Shown here in pieces: positions 1-64,000 of a DNA stretch of 64,000 nt. The notes under the pieces were generated by a model, which worked only from the letters and a program-made list of their open reading frames with translations, made no database searches and had not been told where the DNA came from. The stretch spans positions 120,112-184,111 of the IMG/VR virus record IMGVR_UViG_3300037755_000305; one strand, given 5' to 3'. This DNA is from a virus. The number at the start of each line of letters is the position of its first letter. Positions within the stretch are counted from its first letter, which is position 1. The position numbers were made by a program, and so were the translations under genes.

Positions 1-340
1 CCATCTTGGTCGAGCCGTCCATGGCAGTTAGCTGTGCCGTGGAACCGGTACCGTCACCCGAAACAAGGTTGTTGTTACGGAGCTGTACCTCGTAGGGAGC
101 CGTGGACGGAACCGTCACACTCTCTACTTCGGACGTGGTGGCGTTGTCAGCGTTATCGCGAATTGCGAAACCGGCAATCAACAGAGAGGCGTCGTTAGTG
201 GCAGGAATTACTGCCTCGGCGCCGGTTGCTGCGTCAAGAACCGACTGAAGAAGAACACCTTCTTCGGTGATGACAGAACCAGCCTGGACTGGCTTCTCCA
301 GCACGATGCTGAAGTGGGATCGCTTTAGGTCGAAAGACAT
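1..340 (-). CDS. Partial virion/head protein, possibly capsid decoration; runs off the left edge
   Basis: ATG at 340, open to the window edge (MSFDLKRSHFSIVLEKPVQAGSVITEEGVLLQSV...). Not in the ORF track. Function inferred from position after the head genes. Confidence 0.55.
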   Translation of the reverse strand, partial: MSFDLKRSHFSIVLEKPVQAGSVITEEGVLLQSVLDAATGAEAVIPATNDASLLIAGFAIRDNADNATTSEVESVTVPSTAPYEVQLRNNNLVSGDGTGSTAQLTAMDGSTKM

Positions 341-371
341 TGTTTAGTTTCCTTTTGTCTTGTGGTCTAGC

Positions 372-2666
372 TTAGCTGGACCGGAAGGTTGACAATCGAA
401 CCCGCTGTCGAAGAGATGCTGTCACATCGTCGCGGGAAGCCTTCACCGGCGAAGCCGGGTTCGTGAAAGGCATGTTCCCCGCTTCGAGCTGCGAAGCAAA
501 GTCTTCGTGCATGGGAAGTCGGTTCCCGGTAGAGGCACTCGCCTCAACTAGGGAGTTGCTCTCAGGGATTGCCTTGGCGATTGCGTCACGCGCTTCGTCA
601 GGCAGGTCCATGAGTTCTTCAGCCTTGGCAAGAACAGCAGCGAAGAACGGTACGGAACCCTCTTCGAAACTGGCCTCAATGAGCCCAGCAGCGTCTCGGA
701 CGCCGATGCGTCCAAGTTCACTCCAGAGCGCAGCCTTGAGCTGATGATCCTCGCCACGGAAGAAGTTGTTGTTGTAACCGGCTAGAGCAATTCGTGTTGC
801 GGCCATGAAGCGGTCACGGAGATTGCCGACTGCTTCAGCCAACTTCTCGTCCATTTCTGCTTCTACCTTAGCGCGAATCTTCTCAGCCAACTTACCAGCT
901 TCGATCTTTGCGGCGTAGGGCTTTGCGTTGATGGCACTCAGAACGTCAACAACTCCGACCTTTGCCATTGCCTGAGCGATGTTCTCAGCGTAAGGACCGG
1001 AAAGGAACGTCGAGCGTACCTCTTCGGGCTTCGGCTGAGAAGCAAGCTCGACTCGGGCGACGGGGCGGCCGTTGATGTCGATGTTCCAGTGCGGATTGTC
1101 TTGATCGGCGTTGTAGAGGGACATTACTACGTCCTCTGCTGCGACGATACCGATGTCCTCGAAATTCGAGAGCATTTCTACATGAGCGGATTCTGCTGGG
1201 TCCATACCGTGCTGAGGCTCCATAAGCTCCTGCTGGAGCCACTCTTCGAGTGATTGTTCCATACCTGCATCGGGACCGGCAGCCGGAGCCATCGGCGCCG
1301 GAGCGCCGCCGCCGAGATCGCCACCCGGCATACCCATGCCTTCAGACGGAATCTCGGGCTCGTTTTCCGGCAGAACCGGAGGAATCCCAGGTACCATCTC
1401 GTCACCCAGTGGCATTTCCTGTGGGGCTTCCATGCTTAGAGGATCGACTGGAGCCTCGGGAAGTCCAAGCGGATCGGCCGTCGGGTCTGGCATTCCAGGA
1501 ACCGGAGGAGCCTCTACAGGAGCAGGGCCCCCCATCGGGTCCACTGGAGGCATTGCTGTAGCCTTCTTACGTGCAGCAGTAGGTGTGTTGCTCTCCTTGG
1601 CTCGATCGTCATCCTTGGCGGAAAAAGAATCAGAATCGACAGCGTTGCTATCTACCGAGGGAGAACCAGTCTGCTCGTCCGTCTCTGAACCTGCCTGAGC
1701 AGGGTGACGCTCCGGGTCAAGGAAGGGAACGTCGTCCAGGCTTACAACCTTGGGCTCTTCAAAACCATCGTCAGAAGAGGCGGGCTTGTGGGACGGGGAA
1801 CCGTTCTGGGGTCCATACAAGGTGATGTCGTCAATGCCTACCTCTTCCTTGTTTTCGTTCACCTGATCGACAGCCTGTACATACCACGCCTTGATCTGCT
1901 TGGCGAGCTTCGGGTTTGACTTGGCTTCAGCACTGTTCAGGAAGTTCTTAGCAATCGTCATCTTGCGGGCCGTGACGAATTTCTTGAGCCAAGAAAGAAC
2001 TTTGGTCGTCTGCTCAGCCTTCTCGGGAGCAGCGGCCTCAGCCGTGTGAAGATAGGCAAACCCGTAACGGGCCTGGGCCTCACGAGCTGCCTCAGGGGTG
2101 GGCTTCCATGCGTCAAGACCGGCACGAACCTGCTTGCGCTGTGCGTGCTTGGGGTTTCGGTCGAGCCACTGAAGAACCTTGACTGCCTTCTCGATGTTGG
2201 CATCAGCGTCTTCCGCCATGATCTTTCGTAGGTCGGCAATGTCGTCGGTCGTAAGAGCGTGTACAGAAGCGTGCGGGTCCTTAGGGGCCACAGAAAGCTC
2301 CTCCTCTAGTGTGTCGGGAAGCTGAACACTGGGGCCACCGCCGCCATTGTTCTTCTGCTGCTCACCGGCGTCATCGTCGGCAGCAGCCAGGGTCTCAGGA
2401 ATCTCTGGGTTGCCTTCTACGGCGGGCTTACCGTCGTAAGGAGGACCAACTTCGCCAGCTTCCTCGTTAGAACCCTGCTCATAAGCTCGGGTTTCGAGAT
2501 CAGGCGTGTCGGGGGAGTTGGTGTCAACCAGCTTTACCACGTCGTCTGCAATCTCGACATCAGTATCGTGCGTGCCGCCGCCGGGTCCGACTGCGGGATC
2601 AAGAGCGCCAGGATCACCGGCTGTTGCCTTGTGGCCAAGAGCCTTACGTACTTTGTTCAAATCCAT
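372..2666 (-). CDS. Large acidic, Pro-rich head-region protein (scaffold/internal-head-like)
   Basis: 764-aa ORF downstream of the prohead protease, with low-complexity acidic/Pro segments and a helical C-terminus. Function inferred from position only. Confidence 0.5.
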   Translation of the reverse strand: MDLNKVRKALGHKATAGDPGALDPAVGPGGGTHDTDVEIADDVVKLVDTNSPDTPDLETRAYEQGSNEEAGEVGPPYDGKPAVEGNPEIPETLAAADDDAGEQQKNNGGGGPSVQLPDTLEEELSVAPKDPHASVHALTTDDIADLRKIMAEDADANIEKAVKVLQWLDRNPKHAQRKQVRAGLDAWKPTPEAAREAQARYGFAYLHTAEAAAPEKAEQTTKVLSWLKKFVTARKMTIAKNFLNSAEAKSNPKLAKQIKAWYVQAVDQVNENKEEVGIDDITLYGPQNGSPSHKPASSDDGFEEPKVVSLDDVPFLDPERHPAQAGSETDEQTGSPSVDSNAVDSDSFSAKDDDRAKESNTPTAARKKATAMPPVDPMGGPAPVEAPPVPGMPDPTADPLGLPEAPVDPLSMEAPQEMPLGDEMVPGIPPVLPENEPEIPSEGMGMPGGDLGGGAPAPMAPAAGPDAGMEQSLEEWLQQELMEPQHGMDPAESAHVEMLSNFEDIGIVAAEDVVMSLYNADQDNPHWNIDINGRPVARVELASQPKPEEVRSTFLSGPYAENIAQAMAKVGVVDVLSAINAKPYAAKIEAGKLAEKIRAKVEAEMDEKLAEAVGNLRDRFMAATRIALAGYNNNFFRGEDHQLKAALWSELGRIGVRDAAGLIEASFEEGSVPFFAAVLAKAEELMDLPDEARDAIAKAIPESNSLVEASASTGNRLPMHEDFASQLEAGNMPFTNPASPVKASRDDVTASLRQRVRLSTFRSS

Positions 2667-2815
2667 TTTGAATATCCTCTTTTTAGAACTTTGGTTCTCT
2701 GGGCTCGGGATCGCTGTTTATTAGATGAGGAATCAATGGACCCACACCCGAGCCTTATTCATAGCAGGTGGATTTTGCTGCTGGTAACATATATATAACC
2801 ACTCAAAAGGATGAA

Positions 2816-3268
2816 TTATCCTCTGTTTTTTCTACCGCGCATCAAAGCGCTTCCATAATCACTTAGAGCACCGCAAGCAGGGCAATGACAATTATTGGCG
2901 TGATCCGAAGACGTTATATAGGAAAAGGCACAAGAATCGCAAGAATGCAGCAATTTCGAGAACTTAGAGGTAGACAGAGCCTTCTGTACATCCTCGTAAG
3001 AGATAGGCCCTTGGTATTTCATGGGCTTACCGTTTAGCGGGCTGAAAATCTCGCTAGTCATGCGCGAAGAGATGGTATTTTCTCCGTCAGAGAACAATCC
3101 ATAACTGAAGCCGCCATCCGGGGGCGGACCGAAATATGAATAACCACCTTCTTCACCGATAGGTTCGAGGGCAACGGGTTTTGAAACATGTGGGTTATAG
3201 TGGTACCCTCCGTGACCGTAACCAACGACCTTCCAGTTAAGCGATTCTGCTAGCTTCTTAGTATACAT
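2816..3268 (-). CDS. Hypothetical protein with C-terminal Zn ribbon
   Basis: CDSC...CHCPAC; coupled to the upstream gene. Confidence 0.6.
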   Translation of the reverse strand: MYTKKLAESLNWKVVGYGHGGYHYNPHVSKPVALEPIGEEGGYSYFGPPPDGGFSYGLFSDGENTISSRMTSEIFSPLNGKPMKYQGPISYEDVQKALSTSKFSKLLHSCDSCAFSYITSSDHANNCHCPACGALSDYGSALMRGRKNRG

Positions 3269-4026
3269 TACCAGTTAAATTCTCCCACCATAGAATAGGA
3301 CTTGAAAGACTTACCGGGAATGCTGCGCTTCGTAACACTGTTTTCGGCGTCTTCAATGCGCTTAGCGCCCTTGGGTTTCTCGTGTGTCTTTACGCCCCTG
3401 TCTATGATTGACTTTAGACCCCAAGCCGGGTGCTCGCCGTGCTCGCCGTGCTCGCCGGTGTCGTCAAAAGTTTCAGACTTGTGCGTAGACCAATTCAATT
3501 TTGCTGCTACACTTCCCATCATAGTTCTCTCGTAGTAGTCTCTGTCTCCGCCTCGTTGCCACTGTGGAGGAAGAGGTGCGGTATACTCGCTAGGGCTATC
3601 AATCAAATTTAACAACTGGTCATTAGGAACGTACTCATCGTCCAACATGATTTCGTTTTGGTCATCTTGCATCCAACCCTGGTTATCGGGTGTTGTGTTC
3701 GGGTTGCATTTGCCAATCTTGGGATCTTCTCCCTCTTCGCACGGTCGGGCCTCGGAAACGTCAGTACGCCAGCTCAATAGCTCAGCCATAGGAAATCCTA
3801 CACCTCGATAAGTTTCGTCTATTTGTGTAAGCTCTTCACTGACTGTGTGATCCGTCTTGTGCTTTTCCTTACGATTATAACCTTTTCCGCCTTTTTTACT
3901 GCTTTGTGGTCCGGCACTATTTTGGTTCACATCCTTATGCACTTCACGACTGGCTCGTCGAAGATCCTTAGAGATTTTCGGAGTCTTCTGTCCGCTGCCT
4001 TGTCTTCGTGTAGGTCCCTTTCCCAT
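3268..4026 (-). CDS. Hypothetical head-region protein
   Basis: 252 aa, basic N-terminus; carries RPCEEGEDPKIGKCNPNTTP, a motif shared with the 24408 protein. Confidence 0.6.
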   Translation of the reverse strand: MGKGPTRRQGSGQKTPKISKDLRRASREVHKDVNQNSAGPQSSKKGGKGYNRKEKHKTDHTVSEELTQIDETYRGVGFPMAELLSWRTDVSEARPCEEGEDPKIGKCNPNTTPDNQGWMQDDQNEIMLDDEYVPNDQLLNLIDSPSEYTAPLPPQWQRGGDRDYYERTMMGSVAAKLNWSTHKSETFDDTGEHGEHGEHPAWGLKSIIDRGVKTHEKPKGAKRIEDAENSVTKRSIPGKSFKSYSMVGEFNW

Positions 4027-4032
4027 AACATG

Positions 4033-4773
4033 CTACCGGATAGAATCTGACAAGGCTGTCGGATCTGCCGGGTCCTCTACGGAACTCTGCTCAAAGAACT
4101 GCACGCCAGCGCAAAGCTGATAGACAAGTCGACTATCCACGATAGATCCCTTACCCATTGCCATGCACCGACATGGCTTCTTGATGACTTCGACCTCGCC
4201 ACAGTTGGAGCACACGAAGTTCTGCACCAAAGCACCCATAGAGTAGCCGTTTCGGCGACCCGACAGGATGTCTGCTACAAGTTTCTGGTCCTTTGTGCGG
4301 TCGAAACCAGCAAGAGTCCTAATCTTCCATACGTTGTACGCTGGCACAAACTGGAGGGTAGAGTCGAAATGAACGCCCTTAGCCTCCAGTGGGTCAGAGT
4401 TTTTGTGGTCGATGTGCGTCGGGCGTCCTGTGAAGGTCTGATAAACCAGCGAACCTTGCATGTTGTCGAAGAAAGAAACCTCTTCGTAGGGGAACGCCTG
4501 AAGATTCCGGTTCGGGATATCAATCGTCACAGACGGAATGTCAACAATTACGTAGTCGTTGATGTCTCCGCTGATCTTGTAAGTGTCCGCAGCAGCCTGA
4601 AGCCAAGAAACATCAATGTCTCGCTTGAAATTGCTGGAAATTTCCTTGCCTTCTAGAACACTGGCAGTTACGCCCCTACCTTTGTCGTACTGGTAGGACT
4701 TATTACGTGCTTCGACCTTGTGCTCCGCCGAAACAACGGAGCCGTGTACAATATGGGGTGAATGTTCTGCCAT
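4033..4773 (-). CDS. Putative prohead protease
   Basis: GRPTHIDH...AKG and DILSGRRNGYSMGA (His/Ser motifs of HK97-type prohead proteases), followed by CSNC; downstream of the portal. Confidence 0.65.
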   Translation of the reverse strand: MAEHSPHIVHGSVVSAEHKVEARNKSYQYDKGRGVTASVLEGKEISSNFKRDIDVSWLQAAADTYKISGDINDYVIVDIPSVTIDIPNRNLQAFPYEEVSFFDNMQGSLVYQTFTGRPTHIDHKNSDPLEAKGVHFDSTLQFVPAYNVWKIRTLAGFDRTKDQKLVADILSGRRNGYSMGALVQNFVCSNCGEVEVIKKPCRCMAMGKGSIVDSRLVYQLCAGVQFFEQSSVEDPADPTALSDSIR

Positions 4774-4807
4774 TTTCCCTCCTAACGGCCGGTACTTAGA
4801 ATATAAG

Positions 4808-5758
4808 CTACGAATTCAGCCTTTCCCACAGAGAAGCTGTGCAGATCTTTTGATTAACTTGAGAACTTACCGCTTTGCGCAACACTTCTTCGTTCACAGG
4901 GATACTTGAAATAGTGCGCTCGTAAGACTGTTCTGTCAAAGGCAGAACCACATTCGGAAGTGTATTAGCTCCCAGGCGCATGAAAGCATAACATTGTCCG
5001 TAATCGTCCCACTCACCAAGAAGCTCGCCATCGCGAGAAAGAGCTAGTTTTCCACCACGGGCTTCAAACTTAAGACTTCCAGTAGGGTCGGAGTCTCGAA
5101 AATTCTCTGTCTTACTGATTACTTGACCCCTCTTACTGTTGAGGAAATCCAGCCACTTTCCAATATGGGTCTGTGCTACTGTGTATTGTATTTCGCAGTT
5201 GGTTCGAAGCTTCGAACGTAAACGATCGGCAACAGCCGCCGAAACCGGAGACGGCTTGGCGGGATTGGCAGGCATTTCTGGCATTGCTTGGTCAGCCTTA
5301 GCAAGGCGAGACAGTACCCCTCCTGCCTGTTGCAGGTAAGAATCTTCCATCATCTTAGCTCGATCTTTATGTGCCTGTTCTTGGGCCTCTTGTGGGTATA
5401 GCTGACTGAACAAGTCACACTTACGACAGAACTGCTTGATGAGACCAGCCTGCTCCTTGGCTTGCGTGGCAACGTTCTCCAGAGTAGACATGTATGCCTT
5501 CTCTTCGCCCAGAATCTTTCCTGCAATGTCTCCGCCTACGTGATAGCGCTTTCCATCCCGCTTAACTACCTCGAAATTGCATCCATTGATAGGCACTTCA
5601 AGCATGTAGATAGCAGCTAGCTTGGGGTGACGTAGGTTAAAGCGCATGTCGAAAGCCAACACCTCGTTCAGCTTTACGATGTCTTCCGCAAAGCCGTGTA
5701 CGATAGCCGATCCCGCCAACGCAGTAATTTTCTTGATGCTGTCAGATTGATTGCTCAT
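4808..5758 (-). CDS. Hypothetical head-region protein
   Basis: 316-aa ORF coupled to the SOD gene; ends SLWERLNS. Confidence 0.6.
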   Translation of the reverse strand: MSNQSDSIKKITALAGSAIVHGFAEDIVKLNEVLAFDMRFNLRHPKLAAIYMLEVPINGCNFEVVKRDGKRYHVGGDIAGKILGEEKAYMSTLENVATQAKEQAGLIKQFCRKCDLFSQLYPQEAQEQAHKDRAKMMEDSYLQQAGGVLSRLAKADQAMPEMPANPAKPSPVSAAVADRLRSKLRTNCEIQYTVAQTHIGKWLDFLNSKRGQVISKTENFRDSDPTGSLKFEARGGKLALSRDGELLGEWDDYGQCYAFMRLGANTLPNVVLPLTEQSYERTISSIPVNEEVLRKAVSSQVNQKICTASLWERLNS

Positions 5759-6729
5759 TACTCGTCCTCTCGAAGCTTTTCCCAGAGACTCTCTCGGAAA
5801 CGCGCGTTCTTACCGCGCACTTCTTCGTCAAACATTTCGTCTTCAGACTTGAAAGTGATTTTGGCTAATGCTTTAATTCTATCTCGTGCAGCTTCCAGAT
5901 CAGCTCTCGTTACTCCTCCCTCAACAGAGCTTTGTACTCTGGGATTGGGAGAAATAGACTTTTCATTTCTGGAATCTAACCCTTCAACATGCGGTCCGCC
6001 ATTTTCGTTATAGAAGTTTTCATCAGGGAAACCAAAATCATCTCTCTGCTCACTAAGCAGGTTTCTTACGTAATCTTCTGCCTGCTCGGGAATAGCTGTT
6101 CGCATAAGCTCAGAAGCATTTTGGATGACTCCAACTCTGTGCTCAATGATGCTCCAGTTGATGCTCTTGGCTATGTGTTCAAGATACGTACCCTTATCAA
6201 TTCCGTACTGCTGGGCGTATGCGTGCTCGTGACAGTCAATAACCAGAATAGGCCACAGACCTACCAAACACGGTCCAGCGTCGTTATCCATCATAGTAAC
6301 GTCTAGTTTGCCACCTACAGTGTCCCAACCAACAAGGCACCACCCGCGAGCCGCCTGTGCCGTAGGCTTGACAATATGCGACCAAAAATCAGTAGCCTTT
6401 ACGTGCGGGAACTGGGATTGTACCAAAGAAGTAAATTGCGAACCGGCAGGCATTGGAGCACTCTTAGGCGGCAATATAATGTTCTCGAAGAACAGCTCGT
6501 GTAGCATGACAGAGTTCGATAGGGATGTCTTATCGTTTTCTATGTCCCGCCATTCTCCAGAAGTGTTGGATGCTGACCTAAGTCTCTCGGGATCATACGG
6601 ATTAGAGAGCTTGCCCATAGTGTCGTTCAATTTATTCACGGACATCTCGTAAAGTTTCCAATGGTCCTCGAACATCTTGGTAGACAACTCGGGAGCGAGA
6701 TTAGCGAATCTGTAATGTTTCGGCTGCAT
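5758..6729 (-). CDS. Fe/Mn superoxide dismutase family protein with C-terminal extension
   Basis: Four metal ligands are recognisable: EDHWKLY, MLHELFFEN and IDCHEHAY (variant of DxWEHAY); GWCLVGWD strand; about 115 extra C-terminal residues. Confidence 0.85.
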   Translation of the reverse strand: MQPKHYRFANLAPELSTKMFEDHWKLYEMSVNKLNDTMGKLSNPYDPERLRSASNTSGEWRDIENDKTSLSNSVMLHELFFENIILPPKSAPMPAGSQFTSLVQSQFPHVKATDFWSHIVKPTAQAARGWCLVGWDTVGGKLDVTMMDNDAGPCLVGLWPILVIDCHEHAYAQQYGIDKGTYLEHIAKSINWSIIEHRVGVIQNASELMRTAIPEQAEDYVRNLLSEQRDDFGFPDENFYNENGGPHVEGLDSRNEKSISPNPRVQSSVEGGVTRADLEAARDRIKALAKITFKSEDEMFDEEVRGKNARFRESLWEKLREDE

Positions 6730-6730
6730 G

Positions 6731-9700
6731 CTATATCCCCGTTATGGCTGAGGGGGAGAACGGGCTAACGTCCTTTCCTGCCTTCGATAGAAGACTCTCT
6801 TTTTCGTCAGTAGAGAACTCTGGTGACATCATCTTGGCCAACGTCTCAAATTCTGCGTGTACGGCCTTCTTTTTCTTGCTGCTTTCCGTTTCTGTTCCAA
6901 TCTTGAACAGGTGCTCAGAGATGGACTCATAGGTGGATTCCTCCATTGGGAGGACAGTAGAAACGCCAAGCCGTCTTAGAAGATAAGCCATAAGCTCTGT
7001 CTTCACTGGGTTTCCATCTACCATACCGCTGATAGTGCGTAAGGTTTCTCCGGGACTACTGAGTTTGGAAAGGTTGCGCTTGTTCTCAACAAAATGCTCG
7101 ATAATATCTAGAGCTTCGTCGGAAGAAAGGCTCAAGAACCTATTATTTCGATCCCAGACAGGGATTGCTCGAAGCCCCAAGCTGGACATGACTTCCTGCT
7201 CTAGGGCTTGATCGCCTGTGAATTGCTTGCGCCACTCTGCTATACGGGTGCGATATCGAGAATCTTCTCCCAGCTCTTCCATCATCTCTTCGAGATTCAG
7301 ACCGGCACCAGAGGCCCATTGCTTCAAGGTGACGGGAACGCCTGCTTCGTCAACGGATTGAAGCATCTCTAGGAAGTTCATGTCGCCTTCAGGTTGTAGC
7401 TTCTTATCCCATACGATCTTTGGCATCAAGAGATCTTCTCTGGGAATCTCGTGCGCTTGTTTCCAATTTACCGTGTTGCCTCTGCGAGGTCCTCTGCCGT
7501 GGCTCCTGGAACCGGGCTTGGTGAAACCGTGTACTCTGGCAATAGTGGCGAAGATCTTCTCGTAAAAAACTCTTCGGTCCATATAAGCTCTCAGGGTCCG
7601 CAAGGACTCCATGAACACTGAGAGCGCTGTTTCCATGTTGTTATACGTATTGGAAACCATGATGGAATTAGCCGCAAAAAGGTGCTCGGAGCCATCTTCC
7701 AAAGTCAAGCAATAAGTGTTTTTCTCTCCAACATCTTCGATACTTTCTACAGGGGTAAAGAAATACCGATTACTAATCAGGTCCGCGCAAAAAGCAGAAC
7801 GATCTTCACAGATTTCCAAATCCTCATAAGAAACGGCAGAGTAATTGAACTTCTTTCGAGTAGTGGTTTTGTATATCCCAGAAACGTATTCACAAGGCGC
7901 CCCAAAACCAGAAACCGCGCCAGAAGACATTTCAGATGCTATGGACACTTTAGGAAGCTCACGGAAGCGATCTGGAATCAACGATACCAGTTCGTTGGTG
8001 TCTCTCGGACCCAAAACAAGTCTGTAGCAATTCTCGCCATGGGGCTGAATAACGCCAAAAGCAATACCGTTAGAGGCGAGGATAGAGTTCATCTGTAACA
8101 CGAGTTTATGGCTTGACGAGATAAACTGGACAGACTTTCTGGATAGGTTTACATTTCCATCCCCCTCCAAGAACCCAGCGACGAACGCCATCTGTGAACT
8201 TGGGTCTGCTTGTAGCACAGACCACGGAACTATTTTGTGATAGGAGGCGCTCTTACCGTTCAGCTTCCCGCCTGAGTAGCAACCAAGCTCAGTTAGCCAC
8301 TCTACGAGAGTTTTGCTGCACACTATAGAGTCGTAGCACTTCTTAGTAGGGGCAAAACATGTATCATACTTACCGGAGGTAAGATAAATCTTAGTTCCCA
8401 AACCAAAAACACTATACATGAGGCTGTCATAGACCGATAGCAGTTCAGTATTACTATTGGAGAATCTTACTTGACTTGCCTTTGGGAGGATAGAGCCCTC
8501 GCTAACAACAAGACCCAACAAGAACGCCAGCTCTGGGGTCATTGTCTCAGGCTTCTTTACAACTTTTCTTTGACCGCCGTGAGAAACATTGACGGGGTTG
8601 GATAGCTTTAGGGTTAGTTCTACACTTCTTGTGTAAGGCTTAGTGGTAGAGCACAAGAGGTCGCCAACACTCAAAGAGTCAGCTCGAACCATTTCAAAAG
8701 CCCCATCCCTAAGAACCCACATTGGATGATTACCAGTAACTTCTACACTATTTCCAATGGCGTTAGTCACTCTCAAAACAGGCTTTACACCGTTATCAAG
8801 CCACTTAACGACCTTAGATGGCCCGTTGTGAGAACTTACACTAAGCCCGTCTATCTCCCTCCAGGTCCCCCAGCGATCTTCAGTTTCGTTTGTTCCAACA
8901 TCGCCGATTTTCTCAATCTCGATTAGACCTTTGTCCGTCTGAACAAGCGTGTCTCCAGAAACACAGGCATCACCGGAAAGGAAGGCGTCTGAAATTCCAA
9001 GGGCCCTCATTTTTCCTTCCGTGAGGAAGGCCCATTCATCAGAAAGCTTCCAGAAATCTGCTCCCGCTTTTACTTCATTGGTCTCAACACCAGTTCGAGT
9101 TGTAACAACAGCACCTACAGGATCTTCATCCGCCTGAATGAATAGACCTGAGATAGCTTCCAATTCGTCTTCTGTTGGCTCCCAAAGGTTGTCCAGACCG
9201 GCTGTGATGTGCAGAATAGAGCGAGTGCGCCTTCTCGCGTTGGTTACCGTACTTTCTATTAGAGACTTCTCCAGAGCCCAGAAGCTAACAATGCGTGTAA
9301 GGAATGAAGTTCCAACGTAATCATAGGGGTTAGCCCGACGAGGTACGAACAGAGTGTTCAATGGATTCAGTTTATACGTTCCGGTCTTCTCAAACTCATC
9401 GAAGAACTCGGGAGGTAGGCTGTCTCGAACGTTAACGTCTCTCGGGTCCATAGAATGCAAGAAGTTCTTCAGAGCAGGAGACGCCACAAGGTCAATCTTA
9501 GGATCGAATCCACGAACCGGAATAGGCTCTATGCGCAGGAAGTCTGGATCGTGAGTTGTCCAGTCTGTGAAAACGCCAGAACGACGATCGAAAATCAAAG
9601 ATGAGCAGAAACGCCCAATCATCAGGAACTCTCGAACCAACTCCGGCATCATCGTAACGATGTCGAGCCGCTCCATGGTATCCTTGTATACCTGCATGAT

Positions 9701-10105
9701 GGCAGGGTCGTCAATACCCGTCAAACGGCATTCGGAATAAGGCAGATTGGAATATAGATCTACTGCCGGACCGACAATGGCGTCCCGTAGATAGATTAGA
9801 CGCCACAATTGGTTGAGACCTGTTTGGTCTCTGGGCATCCAATCTTCAATTACCGATCCTATCTCAAGACTGTCATGAACAGGGTTAAAGCGAGAAATAT
9901 CGTAGTTTCCGCCCCCGTGACCGAAAGAACTGCCACCCCCGCCGCCGCCAGAGCCGCCACCCCCGCCGCCGCCGCCGGGCGAGCCGAAGCTTCCGCCAAT
10001 GTTGGCAGTTACCTTAGTTTTGGCAGTGGTCTTGGTCTTACCAATACGCCCCCCGGGGCTACCGTGAGGCGTTCTGGCTCGTCCTTGTCCAAAGTGAAAT
10101 TTCAT
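6731..10105 (-). CDS. Portal protein interrupted by an intein
   Basis: Lies between terminase and protease; Gly-rich N-terminus; exteins join as ...AFLSGDA/TYNNMETALSVF. Confidence 0.8.
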   Translation of the reverse strand: MKFHFGQGRARTPHGSPGGRIGKTKTTAKTKVTANIGGSFGSPGGGGGGGGSGGGGGGSSFGHGGGNYDISRFNPVHDSLEIGSVIEDWMPRDQTGLNQLWRLIYLRDAIVGPAVDLYSNLPYSECRLTGIDDPAIMQVYKDTMERLDIVTMMPELVREFLMIGRFCSSLIFDRRSGVFTDWTTHDPDFLRIEPIPVRGFDPKIDLVASPALKNFLHSMDPRDVNVRDSLPPEFFDEFEKTGTYKLNPLNTLFVPRRANPYDYVGTSFLTRIVSFWALEKSLIESTVTNARRRTRSILHITAGLDNLWEPTEDELEAISGLFIQADEDPVGAVVTTRTGVETNEVKAGADFWKLSDEWAFLTEGKMRALGISDAFLSGDACVSGDTLVQTDKGLIEIEKIGDVGTNETEDRWGTWREIDGLSVSSHNGPSKVVKWLDNGVKPVLRVTNAIGNSVEVTGNHPMWVLRDGAFEMVRADSLSVGDLLCSTTKPYTRSVELTLKLSNPVNVSHGGQRKVVKKPETMTPELAFLLGLVVSEGSILPKASQVRFSNSNTELLSVYDSLMYSVFGLGTKIYLTSGKYDTCFAPTKKCYDSIVCSKTLVEWLTELGCYSGGKLNGKSASYHKIVPWSVLQADPSSQMAFVAGFLEGDGNVNLSRKSVQFISSSHKLVLQMNSILASNGIAFGVIQPHGENCYRLVLGPRDTNELVSLIPDRFRELPKVSIASEMSSGAVSGFGAPCEYVSGIYKTTTRKKFNYSAVSYEDLEICEDRSAFCADLISNRYFFTPVESIEDVGEKNTYCLTLEDGSEHLFAANSIMVSNTYNNMETALSVFMESLRTLRAYMDRRVFYEKIFATIARVHGFTKPGSRSHGRGPRRGNTVNWKQAHEIPREDLLMPKIVWDKKLQPEGDMNFLEMLQSVDEAGVPVTLKQWASGAGLNLEEMMEELGEDSRYRTRIAEWRKQFTGDQALEQEVMSSLGLRAIPVWDRNNRFLSLSSDEALDIIEHFVENKRNLSKLSSPGETLRTISGMVDGNPVKTELMAYLLRRLGVSTVLPMEESTYESISEHLFKIGTETESSKKKKAVHAEFETLAKMMSPEFSTDEKESLLSKAGKDVSPFSPSAITGI
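7649..8965 (-). mobile_element. Intein (439 aa) with LAGLIDADG homing endonuclease
   Basis: Starts CVSGDTLVQT; block B VEVTGNHP; LAGLIDADG motifs LLGLVVSEGS and FVAGFLEGDG; ends ...HLFAANSIMVSN followed by Thr(+1). Confidence 0.9.
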
Positions 10106-10107
10106 GA

Positions 10108-10440
10108 TTACTCAACTGTCGGCATGCAGACGTTGTGGACTGGGCAAAAGAACGCGGGCCTTGCTCCAGCGATGGTTACAGGGGTCATATGGGCGTAGCA
10201 GATAGGACATTCATCCACGCGAGACGGATACTCTACTGGGCGAATGAGAGCGTTGTTTGCCTTTACCACATTAGCTTCTCCTCGCCGAATTCCCGCCAAA
10301 ACAGCCTCTACTTTCTTCTCGGAATCAGCACCAGCAACCTGCGCAGTGGTGCGCAATTTTCGAGTCTGCTCCAAAGAAAGCTTTAGTCTTTGCGCCACTC
10401 TGGATACGATATCGTCCATGGAAAGCCCCCTAACGGCCAC
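10108..10440 (-). CDS. Small Zn-ribbon protein
   Basis: CPIC...CPVHNVC; between terminase and portal. Confidence 0.65.
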   Translation of the reverse strand: MAVRGLSMDDIVSRVAQRLKLSLEQTRKLRTTAQVAGADSEKKVEAVLAGIRRGEANVVKANNALIRPVEYPSRVDECPICYAHMTPVTIAGARPAFFCPVHNVCMPTVE

Positions 10441-12424
10441 GAAAGCCGCGCTTAGTCGCTAAATTAGCGCCAGATGTTTTTTTTCTCGGGTCAATTCCGC
10501 TAGACCCTCTGCTCTTACTAGAGATAACCCCCAGGTTGCCGCCTGCGCCGCCCGCTGCCTCTATAGAATAGATCCTTTTCAGCTCTGGTCTGGCGATATG
10601 GTACATTCCCAAAGCCAGTGCGCGGAACATGTCATCTTCGCCATTTAGCGGTTTTGTCACTCTTCGTCCAACCTGTCGTACAGTCAGCATTTGTAAGATC
10701 AGTCCAAGAATTGGCTTGCCGTCCACAAATTCTATAGGGTTCTCGTAAGTCATTCGCAAATCTTCTACGGGTAACTCTGGCTTTGGCAGAATAAGTTCGC
10801 CAGAACTCAAACGTGCAGCGATCTCTACCAAATCCATAAATTTCAGTGTATACTGCTCAGACATGACTTTGTATTGTCGAAGCTTTTGAACCAAGTCTGT
10901 ACTATTCCATGTGTCCGAGAACATGTGCTTTATTAATAATCCGCTAACCAGTGGCTTGAAACAATGCTCCCACATTAGAGCGAAGTTAATTGGTATACCT
11001 TCCTCGGGCGGAACGTCAAATACGTAATCAACTCTCGGGCGATCCATCTTTGCATCCCAGGTCATCAACATAACAGCAAAATGGTTGCGTTTCTCGCCAG
11101 CGTCTACTAACAGCATTCTAGGCTTGCGTTTGTCGATGTGTGGAATCTCTACCTTAGCATACTTAGTCTTGTTTCCAAAATCGTCGATGTTATATTCCAT
11201 CTTGACTCTAATCAGGTTGTGCTTGTGTTCTGGGTTAATCATTAGATCAACACAGTTAGGATTGTCAATGAACGGGTCATTTGCCAAAGGAGGTACAGCG
11301 CCAAAGTCTCTTTCGGCTACCATTTTGCTTTTGTCATACTCTGGTTGTAAGCTTTCACGAGAAATGAAGGGATTAGCTTCCCAGGTAGGATAGTGGTAGG
11401 CGTAGATCTTCCTGTTGGTTCGTGCAGCTCGCACAGATCGCATAATGCGGTCGTTCTTATCTGAAGGGCTGGATATGTTGCAGGCGTAACCATCAGGCAG
11501 ATTGAATAGACTCCTCTTAGCTCTAAGCGTTTCAACCATGGAACGAACAGTTCGCAAAGAGTTATCCAGAGAAGCGGAAATTTCATCAGCAGACATAGTT
11601 ACCGATTGTTTAGCGGCATCTGCCTCCATCCATCCGATCTCGTCAATTGCGGTAAAAAACCTAGTCTTACCACGAAGGCGACGCTTGTTGGGAGCCTCGT
11701 ACATGCACGCGATGCGTTTGTGTTTGTACACGAGGAACGTTCTTGGTCTGTGAAGCAGTTCCGTACCAAGACGTTCTCCAGTGTCAGCCAGTAGCTTGTG
11801 GTATTCTACAAACCAGGGTGCCTGATCGACATACTCTTTGAAAGGCGTCCACAAAGAGGCTTCAGCCTGACCGGCAGAAATAGCGGTCATGGACATGTAT
11901 AGCTGGGAAGATGACAATAGACCTAGAGTACGAATAGGATCAGGTATACAAAGATATCGGTGCAGAATGTAGGCTGCAACCATTGCCACAACGGCAGACT
12001 TTCCAGAGCGCTGTCCGGCGCAGCCTGCCAATTCGTAAGGGTTGTGGAAATATCCCTGTTTAACGAAATCGTTTCGGTTCTTGCCACACTTAGGGCACAA
12101 GCCAAATTTCAGCAGCTTGACATTCTCTAGGATCTCGCCCATAGGCTGATCGAACAGGTCTAGGTCGCGCTCTTCTCCGTGAACCCAATCAGGATTAGAA
12201 CACTCCGGGCAATACTCCTCGAAGAACGAAAGACCTACTTCGATCTGTCTGGGATACGGCAACACGTTTAGGAACTTCTTGTTGATGCAGAAATCTAAAA
12301 AGTTAGGGGATTTGGCTACGTCACCCTCGTCAATGGTGGAGAAAATACCGGGATCGAGATCGGAAGCCAAAGCTTCTTCAATCATGCTCGACGGGGACCA
12401 CTGTTCTGAGACAGCCCTTGCCAT
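10430..12424 (-). CDS. Terminase large subunit
   Basis: Walker A GQRSGKS, Walker B FTAIDE, nuclease acidic residues LLVDAG and GEDD; N-terminal Cys insert. Start taken at ATG 12424. Confidence 0.9.
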   Translation of the reverse strand: MARAVSEQWSPSSMIEEALASDLDPGIFSTIDEGDVAKSPNFLDFCINKKFLNVLPYPRQIEVGLSFFEEYCPECSNPDWVHGEERDLDLFDQPMGEILENVKLLKFGLCPKCGKNRNDFVKQGYFHNPYELAGCAGQRSGKSAVVAMVAAYILHRYLCIPDPIRTLGLLSSSQLYMSMTAISAGQAEASLWTPFKEYVDQAPWFVEYHKLLADTGERLGTELLHRPRTFLVYKHKRIACMYEAPNKRRLRGKTRFFTAIDEIGWMEADAAKQSVTMSADEISASLDNSLRTVRSMVETLRAKRSLFNLPDGYACNISSPSDKNDRIMRSVRAARTNRKIYAYHYPTWEANPFISRESLQPEYDKSKMVAERDFGAVPPLANDPFIDNPNCVDLMINPEHKHNLIRVKMEYNIDDFGNKTKYAKVEIPHIDKRKPRMLLVDAGEKRNHFAVMLMTWDAKMDRPRVDYVFDVPPEEGIPINFALMWEHCFKPLVSGLLIKHMFSDTWNSTDLVQKLRQYKVMSEQYTLKFMDLVEIAARLSSGELILPKPELPVEDLRMTYENPIEFVDGKPILGLILQMLTVRQVGRRVTKPLNGEDDMFRALALGMYHIARPELKRIYSIEAAGGAGGNLGVISSKSRGSSGIDPRKKTSGANLATKRGFRGR

Positions 12425-12425
12425 A

Positions 12426-13055
12426 TTATTTGCTCTTCTTAATCTTGGAGCACAGAAGGTCTTCGAGGCGTCGGCGACCATCGTCGTAAGCTTCGTCCAT
12501 TCCGCCTCGAATACCAGACAGCAAGTCGCGCATCTCGTGTGTGACTACACCAGCATTCTCTGCTGGTGTAATTGCCATAAGAGCAGATCTCTTTCTTTCG
12601 GCCTCCGACGTTAGGATCTTGATGAATTCCGCAATCATGGGACGAATTACAGCTTCTTCAACTTCACTCGCCAAATCCATTGGGTCCTGTCGTTCCTCGA
12701 TAGACTTCACCAGTTCTCTAGTCATATTCTGCATCTGTGTCAGAGCTGTGGCTGTTCCCTGGCGCGGATTAGCGTGATAGGCTATCTCCGCCATCTCCGT
12801 CGCCCTAAGTGTAATCTGAAGATTTCGCCGAAGGACTTCTTTGAACGGCAAGGAGTTGATAGAAGCATCGTCCGAAACCAGAGATGACAAATCTACCATT
12901 GTAGGAACGACTCGAAGATCCCCGTCAGCGTCTAGAAACGGGTCATCATTACGTTCGTCCCTGTCTTCCTTTTCTCGTCCAGCTTTGGTAAGATCGTCTA
13001 AAAGGGCTTCCGAAGCAGCGTCCTCCGATTTGGACATTCTTTTGGGTCTGGGCAT
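12426..13055 (-). CDS. Helical protein, candidate terminase small subunit
   Basis: Immediately upstream of TerL; helical composition. Positional inference. Confidence 0.4.
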   Translation of the reverse strand: MPRPKRMSKSEDAASEALLDDLTKAGREKEDRDERNDDPFLDADGDLRVVPTMVDLSSLVSDDASINSLPFKEVLRRNLQITLRATEMAEIAYHANPRQGTATALTQMQNMTRELVKSIEERQDPMDLASEVEEAVIRPMIAEFIKILTSEAERKRSALMAITPAENAGVVTHEMRDLLSGIRGGMDEAYDDGRRRLEDLLCSKIKKSK

Positions 13056-13403
13056 TTACAGTATCCTTTGGCCGTCGGAATCTATTACGTACAGCTCTAG
13101 GTTTTCCCCTGACGTAAGAGTGAGACCAACTCGTGTATTGTCGTTCAAAACGAACTCCACACCCTTACCTTTAGCCTTCATGGTAGAAATGCTTTTACCC
13201 TCAACCAAAATAGACATGTCCGCAATAAGTTCGTTGCGAAGTTGGTCTTCTGTAAGCGGCCTTAGATTTATGTGGGGATGCCATTTACCATCTTCCGCCA
13301 ATTTTACGTCGCGTCCGCCAAGTTCAATAGGCGTTACAATTTTGCCATTAAGGATGGCTTTGCGCCCATTCTTAACGTCCTCAGTCGTCAAGAAGTAACT
13401 CAT
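13056..13403 (-). CDS. Hypothetical protein
   Basis: MSYFLTTED...; packed in the operon. Confidence 0.55.
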   Translation of the reverse strand: MSYFLTTEDVKNGRKAILNGKIVTPIELGGRDVKLAEDGKWHPHINLRPLTEDQLRNELIADMSILVEGKSISTMKAKGKGVEFVLNDNTRVGLTLTSGENLELYVIDSDGQRIL

Positions 13404-14007
13404 TTTCGGGCTCCTCCTCTTCAGACACACTGAATTGGTCGTTGAAAAGAGTATGCAACGGGGAATATCCTCGCTGCGTGCTAAGCTGACCACTCCAGGG
13501 AGACTGTTCCATATTTCGCAAGTCAGCAATGATGGATTTTACAGTTTCTCTTACATGAGAATTCACATTGTACGGATTGATACGAGTATCTCGATTACGA
13601 ATCTCGTTGATCTGGTCGTCGATAGCGCGACGTTGCTCGCTTAGTTTGCGAAACTGCTCGTCCAAATCACGCTTATGTTGCGTCAAGTCACCCAGCTCAT
13701 CCTTCTGCTCTGTGTCTTCTCTACGTTGGCGAGACGGGTCCATGCGTCCACGGTGCATATATGGGGAAATGAACTCACCGCCGGGCTGTCCTCGCAAAGA
13801 GTCATCCTTTTTAGGACGATCTCCTATGCGCTGGTCGCCACGATCTATTCTATCAATTGGAGTCACTTCGTCGGGAGAGTCCAGTTGGGGAACCCGTTCG
13901 ATAGGGGTGATCTTTTCCATTCTGGGAGGCTGGGGCAGAGCACGTTTAGGCATTGTCACTCCTAGGCTGCTTGTTTGTCGCACCTGTACACGAACAGGGC
14001 GGGACAA
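13381..14007 (-). CDS. Hypothetical protein with coiled coil
   Basis: 208-aa ORF in the operon; heptad-like middle segment. Confidence 0.55.
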   Translation of the reverse strand: MSRPVRVQVRQTSSLGVTMPKRALPQPPRMEKITPIERVPQLDSPDEVTPIDRIDRGDQRIGDRPKKDDSLRGQPGGEFISPYMHRGRMDPSRQRREDTEQKDELGDLTQHKRDLDEQFRKLSEQRRAIDDQINEIRNRDTRINPYNVNSHVRETVKSIIADLRNMEQSPWSGQLSTQRGYSPLHTLFNDQFSVSEEEEPENELLLDD

Positions 14008-14052
14008 GCAGTGTTCTCCCAGGGATGTTGCCCATCTCGTTTATTGTGCTGA

Positions 14053-14853
14053 TTACCTGAATTTTCCGTTCAGGTCTCTTGCTATCTGCTGACCGTAGTC
14101 CTTGAATCCGTAAGCTTCCTCGAAGTAGTCTCCAAGCTTCTCCTTCAAATTGCTCTCGGTCTGGCTACTCCAGCGAAGAACTTCAGTCACCGCCTCGCGA
14201 GGTACCGTGAAGGTGCCTCCGTCCTCGGCATTGATCTTGATGCCCTTCTCCTGGATCTGGGTCACCTCGCCCTGTAGGACTGAGCTATTCCAATAGAAGC
14301 GTACCAACGCCCCCTTCTCTACCTGATTAATACCAGCAGAAAGAGCGTTGGCAAGACATACCTTACCGGAATACTGTGAAGTCATTCGGTTTCGGCGCTC
14401 CTGAAGAATCGCTCCTATGTCATCACGCATGACACGAGCAAGATACTTAGTCTGCTCGTCACCCATCACTTCCCAGGTCTCTCCCATGTCGGAATCAACG
14501 TACTGGGTACTCGCGATGGCTGTCATTGAGCCGCTGTCTTCCAGTCGGCGCGTGGGGCGGTAGATCTCAGCTACGAGAGAAACTGCTTCGATGTCCGCGT
14601 GGACCTTGGCAGTTGCCATCTGCGGGACAATTTGTCCTGCAAAGCTCTTGACCATGTACTCCGAAATGTCATTTCCCGTGGGAATGCCAAATCGTTCTCC
14701 AAAGCCAATGAGAATCTGAGCTGTGGTTTGGTTGATGGTTCGGTAATCTCCAAGGTAAAGATCAGCACGGTGGCCTACCTTGCTTTGCATCTTACCGCGA
14801 AGGCGAGCCAGCATTCGCTGTTCCCGCTGACCCGAGTCGTCGTTGTTAGACAT
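14053..14853 (-). CDS. Hypothetical protein
   Basis: GGGGAG RBS before ATG 14853; long ORF. Confidence 0.6.
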   Translation of the reverse strand: MSNNDDSGQREQRMLARLRGKMQSKVGHRADLYLGDYRTINQTTAQILIGFGERFGIPTGNDISEYMVKSFAGQIVPQMATAKVHADIEAVSLVAEIYRPTRRLEDSGSMTAIASTQYVDSDMGETWEVMGDEQTKYLARVMRDDIGAILQERRNRMTSQYSGKVCLANALSAGINQVEKGALVRFYWNSSVLQGEVTQIQEKGIKINAEDGGTFTVPREAVTEVLRWSSQTESNLKEKLGDYFEEAYGFKDYGQQIARDLNGKFR

Positions 14854-14912
14854 ACAGTTCTCTCCCCGCAAGTGTGCGTTGGACTCCTACATGTAGATAA
14901 TAAGGTCGTTTA

Positions 14913-15596
14913 TTACTCAAGTTCGCTAATAATTGTGTCGAGTACACCTAAAATTCTAATGGCTGGGTGGGCGAATACCAGTTCGGCTGGTGCTGAATTT
15001 TCTAGGACAGGATTGACCTTCGACAGAAAAGACGGTGCCAAAGTGCCAGCAGTGATTACAAAGTTGTCATCTTCGTTCACGTTTGCTCGAATTTCGGGAA
15101 TTTCGTACTTCTCAAAGCCTCCAGTGATACCGACAGTTTCCGTAGAGTTTTCGCGTAGTTGCAGCATTCCGTCCTCTATGACAGATTCCACTTCTTCGGT
15201 AGGTGTATTGTACAAAAAAGCGATCTCTTCGACCGCTAAACTCTCACTCCCTTGCACGTCTAGATACTCCAGAAGGCAGTTTCGAGACCACTCGTTATCA
15301 ATGTGGTACTTGCATCGGCTTAGATTACAGGGACTTACGACCTGCATTTGCGTAAAAGGACATTCCACACCTGGGCGTCTAATTGTCCCAGGAGGCGTTT
15401 CAATGCCAAAATCAGACAACCGATTTACTGCCTCCTCTCTCTCGTCGGAAGACATTTGTGGCAAATTTCTCAGGATTTCCTCCAATTCATAAACCGCTGA
15501 TTTTCTTGACATTATTCCTCCCACATGTGTAACCAAAGACTCCAGCCCTCTGGGGGTTATCTTTAGTATAGCGCCAAGCTTCCACACCGAGGACAA
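14913..15596 (-). CDS. Cys-rich protein with sigma-region-4-like HTH
   Basis: CP...C...C.YH...NC followed by LAVEEIAFLYNTPTEEVESVIEDGMLQLR. Start may be 15512. Confidence 0.45.
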   Translation of the reverse strand: MSSVWKLGAILKITPRGLESLVTHVGGIMSRKSAVYELEEILRNLPQMSSDEREEAVNRLSDFGIETPPGTIRRPGVECPFTQMQVVSPCNLSRCKYHIDNEWSRNCLLEYLDVQGSESLAVEEIAFLYNTPTEEVESVIEDGMLQLRENSTETVGITGGFEKYEIPEIRANVNEDDNFVITAGTLAPSFLSKVNPVLENSAPAELVFAHPAIRILGVLDTIISELE

Positions 15597-15611
15597 AATT
15601 CCCCGTATCGG

Positions 15612-15638
15612 TTATCGGCGCATAAATCTAAAACTTGA
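15612..15638 (-). promoter_or_regulatory. sigma28-type promoter
   Basis: TCAA-N15-GCCGATAA on the minus strand. Confidence 0.7.
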
Positions 15639-15644
15639 GACAAA

Positions 15645-16190
15645 ATGAAAATTCTCGCACTAGATCCTGGTAAGATCAACTTCGCATTCGCCGTAATGGA
15701 GGACATGAAAGTTCTCGAAGTTGGATATATCCCCTGCATCAAGGATCTGAAAAGGGCAGCTTTTGAGAAGGAGTCTCACGGTTTCAGGAATCGCTACTTC
15801 GACCTGCTGGAGAAGCACCAGCCAGATATGGTCGTGGCGGAGAGGTTCATGGCCAGACCTGGAGGCACCGGAGGTGCTGTTGGTGAATACATCAACATCA
15901 TGCTGGGTATCTTGTGTACCGTGAATTCCAGTAGAGGAATTACGACCGAACTTGTCACATCGGCGTCATGGAAAAACTATCTGAACAGCCGCTACGGTCG
16001 GGTGGAGAACATGAAGGAGCACTTCACCCACCTGAGTATCCACGAGGCAGACGCCCTGGGTATTGCTGTGTATTCGATGGAGGGGTCTTTGGACGAAAAA
16101 GGAAAACTCCTCAAGCGAGTGAAACGCTTGAAGCGGTACCCGTTCGTCGGCAGGGAGCCTAAGAAGGCCAGGGTGCGAAAGAAAGACTAG
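15645..16190 (+). CDS. RuvC-like Holliday junction resolvase
   Basis: MKILALDPG, VVAERF and HEADALGIA RuvC motifs. Confidence 0.8.
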   Translation: MKILALDPGKINFAFAVMEDMKVLEVGYIPCIKDLKRAAFEKESHGFRNRYFDLLEKHQPDMVVAERFMARPGGTGGAVGEYINIMLGILCTVNSSRGITTELVTSASWKNYLNSRYGRVENMKEHFTHLSIHEADALGIAVYSMEGSLDEKGKLLKRVKRLKRYPFVGREPKKARVRKKD

Positions 16191-16681
16191 AGAATTCCGT
16201 GGGAAGCGATGCTGATCGCCTTTGTAAGAGCGAAACGAGCCAGTACGGACATAGTGTGCAGCAGATCACCCAACATCTCTTTCTTGGCATCTACGCGCTT
16301 TCTAATACCAGCCATGGCGTCTGCGTTGGCTTCCGCTTCGGCAATTAGGGATTCTTCGTCCAGCGAAGATACGAGGCTTTTGTACGCCTCTTCGTCAAAC
16401 TCTCCACCTTTTCGGAATATTTTCTCGAAAACAAAGGAGAATTCGTTCTTCGTCATGCTGAAAAGTGTCTTGTGGTGCTGCTTCACGAAAGAAATAGCTT
16501 CGTTTATTGCAGCACCTCCAATCTCTGCACCAAAGCTGGCCAAAGCTCCCGTCACACCTCCCATATCAACAGCCTTGTCTCCCAGGAAGTCCGTGATTTC
16601 AGTCACCGGATTGTCAGCTTCCTTGGACTTCACCGAAAAATATGCGATAAGCGTTTTGATAAGCTCTAGAAACCACTTCAT
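16187..16681 (-). CDS. Hypothetical protein
   Basis: MKWFLELIK...; start overlaps the upstream stop. Confidence 0.55.
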   Translation of the reverse strand: MKWFLELIKTLIAYFSVKSKEADNPVTEITDFLGDKAVDMGGVTGALASFGAEIGGAAINEAISFVKQHHKTLFSMTKNEFSFVFEKIFRKGGEFDEEAYKSLVSSLDEESLIAEAEANADAMAGIRKRVDAKKEMLGDLLHTMSVLARFALTKAISIASHGIL

Positions 16682-17034
16682 TTCGCCACCCCTTCCGCTT
16701 CTCGCCACGTTCTCTTGAACGCCTCAAGAATTCTTGCTGCTGCCTTGTCTGACAGTTCTCGACTTTCTGCCGAGTAGCAAACTACCCCTTGCTTCCGCAT
16801 GACGACATTCGCATCATCAATTTCTCGGGCTCTGCCAAACCACGGATAAGCCCTCTCAGGACCTTCGGCAAAAGCTCTAGCACCGGTGTAGAAATCTTCG
16901 CACATGTCCTCAGTGATTTCATCGGCATATTGTGTCTTGTTGGATAGCTGCTCAATTACGATAGGGTCGTAGTGGGCGCAACCTGAAAACAGAAGCACAG
17001 TTACAAAAATTGCAAAAATTGCAACGGTTCTCAT
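16678..17034 (-). CDS. Putative lipoprotein
   Basis: Hydrophobic signal peptide with lipobox LFSG-C. Confidence 0.65.
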   Translation of the reverse strand: MRTVAIFAIFVTVLLFSGCAHYDPIVIEQLSNKTQYADEITEDMCEDFYTGARAFAEGPERAYPWFGRAREIDDANVVMRKQGVVCYSAESRELSDKAAARILEAFKRTWREAEGVAK

Positions 17035-17429
17035 TATTCGTCCTCCAAGTAAGCCAATTCACAAAGCGTTTCGCATTCAGCAGCCAGATCGTCATGCCCC
17101 GCTGATTCAAATATTTCAGCAGCATGTTCGAGCACATAGACCATTTTCTGCCTATCTGCTTCTCGGTCTCTAAATCGAATATCGTTGATTTCTTCTTTAG
17201 TTTTTGGAGGAAGAAGGGGATTCCACAGAGGTTCCCTGGGGTGTCCTTGGAAGAAATCCCGCCAACCGTCTGTTCCGTGGGGATCGAGACCTTCGTTCTC
17301 TTCGGAAAATGTAGGGGTTTTGGTTCGGAACTTTTGATCTGATGTACCAAACCAGTCGCCCGGGGCGGGTTTAGGTCGCTCGCCCGCTTCCTCGTCATCG
17401 TCGGCTCTGAAAAACTTTGGTTGGGACAC
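17034..17429 (-). CDS. Hypothetical protein
   Basis: Coupled ORF, 131 aa. Confidence 0.45.
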   Translation of the reverse strand: MSQPKFFRADDDEEAGERPKPAPGDWFGTSDQKFRTKTPTFSEENEGLDPHGTDGWRDFFQGHPREPLWNPLLPPKTKEEINDIRFRDREADRQKMVYVLEHAAEIFESAGHDDLAAECETLCELAYLEDE

Positions 17430-17480
17430 AGATATTCCTCCATTCTAGATATAACTTATGTCTTGAATGGAGGGCTCGCA

Positions 17481-18458
17481 ATGCTAAGAAAAGCAGATAA
17501 TATCCGCACAACCGACGCCCATCAGGTAAATCGGGACAACTGGGCTTTCGATAAAACCCAGGCAAAAGAAGACTTTCCACATGAAGTTGCTCTGAGAGAT
17601 TTGGTTCCCCGAATTCAGTCCAGAGCCCGAGATGCTTTGGCTGTGGATCGTGTAGAGACTCTCTTTTTTCAGCGAAAGCTAACAGGTCGCCGGTGCTCTT
17701 GCTTCATCGTGGAATCCTCACCCGACGGACAGTGCCAAACCTGTTACGGCACAGGCATCGTTGGAGGCTATACCAAGTTCGGAACAACCGATCTCACAAT
17801 CGACGTTACCAGCCCCAGTCTGCGCTGTGTTAATGTGCGACCGCTCTACGAACTTCAAGCGCGCCCTGTACTTATGGGACTGGACGACAGCGCCCTAGAG
17901 GGTTACATTGAGGTTGACGTGGAAATTCGCCAATCTATAGGGGTTACTGACACCTTCAAATTCGTTGCCAGAACGACATCCCTCACACAGAACAACAGCA
18001 TCACACCTCTTGTCCGACGATCGGACGAGACAGACTTTGTTCCTATCACATACGCTAATCTTGATTCCAGACTCAAGTCCCAGAAGCTCACGTTCAGGTT
18101 CGAGTTCTCTCGGGCGACTCTGAGCGATGCCAATCCAATCATGTCGCATTTCTTTCTCAGGGCCAAGCTCGTGAATGACCTGACAGTTCGTGTGGACCTT
18201 CCTAGGGACCGAGAGAGCATTACTTTGGCAGAGTTCGGAATATACGACTCGTGGACCGTGATTACTGGATACTTCGACAACACTGTACCAAGAGTTGGCG
18301 TAGAAGATTTCGTTTTCCGTTGCAGAGATCAGGAATTATGGAAAGTGGTGGATTCAAGCCCCAATCGACCGCTCAACATCCTTACTAGCCACGATGTTAG
18401 CTTACGTCTAGTGCAGACATTCGAGCCTTACGTGAATGTTCCTATAGGTAAGACCTAA
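17481..18458 (+). CDS. Putative neck/head-closure protein
   Basis: GGAGG RBS; CSC...CQTCYGTGIVGGY motif typical of such phage neck proteins; first gene of the plus-strand virion block. Confidence 0.5.
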   Translation: MLRKADNIRTTDAHQVNRDNWAFDKTQAKEDFPHEVALRDLVPRIQSRARDALAVDRVETLFFQRKLTGRRCSCFIVESSPDGQCQTCYGTGIVGGYTKFGTTDLTIDVTSPSLRCVNVRPLYELQARPVLMGLDDSALEGYIEVDVEIRQSIGVTDTFKFVARTTSLTQNNSITPLVRRSDETDFVPITYANLDSRLKSQKLTFRFEFSRATLSDANPIMSHFFLRAKLVNDLTVRVDLPRDRESITLAEFGIYDSWTVITGYFDNTVPRVGVEDFVFRCRDQELWKVVDSSPNRPLNILTSHDVSLRLVQTFEPYVNVPIGKT

Positions 18459-19131
18459 TGAAATTTTGTAGAGGTTGTGAAACAGAGAAACCTATTCACG
18501 CTTTTTCTAAACGTTCAGATAGTCCCAGTGGGGTACAAGCTAGATGCAAAGCATGCTCTAAAGCGTACATGGATAGGAACAGAGAAAAACAAAGAGAAAG
18601 GGTTACCAAAAGGCACCATGAAAGAAAAGCTGATGTAGCCTACGTAAAATCCAGAAGAGCCACGTCTGCTGCCTGGAAGAAAAACAACAAAAACAGGGTG
18701 AACGAGGCGTGGCGAATCCGGGACCAAGATAGGCGCAATTCTGACCTTAACTACAGACTTAGGCGCAATATGCGCTCTAGGTTAAAGCGATATTTCTCAA
18801 ACAAAGCTGGTTCCGTGATAACAGATCTTGGGTGCTCCGTTCCCCACCTTATCACCTATTTGGAGGACCAGTGGGAATCCGGCATGTCTTGGCAGAACTA
18901 CGGAACAGAGTGGGAAATCGACCACATTGAGCCCTTGGCTATTTTTGACCTAGCTGATAGAAAGCAGTTCTTAAAAGCTTGCCATTACAGTAACTTACAA
19001 CCTCTATGGTGTAAAGAACATAGACGTAAGACTGCGAAAGACTTGACAAAAATGCGCAAAATGCGCAAATGACCCTAAGACTGGTCCAGAGCTTCGAGCC
19101 TTACGTGAATGTTCCTATCGGGAAGACATAG
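18402..19131 (+). repeat. 57-bp direct repeat (18402-18458 and 19075-19131) flanking an HNH gene
   Basis: Copies encode LRLVQTFEPYVNVPIGKT* and LRLVQSFEPYVNVPIGKT*; 26-bp identical core TTCGAGCCTTACGTGAATGTTCCTAT. Confidence 0.95.
18458..19072 (+). mobile_element. HNH homing endonuclease
   Basis: N-terminal CRGC...CKAC; C-terminal WEIDHIEPL...HYSNLQPLW. Confidence 0.85.
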
Positions 19132-19233
19132 CTTATCTATTCCCTATAAGGCCAAATTGCCCTGTATGCTGATCGGCCTATAGAATGACGTTGCCGGCGA
19201 CAGTCCGGATGCGTTCTAAGGAGAATAGATACA

Positions 19234-20328
19234 ATGGCAACCCGTACACTCAATGCAAAGACAGATCTCACGTATGAAGAGATCTTCGAGGGATATGCAA
19301 ACGGCAAGTCCCGGCTACCCAAGGTTCTGAAAGATATCGCAGCAGGCACCGGAACTTTTTCCACACTAGCAAACGATGCTGGTGTGGACATTCTGAGGCG
19401 CCGAACAGGCGGAGGTAACTCAGAAAACTCCAGCAATGTTGGTGTTTCTATTTCTTCCCCTGTAGCCAAGCTAATCAGCGCAGCTAGATACAACACGCTT
19501 CTAGCAGGTTACGATCCCGTAGGCGGGCAGCCTAGCCAGAACTACATTGATGCAGACGTTCGTGGTGTCACCAAGGACACTTTTGATCTTCTGGACTTTG
19601 TGTCTGGGGTAAACAACAGCGAACAGTCCAAAGGTTCCGGCAACAAACTGTCAACCCGAGCGGCTAAGCTGAAAGCTCAGGGCTCTAATGTTGTCACGCG
19701 CGATTTCACAGAACTGGTTGCTCTATCTGACCAGGGCTACAATGTTCGAACCAAGTTCGGTGATCGTGTTGGCGGCGGTGGTGCTACGGGCGAGGTTCAC
19801 GGCGTTGACCAGGGAATTCCTGGTCTTATCGCTACAGACTCCCAGGCAATTCTCATCGGCGCAACCGGTGAGACCTTCGATATGTCAGGGGACACTGATA
19901 TGGATGTCGAGGTTGACAACGCAGGCGTTGATGCCGTAATCTACCCGGCATCTACACTGTCCAGAAGTGCTGTTGTTGCTCTAACCAACGGTCAGCTTTC
20001 TTCTGGTGAAGCCGTAAGCATCGGCGAGCAAATTGCTCTTCGATCCAGTGGCCTCGGTTCTCAGGGAGAAATCAGTGTAACAGGAGAAAACACGGTTCTG
20101 GACTTCCCGTTCGGTACTGTGGTAGGGGCTACGGTTGGTGCCTCTTCTTTGTCTACCAACGATACGGTAGTTTCTCTTGGTGCCGCAGCAGTCAACACTA
20201 GGACCAACATCCGATACGGGACCTACCAGTTCGGCGTTCTTCGAATATACACCTCGATCAATGACGCCGCCCCGGTAGCCTACATTCTTCACCCTGATTT
20301 GTTGGACGATCTGGTAGCCAACCAGTAA
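19234..20328 (+). CDS. Virion structural protein (putative)
   Basis: 364 aa, Gly/Ser/Thr/Val-rich, within the virion block. Confidence 0.55.
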   Translation: MATRTLNAKTDLTYEEIFEGYANGKSRLPKVLKDIAAGTGTFSTLANDAGVDILRRRTGGGNSENSSNVGVSISSPVAKLISAARYNTLLAGYDPVGGQPSQNYIDADVRGVTKDTFDLLDFVSGVNNSEQSKGSGNKLSTRAAKLKAQGSNVVTRDFTELVALSDQGYNVRTKFGDRVGGGGATGEVHGVDQGIPGLIATDSQAILIGATGETFDMSGDTDMDVEVDNAGVDAVIYPASTLSRSAVVALTNGQLSSGEAVSIGEQIALRSSGLGSQGEISVTGENTVLDFPFGTVVGATVGASSLSTNDTVVSLGAAAVNTRTNIRYGTYQFGVLRIYTSINDAAPVAYILHPDLLDDLVANQ

Positions 20329-20351
20329 GCCGTAGACAGGAGTCTCGGTTT

Positions 20352-21026
20352 ATGGAAGCTGCAAAGCTCGCACAGCGCATTGGCGTGATTCTGGCACATA
20401 CTTTGCTGTCAGAGGCTAGAAAGCCCATTAGCGTATCTTATGAGTCGGACCAGGGTGTAGACATGAGCTACACCCTGTGTTCTGCCTTCTACGTTCATAT
20501 GTCTGATTTGCAGAACTTGATGAACATGCCGATTGATTTGTGGATCTCTGTAGTCTACAAACTGAACGAGGCGGGGGATCAAGATCTTGGGTTCGCAGTA
20601 GCACACGAAAAGGTGCCTGCCTGCGAACTCAAGGTCTACCCTCTGCCATCAATCAACTACGCCGCCGAAGCCATTAAGCGTTTCATGGCATATAGCATGT
20701 TGCCTTACTTCGATATTGACGGTGTAGCAGCCAAGACTAATCTTGCATTTCTACAAGGAAAGTACGGAAAAGCCGATGGATGGGGTGATACAATCACCTT
20801 ACATATCAAAGCCGAAGACTTTCCTTACGACGTCGATTATGCAGGCGGTGTGTTCAGGGGTTTTTCAGAAAGGCTAATGGAAGCCATGAAGAGAGACGTA
20901 GCCACGGCAATAGGTATCACCGATGATCTTCGTCACAGGGTATATTCAATGGGAAACGAAATTGGGATTGTATTCGTTCCAGAGTCTACATACCTAGCTT
21001 CTCGCGAAGTTCCAAAAGAGTTATAG
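20352..21026 (+). CDS. Hypothetical protein
   Basis: AGGAG RBS; 224 aa. Confidence 0.6.
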   Translation: MEAAKLAQRIGVILAHTLLSEARKPISVSYESDQGVDMSYTLCSAFYVHMSDLQNLMNMPIDLWISVVYKLNEAGDQDLGFAVAHEKVPACELKVYPLPSINYAAEAIKRFMAYSMLPYFDIDGVAAKTNLAFLQGKYGKADGWGDTITLHIKAEDFPYDVDYAGGVFRGFSERLMEAMKRDVATAIGITDDLRHRVYSMGNEIGIVFVPESTYLASREVPKEL

Positions 21027-21038
21027 GAGTAAATAATC

Positions 21039-22265
21039 GTGGCATTTCTTAGCGAATCTGACGATATCCCGCGAATTTTGACTCGTGGAACTTCTCAAGT
21101 ATTCCGTATTGGCTTCTTTACAGACGGATCTAAATCAACACCACTTATTCCCAAAGACCCGCTAAAGTACCCCTCTTACGAGATTCTTAGCCCCGATGGC
21201 GTCGCTGTCCAAACTGGTGTCCTACAGTCCGATGGCGGTGTTGGAGAATACGCTACCACATGGTTTGTGCCTGACGATGCTGACTTGTCAAACGCCAACA
21301 ACCGTTACCAGTTCAAAGCCTTTATCGTTACTAACACTAACGAGCAAGCAGAAATCACGCACGAATTCGATGTTCAGGACGTTGTCGTAACGGCGTCTGA
21401 TGATAGAAGCCAAAGCATCCTAAGTCTGGTAAACAGAGAACTTAGGCTCCAAATTCAGCGCACTTCTAGAATTGATTTAGATGGTGGAGGTTCTTTGAGC
21501 CTGGAGATGATTCTTGGTAGCACTTCCGGAAAGTCTGTAGCTATCGGTCCTGGCGGTCTGTCCAACGTGGTTACACTTGAGAATGGTCAGATACAGGAAA
21601 CTCAATATGGAGACAGCTATCTGTATCACTACACGATTCCCGCTGGTGTGCTAAGTATGCCTAACTGTCCTTACATTACACTATGGAGTATTCGGGATAA
21701 CGTTGCTTCGGCTGAAGAGACCCAGTTTCAACTAATTCGGTCGGTTGACGGACCTATTCTGAACATGACCGTGCAGCTACGCCAGATAATCGACAAATTT
21801 CAAAAACAACGCGGCCGGGTACAAGCATATGAGGACTCAGATTTGGTCGAATATCTCGATCGTGGCTTGGAAATCATCAATGTAACTTACCCTATTACAG
21901 CTTGGCAGATGTCTTTTATCGGTGGATCTCAGTTCAACTCCTTCATTCTGCTGGCAGCAGCGTGGTACGGTCTCAACGCTCAATACCTAATGGAAGTGGA
22001 TCTGGGGTTCGCTTTTTCTGGACAGACAGTAACACTGGATTATGACCATGCTCCCATGCTGGCTGAGGCCATAAATCGCTTCCGAGATTACCTGAACGAT
22101 GCTGTTAGCCCTGCCAAACTAGGGTTTATACGCGCTACAAGCTCTGTAGGCAGCTTTGCAGGAAAGCCTATGGGGTTCCGGTCCTTGAACAGATTCACCT
22201 TCCCAATGGGGAACTTTAGTTCTGGCGATATCATGCAGACCCTCAGTAACATTGGTCTTCTCTAG
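21039..22265 (+). CDS. Putative neck/head-tail connector protein
   Basis: GTG start with AGGAG RBS; Ig-like N-terminus; helical C-terminal part (DSDLVEYLDRGLEIIN...FAFSGQTVTLDYD). Confidence 0.5.
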   Translation: MAFLSESDDIPRILTRGTSQVFRIGFFTDGSKSTPLIPKDPLKYPSYEILSPDGVAVQTGVLQSDGGVGEYATTWFVPDDADLSNANNRYQFKAFIVTNTNEQAEITHEFDVQDVVVTASDDRSQSILSLVNRELRLQIQRTSRIDLDGGGSLSLEMILGSTSGKSVAIGPGGLSNVVTLENGQIQETQYGDSYLYHYTIPAGVLSMPNCPYITLWSIRDNVASAEETQFQLIRSVDGPILNMTVQLRQIIDKFQKQRGRVQAYEDSDLVEYLDRGLEIINVTYPITAWQMSFIGGSQFNSFILLAAAWYGLNAQYLMEVDLGFAFSGQTVTLDYDHAPMLAEAINRFRDYLNDAVSPAKLGFIRATSSVGSFAGKPMGFRSLNRFTFPMGNFSSGDIMQTLSNIGLL

Positions 22266-22378
22266 TGGGAACCAGAACTCCTGAGCTTTCCAGAAAATGT
22301 CCCACAGAAATTCTGTAGCTTATCTCTAAACGGGGCCCACGGTTGGGCTCTTTTCCACCTTCGAAGGGAGAAATCAAT

Positions 22379-22582
22379 ATGTTGGAATGGATTGCCGCAA
22401 ATGGCGAAACAATCGCTATGGTCTGGGCCGCTGTCGTGGCCGTGGCTGAGGTAGCCAAGCGACTTATTCCTGGTACCAAGGACGACACTATTATCGTCAA
22501 GGTTCTGGATGTGGTTGCCCAGGTACTCACTCTCGGTGGCGTAAAGCTACTGCCCAAGCAGGACGGCGTACTCAAGGGCTAA
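22379..22582 (+). CDS. Small membrane protein, holin-like
   Basis: AAGGGAG RBS; 67 aa with two hydrophobic segments around KRLIPGTKDD. Confidence 0.5.
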   Translation: MLEWIAANGETIAMVWAAVVAVAEVAKRLIPGTKDDTIIVKVLDVVAQVLTLGGVKLLPKQDGVLKG

Positions 22583-22606
22583 GTCCTATTTAGGACTACC
22601 CACGGG

Positions 22607-22643
22607 GCCAGCCCGGGTTCCCGCCCAGGCTGGCTCTTTTTTT
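22607..22643 (+). terminator. Rho-independent terminator
   Basis: GCCAGCC/GGCTGGC stem followed by a 7-T run. Confidence 0.75.
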
Positions 22644-22653
22644 GGCTGGGGTT

Positions 22654-24411
22654 ATGACATTACAAGCAAAAATCGCAGCGTATCACAATGTTGATAGCAA
22701 CGTAGTCACAATCCAGGTCTACGTAGTCAGCACTGATGATGAATACTATCACCCAGCGGAAGTGGTTTCTGGTGAGGTCCAGATTTTTAATGTGTACAGC
22801 ACACCACAAACGGGTCTTCAGGAAATTGCCTTAGAGAGGGTAACATTTACCAAATCCGCAGCCAATCAGGACGGTTACTTCTCAATATACTTCATCAATC
22901 CTGCTGTTTCCACAAATCTGGAAGCCAGAGTATCTTTGGATTTGAATGGACAAGGAATCACGACAGGAGTTACCACCGTAAGGAAGGAAACCGGTACGTT
23001 CTCTGACCAACCGAGCACTTCTGTGATTGGAAACGCGACTAATCGTTCTTGGCACTTGGACAAGAACAAACAGAGGGACGTCCCTTACGCCGACGAATCT
23101 CCGCATAACCCAATCGAATTAGGCGACAACCAAACCGTCACCATTGAACAAGATATCGTAAATACTGTATGGGTTGACATCAATTTTGAAAAACTCGCTG
23201 AGGTGAAATCTGATGCTCAGCTACCGGGACAACTTGTGTATATTGGTGGAGGTGGGAGGCTTCTTCCAAAGCCAGGGTCACTATCGTATCAAGCTATAGA
23301 CACACCTCCCTGGGAACTTGGCACATCTACGTTCACGGAGCAAGGTTCTATACAGCTTTTACCCAATAACACGTACACGGATTCCACCACTATTCCGTGC
23401 GGCTCTGGTTTCTTTCCTGGGGGCTACACCATGGATTCTCCAGGAATCAATATTATCAAGAGTGGCGTGCAGCATCTACAGGGTGACGGATTCGTAGCCA
23501 ATGCGTGGAGTATTCAACTAAATGGTGCGAGCCCCGCTAGCATATCGCCCTACAGCAAAGCAAGCCTTGGCTTGCTCGAACCTGTTACGTTTGACGTGAC
23601 AGAACCTATCGCTCTGTCTTTGCTGGCTGGTATGTCAAAGGTGGCACCAGACAGCGAAATCACGGAAGCCAACCTAGTTCTGAACTTCTATGACACCACG
23701 GATATTCTATTGTCCTCTAAGACTGTAAGTGTGGCTCCAGCGGATCTATTCAATGCAAGACCCTTGAAGCCATTTAGCATTTCAGCTAAACCTTCCGAAT
23801 ATCCAGCCACAACTGAAAAATTCACATGGCGCTTAGAGATCGCCAGTGTTAGCCAAGGGGATTACGTAACTGTGATTACTGCGTTACCTAGTGTGACGTA
23901 CACGCCCTTCGCCACATCCCAGGTTCTTTCTGGAGAATCTCGCGCGATTGACAGTCTGTCATTTACTCCTGATGATCCTTTCACTCTGGAAGAAGGTGCT
24001 GTAGTGTTGAACAATGCCATAGGGTTCGAGGTTACACCTACAGAGACCAAATGGTTCTTTGACACCAGGGAATCTGCTGGTCTAACCAGCGGGGTTGCAC
24101 TTAGGGTAAACGCTGACGGTACACTTACACTATTCGTTCAAAACTCTACTGAAACTGCTTATGTTTCAACTTCTACGGCTCCTTCGTGGGTTAGCGGTGA
24201 AGTTCACGAAGTTGTAGCTGAATGGAGAACAGATCCTTCCTTGTTGCGGGTTTCAGTAGACGGTGTTACATTGATAGAGAACACCACAACAGCTCTCCCG
24301 GACATGACCGGAATCACGGCTACCAGTATCCAGATGGGATCAGATTCCCAGGTGGCGGGTAGTTTGGACTCAGAGTTTGTCAGGGCCGTATTCCTAAAGA
24401 GACCCAGATGA
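22654..24411 (+). CDS. Virion protein with C-terminal LamG/concanavalin-like domain
   Basis: Beta-rich; C-terminal WFFDTR...HEVVAEW...LRVSVDG...IQMGSD pattern. Confidence 0.55.
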   Translation: MTLQAKIAAYHNVDSNVVTIQVYVVSTDDEYYHPAEVVSGEVQIFNVYSTPQTGLQEIALERVTFTKSAANQDGYFSIYFINPAVSTNLEARVSLDLNGQGITTGVTTVRKETGTFSDQPSTSVIGNATNRSWHLDKNKQRDVPYADESPHNPIELGDNQTVTIEQDIVNTVWVDINFEKLAEVKSDAQLPGQLVYIGGGGRLLPKPGSLSYQAIDTPPWELGTSTFTEQGSIQLLPNNTYTDSTTIPCGSGFFPGGYTMDSPGINIIKSGVQHLQGDGFVANAWSIQLNGASPASISPYSKASLGLLEPVTFDVTEPIALSLLAGMSKVAPDSEITEANLVLNFYDTTDILLSSKTVSVAPADLFNARPLKPFSISAKPSEYPATTEKFTWRLEIASVSQGDYVTVITALPSVTYTPFATSQVLSGESRAIDSLSFTPDDPFTLEEGAVVLNNAIGFEVTPTETKWFFDTRESAGLTSGVALRVNADGTLTLFVQNSTETAYVSTSTAPSWVSGEVHEVVAEWRTDPSLLRVSVDGVTLIENTTTALPDMTGITATSIQMGSDSQVAGSLDSEFVRAVFLKRPR

Positions 24412-27400
24412 GAGTAGAAGCGACAAAAGACGCCATGGTCCAGGCATTCGCTCGGGCAATCGAAGCCCAGGGTGGCAAGGCGCTTTTGGTCGGGGGGCTC
24501 GTGCGTGATGAAATTTTGGGGCTGCCTTCGAAGGATTACGATTTCGAAGTTTTTGGGCTTCCAATGAAAAAAGTTCAGCAGATCCTTTCCCAGTTCGGGA
24601 ACGTGAAGGAAGTAGGGCAGCAGTTTGGTGTTCTGAACATCCAAGAGCTTGATTGGGACGTTGCTCTTCCCCGCAGGGAGATGAAGACCGGAGAGGGGCA
24701 CAAGGGATTCGATGTGGTCCCAGACCCCACCATGAGCATCGAAGATGCCGCCCGCAGGCGAGACCTAACTATCAACGCTTTGTCGAAAGATCCGCTTACC
24801 GGCGAAATCATCGACCCGTTGAATGGTATAGCGGACCTTGAGGACGGAATTCTGCGTATGGCGGACCCAAATACCTTCGGCGATGACCCTCTACGAGCCC
24901 TCAGGGTGGCCCAGTTCGCCGCTCGTTTCGATTTCGATGTAGACCCAGCAACCCTTGCCGTTGTCGCAGCACAGCCTCTTGAGGAGCTTCCAGGGGAGCG
25001 AATTCTGCCGGAGTTCTCCAAGATGCTTCTGAAGGGCAAAAAACCGAGCCGAGGCATAGAGGTTATGCGACGTGCTAATCTGTTACGCTATTTCCCGGAA
25101 ATAGAGGCTCTACAGGGTGTTCCGCAGGACGCTATCCACCACCCCGAGGGGGACGTGTACGTCCATACGCTAATGGTGCTGGATGAGGCAGCAAAAGAAC
25201 GCACAGGGGACCCAGCATTCGATCTTCCACTGATGTTTGGAGCACTGTGTCACGACTTTGGAAAGCCTGAGTTCACCCAGCACGTCGAGGACCGCATCAA
25301 GTCCCACGGACATGAAGAAGGCGGCGAAGCGCCCACTCGCGAGTTCTTACAGAGAATGAAGGCCCCGAATGAGCTGACCGAGCAGGTTGCCACGCTCGTA
25401 AGCACACATCTACGTCCGCAGCTAATGGCCGGAACCGGAGGCCGAAAAGGATACCGGAAGCTAAGCCGTCTGTTGTCGGACGCTAACGTGAGCCCTGAGT
25501 TGCTGGCCGCTGTTTCGAAGGCGGACAGTCTAGGACGTACCACGGAATCTGCGTTACGCCGAGATACTTCCCGGCAGGACCAGTTCCTTCAGGAGTACAA
25601 TGAGCACGTTACTTCTCAGGCTCCTGCGGGCGGCAAGCTCGTGGACTCTGTTTCAGGTAAGCACCTAATCGCGAAAGGCTTCAAGCCCGGACCCGACATG
25701 GGTAAGTTCCTTGCTCTGACTCGTTCGATCGAAGACGAGACAGGAATCTCGAACCCCGACAAGCTAATCGAATTGGCTACCCGTTTTTTGAGTGATCGCT
25801 CGGAGGGGAGCGGTTCTCAAAAGAAGGAGAATCCTAACGATTGTGGGGATTCCCACATTCGTCCTGGCGAAGAGTGCTTCGACGGAGATTATCGCGAAGA
25901 GCGCAAAAAAGGCAATACCAAAAGTACCCTAGCCGACGGTCTTGATTGGACTGTTAGTCGTCCTTGCGGTGACGATGAAAGTTATCCCGATAAGTGTACA
26001 GGTCCGGGGTCCGAGCAGCAGTGGGAATTGCCTCCTGATCCGCCGCCATATCAAAAAGGAGACGAACTGGCACTTCCGCCTGAGCTTGAAGAAAAATCTC
26101 CTGTCCAGCCTAAATTGGGACCAGATGCTTGGGATCTTCCGTTTACCGACGAAGAGCTAAACAATCCTAAGCAGAAAGCTGCTGACGAGAAGATGCTAAA
26201 GAAGGTTGAAAAGGAACAGCAGAAGAAAGACCAGTCAGCAGACAGGGCAGGACAAGATCTTGAGAAGGCTGGGGATAAGGCTATAAGGGATGCCAAAAAA
26301 CTACAGGAGCAGGATGCCGCAAAGAAGGACAAAGAGCTGGAACAACGACGAAAAATTTCCGATCGAGATGCTCTAAAGAAAGAAAAAGAGTGGCAGAAGA
26401 ATCGTAAACTTCAAGAGAAGGATACCGCACAGCAAGCTAAGAAGGCAGACATGGCTAAAAAAGCTGCTGAAAAAGAAGCGCAGAAAGAAGCTTTGAAACA
26501 GCAGAAGCTTGATGAGAAAGCTAAGAACGATGCTGCTAAGCAAGCTGCAAAGTTGACCAAAGAACAAGAACAGGGGCTCAAGAAAGCCGAGCAAGATTAC
26601 AATAAGTGGCTAGCTACCACACCTAAGACACAAGTTCCTCAAGGCATGGATTTCCAAGCATGGTTGAAGTACGTCCTTTTGGGTCCGGAAGAGAACTCCA
26701 AGAGTGGAAGACAAATAAATAAGTTACACCAACCTAATAAAGGTACTCAGCCTTCCCTAAGTGCTTTGGCAGGAAAAGGTCCCAGCGGATTCCGAACGAA
26801 CCCTGACCCTACAGAGGACGATTTTTTGCTGTGGCACACATTCGAATGGCCTGCCGATCAGAAAGGCAAATCCCAACACCCTGGTCTGGCTGGGCTGGCG
26901 TTGGGAGATCCGCGCCCATGCTATCCTGAAGAAACCCCAGAAGAGGGGCACTGTAACCCAAACATTTCTCCCCAAACACCGGGAAGTGGCAATGAACTAT
27001 CTGAGCACGACTTGACACTTATTCGAGACCAAGCCCGCCTTCAACACGCGGAAACTCCAGAGCAGATCCAAGGATTGACCGATGCCTGGAAAGCTGCGAA
27101 GTCTGTGGTACATACTAACCCAGAAATCTTATCCGACCCAGAAGCTACGGAAAATCTCGCTCTCCAGTTGGTTACCACAATGGAACCTAGAAACCAAGGG
27201 CGCTACAGGCACGTACCTGTGACGTTCGGTCCCGGAAAGCCTCCTGGATTGGACCCGGATCGTGTACCTCGCGCTATGGAATCTCTGTTCATGGCGTATT
27301 CAGAGCAATTATTGGAGCCGGATGAGTGGTATCACGAGTTCCAGAAGGTGCATCCATTCGAAGATGGAAACGGTCGTGTAGGTGATCTTCTATGGAAGAT

Positions 27401-28880
27401 GGACAAAGTTCGACGCGGAGAGCCGTGGCCCAACACGCATCCGCCGGATTTCTTCGGAACAGACAAGAGTGACTATACGGCAGAGGTTACTGCCGAGCCG
27501 CAACGACTACACAAGCGCACCACTAACTACCCTGGAGTAAAGGATTTCGATCGTGGTACTCGTTTTTCTAAACATCCCCTAGAGGGTCCGTTCGGACGTG
27601 ACGGATTCGGCGGCTCTACGCCTCTTCCACAGAAAGAACTGGAATCTGGACCTAACGGTATGACGCCAGAAACAGGAATCTTCCCAGATTGGACTGGATC
27701 GGGTATGCACGGGCACGGACAGCCGGATAAGGCACCCACACGACCTCATGAACATATGAATCCAGAAACCTCTCCAACTGATCCAAACGATTATGAGAAA
27801 GGGATAGACTATTTGGATTGGGATGAATCTCCGACACACTCAGATGTTGGTCCGGATAATAGGGAACCGTTTCCCGGTGCTGACGAATTCCCGAAATCAG
27901 AGCCGCCGAACGACAAAGGTGCTGGCTTTCTAGCCACACAGTTGCCGTTCCCACAACTTTTGGACACGGACACACCACACCCATCCCCCGCACGAAGTGC
28001 TGAGGAGTCTCCGCCTTCCAGCTTCCCTGGACAAGTTGTACGGAAGCCGGGTGGTGGTGGATTGGACAGAGCGCCGATGCGCAGACCGGTTGGCAAGCCT
28101 TCTGGTACGGGCTTTTTGCCCGTACAGAATACTCCTGCTCCAGATCAGAACATGTTCAAAGCTGATCTTGATCCGTCTAAGGTCCCTGGTCCTGGAGGAC
28201 AAAACCCGGGCGGCAAACACCTGGACCGGCAGCGAGGCGGGCGCGGCGGTGGAACGAAGATTCGTCCGCATTTCGATTACGACTACACAGGCAAGAAACC
28301 CGGGTTCCAGTCTATCGACTTGCCTACAGAGCACGTTTATCCTGCCGACGTCGAAGCCGCCAGAACCATGGAAGATCTAATGGATATAGACTCTGTTTTC
28401 CCCAAGGATTACAATCCTGAATGGGGTCCGACGAAGCCAGAAATGGGCGGAACACCAAGACATCGTAACGAAAGACACGTTGCGCCCGATCCCATCAAAG
28501 AGCCTTTCGTGCCCGAAGAGCTTATCGCAGACGACGACGCCAACATAGAACAAAAACAGGTTCAACCTCTGGTCCCGAACCAGAAGATGGCGATTGCTGT
28601 AGACCCTAACGGTCCTATGGGCGAGCGCATCGTAATCATGTCGCCGCTATTCGAGGAAGCCAGCCCAGCTATTATGGCGCTTAGATCCCACAGATTTGAG
28701 CGTCATGGCGGTGTCGTCATTGACGGTCCTCCTCAATGGCTTCTGGGGATTACGCCACGCCTGGAAGCTCTTGACCGCTCTTCTGGTCACGAAGGAGCAG
28801 ACGATCTGTTCGCCCGCGTGATGCAGCTCATTCAATCTGCTGGGATGCCTATCGAGTACGAACAAGAGCCCAGACCGTAA
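24408..28880 (+). CDS. Multidomain protein: CCA-adding tRNA nucleotidyltransferase + HD, coiled coil, Fic domain, Pro/Gly-rich tail
   Basis: LVGGLVRD, KDYDFEV, DAARRRDLTINAL, DDPLRALRVAQFAARF; HD motifs VHTLMV and LCHDFGKP; Fic motif HPFEDGNGRVG at 27351. Confidence 0.9.
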   Translation: MRVEATKDAMVQAFARAIEAQGGKALLVGGLVRDEILGLPSKDYDFEVFGLPMKKVQQILSQFGNVKEVGQQFGVLNIQELDWDVALPRREMKTGEGHKGFDVVPDPTMSIEDAARRRDLTINALSKDPLTGEIIDPLNGIADLEDGILRMADPNTFGDDPLRALRVAQFAARFDFDVDPATLAVVAAQPLEELPGERILPEFSKMLLKGKKPSRGIEVMRRANLLRYFPEIEALQGVPQDAIHHPEGDVYVHTLMVLDEAAKERTGDPAFDLPLMFGALCHDFGKPEFTQHVEDRIKSHGHEEGGEAPTREFLQRMKAPNELTEQVATLVSTHLRPQLMAGTGGRKGYRKLSRLLSDANVSPELLAAVSKADSLGRTTESALRRDTSRQDQFLQEYNEHVTSQAPAGGKLVDSVSGKHLIAKGFKPGPDMGKFLALTRSIEDETGISNPDKLIELATRFLSDRSEGSGSQKKENPNDCGDSHIRPGEECFDGDYREERKKGNTKSTLADGLDWTVSRPCGDDESYPDKCTGPGSEQQWELPPDPPPYQKGDELALPPELEEKSPVQPKLGPDAWDLPFTDEELNNPKQKAADEKMLKKVEKEQQKKDQSADRAGQDLEKAGDKAIRDAKKLQEQDAAKKDKELEQRRKISDRDALKKEKEWQKNRKLQEKDTAQQAKKADMAKKAAEKEAQKEALKQQKLDEKAKNDAAKQAAKLTKEQEQGLKKAEQDYNKWLATTPKTQVPQGMDFQAWLKYVLLGPEENSKSGRQINKLHQPNKGTQPSLSALAGKGPSGFRTNPDPTEDDFLLWHTFEWPADQKGKSQHPGLAGLALGDPRPCYPEETPEEGHCNPNISPQTPGSGNELSEHDLTLIRDQARLQHAETPEQIQGLTDAWKAAKSVVHTNPEILSDPEATENLALQLVTTMEPRNQGRYRHVPVTFGPGKPPGLDPDRVPRAMESLFMAYSEQLLEPDEWYHEFQKVHPFEDGNGRVGDLLWKMDKVRRGEPWPNTHPPDFFGTDKSDYTAEVTAEPQRLHKRTTNYPGVKDFDRGTRFSKHPLEGPFGRDGFGGSTPLPQKELESGPNGMTPETGIFPDWTGSGMHGHGQPDKAPTRPHEHMNPETSPTDPNDYEKGIDYLDWDESPTHSDVGPDNREPFPGADEFPKSEPPNDKGAGFLATQLPFPQLLDTDTPHPSPARSAEESPPSSFPGQVVRKPGGGGLDRAPMRRPVGKPSGTGFLPVQNTPAPDQNMFKADLDPSKVPGPGGQNPGGKHLDRQRGGRGGGTKIRPHFDYDYTGKKPGFQSIDLPTEHVYPADVEAARTMEDLMDIDSVFPKDYNPEWGPTKPEMGGTPRHRNERHVAPDPIKEPFVPEELIADDDANIEQKQVQPLVPNQKMAIAVDPNGPMGERIVIMSPLFEEASPAIMALRSHRFERHGGVVIDGPPQWLLGITPRLEALDRSSGHEGADDLFARVMQLIQSAGMPIEYEQEPRP

Positions 28881-28900
28881 GTTCTCGTTATCTTTCCAGT

Positions 28901-29521
28901 ATGGGATTTTTCAATTGGATTCTAGAGTTGTTTGGTGCTGTACAGGCTGAAAAGCCTGCTGTGCAAACCCCTGTGTCTCCGACCAATTTATCACCAAGCG
29001 TAACACAGGAGGAGCCCAAAATGGACAAATTCGATATAGCTATGAAATTCACCCTAAAATGGGAAGGTGGTTACAACGATATTCCAGAAGATCCTGGTGG
29101 CGAGACCAATTTCGGTATAGCAAAAAGATCTCACCCAGAAGTAGACATCAAAAATCTAACAGAAGAAAAAGCAAAGGAAATTTACCGAAAGGATTACTGG
29201 AACAAAATTAGCGGCGACAATCTTCCACCTTCCGTGGCATTGGCTGTGATGGACTACGCCGTAAACTCAGGCGTTAGCCGTTCCGCCAAAACCTTACAAA
29301 AAATAGTGGGAGCCGTAGCCGATGGAGCTATAGGTCCTGCAACATTGAAGAAGGTAGTTGCAGCAGTAGAGAAGAAAGGAGAGCTTGGCGTAGCTCAAGA
29401 TGTAGTAATGGAAAGAGTAGGTTTCCTTTGTAAACTGGTGAAAAGCAAACCAGAAATGTCTGTATTTTTGCACGGATGGATGAAAAGGACTCATCAGTGC
29501 ATGGCTGAGGTTTCGAAATAA
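28901..29521 (+). CDS. GH108 family lysozyme (endolysin-like) with peptidoglycan-binding C-terminus
   Basis: LKWEGGYNDIPEDPGGETNFGI, MDYAVNSGV, DGAIGPAT, FLHGWMKR. Confidence 0.9.
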   Translation: MGFFNWILELFGAVQAEKPAVQTPVSPTNLSPSVTQEEPKMDKFDIAMKFTLKWEGGYNDIPEDPGGETNFGIAKRSHPEVDIKNLTEEKAKEIYRKDYWNKISGDNLPPSVALAVMDYAVNSGVSRSAKTLQKIVGAVADGAIGPATLKKVVAAVEKKGELGVAQDVVMERVGFLCKLVKSKPEMSVFLHGWMKRTHQCMAEVSK

Positions 29522-31811
29522 TGTCCCATTCTTCTGTAGTTGTAAATCGTAGGGGTAGGCTTATTGTTAGACGCAATTTAGTATTGTGGCTGGATGCTTC
29601 AGACGAAAGTACCATTAGCTCTTCAGGAGACAAAGTTGATTCGTGGTCTGACAAAAGTGGCGTAAACTTAACAGGCTTGTTTGAACCGTTCGACTCTATG
29701 TTTAGACCTGATTACGCATTGGTAGGTAATAGAATCAATGGCTTGAACACAGTTACTTTTGTGCAAGAATCTGGGCCCGCTTCTCCGGCACAAGCTCTTC
29801 AAAGCCAACCTGGAAAAATCTATTAGGGGCGGACGGAGGAACCATATTTTGTGTGATAGAGAGTGATCTTTCTCAAAACTCTTTTACCACTACGACGACT
29901 ACGCCAACAACAACAACCAGCACTTATACTACAACATCTCCAGACAACGGCTATTTTTTTTGGAAGGGTAACCTATCAGACTTTTCCCCAGATTACACGT
30001 TAGATCCAACTAATTTTGAATGGGAAATTGAAGGTGAAGAAGATTATGGACAGACTCCGTTGGGTTTGCTTCCTGGCCCTGAACTAACACCTAGCATTTT
30101 AATGGCGCGCATAGACGGAATAGAGGATAGTTCTATAGGTTCTGAGAACGGTGTGGTGGGTTCCCTCGGGACTGGACTATGGTCCGAAAAAGCTGCATCT
30201 GATGTGAATTCTCCTCATTTCTTGGGTTCCGCTTTTGACCAAGACGTAGAAGAGGTGTACGCGGGCTTTTTTGGGTCTATTGCAGAAATTTTAGTTTATG
30301 ACAGCCCACTTACTAGTAGCGAAATAAATAAAATTGAAACATACCTTTCTATAAAATGGGGAATTCCTTTACTTAATTTATTTGAACGCTCTATTTTACC
30401 CGCTGATACTAGTTTCCAAATGAGTACGGGAGATGAAATAAATGTAGGTATATTTAACGAATGGTCTATAATGTTCAGATCTAAGAGGGGAGAATCCTCT
30501 GCCGAAGAGTTGGACGAAGCTATTTGGATAGACATTTTGGACTTTGACGATAATAGCTCTAGAATAACAGTAACAAATGATGATTCAACGTCAGGTGACG
30601 GTGTTAGGTACATGGAAGTTAGAGCATACGATACGGACAGCGAGAGCAACGGACTATTACAAGCATATAGATTTCCTCCAGACATTTCTTTCGGTCCTTG
30701 GGAATTGTTTATCATTACGTACGATGGGACTAGGGCAGCCAACAACAGAATTAAATTGTATAAGCCTAGAACAGAAGACACTACTGCCATAGAGCAGTCT
30801 TTAGGGGGCTCAAATACTGGAGCCCCTGTTGGCGAAGCCTTTGTAGACGATTCTATAACTATGACTAATACAACAAGGGCGATAACTTTTAGAAGTAACC
30901 AAACTAAAAATCAACACGCTATTTGGAACAGAGTTCTAACAGATGAGGAAATAGTTTATATTGGTCGAAACATTGGAATGGACTTAAATCGGGATTCCGA
31001 CCCCGGTCAAGTAGTTATACAAGAAACAGGAACACTAACAAGCCCTTCAACAGGAGCGGCTTTAAACACATCGGAATTTCTTCCGCCTCCTACAACATCA
31101 GACACAGTAAATATGGTGGGATACACGTTAAGTGTAACAAGCGGTACCGGTTCGGGCAACAGTTTTGTAGTAGGAGCACAAGAACCTACGGGATCAAATT
31201 CTGGACCTATGATACTTGGAGAAACTAATCAACTCATGGGTATCATTGCAGCAGATCAAAGCGGTATGAGTAGTTCACAAATTCGTATAGATTCTGCTAT
31301 TTTTGGATCATTTCCCATGACTGTAGATGAACACGTTGGAAGAGTTTTGGTTTTCAAAAAAGTTAATGAAGATCCATTTTATGTGGAAAGCGGAGTAATC
31401 ATAAGCAATACAGACACTACTGTAACTGTGTCGGCTCCGTGGACAGTTACGCCAAGCGGTGCTCCTGATCCATTTGAGGAGAGTGCTCCTATAGTCTCAA
31501 TATGGGACCCTTTGGGATTCTCTTTAGATGATACATCCGTATACAATCTATCAAACGAAGTTATAGGTTCTTACGGGGCTGCCGGAAATTTGACACACTG
31601 GTACAGACCAGGTTTTGATGAAAATAACATAGGTAAGGATTACAGCCAGCTTGCTTTTGATGCAGGGGAAACTGCTGACATGTCTACGCCTCCAGGACCT
31701 CCTGGTGTTATTACGAATAGCGGATTCGCCAATCAAGAAGATTTGGTAGTAGAAGACATACCAGAACCTACGATAGATGGGGTTCCTAACAACGGGCAGG
31801 GCGGATTTTGA
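29521..31811 (+). pseudogene. Frameshifted large LamG/concanavalin-type virion protein (track ORFs 29521-29826 and 29853-31811)
   Basis: The domain start (LWLDASD...WSDKSG...INGLNTVTF) is in the first frame. Its continuation (WKNLLGADGGTIFCV...GSIAEILVY...YLSIKWGI) is in the -1 frame, which is open from 29733. Confidence 0.7.
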
Positions 31812-32407
31812 ATAACATAGAGGTGGGGCATAAATCTAATTCTGATACTACGTACATTGTAAGTGGGCACCCTAGGTCTGGCACATCAATGATGATGAAG
31901 GCTTTAATAGCTGGTGGTCTTGAGGGCGAGTTTAGCCGAGAAAGAAATAGACAAAAAACACAACGAAAAAAACCAGAGTATGAAGCAAATCCAGGCGGTT
32001 TTTATGAACTTGCAAAAAGAGTTCAAATGCAGCCTAGGTTTCCAGAGCTTTTCGAAGGTAAGCTAATAAAAGTGTTATTCAGGGGTCTAGGGAACCTATA
32101 CCCAGGAAATTACAAGGTTGTGTATATGTTAAGAAACCCTGAAGAGATTTCTGCGTCTATGGAAAAGGTAGGAATGAGACCAAGACGACTTGGGTGGAGT
32201 AGACCTGAAGACTATTTTGATGTAATGCAACATTACCTTACTGTTGCAGATAATAGAAAAGACATGGAAATTATTCAAATGTGGTATTCAGACGTTATAG
32301 ACGACCCTATAAAAGCTTTCGGTAAAGTAAAAGCTTTCGGAATTCCTGTAGACGTGAGGCTGGCCTCTAAAGTTGTTACTTCGAATTTGTACAGAAATAG
32401 AGCATAG
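31808..32407 (+). CDS. Sulfotransferase family protein
   Basis: 5'-PSB loop IVSGHPRSGTSMMM; 3'-PB motif VVYMLRNPEEISAS. Confidence 0.8.
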   Translation: MNNIEVGHKSNSDTTYIVSGHPRSGTSMMMKALIAGGLEGEFSRERNRQKTQRKKPEYEANPGGFYELAKRVQMQPRFPELFEGKLIKVLFRGLGNLYPGNYKVVYMLRNPEEISASMEKVGMRPRRLGWSRPEDYFDVMQHYLTVADNRKDMEIIQMWYSDVIDDPIKAFGKVKAFGIPVDVRLASKVVTSNLYRNRA

Positions 32408-32408
32408 A

Positions 32409-32825
32409 CTAACCAGAGGGACAGAATACTTGTCTAATCTTATCAATGATATCGCTCGTGTGTGTCTGCGAGCCAACCTCCAGACAAAAGGTCTGTTTAG
32501 CGTACTCTCGGCCGAGTACCTCGTCTGGGGAATAGTCTGGACCCTTCACTAAGACATCCGGACAAATCTCTGATAGCAAGCGCTCCGGCGTATCTTCGCT
32601 GAAGATGCGTACTTCGTCAACACACTCCAAAGCATCCAGAACTTCGTATCGTGACTGTTCATCGTTGATGGGGTTGCGGCCCTTATGGCGTCGGAAGCTT
32701 TCATCCGAATTAAGACCTACAATGAGCCAATCTCCGTAGTTCTTGGCAGCAACCAAATACCTAACGTGACCTACATGGAGTAGGTCGAAACAACCGTTTG
32801 TGAATACTACTTTTTTATTGCTCAT
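32409..32825 (-). CDS. D-glycero-beta-D-manno-heptose 1-phosphate adenylyltransferase (RfaE domain II/HldC-like)
   Basis: VFTNGCFDLLHVGHVRYL, LIVGLNSDES, FSEDTP, PDVLVKGPDY. Confidence 0.9.
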   Translation of the reverse strand: MSNKKVVFTNGCFDLLHVGHVRYLVAAKNYGDWLIVGLNSDESFRRHKGRNPINDEQSRYEVLDALECVDEVRIFSEDTPERLLSEICPDVLVKGPDYSPDEVLGREYAKQTFCLEVGSQTHTSDIIDKIRQVFCPSG

Positions 32826-33834
32826 GGTGTACTACCATATTCCTAATGACTAAGAGAAGCATAATACCGAATACCAGACCAAGAGGTATAGAAGGCTCTG
32901 GCACCGGTACTATAGGACCAACTCCAGAAACAGCCGCCACACGGAATCCAGTACCAGAAGCCTCTTGCATAGGACCTTCCGCGAACCTATGGGAAGAGGC
33001 TAATGTGTATACCCCTGTGTTGAGACTGCCACCACGAATAATTCTCCGATCCTCACTGATCTCCTCTGTCCATTCCCAGACGTTTCCGCCTTGGTCAAAT
33101 GTTCCATAAGGACCAGATGTTGTAGAATAGGAGCCTACTGGCGTCTTTTCTCCCGGGTAGCTTCCCACAATATTGTTACAATTGGCTTGGTTTTCAGTCG
33201 AAGAAGGAGCGGCACATACTGGGGCAGTATTAGAAAAAGGATACTTGGTATAGCTATCAGTATCATTGTGATAATACGCTGCCTTGTACCATTCATTCTC
33301 ATTAGGCAGAAACACTAGTGCTCCAGGGTTTCTAGTTACGCTGTTATTAGCAATCTTTTCTGGTGTGAGTGTGTACGCTCCGTCTTCTGTAGTGTTCTCA
33401 TCTTGAGCACCAGAAAGTGCCCCGTTATGTAACCAATTCACGTATCGAACAGCGTCATAAAAAGATACGAACGTAACGGGACGTATTTTTAGTTCTTCCA
33501 CAACAGAGTAAGTGTAGTTTCCTGAAGCGCCTTTTCTACGTATTGAAGGAAATTTTCTCAACGGAGGAAAGCTTTTGGACATTTCTGGGTTGTAGAGACC
33601 AAACGTATCAACAGCAGCCACAGCGTTCAAAAACATTACATACTGTTGATTCGTAACCTCGAATATGGATAACCTGAACTCGTAAGGGACCACACCGCAT
33701 GCGGCTGAACAATTTCCCGAAGCATCGAAGGAAGCTTCTGTGTCTGCTATGTTTACCGCCTCATGGTATTCTTCGGCTGCGCTAGTGCTGGAAAGCAATA
33801 AAACTAGAAATAAAACATGGAGCCAGAAACGCAT
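32815..33834 (-). CDS. FGE-sulfatase (SUMF1)-domain protein with signal peptide and PEP-CTERM tail
   Basis: Signal peptide; FEVTNQQY...RPVTFVSFYDA...LPNENEWYKAA...GTFDQGGNVWEW...GFRVA; ends VPEPS + TM helix + RN. Confidence 0.9.
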   Translation of the reverse strand: MRFWLHVLFLVLLLSSTSAAEEYHEAVNIADTEASFDASGNCSAACGVVPYEFRLSIFEVTNQQYVMFLNAVAAVDTFGLYNPEMSKSFPPLRKFPSIRRKGASGNYTYSVVEELKIRPVTFVSFYDAVRYVNWLHNGALSGAQDENTTEDGAYTLTPEKIANNSVTRNPGALVFLPNENEWYKAAYYHNDTDSYTKYPFSNTAPVCAAPSSTENQANCNNIVGSYPGEKTPVGSYSTTSGPYGTFDQGGNVWEWTEEISEDRRIIRGGSLNTGVYTLASSHRFAEGPMQEASGTGFRVAAVSGVGPIVPVPEPSIPLGLVFGIMLLLVIRNMVVHHEQ

Positions 33835-33913
33835 ATGCTGTGTAGATCCTTTCGAATTATGTCTTATACAAGCCCAGCGTCTCCCTTTAGTGTTCATTCG
33901 CACAAGGTGTACA

Positions 33914-34423
33914 ATGCCTATCAGATTTCGCATATCCCCTCTAGCGCTTGCCCCTGGGGGAGCATTAGTTAGCTACACAGGTACGGATTTACCTCTAGCA
34001 CAGACATTGCAATATCCAAGAATTCCAACATTGAACTCGGGGTCTAGCTTAATCGCTACAGTTTCTCCATTGACTTTTCGGTCAAACATAAACGAGGACG
34101 GAACGTTCCCTATTAGACCTGCCAATTCCGTTAGCCAAACTAGCAAGTTGTTGGTGCATGTTTCTACTTCTGGGTCCGCTACAGTTCATCATGCGGAAGA
34201 CAACACCTACCAAACAGGGTTCAGCCTCGCTTACGGGTTGTACGTATCAATACAGGGAACTTCCATGCATGAAGACATATTCGAAAGGGCACTTAACGAT
34301 ACACGTGGGTCTCAGTTCAAGGCAAACCTACAAGAACTAATAGCGCGAAGCATACTTGAAGTTCGAAACCAATCCGGTGCTCCTATGAGCCCGTCAGAAA
34401 TAGGCTCCTACATAGCGCCCTGA
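33914..34423 (+). CDS. Hypothetical protein
   Basis: AAGGTG RBS before ATG 33914. Confidence 0.55.
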   Translation: MPIRFRISPLALAPGGALVSYTGTDLPLAQTLQYPRIPTLNSGSSLIATVSPLTFRSNINEDGTFPIRPANSVSQTSKLLVHVSTSGSATVHHAEDNTYQTGFSLAYGLYVSIQGTSMHEDIFERALNDTRGSQFKANLQELIARSILEVRNQSGAPMSPSEIGSYIAP

Positions 34424-34785
34424 TCTGCACTGACTTTCTCCCGTATCGCTTTTAGAGTACGGGATTCTTCTACGGCAGCCTTACGTCCCTCGGTAAGCGC
34501 TTTGACCGCTGCTTCAAGATCGCAATATCGAGCGTCGTGCTCAAGGCGATACTGTTCCATATAGCGTATCTGTTCCTTTAGGTGAAAGATACACGCGGAT
34601 TGGTCTTTGTGGACCGTCTCCCCGGAGTTAGCAGTGTGCAATTCTCCCATGTTTCCGCCACATGCGTCACAAAACCCGTACTGGGTATTGGAGCAGACCC
34701 TAGTCTCGTGATCTGCTGATTGCCACGAATCCTCGCTATCGTAGGTCTTGCCACAGTGCGAGCATAGAATGTAGTGGCTCGTCAT
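34408..34785 (-). CDS. Zn-finger hypothetical protein
   Basis: CSHC...CDAC; C-terminal coiled coil. Confidence 0.6.
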   Translation of the reverse strand: MTSHYILCSHCGKTYDSEDSWQSADHETRVCSNTQYGFCDACGGNMGELHTANSGETVHKDQSACIFHLKEQIRYMEQYRLEHDARYCDLEAAVKALTEGRKAAVEESRTLKAIREKVSADQGAM

Positions 34786-35009
34786 GCCTGGATGTACTCC
34801 TTGGTAGGGTCCCCGTCCGGGCGACGCCTACCAGTCTCGCAGTGGCGGAACCAACCTTCCGGTTCTTTGCCTTCCTCAATATCCTCTAAGGCCGCGACCG
34901 CAGCCTCCTTGGAATCGTATCACCAGTTGTCGAAGACATTGAATCCGTCGGTTTTAATGATGCGGTACTTTCCCAGCAGCATTCCGCAAATCTCATACCA
35001 AATCTTCAT
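34782..35009 (-). CDS. 75-aa protein with in-frame UGA at codon 30 (candidate selenoprotein, or nonsense allele)
   Basis: GGAG RBS; MKIWYEICG...FDNW(UGA)YDSKEAA...GWFRHCETGRRRPDGDPTKEYIQA*; the final stop overlaps the next ATG (ATGA). Confidence 0.65.
34889..34906 (-). promoter_or_regulatory. SECIS-like hairpin
   Basis: AGGCUGC-GGUC-GCGGCCU; stem begins 14 nt after the UGA and the loop occupies nt 21-24. Confidence 0.55.
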
Positions 35010-35190
35010 CTATGTTCTCCATGTTATCGCGAATAGAAGCAGCCTTGTTCCTGGCGTGTCCTAGATCATCAGCCTCAATGCGGATCCAGCTCTGTCCCCA
35101 CTCTTCAGTAAGCCCGCCCTGCCCTTCGAAAAAGTCTCCCTCTTTTACGAAGACATTTGGGTACTTCAAAAGTGCGTAGTATTTACCCAT
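34993..35190 (-). CDS. Hypothetical protein
   Basis: Short coupled ORF. Confidence 0.55.
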   Translation of the reverse strand: MGKYYALLKYPNVFVKEGDFFEGQGGLTEEWGQSWIRIEADDLGHARNKAASIRDNMENIDEDLV

Positions 35191-35386
35191 TGACCGGGCC
35201 ATACATCTCATTCATGTAGTCTATGACATCGAGAACCGACGCGCTAGAAGCCACATTGGTTCCACGCGCTACCAATTCTTCGTAAATGTCTCCACCTGAC
35301 ACACCATAAGGAAACTTGGAATGGAATTCCTTGTCACTCATGATCTCTCGAACAACAGGTCCCCAAGGACGGTTTTCGTCAGACAT
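35183..35386 (-). CDS. Hypothetical protein
   Basis: Short coupled ORF. Confidence 0.5.
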   Translation of the reverse strand: MSDENRPWGPVVREIMSDKEFHSKFPYGVSGGDIYEELVARGTNVASSASVLDVIDYMNEMYGPVNG

Positions 35387-35774
35387 TCTTCTTCTTCGCC
35401 TTCTGTGCCGCAATGGCCCCGCGCCGGTTAGTAGTAGGTAGGAGCCTTAGCTCAGTTGCAACCTTGTCCAGATGCTCGATGAAGATCCCCAGTGGGAAAA
35501 TATTGTCCTGCTCTTCGTGATCCCAGCGAACCTCTACCTGCAAGACGACACGCTCTCCGTTCGTATCGTTCACAGGCCATGCAGAAACTCGGCGAAGAGT
35601 GCCCACGTCCCCAATGCGGACGCGGCAGTCATCGCGAATGTCTTTAGGGCACGAACTGTTGAGCTTCACTTTATCACCAACTGCGAAACCACAGTTCTTC
35701 AAAGACTCATCGTTCAGGCGATCGTATTCTTCCCATTCTGTTGTCATTTGCCACCGCAGATTGTCCACGTTCAC
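35379..35774 (-). CDS. Hypothetical SH3-like protein
   Basis: FAVGDKVKL...GDVGTL...VEVRWD; ends RRGAIAAQKAKKKNV. Confidence 0.55.
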   Translation of the reverse strand: MNVDNLRWQMTTEWEEYDRLNDESLKNCGFAVGDKVKLNSSCPKDIRDDCRVRIGDVGTLRRVSAWPVNDTNGERVVLQVEVRWDHEEQDNIFPLGIFIEHLDKVATELRLLPTTNRRGAIAAQKAKKKNV

Positions 35775-35782
35775 CCCCTACC

Positions 35783-36082
35783 CTACTTTCCTCGTTGATA
35801 GCATCCATACAGCCATACTGGACCCAGAACAACTAGAATCATAGATGCACCTACAAGAGGTCCGCTAATAGGGTTTTCCTTAGACATGCCTGCTACGGCC
35901 CCCAAGCATACGAAGCAAATAAACAAAAGAGTGCCTGGATGGTTGCCGTACTTATCCGAGTATGCAGCTCCTCTACGGATTCGTGTTATGAACTCCCTCA
36001 CTTTGTACTCCCAAAACATCGAGAAAAAACAGAAGGTAAGTGTAAACCAAAACCAAACCAGGGAGTAACATGTACCATCCAT
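35783..36082 (-). CDS. Membrane protein
   Basis: Three hydrophobic segments. Confidence 0.55.
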   Translation of the reverse strand: MDGTCYSLVWFWFTLTFCFFSMFWEYKVREFITRIRRGAAYSDKYGNHPGTLLFICFVCLGAVAGMSKENPISGPLVGASMILVVLGPVWLYGCYQRGK

Positions 36083-36177
36083 ATGGTGTACGTGTTACCG
36101 TCCTCGTTGATAACAAGACTTATTTTAGTCAAGCCCATCCAAGGTTTTCCCCAGGCGCTCGCTTGAAACTCCATCAG

Positions 36178-37410
36178 TTACCCCTTCACGCACAAGACTT
36201 GTTTAAGCGTATGCTTGATTTCCACCAAAGACTCTTGAGCCTTCATCACACTGTCAATAGACTTATACGCACCAGGGGTTTCATCCAAAACTCCAATGTC
36301 TTTTCTACATTCCACGCCCTCGGTAGCAGCAATGTGGTCGTCCAGCGTAAATTGTTTCTTGGCCGCAGAACGACTCATCACTCTCCCAGCACCATGCGAA
36401 CACGAGTCGAAGCTTTCCGGGTTGCCCTTGCCCTCTACAATGAACGACTTAGCGCCCATCGAACCCGGGATGATTCCCATGACACCCTTGCGAGCGCACA
36501 CAGCTCCCTTGCGGGTCAACCACACGTTGTCTCCGTAGTGGTTCTCGCGAGTAGTGTAGTTGTGGTGACAGTTGACGGCAACATCGTGCGTCAATAGCTT
36601 CTTCTGCGGAACTCCGCCCTCACGCTTCAGCGCGTCGAAAACCTGAACCACCATGAGATCACGATTGATGCGAGCAAAGTCCTGCCCCCACTCCATAGCC
36701 TCGATGTAGTCATCGAAATACTGAGTGCCTTCCGGCAAGTACGCCAAGTCACGGTCCGGGAGGTGAATGAAATGCTTCGACATCTCTTCCTTCGCCAAAT
36801 CCGTGAAGTATCGGCCGATAATGTTACCCGGACCACGGCTTCCCGAGTGTAGCATCAGCCACACGCGATCAGCCTCGTCCAAGCAAATCTCGATGAAGTG
36901 ATTCCCGCTGCCCAGCGTACCTAGCTGCAAGGAAGCCGCCTTGTGGAAGATAGACTTGTGCTTCGCCAAAATGTTCTGGTAGCGAGCGTCCAACTTGTTG
37001 GCCCATGCTAGAGCATGCGTCTTCGGAACATCGCCCGAAGCGTATCCACCCTTGTTGTGGGAAGCCCCCTTGACAGCGCCAGTCGGAACAGCGTGCTCGA
37101 TAGCCGAACGCCAGCCCTTCAAGTTTGTCGGAAGGTCAGTGGACTCCATGCCCGTCCGTACGGCGACCATGCCGCAGCCAATATCGACCCCGACCGCAGA
37201 CGGTATAATAGCCCCTTTCGTTGGAATGACTGAGCCTACAGTGGCCCCAAAACCAAAGTGGCAATCAGGCATGACGGCGACGTGCTTGTGGATGAACGGC
37301 AGAGATGCAACATTACGCAACTGTCCCAGAGCGGCTTCTTCGACCGGAACGCCCTTCGTGAATGCCTTGATCGGCACAAGGCCACCCTGATAAACGTCAA
37401 AATCACTCAT
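36178..37410 (-). CDS. rtcB: RNA 2',3'-cyclic phosphate/5'-OH ligase RtcB
   Basis: MPDCH, VGVDIGCGM, LGTLGSGNHFIE, HSGSRG, CHHNY, IIPGSMG, SHGAGR, DETPGAYK. Confidence 0.97.
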   Translation of the reverse strand: MSDFDVYQGGLVPIKAFTKGVPVEEAALGQLRNVASLPFIHKHVAVMPDCHFGFGATVGSVIPTKGAIIPSAVGVDIGCGMVAVRTGMESTDLPTNLKGWRSAIEHAVPTGAVKGASHNKGGYASGDVPKTHALAWANKLDARYQNILAKHKSIFHKAASLQLGTLGSGNHFIEICLDEADRVWLMLHSGSRGPGNIIGRYFTDLAKEEMSKHFIHLPDRDLAYLPEGTQYFDDYIEAMEWGQDFARINRDLMVVQVFDALKREGGVPQKKLLTHDVAVNCHHNYTTRENHYGDNVWLTRKGAVCARKGVMGIIPGSMGAKSFIVEGKGNPESFDSCSHGAGRVMSRSAAKKQFTLDDHIAATEGVECRKDIGVLDETPGAYKSIDSVMKAQESLVEIKHTLKQVLCVKG

Positions 37411-37754
37411 TTCGTTCTCCTCTGCTCCCGTGCTCTGTCTCTGCGGTTCATTTCACAATCTGCCGATTCGGGGATTCTACAGTCCCCGTAAAGTCTTCCG
37501 TTATCGAAAATACAGCCAAACGGACAGGTCTGTCCCACATTTGCAGCGATGTACGCACTAATCTGGTGCGGTGTCACACTGAGACCGCCCTTGTGCCGTC
37601 TTCGTTCTATCTCGTCCCAACTGAGGCCGGTGATCTCATGAAAATCTGGCGTCATTCTCGCGCCGTCAGGAGGTCGAATATCGACGTGAGAGCGCCCTAC
37701 CTTGTATTCGTAGTCCTTTTCATCGACAGTGATGTTTCGATACCCATTGCTCAT
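37407..37754 (-). CDS. Hypothetical protein
   Basis: Coupled to rtcB. Confidence 0.55.
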   Translation of the reverse strand: MSNGYRNITVDEKDYEYKVGRSHVDIRPPDGARMTPDFHEITGLSWDEIERRRHKGGLSVTPHQISAYIAANVGQTCPFGCIFDNGRLYGDCRIPESADCEMNRRDRAREQRRTK

Positions 37755-37966
37755 CTTGGATCTTCTCCAAGTTTTCCAGTAAGCTTGAAATTCTCCTGAA
37801 TCTCTGTTACATCACCGTGCCTGGGACAGATTATCCTACCATCAGCGTTATTTGTGATGAACCACCACTTGCGCGAATTTCTCCTGCCCAACCGAAACCA
37901 ACAACGGCCCACGGAAACTCCGTCCCCAGTTCTCTCTCTTACTGCGCAATTACTTTCAAAAGACAT
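37751..37966 (-). CDS. Hypothetical protein (probably leaderless mRNA)
   Basis: ATG lies 8 nt downstream of a sigma28 -10 box. Confidence 0.5.
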   Translation of the reverse strand: MSFESNCAVRERTGDGVSVGRCWFRLGRRNSRKWWFITNNADGRIICPRHGDVTEIQENFKLTGKLGEDPR

Positions 37967-37973
37967 GGTTACC

Positions 37974-38000
37974 TCATCGGCGACGGAGCCGAGAACTTTA
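37974..38000 (-). promoter_or_regulatory. sigma28-type promoter (rtcB operon)
   Basis: TAAA-N15-GCCGATGA. Confidence 0.75.
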
Positions 38001-38300
38001 GTCCAAATGCTCAGAAAACTGTTCCGGCGGCAATAGAGTAGTAACTAATGCGCGACGAGCGTCGAATACCGTCACTATCTTTCTTCCCCGGAGGGGAACA
38101 ATGAAAGTGTATTGTTCTCCCTCTTGATTTACTTTCGTGAGAGTGTGCTTGAGAAAACAGGTACCCACAAGCTCCTCGCGAACCAGATTACACAAAGTAT
38201 CGTAGTCGTTGTCAAGCAACTCGAAACCGTAGCGCTCGCGCGCCCGTTCTTTGCAGTGCTGAAGGCTATACTCTCTCGGACTCTGATTCTTCCTCTTCAT
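37998..38300 (-). CDS. Hypothetical protein
   Basis: HCKERARERYG...VTTLLP. Confidence 0.55.
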   Translation of the reverse strand: MKRKNQSPREYSLQHCKERARERYGFELLDNDYDTLCNLVREELVGTCFLKHTLTKVNQEGEQYTFIVPLRGRKIVTVFDARRALVTTLLPPEQFSEHLD

Positions 38301-38598
38301 CTTCGTTCTCCGCGAATCGCATAAAAATGACTCGGCTTCCATCCCAGACCTTCAGCTCCCAGCCTTCAGCTCCCAATTCGTTCAGCCTGTCTTCCAGCCT
38401 GTCGTCGGCAGACAGACTGTGGGTTGTAACTACCTTGTACTCTACAGAATCATTGATAGTTTCATCGACAGGTGTGGTGTACGTGGTCGTGGTGCGGGAC
38501 TCGAAGAAACCATCCTTGTGAATAGGCTCATCAGGAAAAATTCTATCGAATCCAAACACGTTATCGAAAAGGCTTTTAAATCTAGGGTGGGCGCTCAT
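38266..38598 (-). CDS. DUF4177-like protein
   Basis: EYKVV...LEDRLNELGAEGWEL. Confidence 0.6.
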   Translation of the reverse strand: MSAHPRFKSLFDNVFGFDRIFPDEPIHKDGFFESRTTTTYTTPVDETINDSVEYKVVTTHSLSADDRLEDRLNELGAEGWELKVWDGSRVIFMRFAENEDEEEESESERV

Positions 38599-39368
38599 AC
38601 CTCTACTCTCCAGTTAGGGTCAAAATTCTTGTTCTCATCCCCGGGCTCACCGTATCCGCACGGATTCATTCGGACTTTGGTTCCTGCAATTTCATATTCC
38701 AAGCTTTGATGCGTGTGCCCATGGAACCAATACGCGATATCGTAGGCGTGCATGATGCCGTCGAGATCCGAATAGAACCCTGGGTTGATAGCAGCCGCAG
38801 GATTCCGGTGAAACATAGGATGAACGCTCTTGAAGCTTGGAAGGTGGTGAGTCACAACAATCGTGGGCCCGTCATGCTCCTCATTCAGGGTTTCCATAAT
38901 GAATTCTACAGCTTCTTTGTGCAGAGCAACCGTATCAGAAGCGCGAAGTAGCTTACCTGCATTCTTTATGTATCCGTAGTCTGCCATGCCCTGCTCTATC
39001 AGAACCATAGATGTTGGATTCTCGTGATTGATGTTCGTCCACAGAGTGGTTCCGACAAATCGCACGTCTCCAAGAACCTTCACATCCATATCTAGAAGAG
39101 TCACTTTATCGAAATATTCCAACTCCTCGCGAACGTCGTTTGCCAGAGTCGTGATATCGTTATGATAGAACTCGTGATTGCCCATTACGTACAGGACGTG
39201 GGCGAAGCGACTGGAAACCTGTTGAAGGAAGTCACAGGCGTCAACACCGGTAGCAATGTCTCCAGCCGCCACAAGGATGGTATCACCATCCTCGGGCAGC
39301 TCAGGAACTACAGACTCCCAGTCCTTGCCGAATTCAAGGTGCATGTCCGATACGAGCCTAACCAGCAT
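38595..39368 (-). CDS. Calcineurin-like metallophosphoesterase
   Basis: SDMH, AGDI, GNHE, THHLP and HGHTH motifs. Confidence 0.9.
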   Translation of the reverse strand: MLVRLVSDMHLEFGKDWESVVPELPEDGDTILVAAGDIATGVDACDFLQQVSSRFAHVLYVMGNHEFYHNDITTLANDVREELEYFDKVTLLDMDVKVLGDVRFVGTTLWTNINHENPTSMVLIEQGMADYGYIKNAGKLLRASDTVALHKEAVEFIMETLNEEHDGPTIVVTHHLPSFKSVHPMFHRNPAAAINPGFYSDLDGIMHAYDIAYWFHGHTHQSLEYEIAGTKVRMNPCGYGEPGDENKNFDPNWRVEV

Positions 39369-39708
39369 TGACTTCTCTGCGTGCTCTCTGCGCTTGAATT
39401 GCCTGTCGGCGAGAATTGCCCTTGTCGATGGCATTCTCAACAGGCTGAACAACTTGCGACTTGATTGCGCAAGCGACGTGGTATCGGCTGACTTCAGCGA
39501 AGACGGCTACACCGACACTGTGCTCGACGTAAACCTCATCTACGTCGATGGCGAAGCCGATACTGCACTTCTCTCCGGCAGCGCAATCCCACTCCTTGCG
39601 GGAGCGGCGTCCTACAATCGTGACATCCGCTCGTGTACTGCCCTCAGCAGTCTTGGTCCTATCTGGGTGGGGCTTTACTCCCAGGATCTTCGTTACTCGC
39701 TGTCTCAT
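39358..39708 (-). CDS. Hypothetical protein
   Basis: GGAG RBS; downstream of a sigma28 promoter. Confidence 0.5.
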   Translation of the reverse strand: MRQRVTKILGVKPHPDRTKTAEGSTRADVTIVGRRSRKEWDCAAGEKCSIGFAIDVDEVYVEHSVGVAVFAEVSRYHVACAIKSQVVQPVENAIDKGNSRRQAIQAQRARREVNAG

Positions 39709-39747
39709 TGGTGGTTCTCCCGTAATTGTGAGGGCAGTATACCATAC

Positions 39748-39774
39748 CTATCGGTTCCTGCCAGGAGAACTTTA
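39748..39774 (-). promoter_or_regulatory. sigma28-type promoter
   Basis: TAAA-N15-ACCGATAG. Confidence 0.7.
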
Positions 39775-39790
39775 GAGAAAGGTGGGAGAT

Positions 39791-39860
<70 letters not shown>

Positions 39861-39878
39861 GCCAATCTCCCATCTGTG

Positions 39879-39980
39879 TGCAAGCCAGTGGTTTTCCAAT
39901 TAACCTACAGGTTTCTCAGATCGCCTGTCGCGATCCTTACGTACCCCCGCCGGGACTCGAACCCGGAGTTCTGGCATCAT
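39879..39980 (-). ncRNA. Circularly permuted tRNA-like RNA (YrlA-like topology)
   Basis: The 3' half (GCCAG, T-arm CCGGG-TTCGAGT-CCCGG) precedes the 5' half (D-arm GGTT/AACC, CTGGC-TT-GCA). Confidence 0.6.
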
Positions 39981-39982
39981 CG

Positions 39983-40070
39983 TGGCGGAAGATAGAGGAT
40001 TTGAACCTCTGTGGGTTTTACCCCGCATCGCTTTCCAAGCGAGCCCGTTTGTCCTCTCCGGCAATCTTCC
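39983..40070 (-). tRNA. tRNA-Ser(GGA)
   Basis: Cloverleaf, long variable arm, CCA. Confidence 0.93.
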
Positions 40071-40080
40071 TTAGTCCTTA

Positions 40081-40157
40081 TGGATGGGGAACTGGGATTC
40101 GAACCCAGAACCCGCAGATTCAAAGTCTGCTGCTCTAGCCAGTTGAGCTATTCCCCA
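40081..40157 (-). tRNA. tRNA-Gln(TTG)
   Basis: GCAGA-CT-TTG-AA-TCTGC; CCA. Confidence 0.92.
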
Positions 40158-40176
40158 ATATATTTACATTTCTATG

Positions 40177-40263
40177 CGGAAGAAGGAGGATTCGAACCCC
40201 CGCAGGACTCACATCCTGGCCACTGTTTTCGAAACAGGCACAATACCACTCTGTCATTCTTCC
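40177..40263 (-). tRNA. tRNA-Ser(CGA), CCA not encoded
   Basis: Cloverleaf; G73 followed by CAT. Confidence 0.9.
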
Positions 40264-40271
40264 AGGCTATA

Positions 40272-40357
40272 TGGCGGTGGGCAGAGGAATCGAACCCCTA
40301 GACGATTAAATCTACCATAGTGTTCAAAACTACTTTGCCGCCTTGGCGGTGCCCACC
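40272..40357 (-). tRNA. tRNA-Ser(TGA)
   Basis: GTAGT-TT-TGA-AC-ACTAT; long variable arm; CCA. Confidence 0.88.
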
Positions 40358-40776
40358 GATTTACCATTACGAGATTTACGTTCGTATCCTCGTGCTTTCT
40401 TAGCTGCATAGGTGCTACACACCTTACATACCCTATAGCCTCTTGCATCGTACCGAGTATTCAGCTTTGTGAATTTATGTCCGCGAACACAGTGTGTTTT
40501 ATCCTGATTTACCTTGGTTCCGGCTCCAGAATTGCACTTTAGGTGCGAAAACGCTATGTTGTCGATATCCCAAAACAATTCCGCAGAAACATGCAGCCAG
40601 GGCTCCTTATGTTCTAAGCTAAATTCTTCAATAGCTTCAATAACTTCTCCGCATTGATGGCATCTGTCAAGAGATAATTTACGCACAAGGCTAAACATAA
40701 CCAACTTGCGCAATCTGTGTTGTGCTGTGCCGAAGTTCACCCCTAATTGTTCTGACTTGAGTTTATGATTACTCAT
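40330..40776 (-). mobile_element. HNH homing endonuclease within the tRNA array
   Basis: CHQC...SLEHKEPW...NIAFSHLKCN; C-terminal THCVRGH...RVCKVC. Confidence 0.85.
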
Positions 40777-40860
40777 TTTGCTCCAAGCTATCCTTCACAG
40801 TTTTACCTGTGCCCTGGTGTTCGAAACCAGTTTGTACCCTGTACGGTACCTTCCGTATTA

Positions 40861-40951
40861 TGGCGGCGAAGGTGGGTAACGATCCCACTCGGAGGTATTA
40901 GCTCCGGCCTTGGTTTAGCAAACCAGCACAATTCCTATCTGTCACTTCGCC
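40861..40951 (-). tRNA. tRNA-Ser(GCT)
   Basis: Cloverleaf, long variable arm, CCA. Confidence 0.9.
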
Positions 40952-40958
40952 GTATGTA

Positions 40959-41046
40959 TGGTGAGCAGGGTGGGATTCGAACCCACAGTGGGATTTCTCC
41001 TGCGGATTAAAAGTCCGCCGCATTCAGCCAATTTTGCTACCTGCCC
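40959..41046 (-). tRNA. tRNA with Lys(TTT) anticodon and long variable arm
   Basis: GCGGA-CT-TTT-AA-TCCGC; 15-nt variable region; A73; CCA. Confidence 0.85.
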
Positions 41047-41051
41047 AAATA

Positions 41052-41128
41052 TGGTCCGGGTGGCCGGAGTCGAACCGGCTTCCTCATGCTCCCAAAGCAC
41101 GCGCGTGGCCACATTTCGCTACACCCGG
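41052..41128 (-). tRNA. tRNA-Pro(TGG)
   Basis: Cloverleaf, CCA. Confidence 0.92.
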
Positions 41129-41212
41129 GTAAAATCTATTTCCAACTCTCCTGAGTGATTCCGGGAGACCATTCTCCCCCATAGGTCATCAGGTATTCGC
41201 CTTATCTTCTTC

Positions 41213-41239
41213 CTTTCGGACACTCTCCCAATTTCTTTA
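41213..41239 (-). promoter_or_regulatory. sigma28-type promoter (internal to tRNA block)
   Basis: TAAA-N15-TCCGAAAG. Confidence 0.55.
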
Positions 41240-41247
41240 GTCTAAAC

Positions 41248-41515
41248 CCGCGCCAACCCAGCCCCCGCTGGCCTGTTCATCCTGTCCCTGCCAGTTAGTC
41301 GCTGGCTGCGCCCGTTCAGGATTACACAATATGGATGCCACCCTGGGACTCGAACCCAGAACCACCGGTGTCAGAGACCGGTGCTCTACCATTGAGCTAG
41401 ATGGCAATATGTTGTGCGCCGCCCGGCCCCCGCCGAGTCAGTTCTCCTGCCCCTTACCAGTCGACTACATTGTGTCTCTGGACACGCCCGTTCAGGATAA
41501 CGCAGTATGTCTTTC
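41248..41515 (-). repeat. Two related GC-rich structured elements (about 41248-41328 and 41415-41515), unassigned ncRNA
   Basis: Both share ATCCTGAACGGGCG and a GCGGGGGC hairpin, with collinear similarity between them; they flank tRNA-Gln(CTG). Confidence 0.7.
41332..41406 (-). tRNA. tRNA-Gln(CTG)
   Basis: CCGGT-CT-CTG-AC-ACCGG; CCA. Confidence 0.93.
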
Positions 41516-41561
41516 CTTTCTTCGACTGTATAAGTCTATTACTTTAGACCTATTTGCTAAA

Positions 41562-41648
41562 TGGTGAGCAGGGTGGGATTCGAACCCACATTGTCCTTTC
41601 GGACTCTGGTTAAGAGCCAGTTACATAGCCTGATTCTGTCACCTGCCC
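41562..41648 (-). tRNA. tRNA with Lys(CTT) anticodon and long variable arm
   Basis: CTGG-CT-CTT-AA-CCAG; variable stem-loop GTCC-GAAA-GGAC; A73; CCA. Confidence 0.85.
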
Positions 41649-41650
41649 AT

Positions 41651-41726
41651 TGAGTCAGTGTTCTACTCTATTGAACTACCGAAGACTAACGCTCCGGCCG
41701 GGTATCGCAGCCCGGACCTCTGACTA
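41651..41726 (-). ncRNA. Circularly permuted tRNA-like RNA
   Basis: 3' half (GTCAG, T-arm CCGGG/CCCGG, CCGGAGCG), then TTAG linker, then 5' half (TCTTCGG, D-arm GTTC/GAAC, CTGAC). Confidence 0.65.
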
Positions 41727-41731
41727 ATATA

Positions 41732-41808
41732 TGGTCGGGATAGTTGGATTCGAACCAACGGCCTCTCGCCCCCCAGACGAGCGCTCTGCCAAGCTGAGCT
41801 ATACCCCG
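41732..41808 (-). tRNA. tRNA-Pro(GGG)
   Basis: Cloverleaf, CCA. Confidence 0.93.
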
Positions 41809-41835
41809 TTATGCTTCCTTTGCAAGGTACGGGTT

Positions 41836-42243
41836 TTACGCCCGTGCTTTCTGTGCTGCGATTGCCGCCTTTCGGACAACCGGTGTTCCAAACAGATTCG
41901 TCAGCTTTCGCTTGACCGCCATCTCATTTTCGTCTCGGTTAGTATCGTATCCGCCCATATCGAACCGGAAGCTATCCGACAACAAGTAGTCTACGCTGGT
42001 TTCCTCGAGAGACCACTGTTCCTCAAACCCATTGCATGAACAGTGCGAACCATAGTTTTCGTACAGAACTCCATCCTTTCTCAACAAGAACCAGTTACTA
42101 GAGTTGCCCCAGCTACCTGCGCTTTCATAAGTGATAAGAATCTCAAACCCATCAAGCTCTTTCTCTTCGATTTGAAAAGAGCAAACAATATGGTCGCGAA
42201 CCTCTTCTTTCGAGTCTCCAGCCAAGTCTTCCAATGCCAACAT
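41836..42243 (-). CDS. Hypothetical protein
   Basis: GGAGAGG RBS; ends VRKAAIAAQKARA. Confidence 0.65.
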   Translation of the reverse strand: MLALEDLAGDSKEEVRDHIVCSFQIEEKELDGFEILITYESAGSWGNSSNWFLLRKDGVLYENYGSHCSCNGFEEQWSLEETSVDYLLSDSFRFDMGGYDTNRDENEMAVKRKLTNLFGTPVVRKAAIAAQKARA

Positions 42244-42264
42244 GTTTTACCTCTCCAAAATTTA

Positions 42265-42535
42265 CAGACGAGCTATAAGCGGGATTATGTTATCGACAAT
42301 CATTCATCTTGCTCTGGTGTCACCACCAGAATCTTTGCCCGATACCCGAGGACTCCTGACACGATCAATGCCCTCTGCTTTCGGTTGCTGCACCTGCGCT
42401 GTCGCCCGTTTCACCCAGACTTAACTGGCTCGTCACTGTTGCCGTCACTCACCTCACGGTGGTAGGGTGTTACCCTCCAGGCTGTGTCATGCAGTCCCGA
42501 CTTTCCTCTCCTTGGAGCGATTGTCCGCTCGTCTG
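42265..42535 (-). ncRNA. rnpB: Compact RNase P RNA (about 271 nt)
   Basis: P1 CAGACGAGC/GCTCGTCTG; P2 GACAATC/GATTGTC; CR-I GAGGAAAGTCGGGA pairs with CR-V ACATAATCCCGCTTAT (P4 with bulged U); CR-II/III GCAACAG...GGGTGAAACGG; CR-IV AGATGAATGA. Confidence 0.9.
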
Positions 42536-42554
42536 TTTATCCTTACAAATCAAA

Positions 42555-42631
42555 TGGTCTGGGTGGGTGGCTTCGATCCACCGACCTCTCCCTTCCGAGG
42601 GGAGTGCTCTTCCAGACTGAGCTACACCCAG
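42555..42631 (-). tRNA. tRNA-Pro(CGG)
   Basis: CTCCC-CT-CGG-AA-GGGAG; C1-G72, A73, CCA. Confidence 0.92.
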
Positions 42632-42750
42632 TTATAACTATTTGACTCTGCCGCCTGTCGCGGAGTCTCGGCTACCAGGGACAGGGAGTTCAAGTCCCTT
42701 CCTTAGCAGCTTATAACGCCCGGTGTCTGACCTATGTTTGCCTTGAATTG

Positions 42751-42833
42751 TGGCTGGCTAGGTAGGATTCGAACCTACATTGAGTTCCCTCACGGGTTAA
42801 CAGCCCGCTGCATTACCATTATGCTACTAACCA
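42751..42833 (-). tRNA. tRNA-Asn(GTT) with long variable arm
   Basis: GCGGG-CT-GTT-AA-CCCGT; variable stem-loop GAG-GGAA-CTC; G73; CCA. Confidence 0.88.
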
Positions 42834-42853
42834 ATAATTGTCCTCTAAAACGC

Positions 42854-42884
42854 AAAAACCCCGGTTTCCTTTTGGAGACCGGGG
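42854..42884 (-). terminator. Attenuator terminator ahead of tRNA block 1
   Basis: CCCCGGTCTCC-AAAA-GGAAACCGGGG-TTTTT. Confidence 0.85.
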
Positions 42885-42912
42885 CGCAAAATGTTGCTCT
42901 GTCAGTCAGAGC

Positions 42913-42999
42913 TTACAGCACGCCAGTCTCCTGCCCAGGATTACTGGGCTGGTTCGGCTTCGATTGCCGTGAGGATGGTTTGCTGTTGAAAGTCATCAT
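42913..42999 (-). CDS. Leader peptide 1 (MMTFNSKPSSRQSKPNQPSNPGQETGVL)
   Basis: 28-codon ORF ending 29 nt before the terminator; N/S/K/P/Q-rich; its 3' end is complementary to the terminator 5' arm. Confidence 0.8.
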   Translation of the reverse strand: MMTFNSKPSSRQSKPNQPSNPGQETGVL

Positions 43000-43057
43000 T
43001 GTATCCAATATATAAGCACCAGAAAAATTTCGTGATGCGCACAAGCTCTTTAGTGTA

Positions 43058-43084
43058 GTATCGGCTACCTGGACCGAAACTTGA
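43058..43084 (-). promoter_or_regulatory. sigma28-type promoter upstream of leader 1
   Basis: TCAA-N15-GCCGATAC. Confidence 0.75.
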
Positions 43085-43267
43085 GACCTTTTTATCCTTC
43101 TGAAACCAGAAACTCGAATATTTTGTAGCACTTGACGCAAATGTGCAACTTCTTTACTTCTAATCCCTCAGGGGGACAGAACAGAAGAGCGCCCGGCTCT
43201 TCCAGTTCGTCAGAACATTTAGCACAAAACACTGAAATTGCCATACCCGTCTCCAAATTTTCTATGC

Positions 43268-43636
43268 CTACAATTCACCTTCTGTGGCTCCCAAAGAATG
43301 ATCTCTATGCAAGTCCTGCAAATCCTGCAAATCCAGTCCCAGATCCTCTGCTAATTCTGCAACCTTGTCTCTGAGATCCTTCGCCAGGGCTCTGTATCCG
43401 TCTTCTTCGGCGGAACTAGCGTAGGCCAAAATGGCGGGCAGCGCATGGGGATCGTGATTCAAATCCAACACGAAATATTCGCATCCGTAGTGCCTGCCAG
43501 GAGGACCGCCGCGAAGACCTTCGCGTCTGTCTTCTCCGTCGATTCGAGTCACTTTATACTTATCGTACAGGCCCTTCTTTCGATCTGCCATTCTCTTCTC
43601 CATTCTTGCAAACTTATCGTCGTAGCTTTCAAACAC
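43268..43636 (-). CDS. Hypothetical protein
   Basis: GLYDKYKVTR...EYFVLDLNHDPHALPAILAYA. Confidence 0.65.
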   Translation of the reverse strand: MFESYDDKFARMEKRMADRKKGLYDKYKVTRIDGEDRREGLRGGPPGRHYGCEYFVLDLNHDPHALPAILAYASSAEEDGYRALAKDLRDKVAELAEDLGLDLQDLQDLHRDHSLGATEGEL

Positions 43637-44012
43637 GTTGGTCTATCTTTCCAGATACAGAAACCAAAGCATCTACATCTACGTGATTGTTCCAAATAGA
43701 GCACCCCTTGTATAGGAACTGCTCTTGAATTTCGTGAAGTTCGGCCCGATGTACGGCAGCCCAAGCTGTTTGCACAACCTCAGTAGGACACGAATATCTT
43801 GACAAGAACCACTTACGTCCCTTTTGAAGGGCTGGCTCTCCTCCGCTTTCGTTATCCGGCGCCATGAATTGTACTCGGAGAATCACATCGTAGTCATCCG
43901 GTCTATCGGCATCGTAGCCTCGCATCTCCAGATGGAAAAACCAGTCTTTGTAAGTGACTAGATCCAAAATGTCTTGAAGCTCTTTGATGGATTTTTTGTT
44001 GTCCATGTTCAA
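43629..44012 (-). CDS. Hypothetical protein
   Basis: QKGRKWFLSRY...HEIQEQF; coupled. Confidence 0.65.
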   Translation of the reverse strand: MNMDNKKSIKELQDILDLVTYKDWFFHLEMRGYDADRPDDYDVILRVQFMAPDNESGGEPALQKGRKWFLSRYSCPTEVVQTAWAAVHRAELHEIQEQFLYKGCSIWNNHVDVDALVSVSGKIDQRV

Positions 44013-44024
44013 GATCTCTACATT

Positions 44025-44891
44025 CTACAATTTGGTGACTACTTCAATACCTTCGCGAGTCACGATCATTGTGTGTTCAAATTGAGCGGAAAGGCTACCA
44101 TCGCATGTAGTGACTGTCCACCCGTCTCGCTCATCTGTTACCACAAACTTTTCTCCAGCATTTATCATCGGTTCGATGGTAAATGCGGTGTTCAATTGCA
44201 AAGTAGGGAATATACAATCCCCTATAGCCTTCATTCGCATATGTGGAATAGGCGGGTCCTTATGAAAGATTTTGCCAGTTCCATGTCCTGTGTATTGTTC
44301 GACTACACTAAACCCGTGCTCTTCCACAAATGGTTGGATGGCTTCGCCAACCACAGTAATGGGGGCGTTGATACTGCACGCTTCAATGCCTTTCCACATA
44401 GCTTGCTCTGTGACTTCAACAAGCCGCTTAGCGTCATCGCTAATAGTTCCTACAGCAAAGGTACGGCTGGTGTCTCCATGGTATCCACGAAGTTTAGGTG
44501 TCACGTCTACATTTACAATATCTCCCTCCATAAGAGGTCGTAGGCTTGGAATGCCGTGGCATACAACAGCATTAACAGAGATGCAACAATGTCCGGGGAA
44601 CGGAGGAGTACCGTAACCAAGGGGTGCTGATTCTGCCCCGGCTTCCTGCGTGAGTCGGTCCACCAAACCGTCGATTTCAACCGTAGTTATGCCCGGCTCA
44701 ATTACCTTTTCTACCTCATCAAGAATCTGACAAGCTAGTCTTCCGGACGCCCTCATGCCGTCCGCAAAACGCTTCTCAGCATGACGACCGAAATTTCTGT
44801 TATTGGGCTTGGTTTTCTTTCGTTTTTTCTTGCTCAAGCCGGATCTCCTTCTTCCCAACCACAGCGCGCTTTGAATGAAACGGGACCACAC
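44025..44891 (-). CDS. map: Methionine aminopeptidase (type I)
   Basis: CISVNAVVCHGIP, DIVNVDV, YHGDTSRT, GHGTG, TIEPMIN, SAQFEHT. Start uncertain. Confidence 0.95.
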   Translation of the reverse strand: MWSRFIQSALWLGRRRSGLSKKKRKKTKPNNRNFGRHAEKRFADGMRASGRLACQILDEVEKVIEPGITTVEIDGLVDRLTQEAGAESAPLGYGTPPFPGHCCISVNAVVCHGIPSLRPLMEGDIVNVDVTPKLRGYHGDTSRTFAVGTISDDAKRLVEVTEQAMWKGIEACSINAPITVVGEAIQPFVEEHGFSVVEQYTGHGTGKIFHKDPPIPHMRMKAIGDCIFPTLQLNTAFTIEPMINAGEKFVVTDERDGWTVTTCDGSLSAQFEHTMIVTREGIEVVTKL

Positions 44892-45015
44892 GATAGGTCT
44901 TTCCGTTGTGCGTGAACGTCTCGGTCAGCTTGCCATGGCTTCTGACAATAGCCGCCAACGCCTTGGGGTCGTTCAAGATTTCGCGCTGCTTCTTCGAATA
45001 CTTAACCTTAGACAT
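44800..45015 (-). CDS. Hypothetical basic protein
   Basis: GAGG RBS; overlaps the 5' end of map. Confidence 0.4.
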   Translation of the reverse strand: MSKVKYSKKQREILNDPKALAAIVRSHGKLTETFTHNGKTYRVVPFHSKRAVVGKKEIRLEQEKTKENQAQ

Positions 45016-45110
45016 GACACCTCTATATCCATTTTTGCGCCGTTTATGGCGAAAGTCAAGCAAAAGTTCTTGGATTCGCCATGTCTCTAATTTTCATCTG
45101 CCCTGGATTA

Positions 45111-45350
45111 TCACTCAGATAGCAATGCTAGCTTTTGGGCTCGCGTCTTCTGCTTTATTCCATACTCTCGCCGCATGGCCAAAGACTTGCTGCTTAGTTC
45201 CTCTTTGTAGCAAAGCTCAACAGGCAGCCTGCTCTTCGTGTACTTCGCACCATTACCGGCGTTGTGTTTCGCCACCCGGGCATCCACGTCATTCGTGTAC
45301 CCGGTGTATAATGTTCCATCAGAGCACCTTAGGATGTAGACGAACCACAC
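45111..45350 (-). CDS. Small GIY-YIG nuclease (UPF0213/YhbQ-like)
   Basis: FVYILRCSDGTLYTGYTND...HNAGNGAKYT...AMRREYGIK. Confidence 0.9.
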   Translation of the reverse strand: MWFVYILRCSDGTLYTGYTNDVDARVAKHNAGNGAKYTKSRLPVELCYKEELSSKSLAMRREYGIKQKTRAQKLALLSE

Positions 45351-45354
45351 TAAC

Positions 45355-45735
45355 TTAGTCCCACAAGGCAAAGAACCATTCTCTGAACAGGTCCATAGAG
45401 CGTTCAAGTTGTGCATGATCTTCATTGTCCAGCGGATAGCAATCGTCGTCTATCGCCAGCTTAAATCCTTTTAACATCTCTCCGAGAATGTCATCCCATT
45501 CTTCCAATGTCAAAGCTCGCGGAAACCCTGCTTCATTGTGCCCTTCAGGATAAACTTCTGTAGGATGACACGGTGTAGCGTGAGGAGGCATCTCTCTAAG
45601 AGCCTTCAAACGAGGATAGATAAATTTGATTATAGTGTAGTCAAGGCTCCACAATTCAGAATCATCCCATCCTCGGGTTAGACGCTGCCAAAGAAACTTG
45701 ACAGGACTCCAGTATCGCCAAAGCCAGTCAGGCAT
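45355..45735 (-). CDS. Hypothetical protein
   Basis: RGWDDSELWSLDY...FFALWD. Confidence 0.65.
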   Translation of the reverse strand: MPDWLWRYWSPVKFLWQRLTRGWDDSELWSLDYTIIKFIYPRLKALREMPPHATPCHPTEVYPEGHNEAGFPRALTLEEWDDILGEMLKGFKLAIDDDCYPLDNEDHAQLERSMDLFREWFFALWD

Positions 45736-45901
45736 CTAATTTCCTTTCTCGTCAATAGCCAACTTCGGACCTTCAGTCCCCTTGCGATAAGGGAGAACGC
45801 AACGCTTGTGGAAATACAACCCCACATTGAAATCCTTGGCGGTGCTGTGTAGAACAAGCTTCCACCAAATCCGCTTACCGCAACCGTAACAGTGGGGGTC
45901 T

Positions 45902-46237
45902 CTACGCATTGTCCCTCTTTACCGCATCCTCAACAAGCTCAACCCAGTGAGCCCCGCCGTTGTAGTATTGGGTGCGAAAATTGTAACTTCCATCCTCGTT
46001 CTTGATAAGGTCGCACCAATCCTCGTTGGCGTCTTCGGTCTTGAAGTTCTCGACTCGACAGAATCCAAGGCCCTCAATATCGGCGTATTCTTCCGTTTCA
46101 GATGCTAGAGCTTTTTGTGGAGTCCCGTAGCAATTATCGCAATCTACATCCAACCGCTCACACTCTGCCTTGGCCTCCGATTCTGTCAAAGTTACGGGGA
46201 TCAATTTGCCGCTGTCGATTACTGTCTCACTCATCAT
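45902..46237 (-). CDS. Hypothetical protein
   Basis: Coupled acidic ORF. Confidence 0.6.
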   Translation of the reverse strand: MMSETVIDSGKLIPVTLTESEAKAECERLDVDCDNCYGTPQKALASETEEYADIEGLGFCRVENFKTEDANEDWCDLIKNEDGSYNFRTQYYNGGAHWVELVEDAVKRDNA

Positions 46238-46736
46238 CGCCGCCCGGTTCGAAGCTTACGCCCTCGATTCCTTGGGAGGCAAAGAACTCGCTGATCTCGT
46301 CCCCCATTCTCGGAGACAGAGCGTTACCATGCTCCCTGATCTCTTCGAGAGTAAAATTGGAATCGTCGCCCGGGACCACTTCCTCGGTAACATCGGGCTC
46401 GTCTCCGCCATTGTACTCGACACGCAGAATCTTGTATGGTTTACCTGCTTCAATGAAGCCGTAAAAATCACTTCCCCAGTCGTCGCCCTGAACTGTTTCC
46501 GTAAGAGTTTCCACGAAAACACGTCCATCCGAGAACCGGATTCGTCGAGGGTTGAAGACACTATGCAGTCCGTCCCCTTCCTCACGATCTGGGTCTTCCT
46601 CGACCTCGTATGAAAGCCCCTGTTCGGACAGCTTGGTGTCAATCACCTGCCTTAGAAGCTCGTTCGGATCTACCCCTAGAATATCTAGCAGAAGACTCTG
46701 TACATCCTGTCGTCCTGTCTCTTGGTCCCAACCCAT
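46227..46736 (-). CDS. Hypothetical protein
   Basis: GGAG RBS; acidic ORF. Confidence 0.6.
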   Translation of the reverse strand: MGWDQETGRQDVQSLLLDILGVDPNELLRQVIDTKLSEQGLSYEVEEDPDREEGDGLHSVFNPRRIRFSDGRVFVETLTETVQGDDWGSDFYGFIEAGKPYKILRVEYNGGDEPDVTEEVVPGDDSNFTLEEIREHGNALSPRMGDEISEFFASQGIEGVSFEPGGDDE

Positions 46737-47226
46737 GTTTTCTCCTACGTTCCGGTATTCAATTTCACTCTATTTCCATCTTCGTGATGGTGTAGTAGGT
46801 ACCGTAAGGTTTGCCGTTGTAAAAAATTTCTGTCCACACTTCGCTGTCTGTTGCAGACGTGACGGGATGGATGCCCAGAGCGTATTCAGGTGCGTTGTCA
46901 TACTCATAACGCACACTACGGGCACATGCTGAAACTGCCTTGAAGAAATCAGCGTATACGCCCAGATAGTCCGTTTCCGGGGCGTCTTCGAAGAATCTAC
47001 GGACGACAAAAGCATTCACGGAAATGGCTCTCCCACACAATTTCGGCGCTTGACACTCCAGCCTTGAAGGTTGATTACGCCACAAATGTCCAGAAGACAA
47101 AGCAAAAGAAGCCCGTCTACGAGGATGAAACGGCCGGGACGTTCAATTCCCTTCCCGCCGTCTGTCCATTCACACGCCTGGGCGATGAAACATCCGACCG
47201 TTGCGTATACTAGAAAGTAGATCATA

Positions 47227-47448
47227 TCAGTCCTCGTCCTCGTCCCGGTACGGACCCCAGTGTTCATTGATTGCCGCGTCAAGTTCGGGGTCTATGTCTC
47301 GACACTCATCGAGTGTATCGCAATCGAAATCAAGAGCGGTCTGAACCAGCTCATCATAGATCTCACGACGACACTCGTCAGTCTCTACTACACCCTGCAC
47401 AACTTGCGCAACACGCTCTACAAACTCAGATCCTCTTGACCAGCCCAT
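47227..47448 (-). CDS. Hypothetical protein
   Basis: GGAGG RBS. Confidence 0.55.
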   Translation of the reverse strand: MGWSRGSEFVERVAQVVQGVVETDECRREIYDELVQTALDFDCDTLDECRDIDPELDAAINEHWGPYRDEDED

Positions 47449-48020
47449 GTTTCCTCCATAGTGACGCTCCGTACGTCCCTGTGTAACTTATTGATTTCCT
47501 ACCATTTAGTCTCTGTTACCAATCCGCAGATACGGGATTAGAATTCCGGCGGGCCATCTCTGTGGGACAGGTTTGTAAAACCCAAAGCCAATAGATGTGG
47601 AATGCTGTTCACCTGTTTCAGGTCCATTCTAACCGTGCGCGTAGTTGGCGCAAGATTGGACACAAAACCCGCGAAACGAGAGAACCCAACCAGGGCAAAA
47701 AACCCCAAAATAACCAATACGTAGCTGTGGATCTCGATCATCGGACCACCTCCGCCCGCATATACCAATCTGGTACGGTGGTTTCCGTGTTTTGGGAGTT
47801 GAAATCGTCGCAGAAGGATTGAGCAAGCTCCAGAGTCTCGAACTCCCTAACTTCGTCAATCTTGCTGCCCCAGCCTCGCTCACTCTCGATGATGTATACC
47901 TTGACCATGATATTTTCTTTCCTTCGGCAAAGTTATAAGAGAACCTTTAGCCAATTCTGTGTCTCTGTTACCATCCCGCAAACATACCCTTACTAACCAC
48001 TGTGCCATAATGGATTTCCT

Positions 48021-48539
48021 TTAGTCTATGGCATATGGGGGTGGAGAAGGTTTCTGAGATAGATTAGAGTTCTCCCACTCGTCTCCAAGCTGATTCAGCT
48101 TGGTTGTGAAAGTGTTGATGTCTTCATCGAAAGATATGATTGTCTCAGTCGTGCGAGGAATGTAGTCCCCGACAACCATATCTGCGTAGCGCTGTAGGTT
48201 GGCCAGAATTGCTTCTGCGACCTTCAAAGCTCTATTCTCCGTCTTGATTAAAGGGCTGAGCAGTGTGTACTGGGAACCAGAGCCCCGGATCGCTTCATCT
48301 CGAACGATACCAATTTCCCGGAAGCGCCCGTTGATTGGATCGTAATTGAATTCAACTCTGACTTCTTTGTATGGTTGATCTGCTTTTGCGTATGAAATGC
48401 CTCTTTCTGCCACTACAGAACCGACGGCCCTGCACCGAGGACAATAGAAAGTTTCTCCGTGGTTGAGAAGGAATACGCCTATGGCGTAGTCATCGCAATT
48501 CGTATCGCCGCAATAACCTACAGCACGTTTCATCGACAT
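48021..48539 (-). CDS. Zn-binding hypothetical protein
   Basis: AAGGAG RBS; C...C...CPRC; downstream of a sigma28 promoter. Confidence 0.65.
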   Translation of the reverse strand: MSMKRAVGYCGDTNCDDYAIGVFLLNHGETFYCPRCRAVGSVVAERGISYAKADQPYKEVRVEFNYDPINGRFREIGIVRDEAIRGSGSQYTLLSPLIKTENRALKVAEAILANLQRYADMVVGDYIPRTTETIISFDEDINTFTTKLNQLGDEWENSNLSQKPSPPPYAID

Positions 48540-48558
48540 TCAGTTCTCCTTGGATATT

Positions 48559-48585
48559 ATATCGGACGATCCGTGGAGAACTTTA
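48559..48585 (-). promoter_or_regulatory. sigma28-type promoter
   Basis: TAAA-N15-TCCGATAT. Confidence 0.7.
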
Positions 48586-48597
48586 GTGTTTTGCCAC

Positions 48598-48640
48598 AAA
48601 AAACCCGCCAGTTTGAGCATCGTTGAGAGGCTTGGCGGGT
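48598..48640 (-). terminator. Rho-independent terminator closing tRNA block 2
   Basis: ACCCGCCA...TGGCGGGT followed by a T run. Confidence 0.65.
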
Positions 48641-48871
48641 ATTGTTAGATCAGATATATTCTGTAATATCGGTCGCCTGTCGCGAGCGGTTGCACATTAC
48701 TATGCTTCAATAGTGAGAGCTTACTGACCGAGCTACATTGGTTCCGCAACAACCATGGCGGACGTTGTTGTCGGGATTTCTTCTCTCAGGGCGCACACCC
48801 TTTCATATAGGTTAATTTGGGTGGCGAAACTCCCTCCCTTTTAGCCGCCTGTCGCGGACGGAGAGGAAAGA

Positions 48872-48948
48872 TGGTAGCGGAAGAGGGATTCGAACCCCCG
48901 GTCTCAAGGTTATGAGCCTTGCGAGATACCTGACTTCTCCATTCCGCG
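48872..48948 (-). tRNA. tRNA-fMet(CAT)
   Basis: CGCGG 5' end with C1:U72 mismatch; CAT anticodon; CCA. Confidence 0.88.
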
Positions 48949-49369
48949 TCAATCTAATGTATAGATAACCACTTAGTGTGGTTTTTCTGTAGCTCCTTTA
49001 GCAAAGGAAACGAAAACAAAAGGCTCTGGGGTGAGGTTTGAGACCGGTCGGGTTTTATCCGAGTGCTCTGTGTCTATCGAGCACCTAACCGAGGAGTCCA
49101 CTACGTCCCCGCCCACAATGGAGGCTCATCGCCGCCCACCCCAGAGTTTATCGAAGTTCCGTGTCTGCGACGCTAACGTGGCGATAATCGCCGTCGTTTT
49201 CTTTGACGCCCCATACGAAGCGTCGCTTGCCGCCGCCAATCATGATGCGAATCACTTGCTCATCCGTTCCTTTCAGGAACCGGCTGCGCTGTCCGCCCTT
49301 CATGCCTGCATTCTGATTTCTTGTCTTTGCACCTGCCATCGTATTTTCCTTCTTTCCTCGTCCTTTAGT

Positions 49370-49816
49370 CTAGGTTAGAACACACACTACAAAGTTCAGG
49401 CGAATGTCCTTCTCGATCTCCAACAACACCGGAACCACATCCTCTTCCCAATCTAGTCCTCCGAGACCACAGCCGATTCTGGGAATGTAAACTTTGTCCA
49501 AATCTCGATTTAGGGCTTCGTAAGCTGCCGCAGCAAGAGACATTTTGACAGCCTTGAGAGAAGCGTAACACTGTCCGTCTCGACCGTAATCAGATTGAGT
49601 GAAACAATTGGCTACCACCAGTCCGTCCTCGACCTCTACAAACTGAGTATCTCCCAGCCGCATTGATCCTTCTCTGTGGTACATGGCCTTTACTGTGGGC
49701 CATTTCATGTAAATGGCACGGGCCACTCCACTCCCCATCGCGTTTTTGGTGTTAACACCATGAGCGATGAGGGCGGGGGATTGTACTGTCGTGATGTCTT
49801 TCTCAAGATAAAACAT
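49370..49816 (-). CDS. Macrodomain (ADP-ribose processing) protein
   Basis: IAHGVN...MGSGVA...ANCFTQ...IPRIGCGLGGLDW. Confidence 0.9.
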   Translation of the reverse strand: MFYLEKDITTVQSPALIAHGVNTKNAMGSGVARAIYMKWPTVKAMYHREGSMRLGDTQFVEVEDGLVVANCFTQSDYGRDGQCYASLKAVKMSLAAAAYEALNRDLDKVYIPRIGCGLGGLDWEEDVVPVLLEIEKDIRLNFVVCVLT

Positions 49817-49904
49817 TAGAACCTGAGATATTCTCCGCCATCTTCTTCTTCGTCCCAACCCGGAGCGAGTCTGTGTCGCTCTTCGGGCAATTCGTCGTCC
49901 TCGT

Positions 49905-50627
49905 CTAAAGAGAGAGCTTCGGCTTGATCGTTTCCGTCCGCTTGTTCAAGCGGAGCTTCTTTATCTCCTTCTTCGAAAGGGCCTTCTTCTCGATGGGGTA
50001 GTAGTACGTGTACTTCTGGGTATGCCAGTACCCGCTCCAGCCCTGCCAGCGCCTTTCCTTCTCTTCCGACCCGATCTCCACTCGGAACCACGCCCCATTC
50101 AGCTTGTGGTACTCCACAGTGTCCGACTCGCGGTAGTAGTGATAGACTTTCTTCTTCGGCTTGTAGCTCTCGCCTTCGCTCTTGCACAGTATACCTGCCT
50201 CGTTTACATACACGCATCGTCCGTAACAAGAGCCCGGAGAAAACCAGTCCTCGGCACGAAAAGAGGTTTCCCCACTGTGGGGAATACCGCCAACCATCTG
50301 CTTAACGTGATCCTTGATGTGCGCAGCCTGAAGAGAGTTTCCCTTCAAAACTTTGCAGATATCTGACCAAACATCGTTCCAGGGCTCGCCCACCTTAGAG
50401 AAAAGGTACCCTTCCAAAGGTCCGAGCAAATCCGAGAACCTTTTCTCATAACCGTTTACAACGTGCTTCTTCCTCATGGACTCGAACTTCGGGCGCAAGT
50501 CCACGTCCACACCCTTGAAAACTCTCTTCTCTCGGGGCTTGGATGCCCTTTCGTAGGTCTTCCGAGGGCCACCCTTACCACCGGAACGGGGGCGCTCGAT
50601 CACGACCTTGTTCATGTCGTCTCTCAT
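49905..50627 (-). CDS. Hypothetical basic protein
   Basis: AGGAG RBS; long ORF. Confidence 0.65.
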   Translation of the reverse strand: MRDDMNKVVIERPRSGGKGGPRKTYERASKPREKRVFKGVDVDLRPKFESMRKKHVVNGYEKRFSDLLGPLEGYLFSKVGEPWNDVWSDICKVLKGNSLQAAHIKDHVKQMVGGIPHSGETSFRAEDWFSPGSCYGRCVYVNEAGILCKSEGESYKPKKKVYHYYRESDTVEYHKLNGAWFRVEIGSEEKERRWQGWSGYWHTQKYTYYYPIEKKALSKKEIKKLRLNKRTETIKPKLSL

Positions 50628-50737
50628 GACAATTCTCCTGTTTGGTGCGTTAGGCACCTAAATAGTGAACCGCATGATGCTCTCCTTCAATGTTCATTAT
50701 GTCATTCCCTCTGCGTCGTTCTTGGATGCTGTCACCC

Positions 50738-50764
50738 TCTTCGGTCGTTCTAGCGAAAACTTTA
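50738..50764 (-). promoter_or_regulatory. sigma28-type promoter
   Basis: TAAA-N15-ACCGAAGA. Confidence 0.6.
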
Positions 50765-50771
50765 GCAAAAG

Positions 50772-50849
50772 TGGAGCTTACGGAGGGATTCGAACCCACA
50801 GCCTGCTCATTACGAAAGAGCCGCTCTATCCAGTTGGAGCTACGTAAGC
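50772..50849 (-). tRNA. tRNA-Thr(CGT)
   Basis: Cloverleaf, CCA. Confidence 0.88.
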
Positions 50850-51073
50850 AAATTATCTCTCGCAGTATTTTTCACCAGCCCTGCGAGTCCGGCCGCGACG
50901 CCTTTGGGTTCTTTCAGCTAGAACGCCTTCGGCCGCTGAATATGACGCAGTGGACATTCTAGATTGCCCTAAACCATTACCGGAGTCGAACCGGAATTCC
51001 CGGGAACGTACCATACTGGACCTGCGTACTACTTGTAATTCTTACCATAGGAGCCCGCGCCAACGCTGGAATG

Positions 51074-51446
51074 TCAGCTTTGCTCTGCCGCCTCTTCGGC
51101 GCGGACCTGGGCTCGAAGCGCTTCCACTTCCACTTCCAGCTTCGCCAGCCGATAGGCTGCGCTTTGTAAGTTTGTGCCTTCCAAATACACCTTGGTGGTT
51201 TCGGGGAACTTGGGAATAGTCGTGAGAGATTTACAGAACCACAAACAACCTGGTGACTTCGGGAAACTTGGGAATAGTCGTGAGAGCTTCGCAGTCTCTC
51301 AGGCTCACCCAGGTAGCCTTGGGGAAATTGGGAACAGTCGTGAGAGATTCGCAGCCTCCCAGATCCACCATGGTAGCCTGTTTTGCGGCTTCCAATTGTT
51401 CTTTAGAAAGTTCAGTGACGTTAGGGTCGTGCAGTTCGAAAAACAT
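51074..51446 (-). pseudogene. Leucine-rich-repeat protein with frameshift near 51240
   Basis: 20-aa repeats (LxxCxxLTTxPxFP; about 60-bp tandem units) continue in another frame after the TAA at 51231. Confidence 0.7.
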
Positions 51447-51472
51447 TTTAATACTACCTACTTGTGGTTTAG

Positions 51473-51748
51473 TTAGCCTTCATCCGACGTATCCGACGAG
51501 ATGCATGTGTTTCTTCGCTGTTGCCAACACGCTTTAACCCTGTCGTCGCAAGAATCACGCTGTTGAGACAATTGCTCGTTACAATCGCTTCTTTGGTCAC
51601 TCACCTGTTCAAAGCACTGTTGAACTACTCCGTCGCAAGCATTTATCGCCCCGGAAGTTTCCGCCTTGTGGGTCATGAAGGACCCGCCACTGGCTGCCAT
51701 GAGAGCCGTTGCAATAATCGTGCCCATAGTCTTGGCGTCAATCTCCAT
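51473..51748 (-). CDS. Membrane-anchored Cys-rich coiled-coil protein
   Basis: N-terminal hydrophobic segment; C-x(6-10) repeats. Confidence 0.55.
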   Translation of the reverse strand: MEIDAKTMGTIIATALMAASGGSFMTHKAETSGAINACDGVVQQCFEQVSDQRSDCNEQLSQQRDSCDDRVKACWQQRRNTCISSDTSDEG

Positions 51749-51767
51749 TTCTTTCTCCCGAACTATG

Positions 51768-51842
51768 TGGAGCTGCCGGTGGGGATCGAACCCACGATCT
51801 CCGCCTTACCGGGGCGGTGCTTTACCACTAAGCCACGACAGC
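51768..51842 (-). tRNA. tRNA-Thr(GGT)
   Basis: Cloverleaf; atypical C33. Confidence 0.88.
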
Positions 51843-51857
51843 CATAACAGGGCAAAT

Positions 51858-52199
51858 TTACTGTCCCTGACACAAATTTTTGAAATTCTCTAAATCGGTA
51901 GCAGAGGATTCAATCCACCGCCCAGATTCAATAACTTCTCCAGAAGAATCTCTTATTACGCACCGAGCCATAATTGTAGAACCAGGAATCACTAAAAGTT
52001 TTGTACAAAAATCTCCGTGTCCTGGATAAAAACTATGTTCTTCTCCGTCTAAACTGGTCCATAAATACTCTATTTCAGAACATTTTTCATCAACGGTTAA
52101 AGGTTGATAAACATTAAAAGGATACTCTGGGACAGGTTCTACTCCTGTCCCAGAGCAGCCTATAATTGTTACAAAAACAGATAGTAGTAGATTACGCAT
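51858..52199 (-). CDS. Putative lipoprotein
   Basis: Signal peptide with IIG-C. Confidence 0.6.
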   Translation of the reverse strand: MRNLLLSVFVTIIGCSGTGVEPVPEYPFNVYQPLTVDEKCSEIEYLWTSLDGEEHSFYPGHGDFCTKLLVIPGSTIMARCVIRDSSGEVIESGRWIESSATDLENFKNLCQGQ

Positions 52200-52209
52200 C
52201 TATTACTGA

Positions 52210-52623
52210 TTACGGCTTTAGAAGAATGGGTTGACCCGGAGCCATGTCAGATGGGAAAATAATCTGAACATTGCTAGTTTCGGAAACCAATCCATCCAAT
52301 GTACACGAAGCAGCACCATTACCAACACCATCTCGTGGAACGTTGTAAGAATGGAAGGTGCCTGGGGCTCCTGTTAACTCTTCACGTCCAATTTCTTCTC
52401 CGTCACTGTTTGTGAATACTACAGAACAGGATAGAATCTTTACGTCTGGAATAGCCACACCGTTACTGTCAGATACCGGAAAACAGATTGCACCAGAACC
52501 TTCTGAAAGATCAAGAAGCTGTTGTGGGGTAACCCCATCACATTCCGTATCCAAAGCGCTAGCCGATGCAGCTAGTAAACAAATAAAAAGAGAGAAAAGA
52601 CCAATCTGACCAAGCTTATTCAT
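52210..52623 (-). CDS. Secreted beta-rich protein
   Basis: Signal peptide; AGGAG RBS. Confidence 0.6.
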   Translation of the reverse strand: MNKLGQIGLFSLFICLLAASASALDTECDGVTPQQLLDLSEGSGAICFPVSDSNGVAIPDVKILSCSVVFTNSDGEEIGREELTGAPGTFHSYNVPRDGVGNGAASCTLDGLVSETSNVQIIFPSDMAPGQPILLKP

Positions 52624-52653
52624 TCTGTACTCCTGTATTCCTGTTGTTGAATT

Positions 52654-52728
52654 TGGAGCGGAAGAAGGGGTTCGAACCCTCGGCCTCAACGTTGGCAACG
52701 TCGCGCTCTACCACTGAGCTACATCCGC
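52654..52728 (-). tRNA. tRNA-Gly(GCC)
   Basis: Cloverleaf, U73, CCA. Confidence 0.93.
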
Positions 52729-52819
52729 AAATCTTAAGGAAGTCCGCAAGATTGATAAGCTGTTTTCCACTTACCCCGACACTTGCGGACCATCAAGCTG
52801 CGCATCGAAACCGCCTGCT

Positions 52820-53107
52820 CTATCCTTCGTATGTTCTTTCCCAATCCTTTTTGGAGATCCCGTTAGGGTGCTCTCCTGTCTCTTTTATCGCCTCCCTGAT
52901 GGCGTATTCGTTGCAGGCTTCCAGCATCTCTGCTGTAGGTTGAACACTGTTCTTTTCCAGACAGTCCATGAATTCGGCTGCTGATTCTCCAGCCAGCTTC
53001 AAGCTGCCGTCTTCCTGAACCCATTCGTGCGGGACTGCTGTTCCCACTCCCATAAGAACTTTCTTCCACCACGGGGCTGAAAGAATTTCGGCTGCTCTAG
53101 AAGACAT
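52820..53107 (-). CDS. Hypothetical protein
   Basis: GGAGG RBS. Confidence 0.55.
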   Translation of the reverse strand: MSSRAAEILSAPWWKKVLMGVGTAVPHEWVQEDGSLKLAGESAAEFMDCLEKNSVQPTAEMLEACNEYAIREAIKETGEHPNGISKKDWERTYEG

Positions 53108-53125
53108 GTTGACCTCCGGCATATG

Positions 53126-53201
53126 TGGTACGGGTGGAGGGATTCGAACCCCCGGCCACCTCCGTGTAAAGGAGGCACTCTAGCCACTGAGTTACACCCG
53201 T
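53126..53201 (-). tRNA. tRNA-Val(TAC)
   Basis: Cloverleaf, CCA. Confidence 0.93.
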
Positions 53202-53207
53202 ATAATT

Positions 53208-53537
53208 CTACTTTAGTGCGCCTGGGACCGTCCATACGTCTGCGGGTGGATGCCCTTCAGGATATAGCCGAACCTTCACAATGTTCTCGTCTCCGCTCAA
53301 AATTTCGGCTCGCATATCACCCTTCATTGGGGCGCACCCCTTTTCAGTCGTGTAGAAGTATAGGATAAACTCATCCTGCTCCACAAGGGCTCGCACGAAA
53401 TTGATGAAAGTCTTTGGGCCACCTTCAGCTAGGCATGCAGGCCAACCCCTTTTTGTCGTCTTTGCTTCTCCTGCGCTGGCAACTCCTGCCAGTACCAACA
53501 CCATGATCGCGATTGCGATCGTAACCAGATTCTTCAT
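53208..53537 (-). CDS. Secreted hypothetical protein
   Basis: Signal peptide; GGGGAG RBS. Confidence 0.6.
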   Translation of the reverse strand: MKNLVTIAIAIMVLVLAGVASAGEAKTTKRGWPACLAEGGPKTFINFVRALVEQDEFILYFYTTEKGCAPMKGDMRAEILSGDENIVKVRLYPEGHPPADVWTVPGALK

Positions 53538-53573
53538 TGTGATCTCCCCGAGGGGAGGATTTGTTGTTCTCCC

Positions 53574-53981
53574 CTAAGAAGAGATAATGTAGCTTGCCGC
53601 TTTAAGCAGATTCTCCTCACTGTCCTTGAACGCACCCTGACCTGTATTGCAGTTTGTACACAAAAGACCTCGAATCTTTTTTTTTCGTTGTGTGGCAATG
53701 GTCTACAAAAGGCGTTCCTTCGAACTCCCGTTCACATATTTTACACTTGTTTCTTGGCACTCTCGTAGTTCATCAAACTGTTCGAGGGTCATACCGTATT
53801 TGAACTGCAAGCTGTGTTTTCTGTTTTTCTGTCCATTGGTTGTTTTGTGTGCCTTTCTTTTGTCATTGTAGCAAGTCTTTGAACAGTATTTAGCTCCTCC
53901 GGCTCTAACCTTTATAGACAAAGCCATAAAGCTTTCTGTACACCACCCGCATGCTACCTTTTCTCGTTTTCCTCTTGTCAT
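53574..53981 (-). pseudogene. Endonuclease VII-like homing endonuclease with two frameshifts
   Basis: KYGMTLEQF, CKIC...VDHCH and IRGLLCTNCN...GAFKDS fall in shifted frames; one shift lies in a 9-A run. Confidence 0.8.
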
Positions 53982-53985
53982 AAAA

Positions 53986-54063
53986 TGGTAGTCCTGGCGG
54001 GATTTGAACCCGCGACCTCCCGCTTATAAGACGGATGCTCTAACCAGACTGAGCTACAGGACC
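53986..54063 (-). tRNA. tRNA-Ile(TAT)
   Basis: TCCGT-CT-TAT-AA-GCGGG; A73; CCA. Confidence 0.9.
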
Positions 54064-54111
54064 AAAAAAATTTGATCCCGATATGAGATAGTCCATCACT
54101 TCGTCTCCAAA

Positions 54112-54186
54112 TGGTACTCCCGAACGGTTTCGATCCGTCTTCTCCAGCTTGAAAGGCTGGGGTCCTAGCCATTAGACGACGGGAGC
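54112..54186 (-). tRNA. tRNA-Glu(TTC)
   Basis: Cloverleaf, CCA. Confidence 0.9.
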
Positions 54187-54377
54187 ATATCCTTTACGCG
54201 GCTTTCCGCCGCTTTCAAAATGTCTTCTTTTTCTCTATCGGTCAACTTGTACCAATTCTTTAGCTCTTCTTTCTCCAAAAGGCAACCTGTGCAGTGGGTC
54301 ATGTTTTCATCCCACCCACACTCTCTGGCACAGGGTCTAAGAATTTCTTTCTTTGTCTCGTTCGTGCAATTCATCAA
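54165..54377 (-). CDS. DUF1289-like Cys protein
   Basis: RPCAREC...CTGC...ELKNWYKLTDREK. Confidence 0.7.
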   Translation of the reverse strand: MMNCTNETKKEILRPCARECGWDENMTHCTGCLLEKEELKNWYKLTDREKEDILKAAESRVKDMLPSSNG

Positions 54378-54889
54378 GCTTCGCCGCTATGATTTCGCCC
54401 AGGATCTTCGCACCTCGCTCGATCCCCTCTATCGTCGCTGCCGCTGTCTTGTCGCTCAGCTTCTCCAGTGCTTTCTCTATTGCATCCGTTCCAAACATTG
54501 GCGCTCCTAGAAGGATTCGAACCTTCGACCTGCTCTTTAGGAAAAAGCTGCTCTGTCCCCTGAGCTACAGGAGCGTAAATTTTGTGCCACTCTTGTTCTG
54601 CCTCCGGACTGGATTTCGGTTCTTCTTCGTTTTTGCGTCCTGATCCGCCGCAAGTTCCACAACGATCATCTTCTTCAATGAAATCTTTGTGTCCAGACCC
54701 CTCGCAATAGTTACAGTCTTCCTCTTCGTCCACCAGGGGACCAAGTCCACCGCCCATTATACAGTCGTATTTTTCATTTTCAGAAATCAGCCTATCTACC
54801 AGATCATCTACTTCGTTTTCTTCCCAATCCGACCCGTCTTCTTTCTCGAAGAGTAGAGTAGCTTTAATGTACCGGCCGTATATGCTCAT
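54374..54889 (-). CDS. Hypothetical protein with DnaJ-type CxxCxGxG repeats
   Basis: CNYCEGSG and CGTCGGSG; the 3' part of the ORF runs through tRNA-Arg(CCT). Confidence 0.5.
   Translation of the reverse strand: MSIYGRYIKATLLFEKEDGSDWEENEVDDLVDRLISENEKYDCIMGGGLGPLVDEEEDCNYCEGSGHKDFIEEDDRCGTCGGSGRKNEEEPKSSPEAEQEWHKIYAPVAQGTEQLFPKEQVEGSNPSRSANVWNGCNRESTGEAERQDSGSDDRGDRARCEDPGRNHSGEA
54499..54574 (-). tRNA. tRNA-Arg(CCT)
   Basis: Cloverleaf, CCA. Confidence 0.9.
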
Positions 54890-54898
54890 CTCGGTCTG

Positions 54899-55246
54899 CT
54901 AGAAGCCGGTCTTTTCGAAATTAGACATTTTCTTCGCCTTCGCCTTCTGGTCCTTGATAGCTGCACGGCGGTTGTTCATCGAGTCGAACTGTTGCTTTGG
55001 TGTCGTCTGGCGCGGAACCCTATCGAGGGACCTCAGGTAGTCGATAATCGAGACTTCCGCCAGATCCCGATCTGCCATAAGCTCCCCAATCTTCTCCGCA
55101 ACCGCTACTAGTATCTGATCCTTTTCATCTGTCGAAAACAAGCTTGCAAATTCTGCGAAGAATTGGATCGTAAGTAGGGGTCCTTCGTCTCCATCGTCAA
55201 TTCTCAGATCTCCGTTGATCTGCCTTACTGCGTGAATGTCTACCAT
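54899..55246 (-). CDS. Hypothetical protein
   Basis: GGAG RBS; C-terminal RRAAIKDQKAK. Confidence 0.55.
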   Translation of the reverse strand: MVDIHAVRQINGDLRIDDGDEGPLLTIQFFAEFASLFSTDEKDQILVAVAEKIGELMADRDLAEVSIIDYLRSLDRVPRQTTPKQQFDSMNNRRAAIKDQKAKAKKMSNFEKTGF

Positions 55247-55262
55247 CCAAATCTCCAAATGG

Positions 55263-55342
55263 TGGCACCCCCAGCAGGGATCGAACCTGCATGCGTCCAA
55301 TTACCCTTTCTACTGTTTAGAAGACAGAGGGGATATGGGGGC
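55263..55342 (-). tRNA. Non-canonical tRNA-Arg(TCT) lacking a D-arm
   Basis: Acceptor GCCCCCA/TGGGGGT; TATCCCCT linker; CTGT-CT-TCT-AA-ACAG; long 3' linker; normal T-arm; CCA. Confidence 0.7.
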
Positions 55343-55401
55343 AAACTGAATCTACATATGTATTATATAGTAAATATGTAGATTCGAAAGAGGTAAAATA
55401 C

Positions 55402-55878
55402 ATGAATTCCTGTAAAAATTGTGACAACCCAACCAAAAACGCCAAATTTTGCAGCATATCTTGTGCAAATAGCAAAAAACCTAAAAGGAAAAGAACCACA
55501 TCATTCTACAAATGTTCCAATGTAGGTTGTACCAACAAACCTTTGTTACGAAGAAAATATTGCTCTTCCCCGGAATGCCAACCAAATTATGTCGATTGGT
55601 CAAAAGAAACTTTAGCTTCAGTCAAAGAAAAAAGAAAATATCAAATTTACTCTCGCATACGAACTCTATCTAGAAAAATTTATCTTCGTTCGGATAAGCC
55701 TAAAAAGTGCATAATTTGTGCCTACGCTATACATTTCGATGTATGTCATATCAGAGGAATATCTACTTTTCCAGATACCGCCACAGTAAAAGAGATCAAT
55801 AGTCCAGACAATCTTATTGCTTTATGTAAAAATCATCACTGGGAATTTGATAACGGATTTCTGTCACTAGAGCCATAA
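55402..55878 (+). mobile_element. HNH homing endonuclease, antisense to the tRNA array
   Basis: GAGG RBS; CKNC, FCSISC; CIIC...DVCHI...NLIALCKNHHWEFD; AT-rich. Confidence 0.9.
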
Positions 55879-55911
55879 ACCGCGTGCTCTGTCCAGTTGA
55901 GCTAAGGGGCC
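55878..55911 (-). pseudogene. Orphan 5' half of an Arg-type tRNA
   Basis: GGCCCCT-TA-GCTC-AACTGGACA-GAGC-A-CGCGG-TT, broken at the anticodon by the HNH stop region. Confidence 0.7.
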
Positions 55912-56208
55912 TCAAACCTGATAGTAGATAAGATATCCTTCTGCTTCTTTATCATACTCGTATGTCTTCTTCTCCTTATCTCCGCTGACCTTGTACAGGG
56001 TGATGCTAACCTCATGGTTCGGCACCCCGTTATGCACGTCCAGGTCATGATAGTGCTTTTTTCCGTCCAAGTCAATGAACCAAGCTTTCTTTTGCGGTGG
56101 AAGACCAGCCAACAAGCGTTCGTGGTTTGTGATGGACTCGTTCACACGATCACCACTTGCTTCTCCTACCTTACTGTTTCGGCCCAATACCCAGTTCAAC
56201 AGATTCAC
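55912..56208 (-). CDS. Hypothetical protein
   Basis: GGAG RBS, GTG start. Confidence 0.5.
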   Translation of the reverse strand: MNLLNWVLGRNSKVGEASGDRVNESITNHERLLAGLPPQKKAWFIDLDGKKHYHDLDVHNGVPNHEVSITLYKVSGDKEKKTYEYDKEAEGYLIYYQV

Positions 56209-56223
56209 AGATATCTCCAAAAT

Positions 56224-56301
56224 TGGTGGACAATACAGGACTCGAACCTGTGACCTCCGCCATGTCAAGGCGGCGCTCTGTCCTGACTGAGCTAATTGTC
56301 C
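56224..56301 (-). tRNA. tRNA-Val(GAC)
   Basis: Cloverleaf, CCA. Confidence 0.92.
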
Positions 56302-56472
56302 AAATGTTACATTCTCTCCTAGCTAGCGGGTGGTTCTACCATGTCCATCACCGCCTGAATTCGTCTTTGCTGCACTCCCATTTCCACTAGCTGTTCTATC
56401 ATTTCTGGCTCAAGTGTAAGGTCCATATACTCAAGCCACCACCACAGTTTGGTTCGTTCTTCTTGCTCCGCG

Positions 56473-56916
56473 TTAGGCATTGCGATACAGGTCCTCAAAA
56501 TCCGATCTTGCCATTCCTCTGAGTTCTCTAAGTTCTCTAAGGGAGAACCATTCGCTGTCCTCTTTCTTAGGACATGTTCGAGGCGTGTGCTGTTTATCTT
56601 CTTCCTCATCGTAGCAGCGAAGAGTATAGTTCACTTCTTCTCGATATTTCTCCAGTGTGAAATCTTCTTCGAATTCTAGCTGCCCTTGTGCCGGGAACTC
56701 TTCATCCCACAGTAGCTTGGACTCTTCCATGGTAGAAAACAAACTGTCTGAGGCTTCTTCAAATGTCTCAAATAGATCAGTGTACTCCAAATCGAACCCT
56801 ACTGGCTCGTCAATCTCGACATATGAATTATGGACGTTCATGACGGTTACCCGAATGACAATTGGGTAACCATCATGAACGAACCAAGCCTTGTCTCCTA
56901 TCTCAGGATATTTCAT
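56473..56916 (-). CDS. Hypothetical protein
   Basis: MKYPEIGDKAWF...; SH3-like start. Confidence 0.5.
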   Translation of the reverse strand: MKYPEIGDKAWFVHDGYPIVIRVTVMNVHNSYVEIDEPVGFDLEYTDLFETFEEASDSLFSTMEESKLLWDEEFPAQGQLEFEEDFTLEKYREEVNYTLRCYDEEEDKQHTPRTCPKKEDSEWFSLRELRELRGMARSDFEDLYRNA

Positions 56917-56993
56917 GGCACCGCCGAAGGGACTCGAACCCCCAAACCTTTGCGTTCGAAGCGCACTGCTCTATCCAATTGAGCTACGGCGGC
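56916..56993 (-). tRNA. tRNA-Arg(TCG)
   Basis: Cloverleaf, A20, CCA. Confidence 0.92.
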
Positions 56994-56998
56994 ACATA

Positions 56999-57544
56999 TT
57001 ACCTCTTTGACCGTTTCCCTGCCTTCTTGTTTGCCTTTCTTTTGCTGCGGCGAACTGAAGAAGAATCGTTTTTCCCGTTTACAGCATGGTCTGCAACGTG
57101 AGAAGCTGCCCAAGCATCCGGCTTCAAAACAGCCTTGAATCCGCTACCAACAACCATACCAGCTAGCTGCTGGTGATACTTGCCTGAATTCCACTGGATG
57201 TTTGTGTTGGCATCGACGTGAACCTGAATCTGTTCTGCCTCGATGTGCTCACAAAGAGCCTGTGCAATCTCCAAACTCAACCCTACCTCGGTGAAAAGCT
57301 TATGCTGCAAGCTGTTGATGTTGGACTCGCGAGTCTTGGTGTAGAAAACACGTCCGCCCTTTCCAGGGTTGAGCACGACCACAGCCGTGACAAAATCCAA
57401 GAACTTGCCGTGCTTTTGCGCATCGGTTCCGATGTGGACCGGGCGAGATTCCCCGGCATTTAGCTCTGCAATTGAGGCGCAAATATCCTCTACCGGAGAC
57501 TTGTGCAAGGTAAGCCACTGCTTGTCTAGGATGCTGCCACTCAT
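56999..57544 (-). CDS. RNase H-like nuclease, YkuK/DUF458 family
   Basis: HIGTDAQ...FVTAVVV...GKGG..FY...EVGLSLEIA...HVDAN...KPDAWAASHVAD. Confidence 0.85.
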   Translation of the reverse strand: MSGSILDKQWLTLHKSPVEDICASIAELNAGESRPVHIGTDAQKHGKFLDFVTAVVVLNPGKGGRVFYTKTRESNINSLQHKLFTEVGLSLEIAQALCEHIEAEQIQVHVDANTNIQWNSGKYHQQLAGMVVGSGFKAVLKPDAWAASHVADHAVNGKNDSSSVRRSKRKANKKAGKRSKR

Positions 57545-57561
57545 GGTACATCTCCTTTAGG

Positions 57562-58158
57562 TTAACTGGCAGGTCGCCGAAGAATCGAACTCCGCTGCTG
57601 GGTTTTGGAGACCCTGCTGATCCCAGATCGCGACCTATAATACTCCAGCAAATGTGTGCCCACAATAGCGGCATCTGCTTTTTCGTGAATGTCTCTAAAA
57701 GACTTTATAAAACTAGCTTGACACAGCCACCCAGGAAACACATTTCTAGCTTCTTCAAAAGTTGCCGACTTTGTGCCTCCGTTTTTCAGGTCTCTTGCAT
57801 TCCACACTACTTTTAATGATTTGTCCAGATCATTTATCTCATCCAAAGAATTTGGTTCTATCATGACTTTATGTAGAAACCTATTTGCCGGTAATCTACC
57901 TACTACCAATACAGACGTTGCTCCGCAATTCAAAGCCTGTTGTACTTCTTCGTCTGTGGCATGAATACCTTTAGCTAAAACAGGTTTCGTGGATATATCA
58001 CAAGCTTTTTTCAACAACTCAAAAGATCCGCCCCACCTTTCATCTGTATGAATTGAAACCATGTCTCCTATTTTTTGGGCTATCTTGAAAAGATGTTCCC
58101 ATGAATGCGTAGAAGTGTATCCAAAGGGAGAGCAGGTTTTCACTTCAGTTATCAACAT
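57562..58158 (-). CDS. Indole-3-glycerol phosphate synthase (TrpC)-like TIM barrel
   Basis: ITEVKTCSP, VSIHTDERWGGS, PVLAKG, GATSVLVV; shorter than canonical IGPS. Confidence 0.65.
   Translation of the reverse strand: MLITEVKTCSPFGYTSTHSWEHLFKIAQKIGDMVSIHTDERWGGSFELLKKACDISTKPVLAKGIHATDEEVQQALNCGATSVLVVGRLPANRFLHKVMIEPNSLDEINDLDKSLKVVWNARDLKNGGTKSATFEEARNVFPGWLCQASFIKSFRDIHEKADAAIVGTHLLEYYRSRSGISRVSKTQQRSSILRRPAS
57567..57636 (-). tRNA. tRNA-Trp(CCA), short D-arm
   Basis: GGGT-CT-CCA-AA-ACCC; G73; CCA; 70 nt. Confidence 0.85.
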
Positions 58159-58189
58159 GATATCGCCCTATTTTTATCACTGGTCTAAA

Positions 58190-58286
58190 ATCACCGGCGT
58201 ACTCAGCGACCGCCTGTCGCGGTCTATGTCATTATACGACAGGGCCCGTAGGGTCCCGACGGGAATCCAACCCGCGTCTCCGGATC
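58190..58286 (-). ncRNA. Permuted/degenerate Asp/Glu-type tRNA-like element with hairpin insertion
   Basis: The 3' half (TCCGG, GCGGG-TTGGATT-CCCGT, CGGGACC) precedes the 5' half (GGCCCTG-TC-GTA...TAC-G-CCGG). Confidence 0.45.
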
Positions 58287-58288
58287 GC

Positions 58289-58365
58289 TGGCACGGCTGA
58301 TAGGATTCGAACCTACAATCTCTGCCTTCGCAGGGCAGGGCTTTCTCCAATTAAGCTACAGCCGT
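58289..58365 (-). tRNA. tRNA-Arg(GCG)
   Basis: CTGCC-CT-GCG-AA-GGCAG; CCA. Confidence 0.9.
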
Positions 58366-58370
58366 ATGTG

Positions 58371-58400
58371 TGGTGGAGACGGTCGGAATCGAACGCCCCC
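58371..58400 (-). pseudogene. 30-nt Ala acceptor microhelix (internally deleted tRNA-Ala)
   Basis: GGGGGCG-TTCGATTCCGAC-CGTCTCC-ACCA; G3:U70. Confidence 0.7.
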
Positions 58401-58422
58401 TAATATGTCCTTTCCTTCAAAG

Positions 58423-58495
58423 TGGTCCAAGGGGCAAGACTCGCACCTGCATTTCCGAGAATTCTCTCGGCGTCCTACGGTTAGACGACCCCGGG
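58423..58495 (-). pseudogene. Degenerate tRNA (6-nt anticodon loop AGAATT)
   Basis: Acceptor, D and T arms and CCA present; anticodon loop abnormal. Confidence 0.6.
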
Positions 58496-58550
58496 ATATT
58501 TCTGGCGAGCAGGTAACCGGACAGATCTCTGTCCAAAACTCGCCGTAATG

Positions 58551-58626
58551 TGGTTGGGGAGGAGGGAATCGAACCCTCTACCTCCGATTTATCAGATCGG
58601 CTATCTAACCAATGATATACACCCCA
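58551..58626 (-). tRNA. tRNA-Ile(GAT)
   Basis: Cloverleaf, CCA. Confidence 0.9.
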
Positions 58627-58645
58627 ATAAGTCCTTTCAAACTTG

Positions 58646-58720
58646 TGGTACTCCCGAACGGTTTCGATCCGTCTTCTCCGCCTTGAGAGGGCAGTATTCT
58701 AGCCAGTAAACTACGGGAGC
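58646..58720 (-). tRNA. tRNA-Glu(CTC)
   Basis: Cloverleaf, CCA; paralog of Glu(TTC). Confidence 0.9.
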
Positions 58721-58726
58721 GTAGTA

Positions 58727-58801
58727 TGGAGCCTCCACTCGGAATCGAACCGAGATCCTCTGAGTACAAAACAGAAATTCTAGCCATTGAACTATAGAGG
58801 C
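58727..58801 (-). tRNA. tRNA-Thr(TGT)
   Basis: TCTGT-TT-TGT-AC-TCAGA; G1-C72, C2-G71; CCA. Confidence 0.8.
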
Positions 58802-58807
58802 AAAATA

Positions 58808-58883
58808 TGGAGCACCATGTCGGGTTCGAACCGACCGCCTTCTGGGTGGAAGCCAGACGCTCTACCAAATGAGCTAATGGTGC
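58808..58883 (-). tRNA. tRNA-Gly(TCC)
   Basis: Cloverleaf, U73, CCA. Confidence 0.92.
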
Positions 58884-58889
58884 ATTATG

Positions 58890-58965
58890 TGGTGGAGACA
58901 GAGGGAATCCAACCCTCCTCAGCCGCATTGCAAGTGCAGCTCGCCCGCTTGGAACATGTGCCCCC
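58890..58965 (-). tRNA. tRNA-Ala(TGC)
   Basis: G3:U70; TGC anticodon; CCA. Confidence 0.88.
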
Positions 58966-58984
58966 TAATTTCCTTCCGTGTAAC

Positions 58985-59059
58985 TGGTTGCGACGGGTGG
59001 AATCGAACCACCGACATAGGGCTTATGAAACCCCTGTTCTACCCCTGAACTACGCCGCA
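58985..59059 (-). tRNA. tRNA-Met(CAT) (elongator or Ile2 type unresolved)
   Basis: Cloverleaf, CAT anticodon, CCA. Confidence 0.88.
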
Positions 59060-59066
59060 TCAAACT

Positions 59067-59105
59067 AAAAAGCCCTTGTACCTTCGGTCAGGTACAAGGG
59101 CTTTT
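59067..59105 (-). terminator. Attenuator terminator ahead of tRNA block 2
   Basis: AAAAGCCCTTGTACCT-GACCGA-AGGTACAAGGGC-TTTTT; the T run ends 8 nt before tRNA-Met. Confidence 0.9.
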
Positions 59106-59127
59106 GTAAAACCTCTTTGCACCCGGA

Positions 59128-59247
59128 CTACATGCGCTCTCCGCGCATTGCCCATTCTCGACCCATACCGGCTGTGGCCGGAATGGTGCCGACGCCGATA
59201 ATTCCGGTCGTGGCAAATGCTGTCGTGTTGAATGCTATGTTGTCCAT
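59128..59247 (-). CDS. Leader peptide 2 (MDNIAFNTTAFATTGIIGVGTIPATAGMGREWAMRGERM)
   Basis: 39-codon ORF ending 22 nt before the terminator hairpin; TTGCAG-N17-TATATC promoter just upstream; composition matches block 2 tRNAs. Confidence 0.75.
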   Translation of the reverse strand: MDNIAFNTTAFATTGIIGVGTIPATAGMGREWAMRGERM

Positions 59248-59336
59248 GATGTAGATATAACACCTTCGTTCGTTCGCTGCAAGCTCTTTAGTCTATTTCT
59301 CTCAGCAGTCAAAAAAAGTCGGGCAACGGGGTCTCC

Positions 59337-59481
59337 ACTCCCCTAATGCGGTCGTTTTCATGTATCCGGGGACTCAAGGATGGACCCCACATGGCTGGTT
59401 GCCAGCGTACTCGACAGGGTGAACCTCCACCCCTCCACATGCCCTTCCGAGCCACCTCGATTTGAGGCTCCCGGCATGAAT
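59337..59481 (-). ncRNA. Candidate 6S-like rod-shaped ncRNA
   Basis: Terminal stems TTCATG/CATGAA and CCGGG/CCCGG; internal CATGTGG/CCATGTG; central bubble; CCTTGAG on the 3' strand; T run downstream. Confidence 0.35.
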
Positions 59482-59521
59482 TCTACTCTTCGGCAGAGTC
59501 AGGAGGATCTTTAGTGTTTTC

Positions 59522-59833
59522 TTAGCCAACATCCACTTTTTTAGTTCGCTTCTTTGCCCAGGTTTCATCTACAAGCCTGTGGATCGCCTCAGGATCGTCT
59601 GGAGATTCTGCCTGCCATCGGTCATGAGCTTCTAAGATATCGCTGATTGTGATGTCTTCTACACCCGCCTCAGCCAAAGAAGCCTCTATAGACACACTTT
59701 CGTTATCCAGCAAATCCGTTCCCCGGGGGAGGTATGCCATTAAGTCTTCTCGATCAGAGAACAAAGAAATAGCTTTTTGCCAGCGTTTGCGAGTAGTTCT
59801 ATCGGTATAAGGTTTGTTTGATTTACGCAACAT
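59522..59833 (-). CDS. Hypothetical protein
   Basis: Coupled to the paralog array. Confidence 0.55.
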   Translation of the reverse strand: MLRKSNKPYTDRTTRKRWQKAISLFSDREDLMAYLPRGTDLLDNESVSIEASLAEAGVEDITISDILEAHDRWQAESPDDPEAIHRLVDETWAKKRTKKVDVG

Positions 59834-60393
59834 TAAGAGTCGTCTATCCCATATAGCGATATTCTACCGCTTGTTAGATTTCCATCAGAAGAGAAAAATT
59901 GAATAGCATCAACAGCGCCAATATTAGAAATAAGCCCACCTCTGCACTGCGGTGTAAATAATTGTCCCTCAGAATCTAACTGGGCTAAATTTGCTGTTAT
60001 GCAACAAGCATTAGTAGCTTGATGAGGATTATGTATGTATACAAATCCGTTCAAAGATTCTTCTGAAGCGTTACCCATAAATTGAGCAGAATCACGAGTT
60101 AGGTTTATTTTAGTGTCAGCGCCATCCACAGATATTACAACTGTAGGAGCTACTGACTTTACAGACCATGCATAATCAGAAGCCCCAGAAAGAAAACTAG
60201 ATCCTCCGTTTGTCGATAATCTCATTTGCAACTGTGTTTCATCCACAGCAGGAATAAGGTTATCAATATGAACAGCATAAGTTTTGTAGGACCCTGTTAG
60301 GTTGAAGTCTACTGTAGCATCATCTGAAACTATAGTTGTTTGTAAAACAGACCAAACTCCTCCGCTACCTCCTGCTCCAGGATTATAACTCAT
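59833..60393 (-). CDS. Beta-rich paralog 3 (tail-fibre-tip-like domain)
   Basis: MSYNP...GGVW...ATVDF.LTG...IHIDN.IPA.D...GGSSF.SG.SDY...SG.I.LYG. Confidence 0.7.
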   Translation of the reverse strand: MSYNPGAGGSGGVWSVLQTTIVSDDATVDFNLTGSYKTYAVHIDNLIPAVDETQLQMRLSTNGGSSFLSGASDYAWSVKSVAPTVVISVDGADTKINLTRDSAQFMGNASEESLNGFVYIHNPHQATNACCITANLAQLDSEGQLFTPQCRGGLISNIGAVDAIQFFSSDGNLTSGRISLYGIDDS

Positions 60394-60947
60394 TATCCTA
60401 CTCCGTACAGTGTTATGGTTCCAGAACTTAGATTACCTGTGTCCGCCATAAGTCGTATTTCATCCACTTCATCAATATTCGCTATCAGTCCTCCGTGCAT
60501 CTGGTGTCCTGATAAAAGTGCTTCGTCGCTTAGAAAGCCAATGTCTCCTGTTACCATAACAGCATTAGTAGTTTGTTTAGCGTTATGTATGTACACCCAA
60601 CCATTCAAAGACTCTGCCGTACCGGTACCCATCAAGTTACCAAAGTCCGGAGTAATTACAATAGATCCGTCTGCTACGTCACCATCCGTATAACTAGCTG
60701 AAGAGCTTGCACCTTCTGTAACCCAAGCATAGTCAGAAGCACCTGCCAAAAAACTGGACCCACTATCAACAGAAAACCTAAGCCACAATTCGCTATCGTT
60801 ATCCACAGGAATAAGATTGTCTATGTGTATAGCGTAATATGCAGGTGTACCGGTCAACTCCATATCTACTGTAGCTTGATTAGATACTACTACAGTCTCT
60901 ATAACAGACCATAAACCGCCTTCTCCACTTGATGGTATATAGCTCAT
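60393..60947 (-). CDS. Beta-rich paralog 2
   Basis: Same motif series as its neighbours. Confidence 0.7.
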   Translation of the reverse strand: MSYIPSSGEGGLWSVIETVVVSNQATVDMELTGTPAYYAIHIDNLIPVDNDSELWLRFSVDSGSSFLAGASDYAWVTEGASSSASYTDGDVADGSIVITPDFGNLMGTGTAESLNGWVYIHNAKQTTNAVMVTGDIGFLSDEALLSGHQMHGGLIANIDEVDEIRLMADTGNLSSGTITLYGVG

Positions 60948-61510
60948 TAAAGCCCCAATCCGTACAATGTCATATTGCCTGTAGATAAATTTCCAGACGT
61001 AGCAAAAAACTGTATAGCGTCTACAGCATCTACACTATTGTTATTGAGTCCTCCTGACTTTACTCCAACTACAGTGTCTCCAGACCCACGAAGAGAAATT
61101 TCGGAAGTGAAACATGTAGCATTGTTTGCTTGCCGAGCATTATGAATGTATACATTTGCGTTCAAAGATTCTCCGGCTGCTGTACCCATACGTTGTCCTG
61201 ATGATGGCGGGCCCAGCGCCATAGAGGACACTGCGTCACTGGCTCCTGCTGCGTTAATTGTACCGCTAATTCCCAAAGTCCTAAGGGCATAATCGCTTAC
61301 ACCTGAAAAGAAAGAAGACCCCCCATCAACAGAATATCTAACTTCAAGAAGCTGATCGTCGTTCGCTGGAACGATATTAGCCATATGAATCATGTACATT
61401 TTGTACGTGCCAGTAAGATCGAATTCTACGGTCGCTTGATTTGATATGGTAACTGAGGACAGCTCTGTCCAGGCTCCGCCGCCCAATAGATCATTTGGAT
61501 TGTAGCTCAT
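60947..61510 (-). CDS. Beta-rich paralog 1
   Basis: Same motif series as its neighbours. Confidence 0.7.
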   Translation of the reverse strand: MSYNPNDLLGGGAWTELSSVTISNQATVEFDLTGTYKMYMIHMANIVPANDDQLLEVRYSVDGGSSFFSGVSDYALRTLGISGTINAAGASDAVSSMALGPPSSGQRMGTAAGESLNANVYIHNARQANNATCFTSEISLRGSGDTVVGVKSGGLNNNSVDAVDAIQFFATSGNLSTGNMTLYGLGL

Positions 61511-61524
61511 TACAGGGCCTCCCC

Positions 61525-61863
61525 TTAGAGATAACCCCTCTTCTTGAGGCGAACAGCTTCCCTTCTCGTAAGAGTGTCGTCGCGTTCAAGGGCACAAAGG
61601 CCCTCGTCCAACCAGCCTCCGACATAGTACACCCCGTCCAATTCGGGCCAGTTTTCCACAGTAAGCAGGACACGGTACCGAAAATCTGCAATACCGGTGG
61701 CTCCAGACGGAGTCTCTCCGCAGACAAGCCTAAAATTAATGGTGTCCACGTACAGGTTTTCAATAGGGTCTATAGGTCCATGACGTGTCTTCACGGCTAC
61801 AGCAGACCTTGGTAGCGTGATCGGCTTGGCTTCTTTCACAGCACAATGTTGATCGAGAGACAA
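61525..61863 (-). CDS. Hypothetical protein
   Basis: ORF between the DDAH-like gene and the paralogs. Confidence 0.45.
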   Translation of the reverse strand: MSLDQHCAVKEAKPITLPRSAVAVKTRHGPIDPIENLYVDTINFRLVCGETPSGATGIADFRYRVLLTVENWPELDGVYYVGGWLDEGLCALERDDTLTRREAVRLKKRGYL

Positions 61864-62606
61864 GAGATGTGTCCGTTTGCCTTGTTGTACTCGGACAGAT
61901 CAACCGTCTCCACATCAAAACCTTTGTCCCGAAGCATGCCAATCGTGAACAAAGAGTCTGCGGAAGCAATCAGACAACCATCAGCCAACCGCACCACGTT
62001 GGCTCCGTTATATTCCCCCATAGGGGCCCAGAGGACTTTGTAGTCCTTGAGGAAAGGATAACCTTCCAGGTACTCAGAAGCCAAAAGCCACCCGTCACCA
62101 AGGTAACTAAGCCCAGAGCCCAAATGCGGCATGGCATCCTGTCTGCGCTTGGCGGTACGGATCGGTAGATCCATAGTCAATTTCTTGCGGATTTGTTGCA
62201 CACCGGCGTATGCTGTTTTCTTGTCACACCCAACGATATATTCGCGATTCGTCTTGACTACCTCACCAACATCAAGTTCGGCAGGAAGTCCCATCTGACC
62301 TACCACAGTAACGTACTTCGACAGAGCGCGATGAAGATGGCTACGGTGTCTGGGTTCCTTCAATCGCCACCCTGACATGCAATTGGTAATCAGAGCCTCA
62401 TCGCCTGCTACGAATGCTGTATCCTGAGTGAACGTACCGGCGCAATACTTCCAGCTACGAGGAAGCATCTCGATTTTGTAGCCGTGTCTGCGATAAATAC
62501 CGCGAAGATTCTGATGTTGCCGTAATGCCTTGGAAAAACTGATAGCGTCTTCGTTATAAGCTGCGTAGTTGCGAGAGGGCTCTCGCATTACGGCTACCTT
62601 GACCAT
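61836..62606 (-). CDS. Dimethylarginine dimethylaminohydrolase/amidinotransferase family protein
   Basis: ALRQHQ, TFTQDTAF, LDVGEV, PHLGSG, GAN.VR, EYNKANGHISCLS (catalytic Cys). Confidence 0.8.
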   Translation of the reverse strand: MVKVAVMREPSRNYAAYNEDAISFSKALRQHQNLRGIYRRHGYKIEMLPRSWKYCAGTFTQDTAFVAGDEALITNCMSGWRLKEPRHRSHLHRALSKYVTVVGQMGLPAELDVGEVVKTNREYIVGCDKKTAYAGVQQIRKKLTMDLPIRTAKRRQDAMPHLGSGLSYLGDGWLLASEYLEGYPFLKDYKVLWAPMGEYNGANVVRLADGCLIASADSLFTIGMLRDKGFDVETVDLSEYNKANGHISCLSINIVL

Positions 62607-62643
62607 CTGTGTGTCGCTCCGTGTAAGGTGTAAATCTTCAAAA

Positions 62644-62728
62644 TGGTGGGGGCGGCGGGACTCGAACCCGCATGACCGAAGTCAGAGAATTTTAAGTTCT
62701 CCGTGTAAACCAGTTCCACCACGCCCCC
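62644..62728 (-). tRNA. tRNA-Leu(TAA)
   Basis: Cloverleaf, long variable arm, CCA. Confidence 0.94.
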
Positions 62729-62882
62729 ATATTATAGAAGAGAGTCCCCCGGAGTCCTGAGATTGTTTAGGTTGCTCATTTCTCTGGGGTCCTCTCTATC
62801 ACCGCCTGTCGCGGTTTTTAGTCGTCTGGTACTCGATTCCAGACCTCACAGCTACGCCATGAGCGCCCCACTGGCCGACAAA

Positions 62883-62949
62883 GCCTGAACTGGGATTTGG
62901 CCCAGATTACCGGGGTAAAAGCCCGGTGTGTTAATTACACTATTCAGAA
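62883..62949 (-). pseudogene. Degenerate tRNA with TTT anticodon
   Basis: Short D-arm; CCGGG-CT-TTT-AC-CCCGG; T-loop lacks TTC; no CCA. Confidence 0.5.
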
Positions 62950-63102
62950 CTAAACAGTATCTCGGGCATCTTCCAATGCCTGAAACGCCTCATCTAGCTT
63001 GATGAAGCGAAAGCTATCCATGTCTTTCGCCTCTTCGTCTCGCAGAGCGTCTACGGCGTCCATAACGTTGGAGTAAGCCGCCATCACGTCGTTTCTTGTC
63101 AT
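62950..63102 (-). CDS. Small helical hypothetical protein
   Basis: GAGG RBS; 50 aa; not in the ORF track. Confidence 0.45.
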   Translation of the reverse strand: MTRNDVMAAYSNVMDAVDALRDEEAKDMDSFRFIKLDEAFQALEDARDTV

Positions 63103-63483
63103 GTATTCCTCATTCCTCAGACTTTATGTCTACATTCTGACCGGTTTCCCCGGTCTCACCAGTTGCGTATTTTGCGACCCGTTCGGACCGCAGTTCAGTT
63201 CCCTTGTCTTCCGCCAGTTCCATTATGGTCTCAACTCTGTGACGACCATCACACATGGCGTAGACGTCTTTCATTTCCTCGTCATTCACCCTCAGGAGGA
63301 TGTGCCACTTGTCTTCGGCTCGTATGGTGGATTTCTTTAGCCCTAAAAAGGGCTTTTTCCAGTCCCAGTTATCTCCTTCTGCCCATTTGGCCGTTTTGGT
63401 AGGACCAATCACGATTTCTACAGGTTTCCAGCTCACACAACTCTCCAATTCTCGCCAGCAACATCCGGCGTCGTCTCGCTCTT

Positions 63484-63510
63484 GTATCGGTAAAGCTGTC
63501 CATAACTTTA
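63484..63510 (-). promoter_or_regulatory. sigma28-type promoter
   Basis: TAAA-N15-ACCGATAC. Confidence 0.7.
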
Positions 63511-63518
63511 GGGAAAAT

Positions 63519-63636
63519 TGGTTGCTGAGACAGGATTCGAACCTGCATGCCGTCGCTTTGGTCCATCGCTCGTAAGCCGCTTTTCCAATCAGGCGGGATC
63601 TTATAGGACCCTGTGTCTTCCATTCCACCACTCCGT
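63519..63636 (-). pseudogene. Oversized/chimeric tRNA-like element
   Basis: Leu-type D-arm at the 5' end, 6-nt anticodon loop, about 45-nt insert, normal T-arm and CCA; acceptor strands do not pair. Confidence 0.45.
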
Positions 63637-63664
63637 TAGACCGCCTGTCGCGATCACATAGATT

Positions 63665-63738
63665 TGGAGGAGCTACTCGGAATCGAACCGAGGACTTCTG
63701 GGTTGCAACCAGACACCTTACCACTTGGCTATAGCTCC
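63665..63738 (-). tRNA. tRNA-Cys(GCA)
   Basis: Cloverleaf, U73, CCA. Confidence 0.92.
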
Positions 63739-64000
63739 CTAATGCTGATGCGTTCGTGTTTTTCTAACTCTTTTGCTATGGTATTTGCTACGCGAATAGA
63801 CAAATGATGTCTAGCCAGAGCATCTTCAGAAGACACGCTATTGTTAACATAGCGTGCATAAGGTCTAATTTCCAGTTTTTTTACGTCGTCTACATCTACA
63901 TTTGACAAACCTGCATCTTGTGCGCTTTTCAGCAACTTATACAACTTGTGTGTGTGTTCCGGCTTTTCTCCACTTTTCAACAAAAATAGCTTCAAAGACT
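63729..64000 (-). CDS. Partial gene entering from the right edge (HEPN-like, tentative)
   Basis: HTHKLYKL...PYARY pattern. Confidence 0.3.
   Translation of the reverse strand, partial: SLKLFLLKSGEKPEHTHKLYKLLKSAQDAGLSNVDVDDVKKLEIRPYARYVNNSVSSEDALARHHLSIRVANTIAKELEKHERISIREL

Follow-up and report, generated by a model that had tools for sequence, protein, structure and literature searches.

That UGA can be decoded as selenocysteine (Sec) is well established for cellular organisms and for two poxviruses. The prototype of the bacterial SelB/SECIS type is the fdhF gene of Escherichia coli: an in-frame UGA, which is aligned with cysteine, is followed immediately downstream by a hairpin that is still part of the coding region. 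The apical loop of the fdhF hairpin is GGUC with G23 and U24, and a U (U17) is bulged out of the 5' arm below the loop. Sec insertion in bacteria is inefficient and competes with RF2. A 2026 review of prokaryotic selenoproteomes (PMC13188914) summarizes what a bacterial SECIS (bSECIS) has to look like: an apical loop of 3–9 nt, an upper stem of 4–16 bp, a G within the first two loop positions, usually as G[G/U], a spacing of 16–37 nt between UGA and loop, and a hairpin free energy of −7.5 kcal/mol or lower.

In viruses, the topic is quickly reviewed. The poxvirus selenoproteins are the glutathione peroxidases of molluscum contagiosum and fowlpox viruses (PMC8310308). In huge phages, tRNA-Sec genes were predicted, but no selenoprotein gene was reported (PMC10747093). 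Our literature search yielded no publication that describes a selenoprotein of any bacterial virus; for phages only the tRNA-Sec predictions were found. Phages are mentioned neither in the 2026 review (PMC13188914) nor in the 2026 paper on the bacterial selenoprotein database (BSepDB).

The DNA analysed here, called the window, is the 64-kb end of an IMG/VR virus record of 184,111 bp with an estimated completeness of 69%. It contains genes for a large terminase, a portal protein and RtcB, and 29 tRNA genes. Most likely, although not with certainty, it also contains a gene that follows the bacterial type and encodes a genuine selenoprotein; that selenium is incorporated has not been shown by experiment. 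The locus shares with the fdhF type the in-frame UGA, the aligned cysteine and the hairpin immediately behind the UGA.

The interrupted frame and its hairpin

The features of the locus are compiled in Table 1. The initial annotation had proposed a frame of 75 codons with a good ribosome binding site, a UGA at codon 30 between W and Y, and a terminal stop that overlaps the next ATG. All these elements are present, on the minus strand. Beyond the internal TGA the frame stays open for another 45 codons, and no in-frame ATG, GTG or TTG follows that could serve a separate start. Gene callers, however, end the ORF after 29 codons.

Table 1. Features of the putative selenoprotein locus (window coordinates)
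Feature	Position	Strand	Remarks
Putative selenoprotein ORF	34782..35009	minus	75 codons, proposed Sec = codon 30; homologues align over the full length
Start ATG of this ORF	35009-35007	minus	
RBS GGAG	35017..35020	minus	7 nt upstream of ATG; read directly from the sequence
Internal TGA, proposed Sec codon 30	34920..34922	minus	context W-TGA-Y (W-U-Y); DNW-UGA-YD
SECIS-like hairpin	34888..34907	minus	8-bp stem, 34907-34900 with 34895-34888; GGUC loop 34899-34896
Terminal TGA of the full frame	34782..34784	minus	no hairpin after it; ATGA overlap with ATG of the next gene (34785-34783)
Downstream gene	34408..34785	minus	125 aa, CxxC...CxxC motifs; translationally coupled via ATGA

A general reassignment of TGA in this genome (code 4 or 25) was considered and rejected: outside this locus TGA serves as a normal stop, terminating 25 of the 104 long ORFs, and translation with table 11 leaves very long ORFs uninterrupted.

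The 125-aa gene downstream has no match in Pfam. As a neighbour it is restricted to the window's own subclade, where it is common to L015, L016, L017, L098 and L099, and clustering of the neighbouring genes revealed none that is conserved across the family. Close by, all on the minus strand, lie an intact RtcB RNA ligase (E 3e-124; 36178-37410), a cytidylyltransferase-like gene (32409-32825) and a gene with an FGE-sulfatase domain (32815-33933). On the contig of a relative, RtcB, a 72-aa gene and the family gene are syntenic.

The hairpin had been noticed from the beginning as AGGCUGC-GGUC-GCGGCCU with its loop 21–24 nt past the UGA. It is found there, and its stem extends to 8 bp, G-U pairs included, without any interruption. 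The stem begins 12 nt after the TGA, which results in a spacing of 20 nt between UGA and loop. The hairpin alone is worth −12.4 kcal/mol, the surrounding 36 nt −16.8 kcal/mol, with a z of −4.1 against shuffled sequences. With a 4-nt GGUC loop, 8 bp of stem, 20 nt of spacing and this energy, all of the published bSECIS constraints (PMC13188914) are met. A covariance model built from the family members with a tetraloop gave a single strong match in the 64-kb window, precisely at the hairpin site (30.2 bits; the next one reached 15.0 bits), which places the site beyond chance; the flanking phage DNA, about 540 kb in total, offers little else of this strength. Rfam yielded no match up to E = 10 at 34700-35100. 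This is weak evidence, since the bacterial SECIS models deposited there are clade-specific.

The initial annotation had also pointed to a likeness to the fdhF element. It holds for the GGUC loop with its G-U and, roughly, for the distance, the G-U of the window lying 2 nt further from the UGA. It does not hold for the stem: that of fdhF has the bulged U, that of the window is perfect, and a bulged U was seen in L109 alone.

When the whole record was scanned for open frames that continue beyond a TGA and have a hairpin nearby, 48021-48620 (minus), 17124-18458 (plus) and 3823-4656 (plus) were returned as well. One example is an 8-bp stem with a GUUA loop at +25, upstream of a 172-aa ORF (48021-48539). 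These other loci are probably due to chance or represent N-terminal extensions.

A family with cysteine or UGA at one codon

Homologues were collected by pattern scans of IMG/VR, of JGI metagenomes and of the GTDB species genomes, each being confirmed by tblastn. The roughly 170 loci correspond, after removal of duplicates, to about 147 distinct homologues, most of them on phage contigs. They also occur in isolated jumbo phages of Caulobacter and Sinorhizobium. The closest full-length relatives (71–78% identity) read DNWCYD, their DNA having TGT or TGC at the codon in question; the W-C-Y that the initial annotation had given for homologues thus proved true. Its expectation that homologues have either Cys or UGA there was likewise borne out with few exceptions. 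TGC or TGT is found in 102 members from the scans and in 8 from bacterial genomes and TGA in 32, i.e., the window and 31 others; five have something else, namely TTA (3) or GAC (2). Ten of the TGA members reside on IMG/VR viral contigs, three of which are complete genomes.

TAA or TAG was never seen at this column in the family. This had to be expected anyway, because only TGA is one step away from a Cys codon. More telling is the rest of the protein: in-frame stops at any other column occur just once, in L122, and random nonsense mutations would not cluster at a single codon. The exception (L122:858-1016) is a member of the Cys type. Four codons past its Cys a TAG takes the place of the CAG of L121, which probably reflects an error or a defective copy.

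Could the TGA of the window be an error as well, the true codon being TGC or TGT? The window is a single contig derived from a metagenome, without a check at the level of reads, but the same TGA was obtained in 31 other sequences that were assembled independently from many samples. A sequencing or assembly error hence hardly deserves serious consideration.

The residues adjacent to the stop are conserved: it is preceded by W or Y and followed by Y or F. Invariant or nearly so are W29, C/U30, A37, W44, E49, P50, G52, W53, R55, H56, G60, R61-R63 and E71. A difference between the groups is seen further downstream, where most TGA members have GWFRH and Cys members GWHRH. A few members have neither Cys nor UGA. 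The close relatives L017, L098 and L099 have Leu (TTA) at this column together with a degraded hairpin, and L160 and L166 have Asp; in some lineages, therefore, the residue is dispensable or the protein has been repurposed.

For pairs of TGA-bearing members, the dN/dS downstream of the TGA was 0.07–0.34 in 11 of 12 cases, one pair being saturated (36–38 codons); the synonymous divergence of this part amounts to 0.35–0.71, again with one saturated pair. When the window is compared with its close relatives, the corresponding dN/dS is 0.10–0.22 in four out of five comparisons. As judged from these alignments, the segment behind the stop is under strong purifying selection in the TGA-bearing pairs. 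The low dN/dS and the conserved flanking residues together imply that the two halves make up one protein and that the UGA must be decoded. Translation beyond the UGA may accordingly be regarded as well supported by sequence comparison; which residue is inserted cannot be deduced from selection data.

The hairpin across the family

Loop lengths in the family vary (4, 5 or 7 nt) and some stems are bulged. Statistics that presume one fixed structure are weak for this reason: RNAalifold, applied to an ungapped alignment of 28 sequences, returned 2 pairs only, and a single fixed tetraloop structure was paired to 60%. We therefore used position profiles, a comparison of own with swapped stem arms, and the tetraloop subset. 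The tetraloop covariance model misses members with a pentaloop and so understates the family.

For the profiles, the longest uninterrupted stem was measured for every possible loop position. The TGA members display a sharp peak where the loop starts about 21–23 nt after the UGA, with a mean stem of 5.5 bp. Stems of at least 5 bp are present there in 68% of them; in Cys members the same position has a mean of 3.2 bp and such stems in 18%, and at other positions the values are about 2 bp and about 3%. An equal frequency of the hairpin in Cys homologues, which the initial annotation had named as a possible refutation, was thus not observed. The exceptions are the closest Cys relatives of the window, L014 and L015, which retain the same hairpin. 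The loop conforms to N-G-U in 25 of 28 TGA members, as compared to 10 of 110 Cys members; its forms in the TGA group are GGUC, CGUGN, AGUU and UGUNN, and the G-U derives from a Val codon that is conserved in this group only.

The two arms fit each other better than they fit those of other members. Complementarity is 5.57 of 7 with the own arm and 4.36 with swapped ones, and none of 5000 permutations reached the observed value. Among 11 tetraloop members, 92% of the cells are paired and two pairs occur in 5–6 pair types; the covariation score is 0.52, as opposed to 0.20 in shuffles (0 of 500 as high) and at most 0.16 in slid controls. Many of the compensations are non-synonymous, e.g., Asp GAC opposite Val GTC or Gly GGC opposite Ala GCC. 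The structure consequently cannot have arisen as a mere side effect of a fixed peptide, although codons for Ala-Ala-Val-Ala-Ala do show partial self-complementarity.

When a strict, bulge-free version of the published bSECIS constraints (PMC13188914) was applied to the family, 21 of 32 TGA members passed, but only 8 of 110 Cys members. In 20 of the 21 the spacing is 19–21 nt. About a third of the TGA members fail this test; the failures include the bulged stems of L105, L109, L110, L111 and L117, and L054, L093 and L125 have no convincing hairpin.

A second stem peak is seen in TGA members 62–70 nt past the TGA, with at least 5 bp in 54% of them and in 5% of the Cys members. In the window it lies at 34840-34870 (minus) and apparently arises from the codons for E-P-x-G-W-F (GAACC...GGTTC). 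It may be a by-product of the Phe in GWFRH, as against the His in GWHRH, or a lower helix of the SECIS.

The history of the Sec codon was inferred from a maximum-likelihood tree, which is based on few columns and leaves many forks unresolved. In this tree, 27 of 28 TGA rows fall into one clade of 44, together with 12 Cys, 3 Leu and 2 Asp rows; the remaining 99 rows all have Cys, with the exception of one TGA. The association of TGA with the hairpin is accordingly found mostly within one clade, and the phylogenetically independent pairs are too few for a firm test: of three supported ones, two were concordant and none discordant, which is not significant and underpowered. Sec appears to be ancestral to this clade and to have given way repeatedly to Cys (TGY) or Leu (TTA), the hairpin decaying thereafter, as far as the tree allows such a reconstruction.

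The window itself holds a peculiar position. It is the only TGA row of a well-supported subclade of eight, the others having Cys (four, TGT or TGC) or Leu (three, all TTA). Its host has not been identified, its Cys sisters L014 and L015 have the same hairpin, and a single mutation converts TGY into TGA. Its copy might hence have suffered a recent nonsense mutation; it could be a pseudogene, or else a Sec gene that has ended up in a host lacking the Sec machinery. In either case only the N-terminal peptide of 29 residues would be made, and the hairpin would be a relic. The retention of the hairpin by the Cys sisters indeed means that the hairpin alone does not prove Sec decoding for the window copy. 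A nonsense mutation, however, does not explain why 31 distinct relatives have TGA at the very same column, with one stop elsewhere in the family. The window copy is otherwise free of defects, even if it sits on a long end branch (0.34); the downstream dN/dS given above is low and the ATGA coupling is intact. Finally, TGT, TGC and TTA are each one step away from TGA, while two steps separate TGY from TTA, which favours a TGA ancestor as the best source of the mixture in this subclade. Besides the window, L014 and L015 have preserved an intact hairpin, whereas L016, L097 and the members with TTA show it in a degraded form; relaxation after loss of the Sec codon would produce such a pattern. We thus consider a recent nonsense mutation unlikely.

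Sec decoding accordingly remains our preferred reading. For the family as a whole we regard it as highly probable, for the window copy as probable, both on the grounds of comparative sequence data. The more guarded wording for the latter is chosen because the hairpin also occurs in the Cys sisters and the phylogenetically controlled test is underpowered.

Host machinery, protein product and comparison with known systems

The statement of the initial annotation that the window has no tRNA-Sec can be extended: there is none in the whole 184-kb record either. All 29 tRNA genes are located on the minus strand between window positions 39983 and 63738; none has the anticodon UCA. Nor does a tRNA-Sec above the cut-off occur in five other phage genomes with the TGA, of which three are complete. 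In phages lacking tRNA-Sec the trans factors must come from the host, and the dependence on host SelABC that had been postulated fits these findings.

Which hosts these are is less clear. The large terminase (10430-12481) has about 32% identity to assorted jumbo phages and permits no inference on the host. Among 185,579 species genomes, the only TGA copy of the family was detected in a Planctomycetota metagenome-assembled genome (MAG; G001), on a phage-like contig with a DnaB-type helicase. This MAG has a tRNA-Sec scoring 71 bits (cut-off 47) and a selB scoring 325 bits. Two native selenoprotein genes, L203 and L205, were seen in it: a selD with an in-frame TGA (GG-U-A) and a molybdoenzyme of the Fdh type with TGA at the canonical site (CAAT-U-HAP). 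In fdh, the SECIS consists of a 7-bp stem with the loop GGUCU, which follows the UGA by 19 nt; selD has an 8-bp stem with the loop CGUGC at 27 nt; the family gene in the same MAG has a 7-bp stem with a GGUC loop at 21 nt. The native loop types are those met across the phage family. Of course, this host link is a single case, and the phage-like contig might be mis-binned. Cys-bearing copies are not confined to hosts without Sec, since three of five host genomes with the Cys form contain a tRNA-Sec match over the cut-off.

From these data the following sequence of events may be proposed. Ribosomes would start at ATG 35009, guided by the GGAG upstream, and reach UGA-30, with the stable GGUC-loop hairpin 12 nt downstream. 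Host SelB, loaded with GTP and Sec-tRNA(Sec), is inferred to bind the G-U of the apical loop and to deliver Sec in competition with RF2. Translation would then run through 45 more codons to the real stop and be coupled by ATGA to the next gene. The phage would provide the cis elements only, whereas tRNA-Sec, SelA, SelB and SelD would be supplied by the host.

As the inserted residue is undetermined, reading through the UGA could also proceed without selenium, be it by a near-cognate tRNA-Trp, a suppressor with a UCA anticodon or a Cys tRNA, the hairpin merely slowing down termination. tRNA(Sec)-like tRNAs that carry Cys have indeed been described in bacteria (PMC5389517). The record, however, contains no UCA anticodon, and the five other TGA-bearing phages contain nothing that scores as tRNA-Sec. 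The aligned residue is Cys and never Trp, and the loop retains the G-U that is read by SelB. Moreover, the one linked host genome has a Sec system, with tRNA-Sec, selB and selD found, and native SECIS loops of similar kind. Selenium-free read-through is therefore considered very unlikely.

A last possibility is that termination at UGA-30 works as a switch: a short peptide would mostly be made, and the full protein only if selenium and SelB are available. The inefficiency of Sec insertion and the U that follows the UGA in all members are compatible with it. Yet the N-terminal part is the least conserved one in the family, which argues against a functional short peptide, and the switch would refine Sec decoding rather than replace it. 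As an explanation in its own right it is quite improbable.

For the Sec-containing protein, an AlphaFold2 model was obtained from a 74-sequence alignment (pLDDT 95.3, pTM 0.81). It consists of strands 4-9, 15-20 and 25-31, a helix (34-45) and the conserved C-terminal segment. In the model, Sec-30 is at the end of strand 3, directly before the helix, and the basic motif EPxGW[F/H]RH..GRRR is C-terminal of it. Searches did not reveal the function: the window protein has no match in Pfam and no sequence-profile match in the PDB, Foldseek against PDB and BFVD gave no functional match, and a protein language-model atlas returned unnamed viral clusters only. The best, albeit weak, structural matches are to UPF0339/DUF1508 (YegP-like) proteins, which have three strands followed by a helix in common with it. 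The Z scores are 4.3–4.7 to 3bid, 6q2z and 2k7i and 3.1 to 2k49, at 20–24% identity, and thus within the range of a merely common arrangement. As far as could be tested, these proteins lack both the basic C-terminal motif and the Cys/Sec. A lone conserved Cys or Sec next to the N-terminus of a helix and to a cluster of Arg and His suggests a redox or nucleophilic residue that acts on an anionic ligand. This is mere inference. A role in redox or nucleophilic chemistry is probable for the product, but our confidence in this model-based assignment is low and the function remains undetermined.

Among the known relatives are the proteins of phrog_24748, also of unknown function, which include hypothetical proteins of the Caulobacter phages C2 and CcrBL9 and the Sinorhizobium phage Phosso. 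They share the W-C-Y and GWHRH..GRRR motifs with the family, but all have Cys where the window gene has UGA. Four Cys homologues match the phrog_24748 profile with E values of 1e-8 to 9e-4; the window protein does not match it at E 0.1, but aligns with those four.

If Sec is really inserted, recoding biology extends to bacterial viruses; how well the host is supplied with selenium and whether it is competent for Sec decoding would then influence phage gene expression in a hidden way, and possibly the host range. There would also be a systematic gap in annotation, because gene callers truncate such genes. The family would offer a compact natural set of about 30 SECIS variants for studies on SelB specificity. 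The questions then to be asked are whether phage fitness depends on selenium, and why a small phage protein needs Sec over Cys.

The mechanism itself, that of bacterial SelB and SECIS, is an established one; what is new is the carrier and the protein family. On balance, we are inclined to count the family among the first selenoprotein families of bacterial viruses, read by the SelABCD system of the host, with Sec being ancestral in one clade and exchanged for Cys or Leu as lineages change hosts; this wider view is somewhat more speculative than the decoding itself. In contrast to the known bacterial selenoproteins, the window gene is borne by a phage, comes without a tRNA-Sec of its own and belongs neither to the described selenoprotein families nor to Pfam. 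With the poxvirus glutathione peroxidases (PMC8310308) it shares the principle that a UGA in a viral gene is redefined as Sec by the machinery of the host, and the fowlpox SECIS is also situated in the coding region; those enzymes, however, are captured cellular genes that depend on a eukaryotic SECIS and SBP2, whereas the SECIS of the window, located in the gene of a phage-specific protein, is of the type known from bacterial SelB. The tRNA-Sec genes of huge phages (PMC10747093) and the family described here both suggest that phages engage in Sec decoding, the former presenting the tRNA without a reported selenoprotein gene, the latter the gene without a phage tRNA-Sec.

Follow-up and report, generated by a model that had tools for sequence, protein, structure and literature searches.

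A class A RNase P RNA without P13 and P14 is encoded within the tRNA array of a phage

The window analyzed here, a stretch of 64,000 nucleotides covering positions 120,112 to 184,111 of the IMG/VR virus record IMGVR_UViG_3300037755_000305, is part of a phage genome. Its genes include those for a terminase large subunit (phrog_17415, 6e-143) and a portal protein (phrog_16240, 1e-116), as well as for a virion protein and a head-tail connector; an intein that contains a LAGLIDADG endonuclease domain interrupts the portal gene (1124 aa; window 6731-10105, minus strand). CheckV estimates the 184,111-bp contig to be about 69% complete, which puts the genome at about 260-270 kb, and the contig of the closest relative measures 266,640 bp. 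The nearest cultured phages as judged by the terminase are jumbo myoviruses of Proteobacteria (Phage NCTB, PaBG, Y3 and phiRSL1), at 30-34% identity. The genes and features that bear on the locus are the following, where designations such as L222 refer to loci on other contigs:

24408..28880, plus strand: 1490-aa CCA-adding enzyme fused to HD and Fic domains (tRNA 3' end repair; domain searches)
36178..37410, minus strand: RtcB RNA ligase (tRNA repair; PF01139, 3e-124)
39983..63738, minus strand: array of 29 tRNA genes with small ORFs interspersed, comprising all tRNA genes of the record
41732..41808, minus strand: tRNA-Pro(GGG), the next tRNA downstream of the RNase P RNA
41836..42243, minus strand: ORF of 135 aa, acidic (pI 4.6), with weak PHROG matches, between the RNase P RNA and tRNA-Pro(GGG)
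42260..42536, minus strand: class A RNase P RNA gene (RF00010, 147.8 bits, 277 nt)
42555..42631, minus strand: tRNA-Pro(CGG), CCA encoded, ending 18 nt upstream of the RNase P RNA
42751..42833, minus strand: tRNA-Asn(GUU), first tRNA of the block
42847..42885, minus strand: terminator-like hairpin (8-bp G+C-rich stem) and U-run upstream of tRNA-Asn (z -2.8; conserved in L222 and L232)
42913..42999, minus strand: 28-codon leader ORF MMTFNSKPSSRQSKPNQPSNPGQETGVL, in which 17/28 residues are Asn, Pro, Lys, Gln or Ser

A scan of the window against Rfam (cmscan) returned a full-length match to RNaseP_bact_a (RF00010) at 42536..42260 on the minus strand, which scored 147.8 bits (E 1.4e-45) compared to a gathering score of 100 bits and spanned model positions 1-367. 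The first-pass annotation, made from the letters alone, had proposed a phage-encoded RNase P RNA at this site and had named an Infernal search with this model beforehand as the check. The family match, the phage nature of the record and the selection on the fold described below bear the proposal out, while catalysis, expression and partnership with the protein subunit RnpA are inferred. The placement given there, 42265-42535 or about 271 nt with no strand named, was essentially right and is here refined to 42260-42536 on the minus strand, with a match length of 277 nt, of which 42264-42536 (273 nt) extend from P1 to P1. This was the sole high-ranking non-tRNA Rfam match in the window scan, and in the whole 184,111-bp record an RNase P RNA was matched at the same place only.

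The structure of the RNA was mapped from the Rfam alignment, and each helix was checked by direct pairing; RNA position 1 corresponds to window position 42536. All 81 mapped pairs are standard pairs in the window copy. Conservation refers to the alignment of 18 sequences introduced below.

RNA 1-10 / 264-273 (window 42527..42536 with 42264-42273), minus strand: P1, 10/10 bp; 7/10 pairs change on both sides among relatives
RNA 12-18 / 236-242 (42519..42525 with 42295-42301), minus strand: P2, 7/7 bp; 100% of cells paired, 4 pairs covary
RNA 20-22 / 27-29 (42508..42517), minus strand: P3, 3-bp hairpin with 4-nt loop; 14 model positions deleted
RNA 34-36 and 38-42 / 253-260 (42495-42503 with 42277-42284), minus strand: P4, 3+5 bp, bulged U37 at 42500
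42491..42508, minus strand: CR-I with the 5' strands of P4 and P5; invariant in 18 sequences
RNA 43-46 / 146-149, minus strand: P5
RNA 48-52 / 176-180, minus strand: P6 pseudoknot, UGACA at 42485..42489 with UGUCA at 42357-42361 in the P17 loop; 5/5 bp
42392..42482, minus strand: specificity domain with P7, P8, P9, P10/P11 and a stub P12, without P13/P14 (Rfam alignment and pairing)
RNA 55-59 / 141-145, minus strand: P7
RNA 61-64 / 70-73, minus strand: P8
RNA 75-79 / 84-89, minus strand: P9 with GNRA loop
RNA 90-96 / 132-140, minus strand: P10/P11
42404..42440, minus strand: J11/12, P12 and J12/13 (CR-II, CR-III), matching the Rfam consensus ACAG...GGGUGAAA; almost every position invariant in 18 sequences
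RNA 109-112 / 119-122, minus strand: P12, 4-bp stub
42339..42384, minus strand: P15-P16-P17 arm with L15 GGU (42344-42346); C189-U193 invariant
RNA 153-156 / 195-198, minus strand: P15; 4/4 pairs covary
RNA 162-167 / 184-189, minus strand: P16, 6 bp
RNA 173-174 / 181-182, minus strand: P17, 2 bp
RNA 206-213 / 218-225 (42312..42331), minus strand: P18, 8/8 bp with GNRA loop; 7/8 pairs covary
42276..42290, minus strand: CR-V ACAUAAUCCCGCUUA with the P4 3' strand (42277-42284); U at 42287

Several structural details had already been recognized by eye. The five conserved regions CR-I to CR-V claimed there all aligned to the Rfam consensus, and the three helices named (P1, P2 and P4) paired directly over their whole length, P4 around its bulged U. 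The compensatory changes in P4 were likewise recovered: its strands read AAG(U)CGGGA / UCCCGCUU compared to GUCCGGg / CCCGGCUU in the Rfam consensus, and two pairs are altered on both sides, from C-G to G-C and from G-C to A-U. The description of the RNA as 'minimal' could be kept only in part. P13 and P14 are indeed lost, as the 43-position model block for these helices aligned to 0 nt and merely 2 nt lie between GGGUGAAA and the 3' strand of P11, and the Rfam alignment lacks 14 positions of P3 and also most of P12. Nevertheless, the term is too strong because both functional domains are kept, including the core that reads the tRNA elbow, and only P13/P14 are shed and P3, P12 and P17 trimmed; far smaller phage versions exist.

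Membership in class A was supported by almost every feature of that class. The gathering score was passed over the whole model, and CR-I to CR-V are all present and nearly invariant in 18 sequences, with a single deviation, in that the window copy carries U instead of G at one CR-V position. Also present are the long-range P4 with bulged U37 (3+5 bp), the P6 pseudoknot (5/5 bp, 5/5 covarying), a 6-bp P16, an invariant L15 GGU and the core of the specificity domain, consisting of the P7-P11 cruciform, J11/12 and J12/13. Only P13/P14 are missing, helices which are typical of the class but not universal. Two other assignments were ruled out. Class B RNAs (RF00011) possess P5.1, P10.1 and P15.1 and lack P6, P16 and P17, all three of which are present here, and class A was the best-scoring family of the clan. 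A miniature form without specificity domain would have a short linker, about 190-240 nt and a score below the Rfam cut-off, while the window RNA keeps the domain core, has 277 nt and scores above it. The window RNA is a class A RNase P RNA that lacks P13/P14, has a trimmed P3, P12 and P17 and retains both functional domains.

Like the class A RNA (RF00010) of E. coli, M1 RNA or rnpB, the window RNA has CR-I to CR-V, P4 with its bulged U, P6 and P15-P17 with the GGU loop, and it shares with bacterial class A RNAs the GNRA loops L9 and L18 and the P7-P12 cruciform core. It differs from them in that it is located in a phage tRNA array, has 277 nt as opposed to the 367-position consensus, has no rnpA alongside, lacks P13/P14 and carries a P3 of 3 bp, a P12 of 4 bp and a P17 of 2 bp. 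Short RNase P RNAs of about 260-280 nt are known as the engineered Min 1 and Micro P and as the 276-nt RNA of Mycoplasma fermentans, all with variable helices removed and the core kept. The window RNA is similar in size to these and follows the same trimming logic, but represents a natural lineage under selection; the M. fermentans RNA belongs to class B, in contrast to the class A window RNA with its P6, P16 and P17. The type T RNase P RNA of Pyrobaculum is also naturally short, but it lacks the specificity domain and belongs to an archaeal lineage with archaeal proteins, whereas the window RNA is of bacterial class A with an intact specificity-domain core. Among bacteria of the candidate phyla radiation, an RNase P RNA without P12, P13, P14 and P18 has been described, and such losses, P12 excepted, are not unusual (PMC8172020); the loss of P13/P14 as such is already known. 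These RNAs are likewise natural, class-A-like and devoid of peripheral helices, but they are the sole chromosomal rnpB of their cells, while the window RNA is viral, keeps P12 and P18 and passes the Rfam cut-off without a lowered threshold.

Relatives of the RNA were collected by two routes. Among 80 phage loci anchored on RtcB, an RNase P RNA occurred within 10 kb in only two, those of the two closest phages (82% and 77% RtcB identity; contigs of 266,640 and 210,369 bp), and phage tRNA arrays therefore do not generally need one. In both, the RNA is located upstream of RtcB in a tRNA array, passes the Rfam cut-off (149.4 and 155.4 bits) and lacks P13/P14, and one has a long P12. A search of viral and metagenome contigs with a clade-specific 16-mer gave about 29 genuine candidates, counting repeats of known loci; about 100 of the 129 loci carrying the 16-mer in the pooled collections had no CR-V and were treated as chance. 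The 16-mer of the CR-V variant, AACATAATCCCGCTTA, was found at 6 viral loci, none of which had an RNase P RNA, and these were regarded as chance matches as well. The final alignment contained 18 distinct sequences, namely the window RNA and 17 relatives on viral and metagenome contigs that are 63-95% identical to it.

In this alignment, 95.1% of the cells of the mapped structure were paired, compared to 36-45% when the partners were slid by 1-3 columns. Changes on both sides occurred at 45/81 pairs (169 cells), and none of 500 shuffles reached the observed pairing or covariation on any measure. The P6 pseudoknot was 97.8% paired, with covariation at 5/5 pairs, whereas P4 and P5 were invariant, as is expected of the catalytic core. 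In a wider set of 56 distinct viral and metagenome candidates, the variable P4 pairs were standard in 56/56 and 55/56 and showed three pair types each. RNAalifold, which is independent of our mapping, recovered P2, P3, P5, P7, P8, P9, P12, P15, P16 and P18; compensatory changes were seen in 30 of the 60 pairs that it predicted. Among the relatives, loops L9 and L18 vary only within GNRA, L15 GGU, J5/15, CR-II and CR-III are invariant, and all 17 lack P13/P14. This pattern shows that the fold is under selection. One deviation concerns the window copy alone: position 250 in CR-V (window 42287, ACAUAA) is U, compared to G in 17/18 clade members and in the Rfam consensus. A polymorphism, an error in the assembly and a change that weakens the RNA are all possible explanations.

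The RNA is surrounded by genes of the tRNA array. Along the minus strand, the 28-codon ORF is followed by the hairpin and U-run, tRNA-Asn, tRNA-Pro(CGG), a spacer of 18 nt, the RNase P RNA, the 135-aa ORF and tRNA-Pro(GGG). The RNA had been described as lying between two Pro tRNAs downstream of 'attenuator 1'. The two tRNAs are correctly named, but the 135-aa ORF also intervenes before the second one; the strong hairpin and U-run are present at 42847-42885, with the attenuator function putative. The residues enriched in the leader ORF (Asn, Pro, Lys, Gln and Ser) are the amino acids of the tRNAs that follow, and leader-like peptides occur also in L232 and L245. In a promoter and terminator consensus scan, whose counts did not exceed those of shuffles and which failed to detect the hairpin at 42847-42885, long-looped but evident from folding, no terminator-like site was found on the minus strand between the RNase P RNA and the neighboring tRNAs. 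As none was found next to the RNA, it could plausibly share a transcript with the tRNAs, although this is inferred from sequence alone.

At least 14 viral and metagenome assemblies, independent of one another, share this arrangement of the RNA in its tRNA context. A tRNA-Pro is located 19-42 nt upstream of the RNA also in L113, L218, L222, L232, L245, L260 and L309. On the other side, the next tRNA begins 3 nt past the aligned RNA end in L219, L226, L243, L245 and L309, 7-11 nt past it in L203, L209 and L235 and 20 nt past it in L222, so that in these relatives cleavage by RNase P would make the 3' end of the ribozyme. Within the window, seven spacers between tRNAs measure at most 25 nt. As the array reaches the end of the contig and six amino acids are without a tRNA, it probably continues beyond. 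Of the 29 tRNA genes, 28 encode the CCA end, in keeping with the GGU loop that the RNA has retained. The 1490-aa protein, whose CCA-adding enzyme and HD domain are N-terminal and whose Fic domain lies near residue 930, is present even though nearly all tRNA genes encode this end. Together, RtcB and the CCA-adding enzyme indicate an investment in tRNA upkeep.

We consider it likely that the RNA is an active catalytic subunit of RNase P that serves the phage pre-tRNAs, probably together with host RnpA. This reading rests on the observed homology, on an architecture that is intact, on a fold under selection, on a place in the array that relatives share and on the lack of rnpA; transcription of the RNA, its release, catalysis and partnership with RnpA are inferred. 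The RNA would be transcribed from the minus strand together with the phage tRNAs, 18 nt behind tRNA-Pro(CGG), and would be freed by processing of the flanking tRNAs; in several relatives, RNase P cleavage of the next tRNA may generate its 3' end. The compact class A fold is predicted to be held by P4, P6 and the GNRA contacts of L9 and L18. In bacterial RNase P, the J11/12-J12/13 module docks the tRNA elbow and the GGU loop of L15 pairs with the 3' CCA of the tRNA. The retained module could read the elbow in the same manner, and L15 GGU might pair with the CCA ends that the phage tRNA genes encode. The ribozyme, assembled with host RnpA, would then cut the 5' leaders of the phage tRNAs and thereby also separate the tightly spaced tRNAs of the array; in E. 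coli, the separation of polycistronic tRNAs has been described as the essential function of RNase P (PMC7049720). U250 could weaken the window copy, and the loss of P13/P14 together with the stub P3 and P12 may lower stability.

With respect to the protein partner, six-frame searches of the record and four relatives, including ones about 89% and 94% complete, gave no rnpA (PF00825) at E <= 1, whereas the control search matched in 10 bacterial genomes. A search for this gene had been suggested along with the idea that the phage borrows host RnpA, and its outcome fits that idea, the partnership itself being an inference. CR-IV and CR-V form the RnpA-binding surface in bacterial holoenzymes. Host RnpA is most likely the partner, because the phage has no rnpA of its own and the RnpA-binding regions are conserved, and it is the most economical reading, with the host unidentified. 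The adjoining 135-aa ORF was rejected as an RnpA-like cofactor: its product is acidic (pI 4.6) and belongs to no Pfam family, and in L219, L222, L226, L243, L245 and L309 a tRNA 3-20 nt past the RNA leaves no space for the ORF.

An active ribozyme that does without host RnpA, either alone in the cell or with an unrecognized phage protein, appears unlikely, but it is the alternative that fares best. It would agree with the lack of rnpA in the phage and in near-complete relatives and with a P3 reduced to 3 bp. A protein partner could sit in the missing part, since the record is about 69% complete and about 31% of the genome is unassembled, or among the many small array ORFs of unknown function. 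Speaking against it, CR-IV and CR-V have been conserved, and trimmed bacterial RNase P RNAs need more, not less, salt to act without protein. The adjoining 135-aa ORF is the acidic one, for which several relatives have no room.

Even less support was found for an RNA acting as a decoy or regulator, which would soak up host RnpA or pre-tRNAs and so redirect or shut down tRNA maturation in the host. The U at the near-universal G of CR-V could impair catalysis and leave binding intact, but the G is kept in the 17 relatives. P4 with its bulged U, J5/15, L15 GGU, CR-IV and CR-V are invariant or nearly so, which exceeds what a decoy needs, and the 29 tRNAs of the phage themselves require 5' processing.

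We also regard it as improbable, and slightly more so, that the RNA is a decaying passenger, that is, a captured fragment of a host rnpB that lies in the tRNA array without present function. The RNA is shorter than bacterial rnpB, and most RtcB-bearing phage loci have none. However, it is the best-conserved element of its neighborhood: it is 88% and 95% identical to its counterparts in L113 and L114, while the RtcB coding sequence reaches 77% and 70% and the flanking regions 65-76%. Covariation is strong with every helix intact, and whole peripheral helices have been cleanly deleted, which is not what random loss would produce. In addition, among 185,579 species genomes a single full-size bacterial rnpB was found to carry the 19-nt CR-I/P5 signature of the clade, which argues against a recent capture, and no bacterial donor can be named. 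This single true bacterial rnpB (L327:213-595, minus strand; Deltaproteobacteria MAG JAJCZM010000044.1) comprises 383 nt, scores 283.7 bits and has the P4 variant GUCGGGA / UCCCGC, so that the variant is not phage-specific. A bacterial rnpB misjoined to the phage contig by assembly or contamination is hardly conceivable: some full-size bacterial-like rnpB copies do occur on uncurated 'Bacteriophage sp.' and draft phage records, but the same RNA in the same tRNA context is found in those at least 14 independent assemblies, phage tRNAs and ORFs lie on both flanks, and the signature search found the approximately 277-nt form in no cellular genome among the 185,579 species genomes.

RNase P RNA is regarded as a cellular housekeeping ribozyme. 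Our literature search found no published report of a virus-encoded RNase P RNA, and papers on tRNA array units made no mention of one. The RNA thus belongs to a known family with a known fold, but we could find no precedent for its presence in a virus, for its conserved arrangement within a tRNA array or for its trimmed architecture. No cultured phage with such an RNA was identified: when the window RNA, a bacterial rnpB and two further phage RNAs served as blastn queries, all matches were either to tRNAs or to full-size copies of bacterial type on uncurated records.

Within the viral collection, a scan for CR-I returned more than 111 loci, many of which have CR-V at the right distance, and the distances between the two fall into classes of about 120-180, 200-240 and 260-300 nt. 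Four further reduced viral RNAs of 269-322 nt score above the Rfam cut-off, all within tRNA arrays, while the shortest forms score below it. Candidate miniature RNAs were observed on the viral contigs L005, L019, L033, L058, L075, L021, L096, L043, L067, L035 and L069, with CR-I and CR-V 136-213 nt apart in dense tRNA arrays and scores below the cut-off. A related case is found in a cultured bacterium, Achromobacter anxifer LMG 26857 (NZ_CAHLAR010000005.1; L330:6076-6299, plus strand), where a 224-nt RNase P-like RNA of 82.7 bits without specificity domain and P18 lies within an array of at least 30 tRNA genes; it provides a cultivable system for such RNAs. The miniature forms (L005, L019, L033, L058, L075 and L330) resemble the window RNA in their location in tRNA arrays and in the core of CR-I, CR-V and P4. 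They differ from it in having lost most of the specificity domain and in scoring below the Rfam cut-off, L330 included. The window clade is the least-reduced form of phage RNase P RNA, the one that retains the specificity domain.

Taken more broadly, we lean only slightly toward the view that phage RNase P RNAs are widespread, undescribed viral ribozymes forming a trimming series from full size down to about 190-220 nt, with the window clade representing a step where P13/P14 alone have been lost and the tRNA-elbow reader persists, and that they are active in infected cells as hybrid enzymes with host RnpA and replace the host catalytic subunit to mature the phage's own tRNAs. If this is true, the catalytic subunit of RNase P joins the translation-related parts carried by large phages, and the question arises why the host enzyme is insufficient; candidate reasons are an overload of tRNAs, host shut-off or a defense aimed at tRNA maturation. 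The phage lineages also offer natural, evolution-tested answers as to which parts of an RNase P RNA are dispensable. In the window clade these are P13/P14 and most of P3 and P12, with the fold remaining under strong selection, and smaller phage forms lose more. Genome annotation and checks of contamination or completeness in which RNase P RNA serves as a cellular marker should allow for copies on phage contigs.

Further elements were noted in and around the array. The tRNA-Lys genes (87-92 nt) and tRNA-Asn genes (82-87 nt) are unusually long (window 40959-41046, 41562-41648 and 42751-42833, minus strand), which recurs in L113, L222, L232 and L245, and two additional tRNA-like Rfam calls at 39794-39860 and 62882-62949 (minus strand; 55.2 and 41.5 bits) were not made by ARAGORN. 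An abiF RNA motif (RF03085, 59.8 bits) is located at 48603-48639 on the minus strand, upstream of a 172-aa ORF (48021-48539) without Pfam match. Other ORFs in or beside the array, all on the minus strand, encode an HNH endonuclease (40330-40776), an M24 metallopeptidase resembling methionine aminopeptidase (44025-44891), a Macro domain protein (49370-49858) and a calcineurin-like phosphoesterase (38595-39452). No tmRNA scored above the cut-off in the record of the window; one with the tag GEDYAIAA is present at L245:8159-8517 (minus strand) on contig SDBT01000019.1, in an array of 34 tRNAs that also holds an RNase P RNA.

Follow-up and report, generated by a model that had tools for sequence, protein, structure and literature searches.

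Leaders of the trpL/hisL/leuL/pheL type combine a short open reading frame (ORF) carrying regulatory codons, mutually exclusive 1:2, 2:3, and 3:4 pairings of the RNA, and an intrinsic terminator. The antiterminator is masked when a ribosome occupies the ORF end, whereas a ribosome stalled on the regulatory codons leads to readthrough. T-box leaders, by comparison, sense tRNA directly. Here we describe a phage locus that shares the build of the first group, with the same two ribosome responses predicted, and that lies directly ahead of tRNA genes. Full-text literature searches returned no published account of leader-peptide attenuation of tRNA genes, and tRNA genes go unmentioned in a genome-wide survey of attenuators. 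To our knowledge, almost nothing is known of the control that phages exercise over their tRNA genes, and what the genes are for is debated, with codon compensation on one side and escape from tRNA-targeting defenses on the other.

The stretch of DNA analyzed here (the window, 64,000 nucleotides [nt]) is the final 64 kb of a 184,111-bp IMG/VR virus record (IMGVR_UViG_3300037755_000305, ∼69% complete) of an uncultured marine-sediment phage, and all tRNA genes of the window are carried on its minus strand. We propose that a 28-codon ORF in it, leader 1, is a trp-type ribosome-mediated transcription attenuator that gates phage tRNA genes, a reading to which we give a probability of about 0.75 from the sequence evidence set out below. 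The phage would then probably make more of the tRNAs of the gated block only when ribosomes read their codons slowly.

Relatives of the locus and anatomy of leader 1

A promoter-pattern scan of IMG/VR yielded one true relative, G001, a 266,640-bp contig collinear with the window, along with four chance matches. A peptide-level pattern scan gave no relative beyond G001, and a family-level pattern scan and a pattern scan of the GTDB genomes each gave zero matches. Further relatives were found among metagenome contigs, with others reached via an ORF of block 1 (the tRNA block behind leader 1); they originate from marine-sediment and other metagenomes. Three contigs reached through an upstream 122-amino-acid ORF (L001 to L003) carry no tRNAs and were dropped as relatives. 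INPHARED phages showed similarity to the locus at the tRNA level only, and neither the block 1 ORF nor RtcB, when used as a query, returned a close cultured relative. One relative encodes a tubulin homologue, and none was found in G000 and G001, both of which are incomplete records.

Read on the minus strand, the leader 1 locus consists, in order, of a 13-mer, a −10-like box, the 28-codon ORF, a small hairpin, a terminator, and tRNA-Asn. All of the features below lie on this strand, and read in this way every coordinate of an earlier sequence-only reading of the locus was correct. The 13-mer ACTAAAGAGCTTG (43042..43054), upstream of leader 1, is present in exactly two perfect copies in the 184-kb genome, one ahead of each leader ORF, and may be part of a promoter or a regulator site. 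It is kept in the relatives, with variable spacing to the −10 and with an intervening tRNA-like insert in L025 and L033. It is followed by a putative extended −10 region, GTGCTTATATATT (43007..43019), whose TTATAT/TATATT box occupies 43015-43007 and ends 7 to 10 nt ahead of the ATG. Within the tRNA region, the GTG(N)TTATAT motif was found before the two leaders only, and the extended −10 motif is identical in G001 and L027; promoter function and a transcription start at this site are predictions from a motif.

The leader 1 ORF (42913..42999) runs from an ATG at 42999 to a TAA at 42915-42913 and opens with two Met codons. It lacks a clear Shine-Dalgarno sequence and, since its ATG also lies just 7 to 10 nt past the −10, the mRNA may be leaderless; initiation would have to be either leaderless or via a weak GGR element. 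Two segments of the ORF matter for what follows. Segment 1 (codons 5 to 10, 42971..42986) pairs with segment 2 in the MFE folds and is the candidate anti-antiterminator. Segment 2 (the last six codons plus the stop, 42915..42931) contains, within those six codons, the putative antiterminator strand GGAGACTGGCGTGC (42931-42918), which has as its partner either segment 1 or the 5′ arm of the terminator, GCGCCCCGGTCTCC (42887-42874). Right after the stop, a GCTCTG/CAGAGC hairpin of six pairs (42896..42912; −9.0 kcal/mol) is present where the sequence-only reading had placed it (42912-42896), nested in the antiterminator helix. The intrinsic terminator (42847..42887; hairpin energy, −20.1 to −20.8 kcal/mol) continues from its 5′ arm to a 3′ arm at 42869-42859 and a U-tract with T-runs at 42858-42854 and 42850-42847. 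The tRNA-Asn gene starts at 42833, 13 nt past the U-tract, and no promoter-like site was predicted between the terminator and this gene.

Codon content of the leaders and the tRNA blocks behind them

The block that leader 1 would gate (block 1, 39794..42833, minus strand) carries 12 to 13 tRNAs, an RNase P RNA of bacterial class A (42260-42536; 147.8 bits), a conserved 135-amino-acid ORF, and an HNH endonuclease ORF. The tRNA order is Asn, Pro(CGG), Pro(GGG), Lys(CTT), Gln(CTG), Pro(TGG), Lys(TTT), and Ser(GCT), followed by a weak Ser(TGA), Ser(CGA), Gln(TTG), Ser(GGA), and a degenerate Asn-like tRNA. At ARAGORN default settings, 11 of these are called (Asn, three Pro, two Lys, two Gln, and Ser GCT, CGA, and GGA); detecting Ser(TGA) (40275-40358) and the degenerate second Asn tRNA took relaxed thresholds or Rfam. 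The list of Ser tRNAs given by the sequence-only reading accordingly stands for GCT, GGA, and CGA at default settings and for TGA at a relaxed threshold only. Just downstream of block 1 lies a gene for an RtcB-type RNA ligase (36178-37410), and a 285-amino-acid ORF at 38595-39452 shares 61% identity with its G001 homologue; syntenic ORFs in the relatives are metallophosphoesterases.

The amino acids served by block 1 dominate leader 1. Asn, Pro, Lys, Gln, and Ser account for 17 of its 27 postinitiator codons against a background of 0.258 in 127 long phage ORFs (P = 5.1e-5), and within codons 5 to 21 the proportion rises to 16 of 17. When the entire 184-kb genome was scanned in six frames, a single other 17-codon stretch, a poly-Ser run, reached 16 N/S/K/P/Q residues. 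The codons that had been listed for the leader were all found: five Ser codons (every one except TCT), four Pro codons, and both codons each for Lys, Gln, and Asn. These add up to 15 distinct synonymous codons, the highest number possible (P = 0.0015 when codons are drawn by phage usage). The block has 12 distinct anticodons, and the leader contains a Watson-Crick codon for every one of them (peptide fixed, P = 0.0024), a coverage attained by none of 20,000 random codon strings. The missing TCT is the commonest Ser codon of phage genes, so that the content of the leader is not simply codon usage. For CGG (Arg), one of the conserved core codons, the phage encodes no Watson-Crick-cognate tRNA.

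A sister unit, leader 2 (59065..59292, minus strand), carries the same 13-mer and −10 as leader 1. Its ORF (59247-59128; 39 codons) is rich in Thr, Gly, Ile, Ala, Met, Arg, and Glu and is followed by a putative post-stop antiterminator strand (59124-59117) and a terminator (59105-59068) that ends about 9 nt before tRNA-Met (59059). The tRNAs of block 2 are those for Met, Gly, Thr, Glu, Ile, Arg, and Val, with weak Ala and Trp tRNAs. The six Ala codons of leader 2 are GCA and GCC; the Ala tRNAs of the window are degenerate, and Ala(TGC) and Ala(GGC), which read these codons, are present in the G001 block. In eight leader 2 orthologues (38 to 47 codons) the frame and the aligned stop are kept, and the terminator shows compensatory changes. 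A reciprocal test of leaders 1 and 2 of the window against the two amino-acid sets gave a Fisher P value of 2.9e-6.

In relatives, a third unit, leader 0 (L021:3738 and L039:4792), stands ahead of a His/Leu/Phe/Asp/Tyr/Cys tRNA block. G000 and G001, which both end inside or just before block 0, yielded no copy of it. Leader 0 has its start region and a T-G-V/A-L end in common with leader 1, and its middle codons are those for Leu, Asp, Phe, His, Tyr, and Cys. On a 66-kb contig that carries all three leaders, the table of leaders by amino-acid sets is diagonal (13/3/6, 2/17/8, and 2/7/35; χ2 = 52.9, P = 9e-11), and the three sets together comprise all twenty amino acids. The match between leaders and blocks is robust at the level of amino acids.

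Below that level, the idea that the leader resolves individual isoacceptors held in part: Watson-Crick coverage is 12 of 12 in this genome and incomplete in relatives, where it is 8/11, 9/10, and 10/11 (conditional P values of 0.37, 0.13, and 0.06, respectively). By our reading of the missing codons, every tRNA of the relatives still has a codon that it can read under standard wobble. CCC and CCT are retained even in leaders ahead of blocks in which no Pro(GGG) tRNA was detected, and leader 2 shows no excess of synonymous diversity. Judged from these sequences, leader content does not closely track the gain and loss of tRNAs, and a design at the isoacceptor level is possible.

These same observations speak for a more general device, an attenuator that reads overall translation capacity or amino-acid supply, with the codon match as a by-product of ancestry or codon use: isoacceptor-level coverage is not conserved in relatives, codons persist in leaders although the corresponding tRNA gene is lost or degenerate, and the synonymous codons of leader 2 are no more diverse than expected. 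A general sensor, however, has no need of three amino-acid sets that barely overlap, each identical to that of its own block, nor does it account for a leader that omits the phage's top Ser codon, and we consider it unlikely.

Alternative pairings and their conservation

The pairing of the leader's 3′ end with the 5′ arm of the terminator, the central claim of the sequence-only reading, is real. Thirteen of 14 positions pair, two of them as G:U, with one C·C mismatch, and the duplex energy of −23.3 kcal/mol is lower than that of 1,000 dinucleotide shuffles (upstream RNA; −13.1 ± 2.5 kcal/mol, P = 0.002). The free 176-nt RNA folds into the hairpin between codons 5 to 10 and the last codons (the 1:2 hairpin), the small hairpin, and the terminator (−63.1 kcal/mol, z = −4.6). 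When the RNA is folded at nascent lengths, the MFE structure contains the 1:2 hairpin at 78 to 120 nt, then, at 126 to 138 nt, the antiterminator with the small hairpin inside it, and from 144 nt up the 1:2 hairpin plus the terminator. In isolation, the 1:2 hairpin and the antiterminator with its nested hairpin have the same energy (−30.9 kcal/mol each), and the terminator has −20.8 kcal/mol. On full-length RNA, a forced antiterminator state lies 3.5 kcal/mol above the MFE, and with a ribosome footprint masked the terminator stays the MFE structure at most positions. Readthrough must therefore be kinetic, and the argument for a switch rests on the series of nascent lengths. In silico, four features expected of an attenuator were found, namely, an ORF of cognate codons, an intrinsic terminator, an antiterminator that a ribosome could mask, and a 1:2 segment that sequesters it, and the competing structures are finely balanced.

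Stalling anywhere in codons 5 to 21 had been suggested to free the antiterminator. This range is too wide at its 3′ end, because the ribosome usually covers 12 to 15 nt on its 3′ side, and with the A site on codons 19 to 21 the antiterminator strand would already be partly covered; the effective range is probably nearer codons 5 to 17.

Five distinct leader 1 orthologues (those of the window, L005, L025, L027, and L033) were compared. The double ATG, the aligned stop, the small hairpin, and the terminator are kept in all five, with ORFs of 25 to 28 codons, and across the 15 leaders of all types (5 leader 1, 8 leader 2, and 2 leader 0) start and aligned stop remain in frame across indels without exception. 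A neighboring protein has diverged to 62 to 76% identity among the relatives, yet the 3′ half of leader 1 is nearly invariant; the only difference in segment 2 among the five is a C/T that falls on the mismatch. The 5′ half has accumulated changes, indels among them, yet its composition is retained and it still pairs with segment 2. The 1:2 hairpin is an element of the MFE fold in all five orthologues, and in G001, where segment 1 differs in sequence, the pairing with segment 2 is likewise retained. In the small hairpin, two pairs are altered on both sides, and the loops are variable.

Complementarity of the arms in homologues had been named beforehand as a test, and it is kept at 12 to 13 of 14 positions in the five orthologues. 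Across orthologues, 96.9% of the cells of the antiterminator helix are paired, versus 27 to 52% when it is slid. The helix contains no compensatory change among leader 1 orthologues, with 11 of its 13 pairs never varying, and in G001 and L033 a U in the terminator arm has independently become C, each time with an uncompensated A·C as the result. Against shuffles, the antiterminator stands out in L025 (P = 0.005) and L027 (P = 0.01) and weakly in G001 (0.04 to 0.13); that of L033 is no better than shuffles (0.23).

It is between paralogues that the arms co-vary. The last codons of leader 0 are a perfect complement of its own, different terminator arm, a match reached by 0 of 400 shuffles for both copies, and own-type pairings of leader 0 and leader 1 arms have energies of −16 to −23 kcal/mol, against −6.6 to −12.5 kcal/mol for cross-type pairings. 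For leader 2, the antiterminator duplex is not above shuffles (P = 0.06 to 0.76) and its orthologues show no difference between own and cross arms; its post-stop hairpin formed in 7 of 7 nascent folds.

Could the ORF instead be a free-standing small gene or small RNA, with the tRNAs transcribed from elsewhere and the pairings without regulatory role? A promoter-like motif and a terminator do enclose a unit of ∼150 nt, and the 3′ half of the leader is conserved at the nucleotide level, as an RNA gene would be. Attenuator RNAs and leader peptides that act in trans are known from other bacteria, namely, rnTrpL and peTrpL (PMC6614838, PMC7298713). Against this, the gap between terminator and tRNA measures just 13 nt behind leader 1 and about 9 nt behind leader 2, with no promoter-like site predicted in it, antiterminator complementarity co-varies between paralogues, and the diagonal match of leaders and blocks is left unexplained. 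In a test by codon position, substitutions fell evenly on all three positions, without an excess at the third and with composition kept, so that we make no claim of selection for a particular peptide sequence. We therefore think a separate small gene or RNA quite improbable.

A switch that works without ribosomes, in which the row of codons binds tRNA anticodons directly as a multispecifier T-box or a tRNA sponge, would be in keeping with the match to downstream anticodons and has the T-box as precedent. The conserved ATG-ATG, the in-frame stop, and the in-frame indels point to translation, however, the codons sit in the 1:2 hairpin and not in a specifier loop, and neither the Rfam T-box model nor any other family matched the region at relaxed threshold, all of which makes this reading very improbable. 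Mere chance, in the form of a low-complexity short ORF before a terminator and a tRNA block, is effectively refuted by the composition, anticodon-coverage, and 3 × 3 leader-block tests (P values of 5e-5 to 9e-11 over independent tests), by five orthologues, and by two more matched paralogous units, even if Ser/Pro/Gln/Asn-rich stretches are common and one other genome locus also reaches 16/17.

Proposed mechanism and comparison with known leaders

Under the preferred attenuator model, transcription would start from a promoter just upstream and give an mRNA that is probably leaderless or nearly so, and the leader 1 ORF would be translated while RNA polymerase advances. A ribosome that reaches the stop would cover segment 2, the terminator would form, and transcription would end 13 nt before tRNA-Asn. 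A ribosome stalled within the first two thirds of the ORF, on a codon for Asn, Ser, Lys, Pro, or Gln, would break the 1:2 hairpin and leave segment 2 free to capture the emerging 5′ arm of the terminator before its 3′ arm exists, so that polymerase could enter the tRNA block. Readthrough would yield the tRNAs of the block together with RNase P RNA. Because the leader codons are those read by the downstream tRNAs, such a circuit would exert negative feedback on the usable supply of these tRNAs; translation of the ORF, its coupling to transcription, and the direction and size of the response are predictions of this model. No phage RNA polymerase was detected in the incomplete records G000 and G001, which fits with the use of host polymerase and intrinsic terminators. 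In view of the tubulin homologue encoded by one relative, a nucleus-like shell around the phage DNA is conceivable and, if present, would cause transcription-translation coupling to fail; no support for such a shell in these phages was found.

A wider interpretation, which we regard as tentative and rather doubtful, is that the three attenuators form a phage-borne array that senses tRNA depletion down to single isoacceptors, with RtcB and the phosphoesterase as a repair arm. Each leader would list the codons of its own block. If a tRNA species were lost, for example to a host anticodon nuclease, ribosomes would stall on its codon and switch on exactly the block with the replacement tRNA, plus the phage RNase P RNA, and the RtcB ligase and phosphoesterase encoded downstream of block 1 would serve as the second, repairing arm.

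If the attenuator model is true, decoding speed would feed back directly on tRNA synthesis, a use of a classic mechanism for which we found no published precedent. The model offers a testable reason for the sorting of tRNA genes by amino acid in these phages, and it suggests codon-by-codon sensing of tRNA supply during infection. As compact natural parts of ∼150 nt, the leaders could also report the availability of chosen tRNAs.

Set beside the known systems, leader 1 stands in a phage and has no sequence or Rfam kinship to the known leader families: the Rfam Trp, His, Leu, Thr, and Phe leaders gave no match at the gathering threshold in 39000-64000 and none at E values up to 1 in 39500-43100. 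Where trpL, hisL, leuL, and pheL gate enzymes, leader 1 would gate tRNAs and RNase P RNA, and where a trpL-type ORF contains a run of one amino acid, leader 1 contains five, in many synonymous codons. With T-box riboswitches it would share readthrough tied to a specific tRNA state, a codon-like specifier, and a choice between terminator and antiterminator. T-box control, however, is ribosome free, uses a conserved T-box sequence and a stem I, senses the charging of one tRNA, none of which is seen here, and gates synthetase or amino-acid genes instead of tRNA genes. The nearest case of leader-peptide control of a gene of the translation apparatus is the pheST attenuator, in which Phe codons govern a host-chromosome synthetase for one amino acid rather than tRNA genes. 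Especially close in build are the thr (Thr, Ile) and ilvGMEDA (Ile, Val, Leu) leaders, which, like leader 1, are multivalent, with mixed codons; they combine two or three amino acids of one pathway, whereas the phage leaders combine five to nine each, and these are set by the tRNA genes that follow.

RNase P RNA and a repeated spacer 11-mer in the tRNA regions

The first tRNA block encodes, 3' of the leader 1 attenuator, a bacterial class A RNase P RNA (42260-42536, minus strand; 147.8 bits with the Rfam model), which at ∼277 nt is shorter than the 367-position model. A similar sequence occupies the equivalent position in the collinear relative G001, at the end of its stretch L005. The spacers of the tRNA regions also carry the 11-mer CGCGACAGGCG, of which seven exact copies were found against 0.01 expected, all on the minus strand (at 39922, 42652, 48674, 48846, 58211, 62803, and 63642) and every one in a tRNA-region spacer of the window. 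The 11-mer is present in tRNA spacers of G001 and of the relative L027 as well. It can fold into a hairpin of 4 bp and possibly serves as a processing signal. A match to the abiF RNA motif (48603-48639, minus strand; 59.8 bits, compared with a gathering score of 37 in Rfam) lies immediately 3' of the final tRNA-Met in block 2.

Unusual tRNAs and inserted elements

Six degenerate or unusual tRNA loci, all on the minus strand, score below default detection thresholds: a divergent Ala(TGC) tRNA with G3:U70 (58893-58963), an Ala-like remnant consisting of a 3' half with a CCA end (58376-58410), an Arg(TCT)-like gene carrying an insert (55266-55342), a weak Ser(TGA) tRNA (40275-40358), an Asn-like gene whose T arm is shortened (39794-39860), and a further, unassigned match to the tRNA family of Rfam (62882-62949). 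ARAGORN at a relaxed threshold additionally called a Trp(CCA) tRNA.

HNH homing-endonuclease genes are inserted within the tRNA blocks of the window (40330-40776, minus strand) and of relatives (L012:19497-19910 and L023:584-1090). In G001 and L023, such a gene sits precisely between the attenuator terminator and the first tRNA, and with the L023 copy the leader 2 -10 box and the ATGGACAA start are duplicated. In two relatives (L025:4510-4620 and L033:450-530), an inserted tRNA-like element of ∼100 nt, with a TTCGAATCC T-loop, a CCA end, and a long extra arm, separates the leader 1 13-mer from the -10 box; ARAGORN made no tRNA call for this element. The GTG-N-TTATAT box occurs a third time at 2780-2802 (minus strand), where an 11-codon ORF follows it, 5' of a 764-amino-acid ORF (372-2666).

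Protein genes and translation-related genes around the locus

Near the tRNA regions of relatives, we found a tmRNA (L037:5077-5432; tag AESYAIAA) and genes for a tubulin-family protein (L039:1263-2372) and an eIF-1A/IF1-like protein (L027:1166-1387), none of the three being found in the incomplete record of the window genome. A methionine aminopeptidase gene (44025-44891, minus strand; Peptidase_M24, E value of 2.4e-44) is located 1 kb 5' of leader 1, a synteny kept in L025. On the other side, a 285-amino-acid ORF (38595-39452, minus strand) is 61% identical to its G001 homologue, and the syntenic ORFs of relatives contain a Metallophos domain. Together with the gene for an RtcB-type RNA ligase directly 3' of block 1 (36178-37410, minus strand), it possibly forms a tRNA repair module. 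The ligase is 82% identical to its G001 homologue and ∼59% identical to the RtcB of jumbo phages.

Follow-up and report, generated by a model that had tools for sequence, protein, structure and literature searches.

A leader ORF matched in amino acids to its tRNA gene block is a probable ribosome-mediated transcription attenuator in a phage genome

In the tryptophan leader (trpL) of enterobacteria, the stop codon of a short ORF is followed at once by region 2 of the transcript, and a ribosome standing at the stop masks this region. Multivalent leader-peptide attenuators are represented by thrL (Thr/Ile) and by the leaders of ilvGMEDA and ilvBN (Ile/Leu/Val). The pheST operon is an example of a target of leader-peptide attenuation that belongs to the translation apparatus. 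Leader-peptide attenuation has been described for pheM, the leader of pheST, and for pheL (PMC3082878, in the part of the source available to us). In mycobacteria, leaderless polycysteine short ORFs were found to act as attenuators, according to the available part of the report (bioRxiv 10.1101/834739). The purpose of phage tRNA genes has long been debated, the proposals in the accessible portion of the source being codon compensation and escape from tRNA-targeting defences (PMC10264068).

The locus described here lies in the final 64 kb of one 184,111-bp virus contig; this 64,000-nucleotide stretch is referred to as the window. The second block of tRNA genes in the window (block 2) is preceded by a short ORF and a set of RNA hairpins, together designated leader 2. 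Although no expression data are available, we consider it likely that leader 2 is a trp-like ribosome-mediated transcription attenuator that gates block 2 of this large, uncultured phage and senses decoding speed. The elements of leader 2 are as follows.

59280..59291, minus strand: 12-mer CTAAAGAGCTTG, common to leaders 1 and 2; two genome copies
59254..59264, minus strand: promoter-like 11-mer GGTGTTATATC, a TG-extended -10-like element; three genome copies
59128..59247, minus strand: leader-2 ORF, 39 codons plus TAG, in frame in 14 homologs with the same structural end position
59125..59153, minus strand: hairpin P1, around the last eight codons and the stop (folds, RNAalifold consensus)
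59108..59124, minus strand: region 2, the antiterminator 5' strand, starting 3 nt past the stop codon
59090..59105, minus strand: region 3, the terminator 5' arm, a strand common to the antiterminator and the terminator
59064..59083, minus strand: region 4 and U run (terminator 3' arm 59083-59068; U run 59071-59067)

Leader 2 resembles trpL in its promoter-proximal short ORF, in the position of region 2 just past the stop codon, in a region 3 common to the antiterminator and the terminator, and in a hairpin around the ORF end that could serve as a pause signal. Unlike trpL, which controls biosynthetic enzymes and senses two adjacent Trp codons, it would control tRNAs, its sensing codons are distributed over nine amino acids, it is probably leaderless, and no 1:2 pairing hides region 2. 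As in thrL and the ilvGMEDA and ilvBN leaders, codons for several amino acids would feed one termination decision; those leaders, however, use dense runs of codons for two or three amino acids and control synthesis, whereas the nine amino acids of leader 2 are sampled along the whole ORF and the targets are tRNAs. With pheM it shares the control of a component of the translation apparatus through codons cognate to the product, the target of pheM being the aminoacyl-tRNA synthetase of one amino acid and that of leader 2 a tRNA gene block. The sensing of tRNA status and an antiterminator/terminator switch placed before translation-related genes are also properties of T-box riboswitches. These are RNA-only devices which bind uncharged tRNA via a specifier codon and a T-box sequence, whereas leader 2 has a conserved ORF and does not meet the T-box criterion of a specifier loop plus a T-box sequence. 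No T-box or other Rfam cis-regulatory family was matched in 59060-59300 at E values up to 1. As far as the available part of that report describes them, the mycobacterial polycysteine ORFs are likewise leaderless short ORFs at the transcript 5' end whose codon content sets downstream expression, but they respond to one amino acid and precede cysteine-related protein genes, not tRNA genes. Leader-peptide attenuation is classical; the new elements are the tRNA-gene target, the sampling of nine amino acids over the full length of the ORF and the existence of three matched leaders. A full-text literature search found no published description of leader-peptide control of tRNA genes, an absence that is not proof.

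All tRNA genes of the window lie on the minus strand without exception. ARAGORN with default settings called 29 of them in the window, and Rfam together with low-threshold ARAGORN added Ser-TGA, Ala-TGC, Arg-TCT, Trp-CCA and two tRNA-like genes. The genes are grouped into blocks by the amino acid carried.

About 39.8-42.8 kb, minus strand: tRNA block 1, exclusively Asn, Pro, Lys, Gln and Ser
48872..59059, minus strand: tRNA block 2, Met (two), Ala, Gly (two), Thr (three), Glu (two), Ile (two), Arg (four), Trp and Val (two)
59059-58985, minus strand: tRNA-Met, the first tRNA of block 2
58890-58963, minus strand: Ala-TGC, weaker call (low-threshold ARAGORN; Rfam 28.3 bits)
55266-55342, minus strand: Arg-TCT, weaker call (Rfam 29.7 bits), degenerate with an odd D region, missed by default ARAGORN
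57568-57637, minus strand: Trp-CCA, weaker call (low-threshold ARAGORN only)
62882-62949, minus strand: tRNA-like gene of block 3, 68 nt (41.5 bits), missed by default ARAGORN
39794-39860, minus strand: second Asn-GTT-like gene, at the end of block 1 (55.2 bits), missed by default ARAGORN

Block 2 comprises 19 tRNA genes with small ORFs scattered among them, and block 3 of this genome opens with Leu and Cys and runs past the contig end. Blocks 1 and 2 have no amino acid in common, a sorting that none of 200000 random reassignments reached. That block 2 is a single transcription unit in which all 19 tRNAs are controlled by the leader is merely inferred, since the block spans 10 kb with intervening ORFs and contains one terminator-like site (52157-52123).

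Several further features were noted in and around the blocks. An abiF RNA motif (RF03085; 48603-48639, minus strand; 59.8 bits with a gathering score of 37) is located about 230 nt downstream of the final tRNA of block 2. Within block 1, between two tRNA-Pro genes, the segment 42260-42536 (minus strand) matches the bacterial class A RNase P RNA with 147.8 bits (gathering score 100); at 277 nt, compared to a model of 367 positions, it has the appearance of a truncated RNase P RNA encoded by the phage. An ORF placed between tRNAs (57562-58158, minus strand) gave a borderline indole-3-glycerol-phosphate-synthase match (26.9 bits, cutoff 27). The 3' end of this ORF overlaps the weak tRNA-Trp(CCA) call, and the homologous locus G001 has no ORF at that position.

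The minus-strand reading of 59247-59128 gives exactly the codons listed in a first-pass annotation made from the sequence alone, including the absence of AGA, AGG and GTA. The tRNAs whose anticodons had been matched to these codons are all present downstream on the same strand, 16 of them called by ARAGORN at default settings. The nine amino acids of block 2 account for 32 of the 38 residues that follow the initiator. Under standard wobble rules, block-2 tRNAs can read 30/39 codons (background 0.456; binomial P about 7e-5), compared to only 3/39 codons that match block 1. Among the 2132 small ORFs of the 184-kb genome (20-70 codons, six frames), the leader-2 ORF ranks first for block 2. The annotation had further proposed that leader 2 covers block 2 and that ATA and CGA are rare codons. 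The first of these claims holds for amino acids but not for individual isoacceptors: coverage of 15/18 anticodons is ordinary when synonymous codons are resampled at phage codon usage with the peptide fixed (P = 0.45). The second is unsupported, because each of the two codons makes up 19% of its own codon family in this phage. The codon-match signal is one of amino-acid choice, not of synonymous choice, and the attenuator criterion of codon enrichment for the product of the regulated genes is met at the amino-acid level only. Arg-TCT, Arg-CCT and Val-TAC are the block-2 tRNAs without a cognate codon in leader 2, and the AGG codon, for Arg-CCT, is also missing in 8 of the 12 homologs tallied. 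The specificity of the leader is imperfect, as six codons (Asp, Asn twice, Phe twice, Pro) specify amino acids of other blocks and the ORF of G001 carries a Ser/Gln-rich insert of 7 codons.

No close cultured relative was identified when the leader region was compared with a phage database by blastn, which matched the tRNA-Met gene only. An RNase H-like gene located within block 2 led to one 266-kb IMG/VR contig and, by way of its protein homologs, to metagenomic contigs, and a pattern scan of metagenome contigs contributed six further loci. In all, a homologous leader 2 was found at 14 distinct loci of uncultured relatives; these are related by descent and hence are not independent samples. 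The alignment with homologous loci that had been suggested as a check of the first-pass reading showed that the 14 loci keep the promoter-like motif, the in-frame ORF, the stop position, the antiterminator and the terminator. The homologous ORFs have 38-47 codons and differ in length by net multiples of three, and stops interrupt both remaining sense frames. In every homolog, 74%-87% of the residues are block-2 amino acids. The N-terminal two-thirds of the peptide is free in sequence and length, with its composition kept, and the C-terminal dozen residues are well conserved. The stop codon lies 2-4 nt before region 2, and a terminator hairpin is present in all 14 loci. In two distant relatives with unsorted tRNAs (L014 and L019), there is neither a leader nor a terminator before the tRNAs, and L019 has a plain sigma-70-like promoter in place of the leader.

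Other routes to relatives were not productive. The upstream 186-aa protein, used as a probe, gave two unrelated contigs without tRNAs, and when viral contigs were searched for exact copies of a conserved 21-mer from upstream, only the relative already found was recovered. Three candidates from the metagenome pattern scan (L022, L027 and L029) were chance matches with unrelated ORFs. The cultured Pseudomonas phage Milchi, which shares the RNase H-like gene, was rejected as a test system; it is T4-like and its tRNAs are unsorted.

The contigs of the relatives displayed a number of additional features. ORFs are inserted between the leader terminator and the first tRNA at the following sites.

L012:8416-8739: inserted ORF
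L004:about 1700-2190: inserted ORF
L012:19240-19665: inserted ORF
L003:4920-5070: inserted ORF

Two of the inserted ORFs are nuclease-like (PDDEXK_5 and, by eye, one HNH-like), and mobile elements seem to target the terminator/tRNA junction, leaving the leader intact. At L010:9635-9709, a tRNA called as Gln(TTG) occupies the slot of tRNA-Thr(TGT) elsewhere. It would be the sole breach of the amino-acid sorting and may represent an anticodon switch. Motifs resembling CTAAAG-N3-CTTG precede small genes in L003:3172-4683 and in intergenic regions of L010 and L012, with 8 matches in L003 vs 1.4 expected. In the genome under study, CTAAAG is mildly enriched (129 vs 90), and the motif may be a phage promoter or operator element. 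The flanks of L010, L012 and L016 encode a tubulin homolog and sigma-70 region-4-like, eIF-1A/IF1-like and Macro-domain proteins, and L019 encodes an RF-1-domain protein, which suggests that the relatives belong to a large-phage lineage with its own cytoskeletal and translation-related genes.

The upstream sequences reported at first pass as common to leaders 1 and 2 were recovered in a genome-wide search. The 12-mer CTAAAGAGCTTG is present in the 184-kb genome only at this site and at 43042-43053, one copy before each leader, and similar motifs were found upstream of the leaders in relatives. Since it lies 15 nt from the promoter-like motif in one leader and 21 nt in the other, it is unlikely to be a -35 element. 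The 11-mer GGTGTTATATC occurs three times in the genome, twice before leaders and once elsewhere. This third copy, at genome position 14337 (plus strand) and thus outside the window, has an ATG about 20 nt downstream and may mark another gene of the same promoter class. In agreement with the earlier description, no purine-rich Shine-Dalgarno sequence precedes the leader-2 ATG, which is separated from the preceding TTATAT by 7 nt, or by 6 nt from a TG-extended hexamer. Given this spacing, transcription is predicted to start at or next to the A of the ATG, and the leader-2 mRNA is probably leaderless. A spacing of 6-7 nt between the promoter-like motif and the start codon was found in 12 of the 14 homologs; L016, with a longer 5' region, is an exception, and L033 has GTG at the start position. 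The criterion of a short ORF following a promoter is met in that the ATG lies 6-7 nt after a conserved motif; the promoter of leader 2 is itself inferred. A rule-based consensus scan of 58900-59600 called no sigma-70 promoter at leader 2 and no terminator. We read this result as a limit of the scan rules, not as the absence of either element; the terminator is missed because its stem runs into A and U tracts. The interval from the U run to tRNA-Met is only 8 nt, too short for another promoter downstream of the terminator.

A noncoding element of about 200 nt was observed directly upstream of leader 2 (59300-59522, minus strand), with 80-85% identity in at least seven relatives. Its consensus fold contains 55 pairs, 7 of them with compensatory changes, and ends with a GC hairpin and U7. 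A search of the element against Rfam gave no match; a novel small RNA is one possible identity, and a terminator that insulates the leader promoter is another.

An intrinsic terminator, as the attenuator model requires, separates the leader ORF from the first tRNA. Segment 59105-59090 pairs with 59083-59068 to form a hairpin of 16 bp (-27.2 kcal/mol) followed by five U, as the first-pass annotation had described, and the terminator ends 8 nt before tRNA-Met, with which block 2 begins. Folding, which had been proposed to look for a structure competing with this hairpin, identified a mutually exclusive antiterminator of 15 bp in which 59124-59108 pairs with 59104-59090 around a triloop. This competitor starts 3 nt after the stop codon. 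The first-pass annotation had called the antiterminator less clear and had offered partially pairing candidates within the ORF; the fold shows for them only a 4-bp contact (59163-59160 with the terminator loop 59089-59086), and they were rejected as the main competitor. Region 2 is a near copy of the terminator 3' arm, and a transcript truncated before that arm folds as the antiterminator (-17.4 kcal/mol). The criterion of an antiterminator that has a strand in common with the terminator is met, its dependence on a ribosome being deduced from geometry. In stability, the terminator exceeds the antiterminator by about 10 kcal/mol, and the switch therefore depends on a kinetic argument for which there is no experimental test.

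A hairpin equivalent to the antiterminator was found in 14/14 homologs, with energies of -10.6 to -19.4 kcal/mol and z scores of -2.4 to -5.6 relative to shuffled region 2. Cognate pairs of region 2 and region 3 were stronger than swapped ones (-16.5 vs -14.6 kcal/mol; 19/20000 permutations). Covariation was observed between the two regions: a U-A pair is replaced by C-G in L016 and L032, L012 shows the intermediate U-G, and gains and losses of one additional C-G pair are concerted across regions 2, 3 and 4. Judged from these sequence comparisons, regions 2 and 3 co-evolve. RNAalifold applied to a MAFFT alignment yielded P1 only, because indels misalign regions 2 and 3, and per-sequence folds, shuffles and the swap test were adopted for this reason. 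The consensus P1 is built of 8 pairs and shows G-U/A-U exchanges as well as a single compensatory change. As it encloses the last eight codons and the stop, P1 accounts for the conservation of the C-terminal peptide. It is a candidate RNA polymerase pause hairpin, the pausing itself being inferred.

Matched leaders also precede the other two blocks. The leader-1 ORF (42999-42913) ranks first for block 1 among the 2132 small ORFs of the genome, and leader 1 is kept in four other loci. A third leader, of 23-24 codons, is located before an intact block 3 (His, Leu, Phe, Asp, Tyr, Cys) in relatives, at the following positions.

L010:3036-3107: leader 3
L012:3629-3703: leader 3
L016:1723-1794: leader 3
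L024: leader 3

About 57% of the leader-3 residues are His, Leu, Phe, Asp, Tyr or Cys. This leader was unknown to the first-pass annotation and played no part in framing the hypothesis. It was not found in the genome under study, whose contig stops within block 3 without terminal overlap. The fractions of own-block residues in leaders 1, 2 and 3 were 0.59, 0.81 and 0.57, compared to backgrounds of 0.26, 0.50 and 0.24, respectively, and the 3x3 matrix of leaders and blocks is strongly diagonal. The chi-square of this matrix overstates the evidence, because the homologs are related. The final five or six codons of leaders 1 and 3 contain the antiterminator strand.

The core of the first-pass reading, namely a probably leaderless ORF that mirrors the tRNA block and is coupled to an intrinsic terminator, is supported by the 14 loci, the sister leaders and the competing structure. 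Translation of the ORF, polymerase pausing, kinetic competition and the physiological trigger are inferred, in the absence of transcript or ribosome data. In the proposed mechanism, transcription would begin at or beside the ATG, and a ribosome would read the 39 codons, about 80% of which are for block-2 amino acids. Hairpin P1 probably halts the polymerase until the ribosome arrives, which would synchronise both. When decoding is fast, the ribosome would arrive at the stop close behind RNA polymerase. A ribosome with the stop codon in its A site is expected to shield roughly ten bases beyond it (about 59127-59118); this footprint would hide about the first 7 bases of region 2 (59124-59118), its inner half, and the inner part of region 3 (59096-59090) would stay free as a foothold for the terminator 3' arm. 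The 16-bp terminator would then form and the transcript would end 8 nt before tRNA-Met (off state). If the ribosome is late at any hungry codon up to about codon 37, or is absent, region 2 would be free and could capture region 3 upon its emergence, leaving the terminator 3' arm without a foothold, and the polymerase would continue into the tRNA genes (on state). Leader 2 lacks an anti-antiterminator, so that an untranslated leader should give read-through, unlike in trp. The predicted outcome is a negative feedback, in which the block is made when its own tRNA class is limiting and is turned off once the supply recovers. Poor host supply, host tRNA cleavage and phage-induced shut-off are possible triggers, which cannot be distinguished at present.

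Since the antiterminator lies after the stop codon, any delay in the ORF or a failed initiation would give read-through, and the locus could be envisaged as a translation-coupled attenuator that reports general translation capacity (ribosome availability, coupling or host shut-off), the amino-acid bias being secondary. Isoacceptor sampling no better than chance and the presence of several codons belonging to other blocks would also fit such a device. It would, however, need neither the sorting of the tRNAs by amino acid without a split nor the own-block bias, whereas the three leaders each prefer the amino acids of their own block, avoid those of the other blocks and rank first genome-wide for their own block. 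We regard a sensor of general translation capacity as unlikely on these grounds.

It is improbable, in our assessment, that the ORF is untranslated and that leader 2 is an RNA-only element (an unknown riboswitch, or a terminator that is leaky or under the control of a factor) with its frame and composition as by-products. Openness of the frame is admittedly weak evidence of translation, because two antisense frames are also mostly open, Leu and Ser codons being scarce; there is no Shine-Dalgarno sequence and no canonical promoter, and P1 constrains the 3' third of the ORF. Nevertheless, the start is fixed 6-7 nt from the promoter-like motif in 12/14 homologs, the stop is fixed before region 2, every indel preserves the frame, and no Rfam family matches the region. 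Moreover, the bias extends to the unstructured 5' two-thirds: in a hand count on the leader-2 translation, 21 of the 27 codons that precede P1 specified block-2 amino acids. The well-conserved C-terminal dozen residues of the 14 homologs could instead indicate a small functional peptide, e.g. a trans-acting or ribosome-arrest peptide, for which the hairpin is merely a terminator. Trans-acting leader peptides are known, as exemplified by peTrpL in the available part of the source (PMC7298713). Yet the C-terminal conservation coincides with P1, which has wobble and compensatory changes, the N-terminal two-thirds vary in sequence and length with a composition that is kept, and conservation of a competing hairpin would be needless for a simple terminator. 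We give the functional peptide very little credence.

Ribosome-mediated attenuation by leader 2 remains the best explanation of the locus. A considerably more tentative proposal, which we regard as possible and rather doubtful, is that the three codon-matched attenuators form an inducible counter-defence, i.e. a homeostat of tRNA supply. A given tRNA operon would stay silent until the host tRNAs of its class run low, e.g. through cleavage by host anticodon nucleases or through the shut-off of the host by the phage itself. Replacement would then be confined to those tRNAs that are being attacked, and would cease after decoding has recovered. If this were true, such a homeostat would be without a described equivalent for tRNA genes.

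The design of leader 2 is compact, about 200 nt, and could act as a decoding-speed sensor for chosen codons. If the attenuation model is correct, the phage measures the tRNA supply and tops it up on demand, separately for each amino-acid class, and leader-peptide attenuation would reach from amino-acid metabolism to the tRNA pool itself. It would also account for the sorting of tRNA genes by amino acid in these phages.
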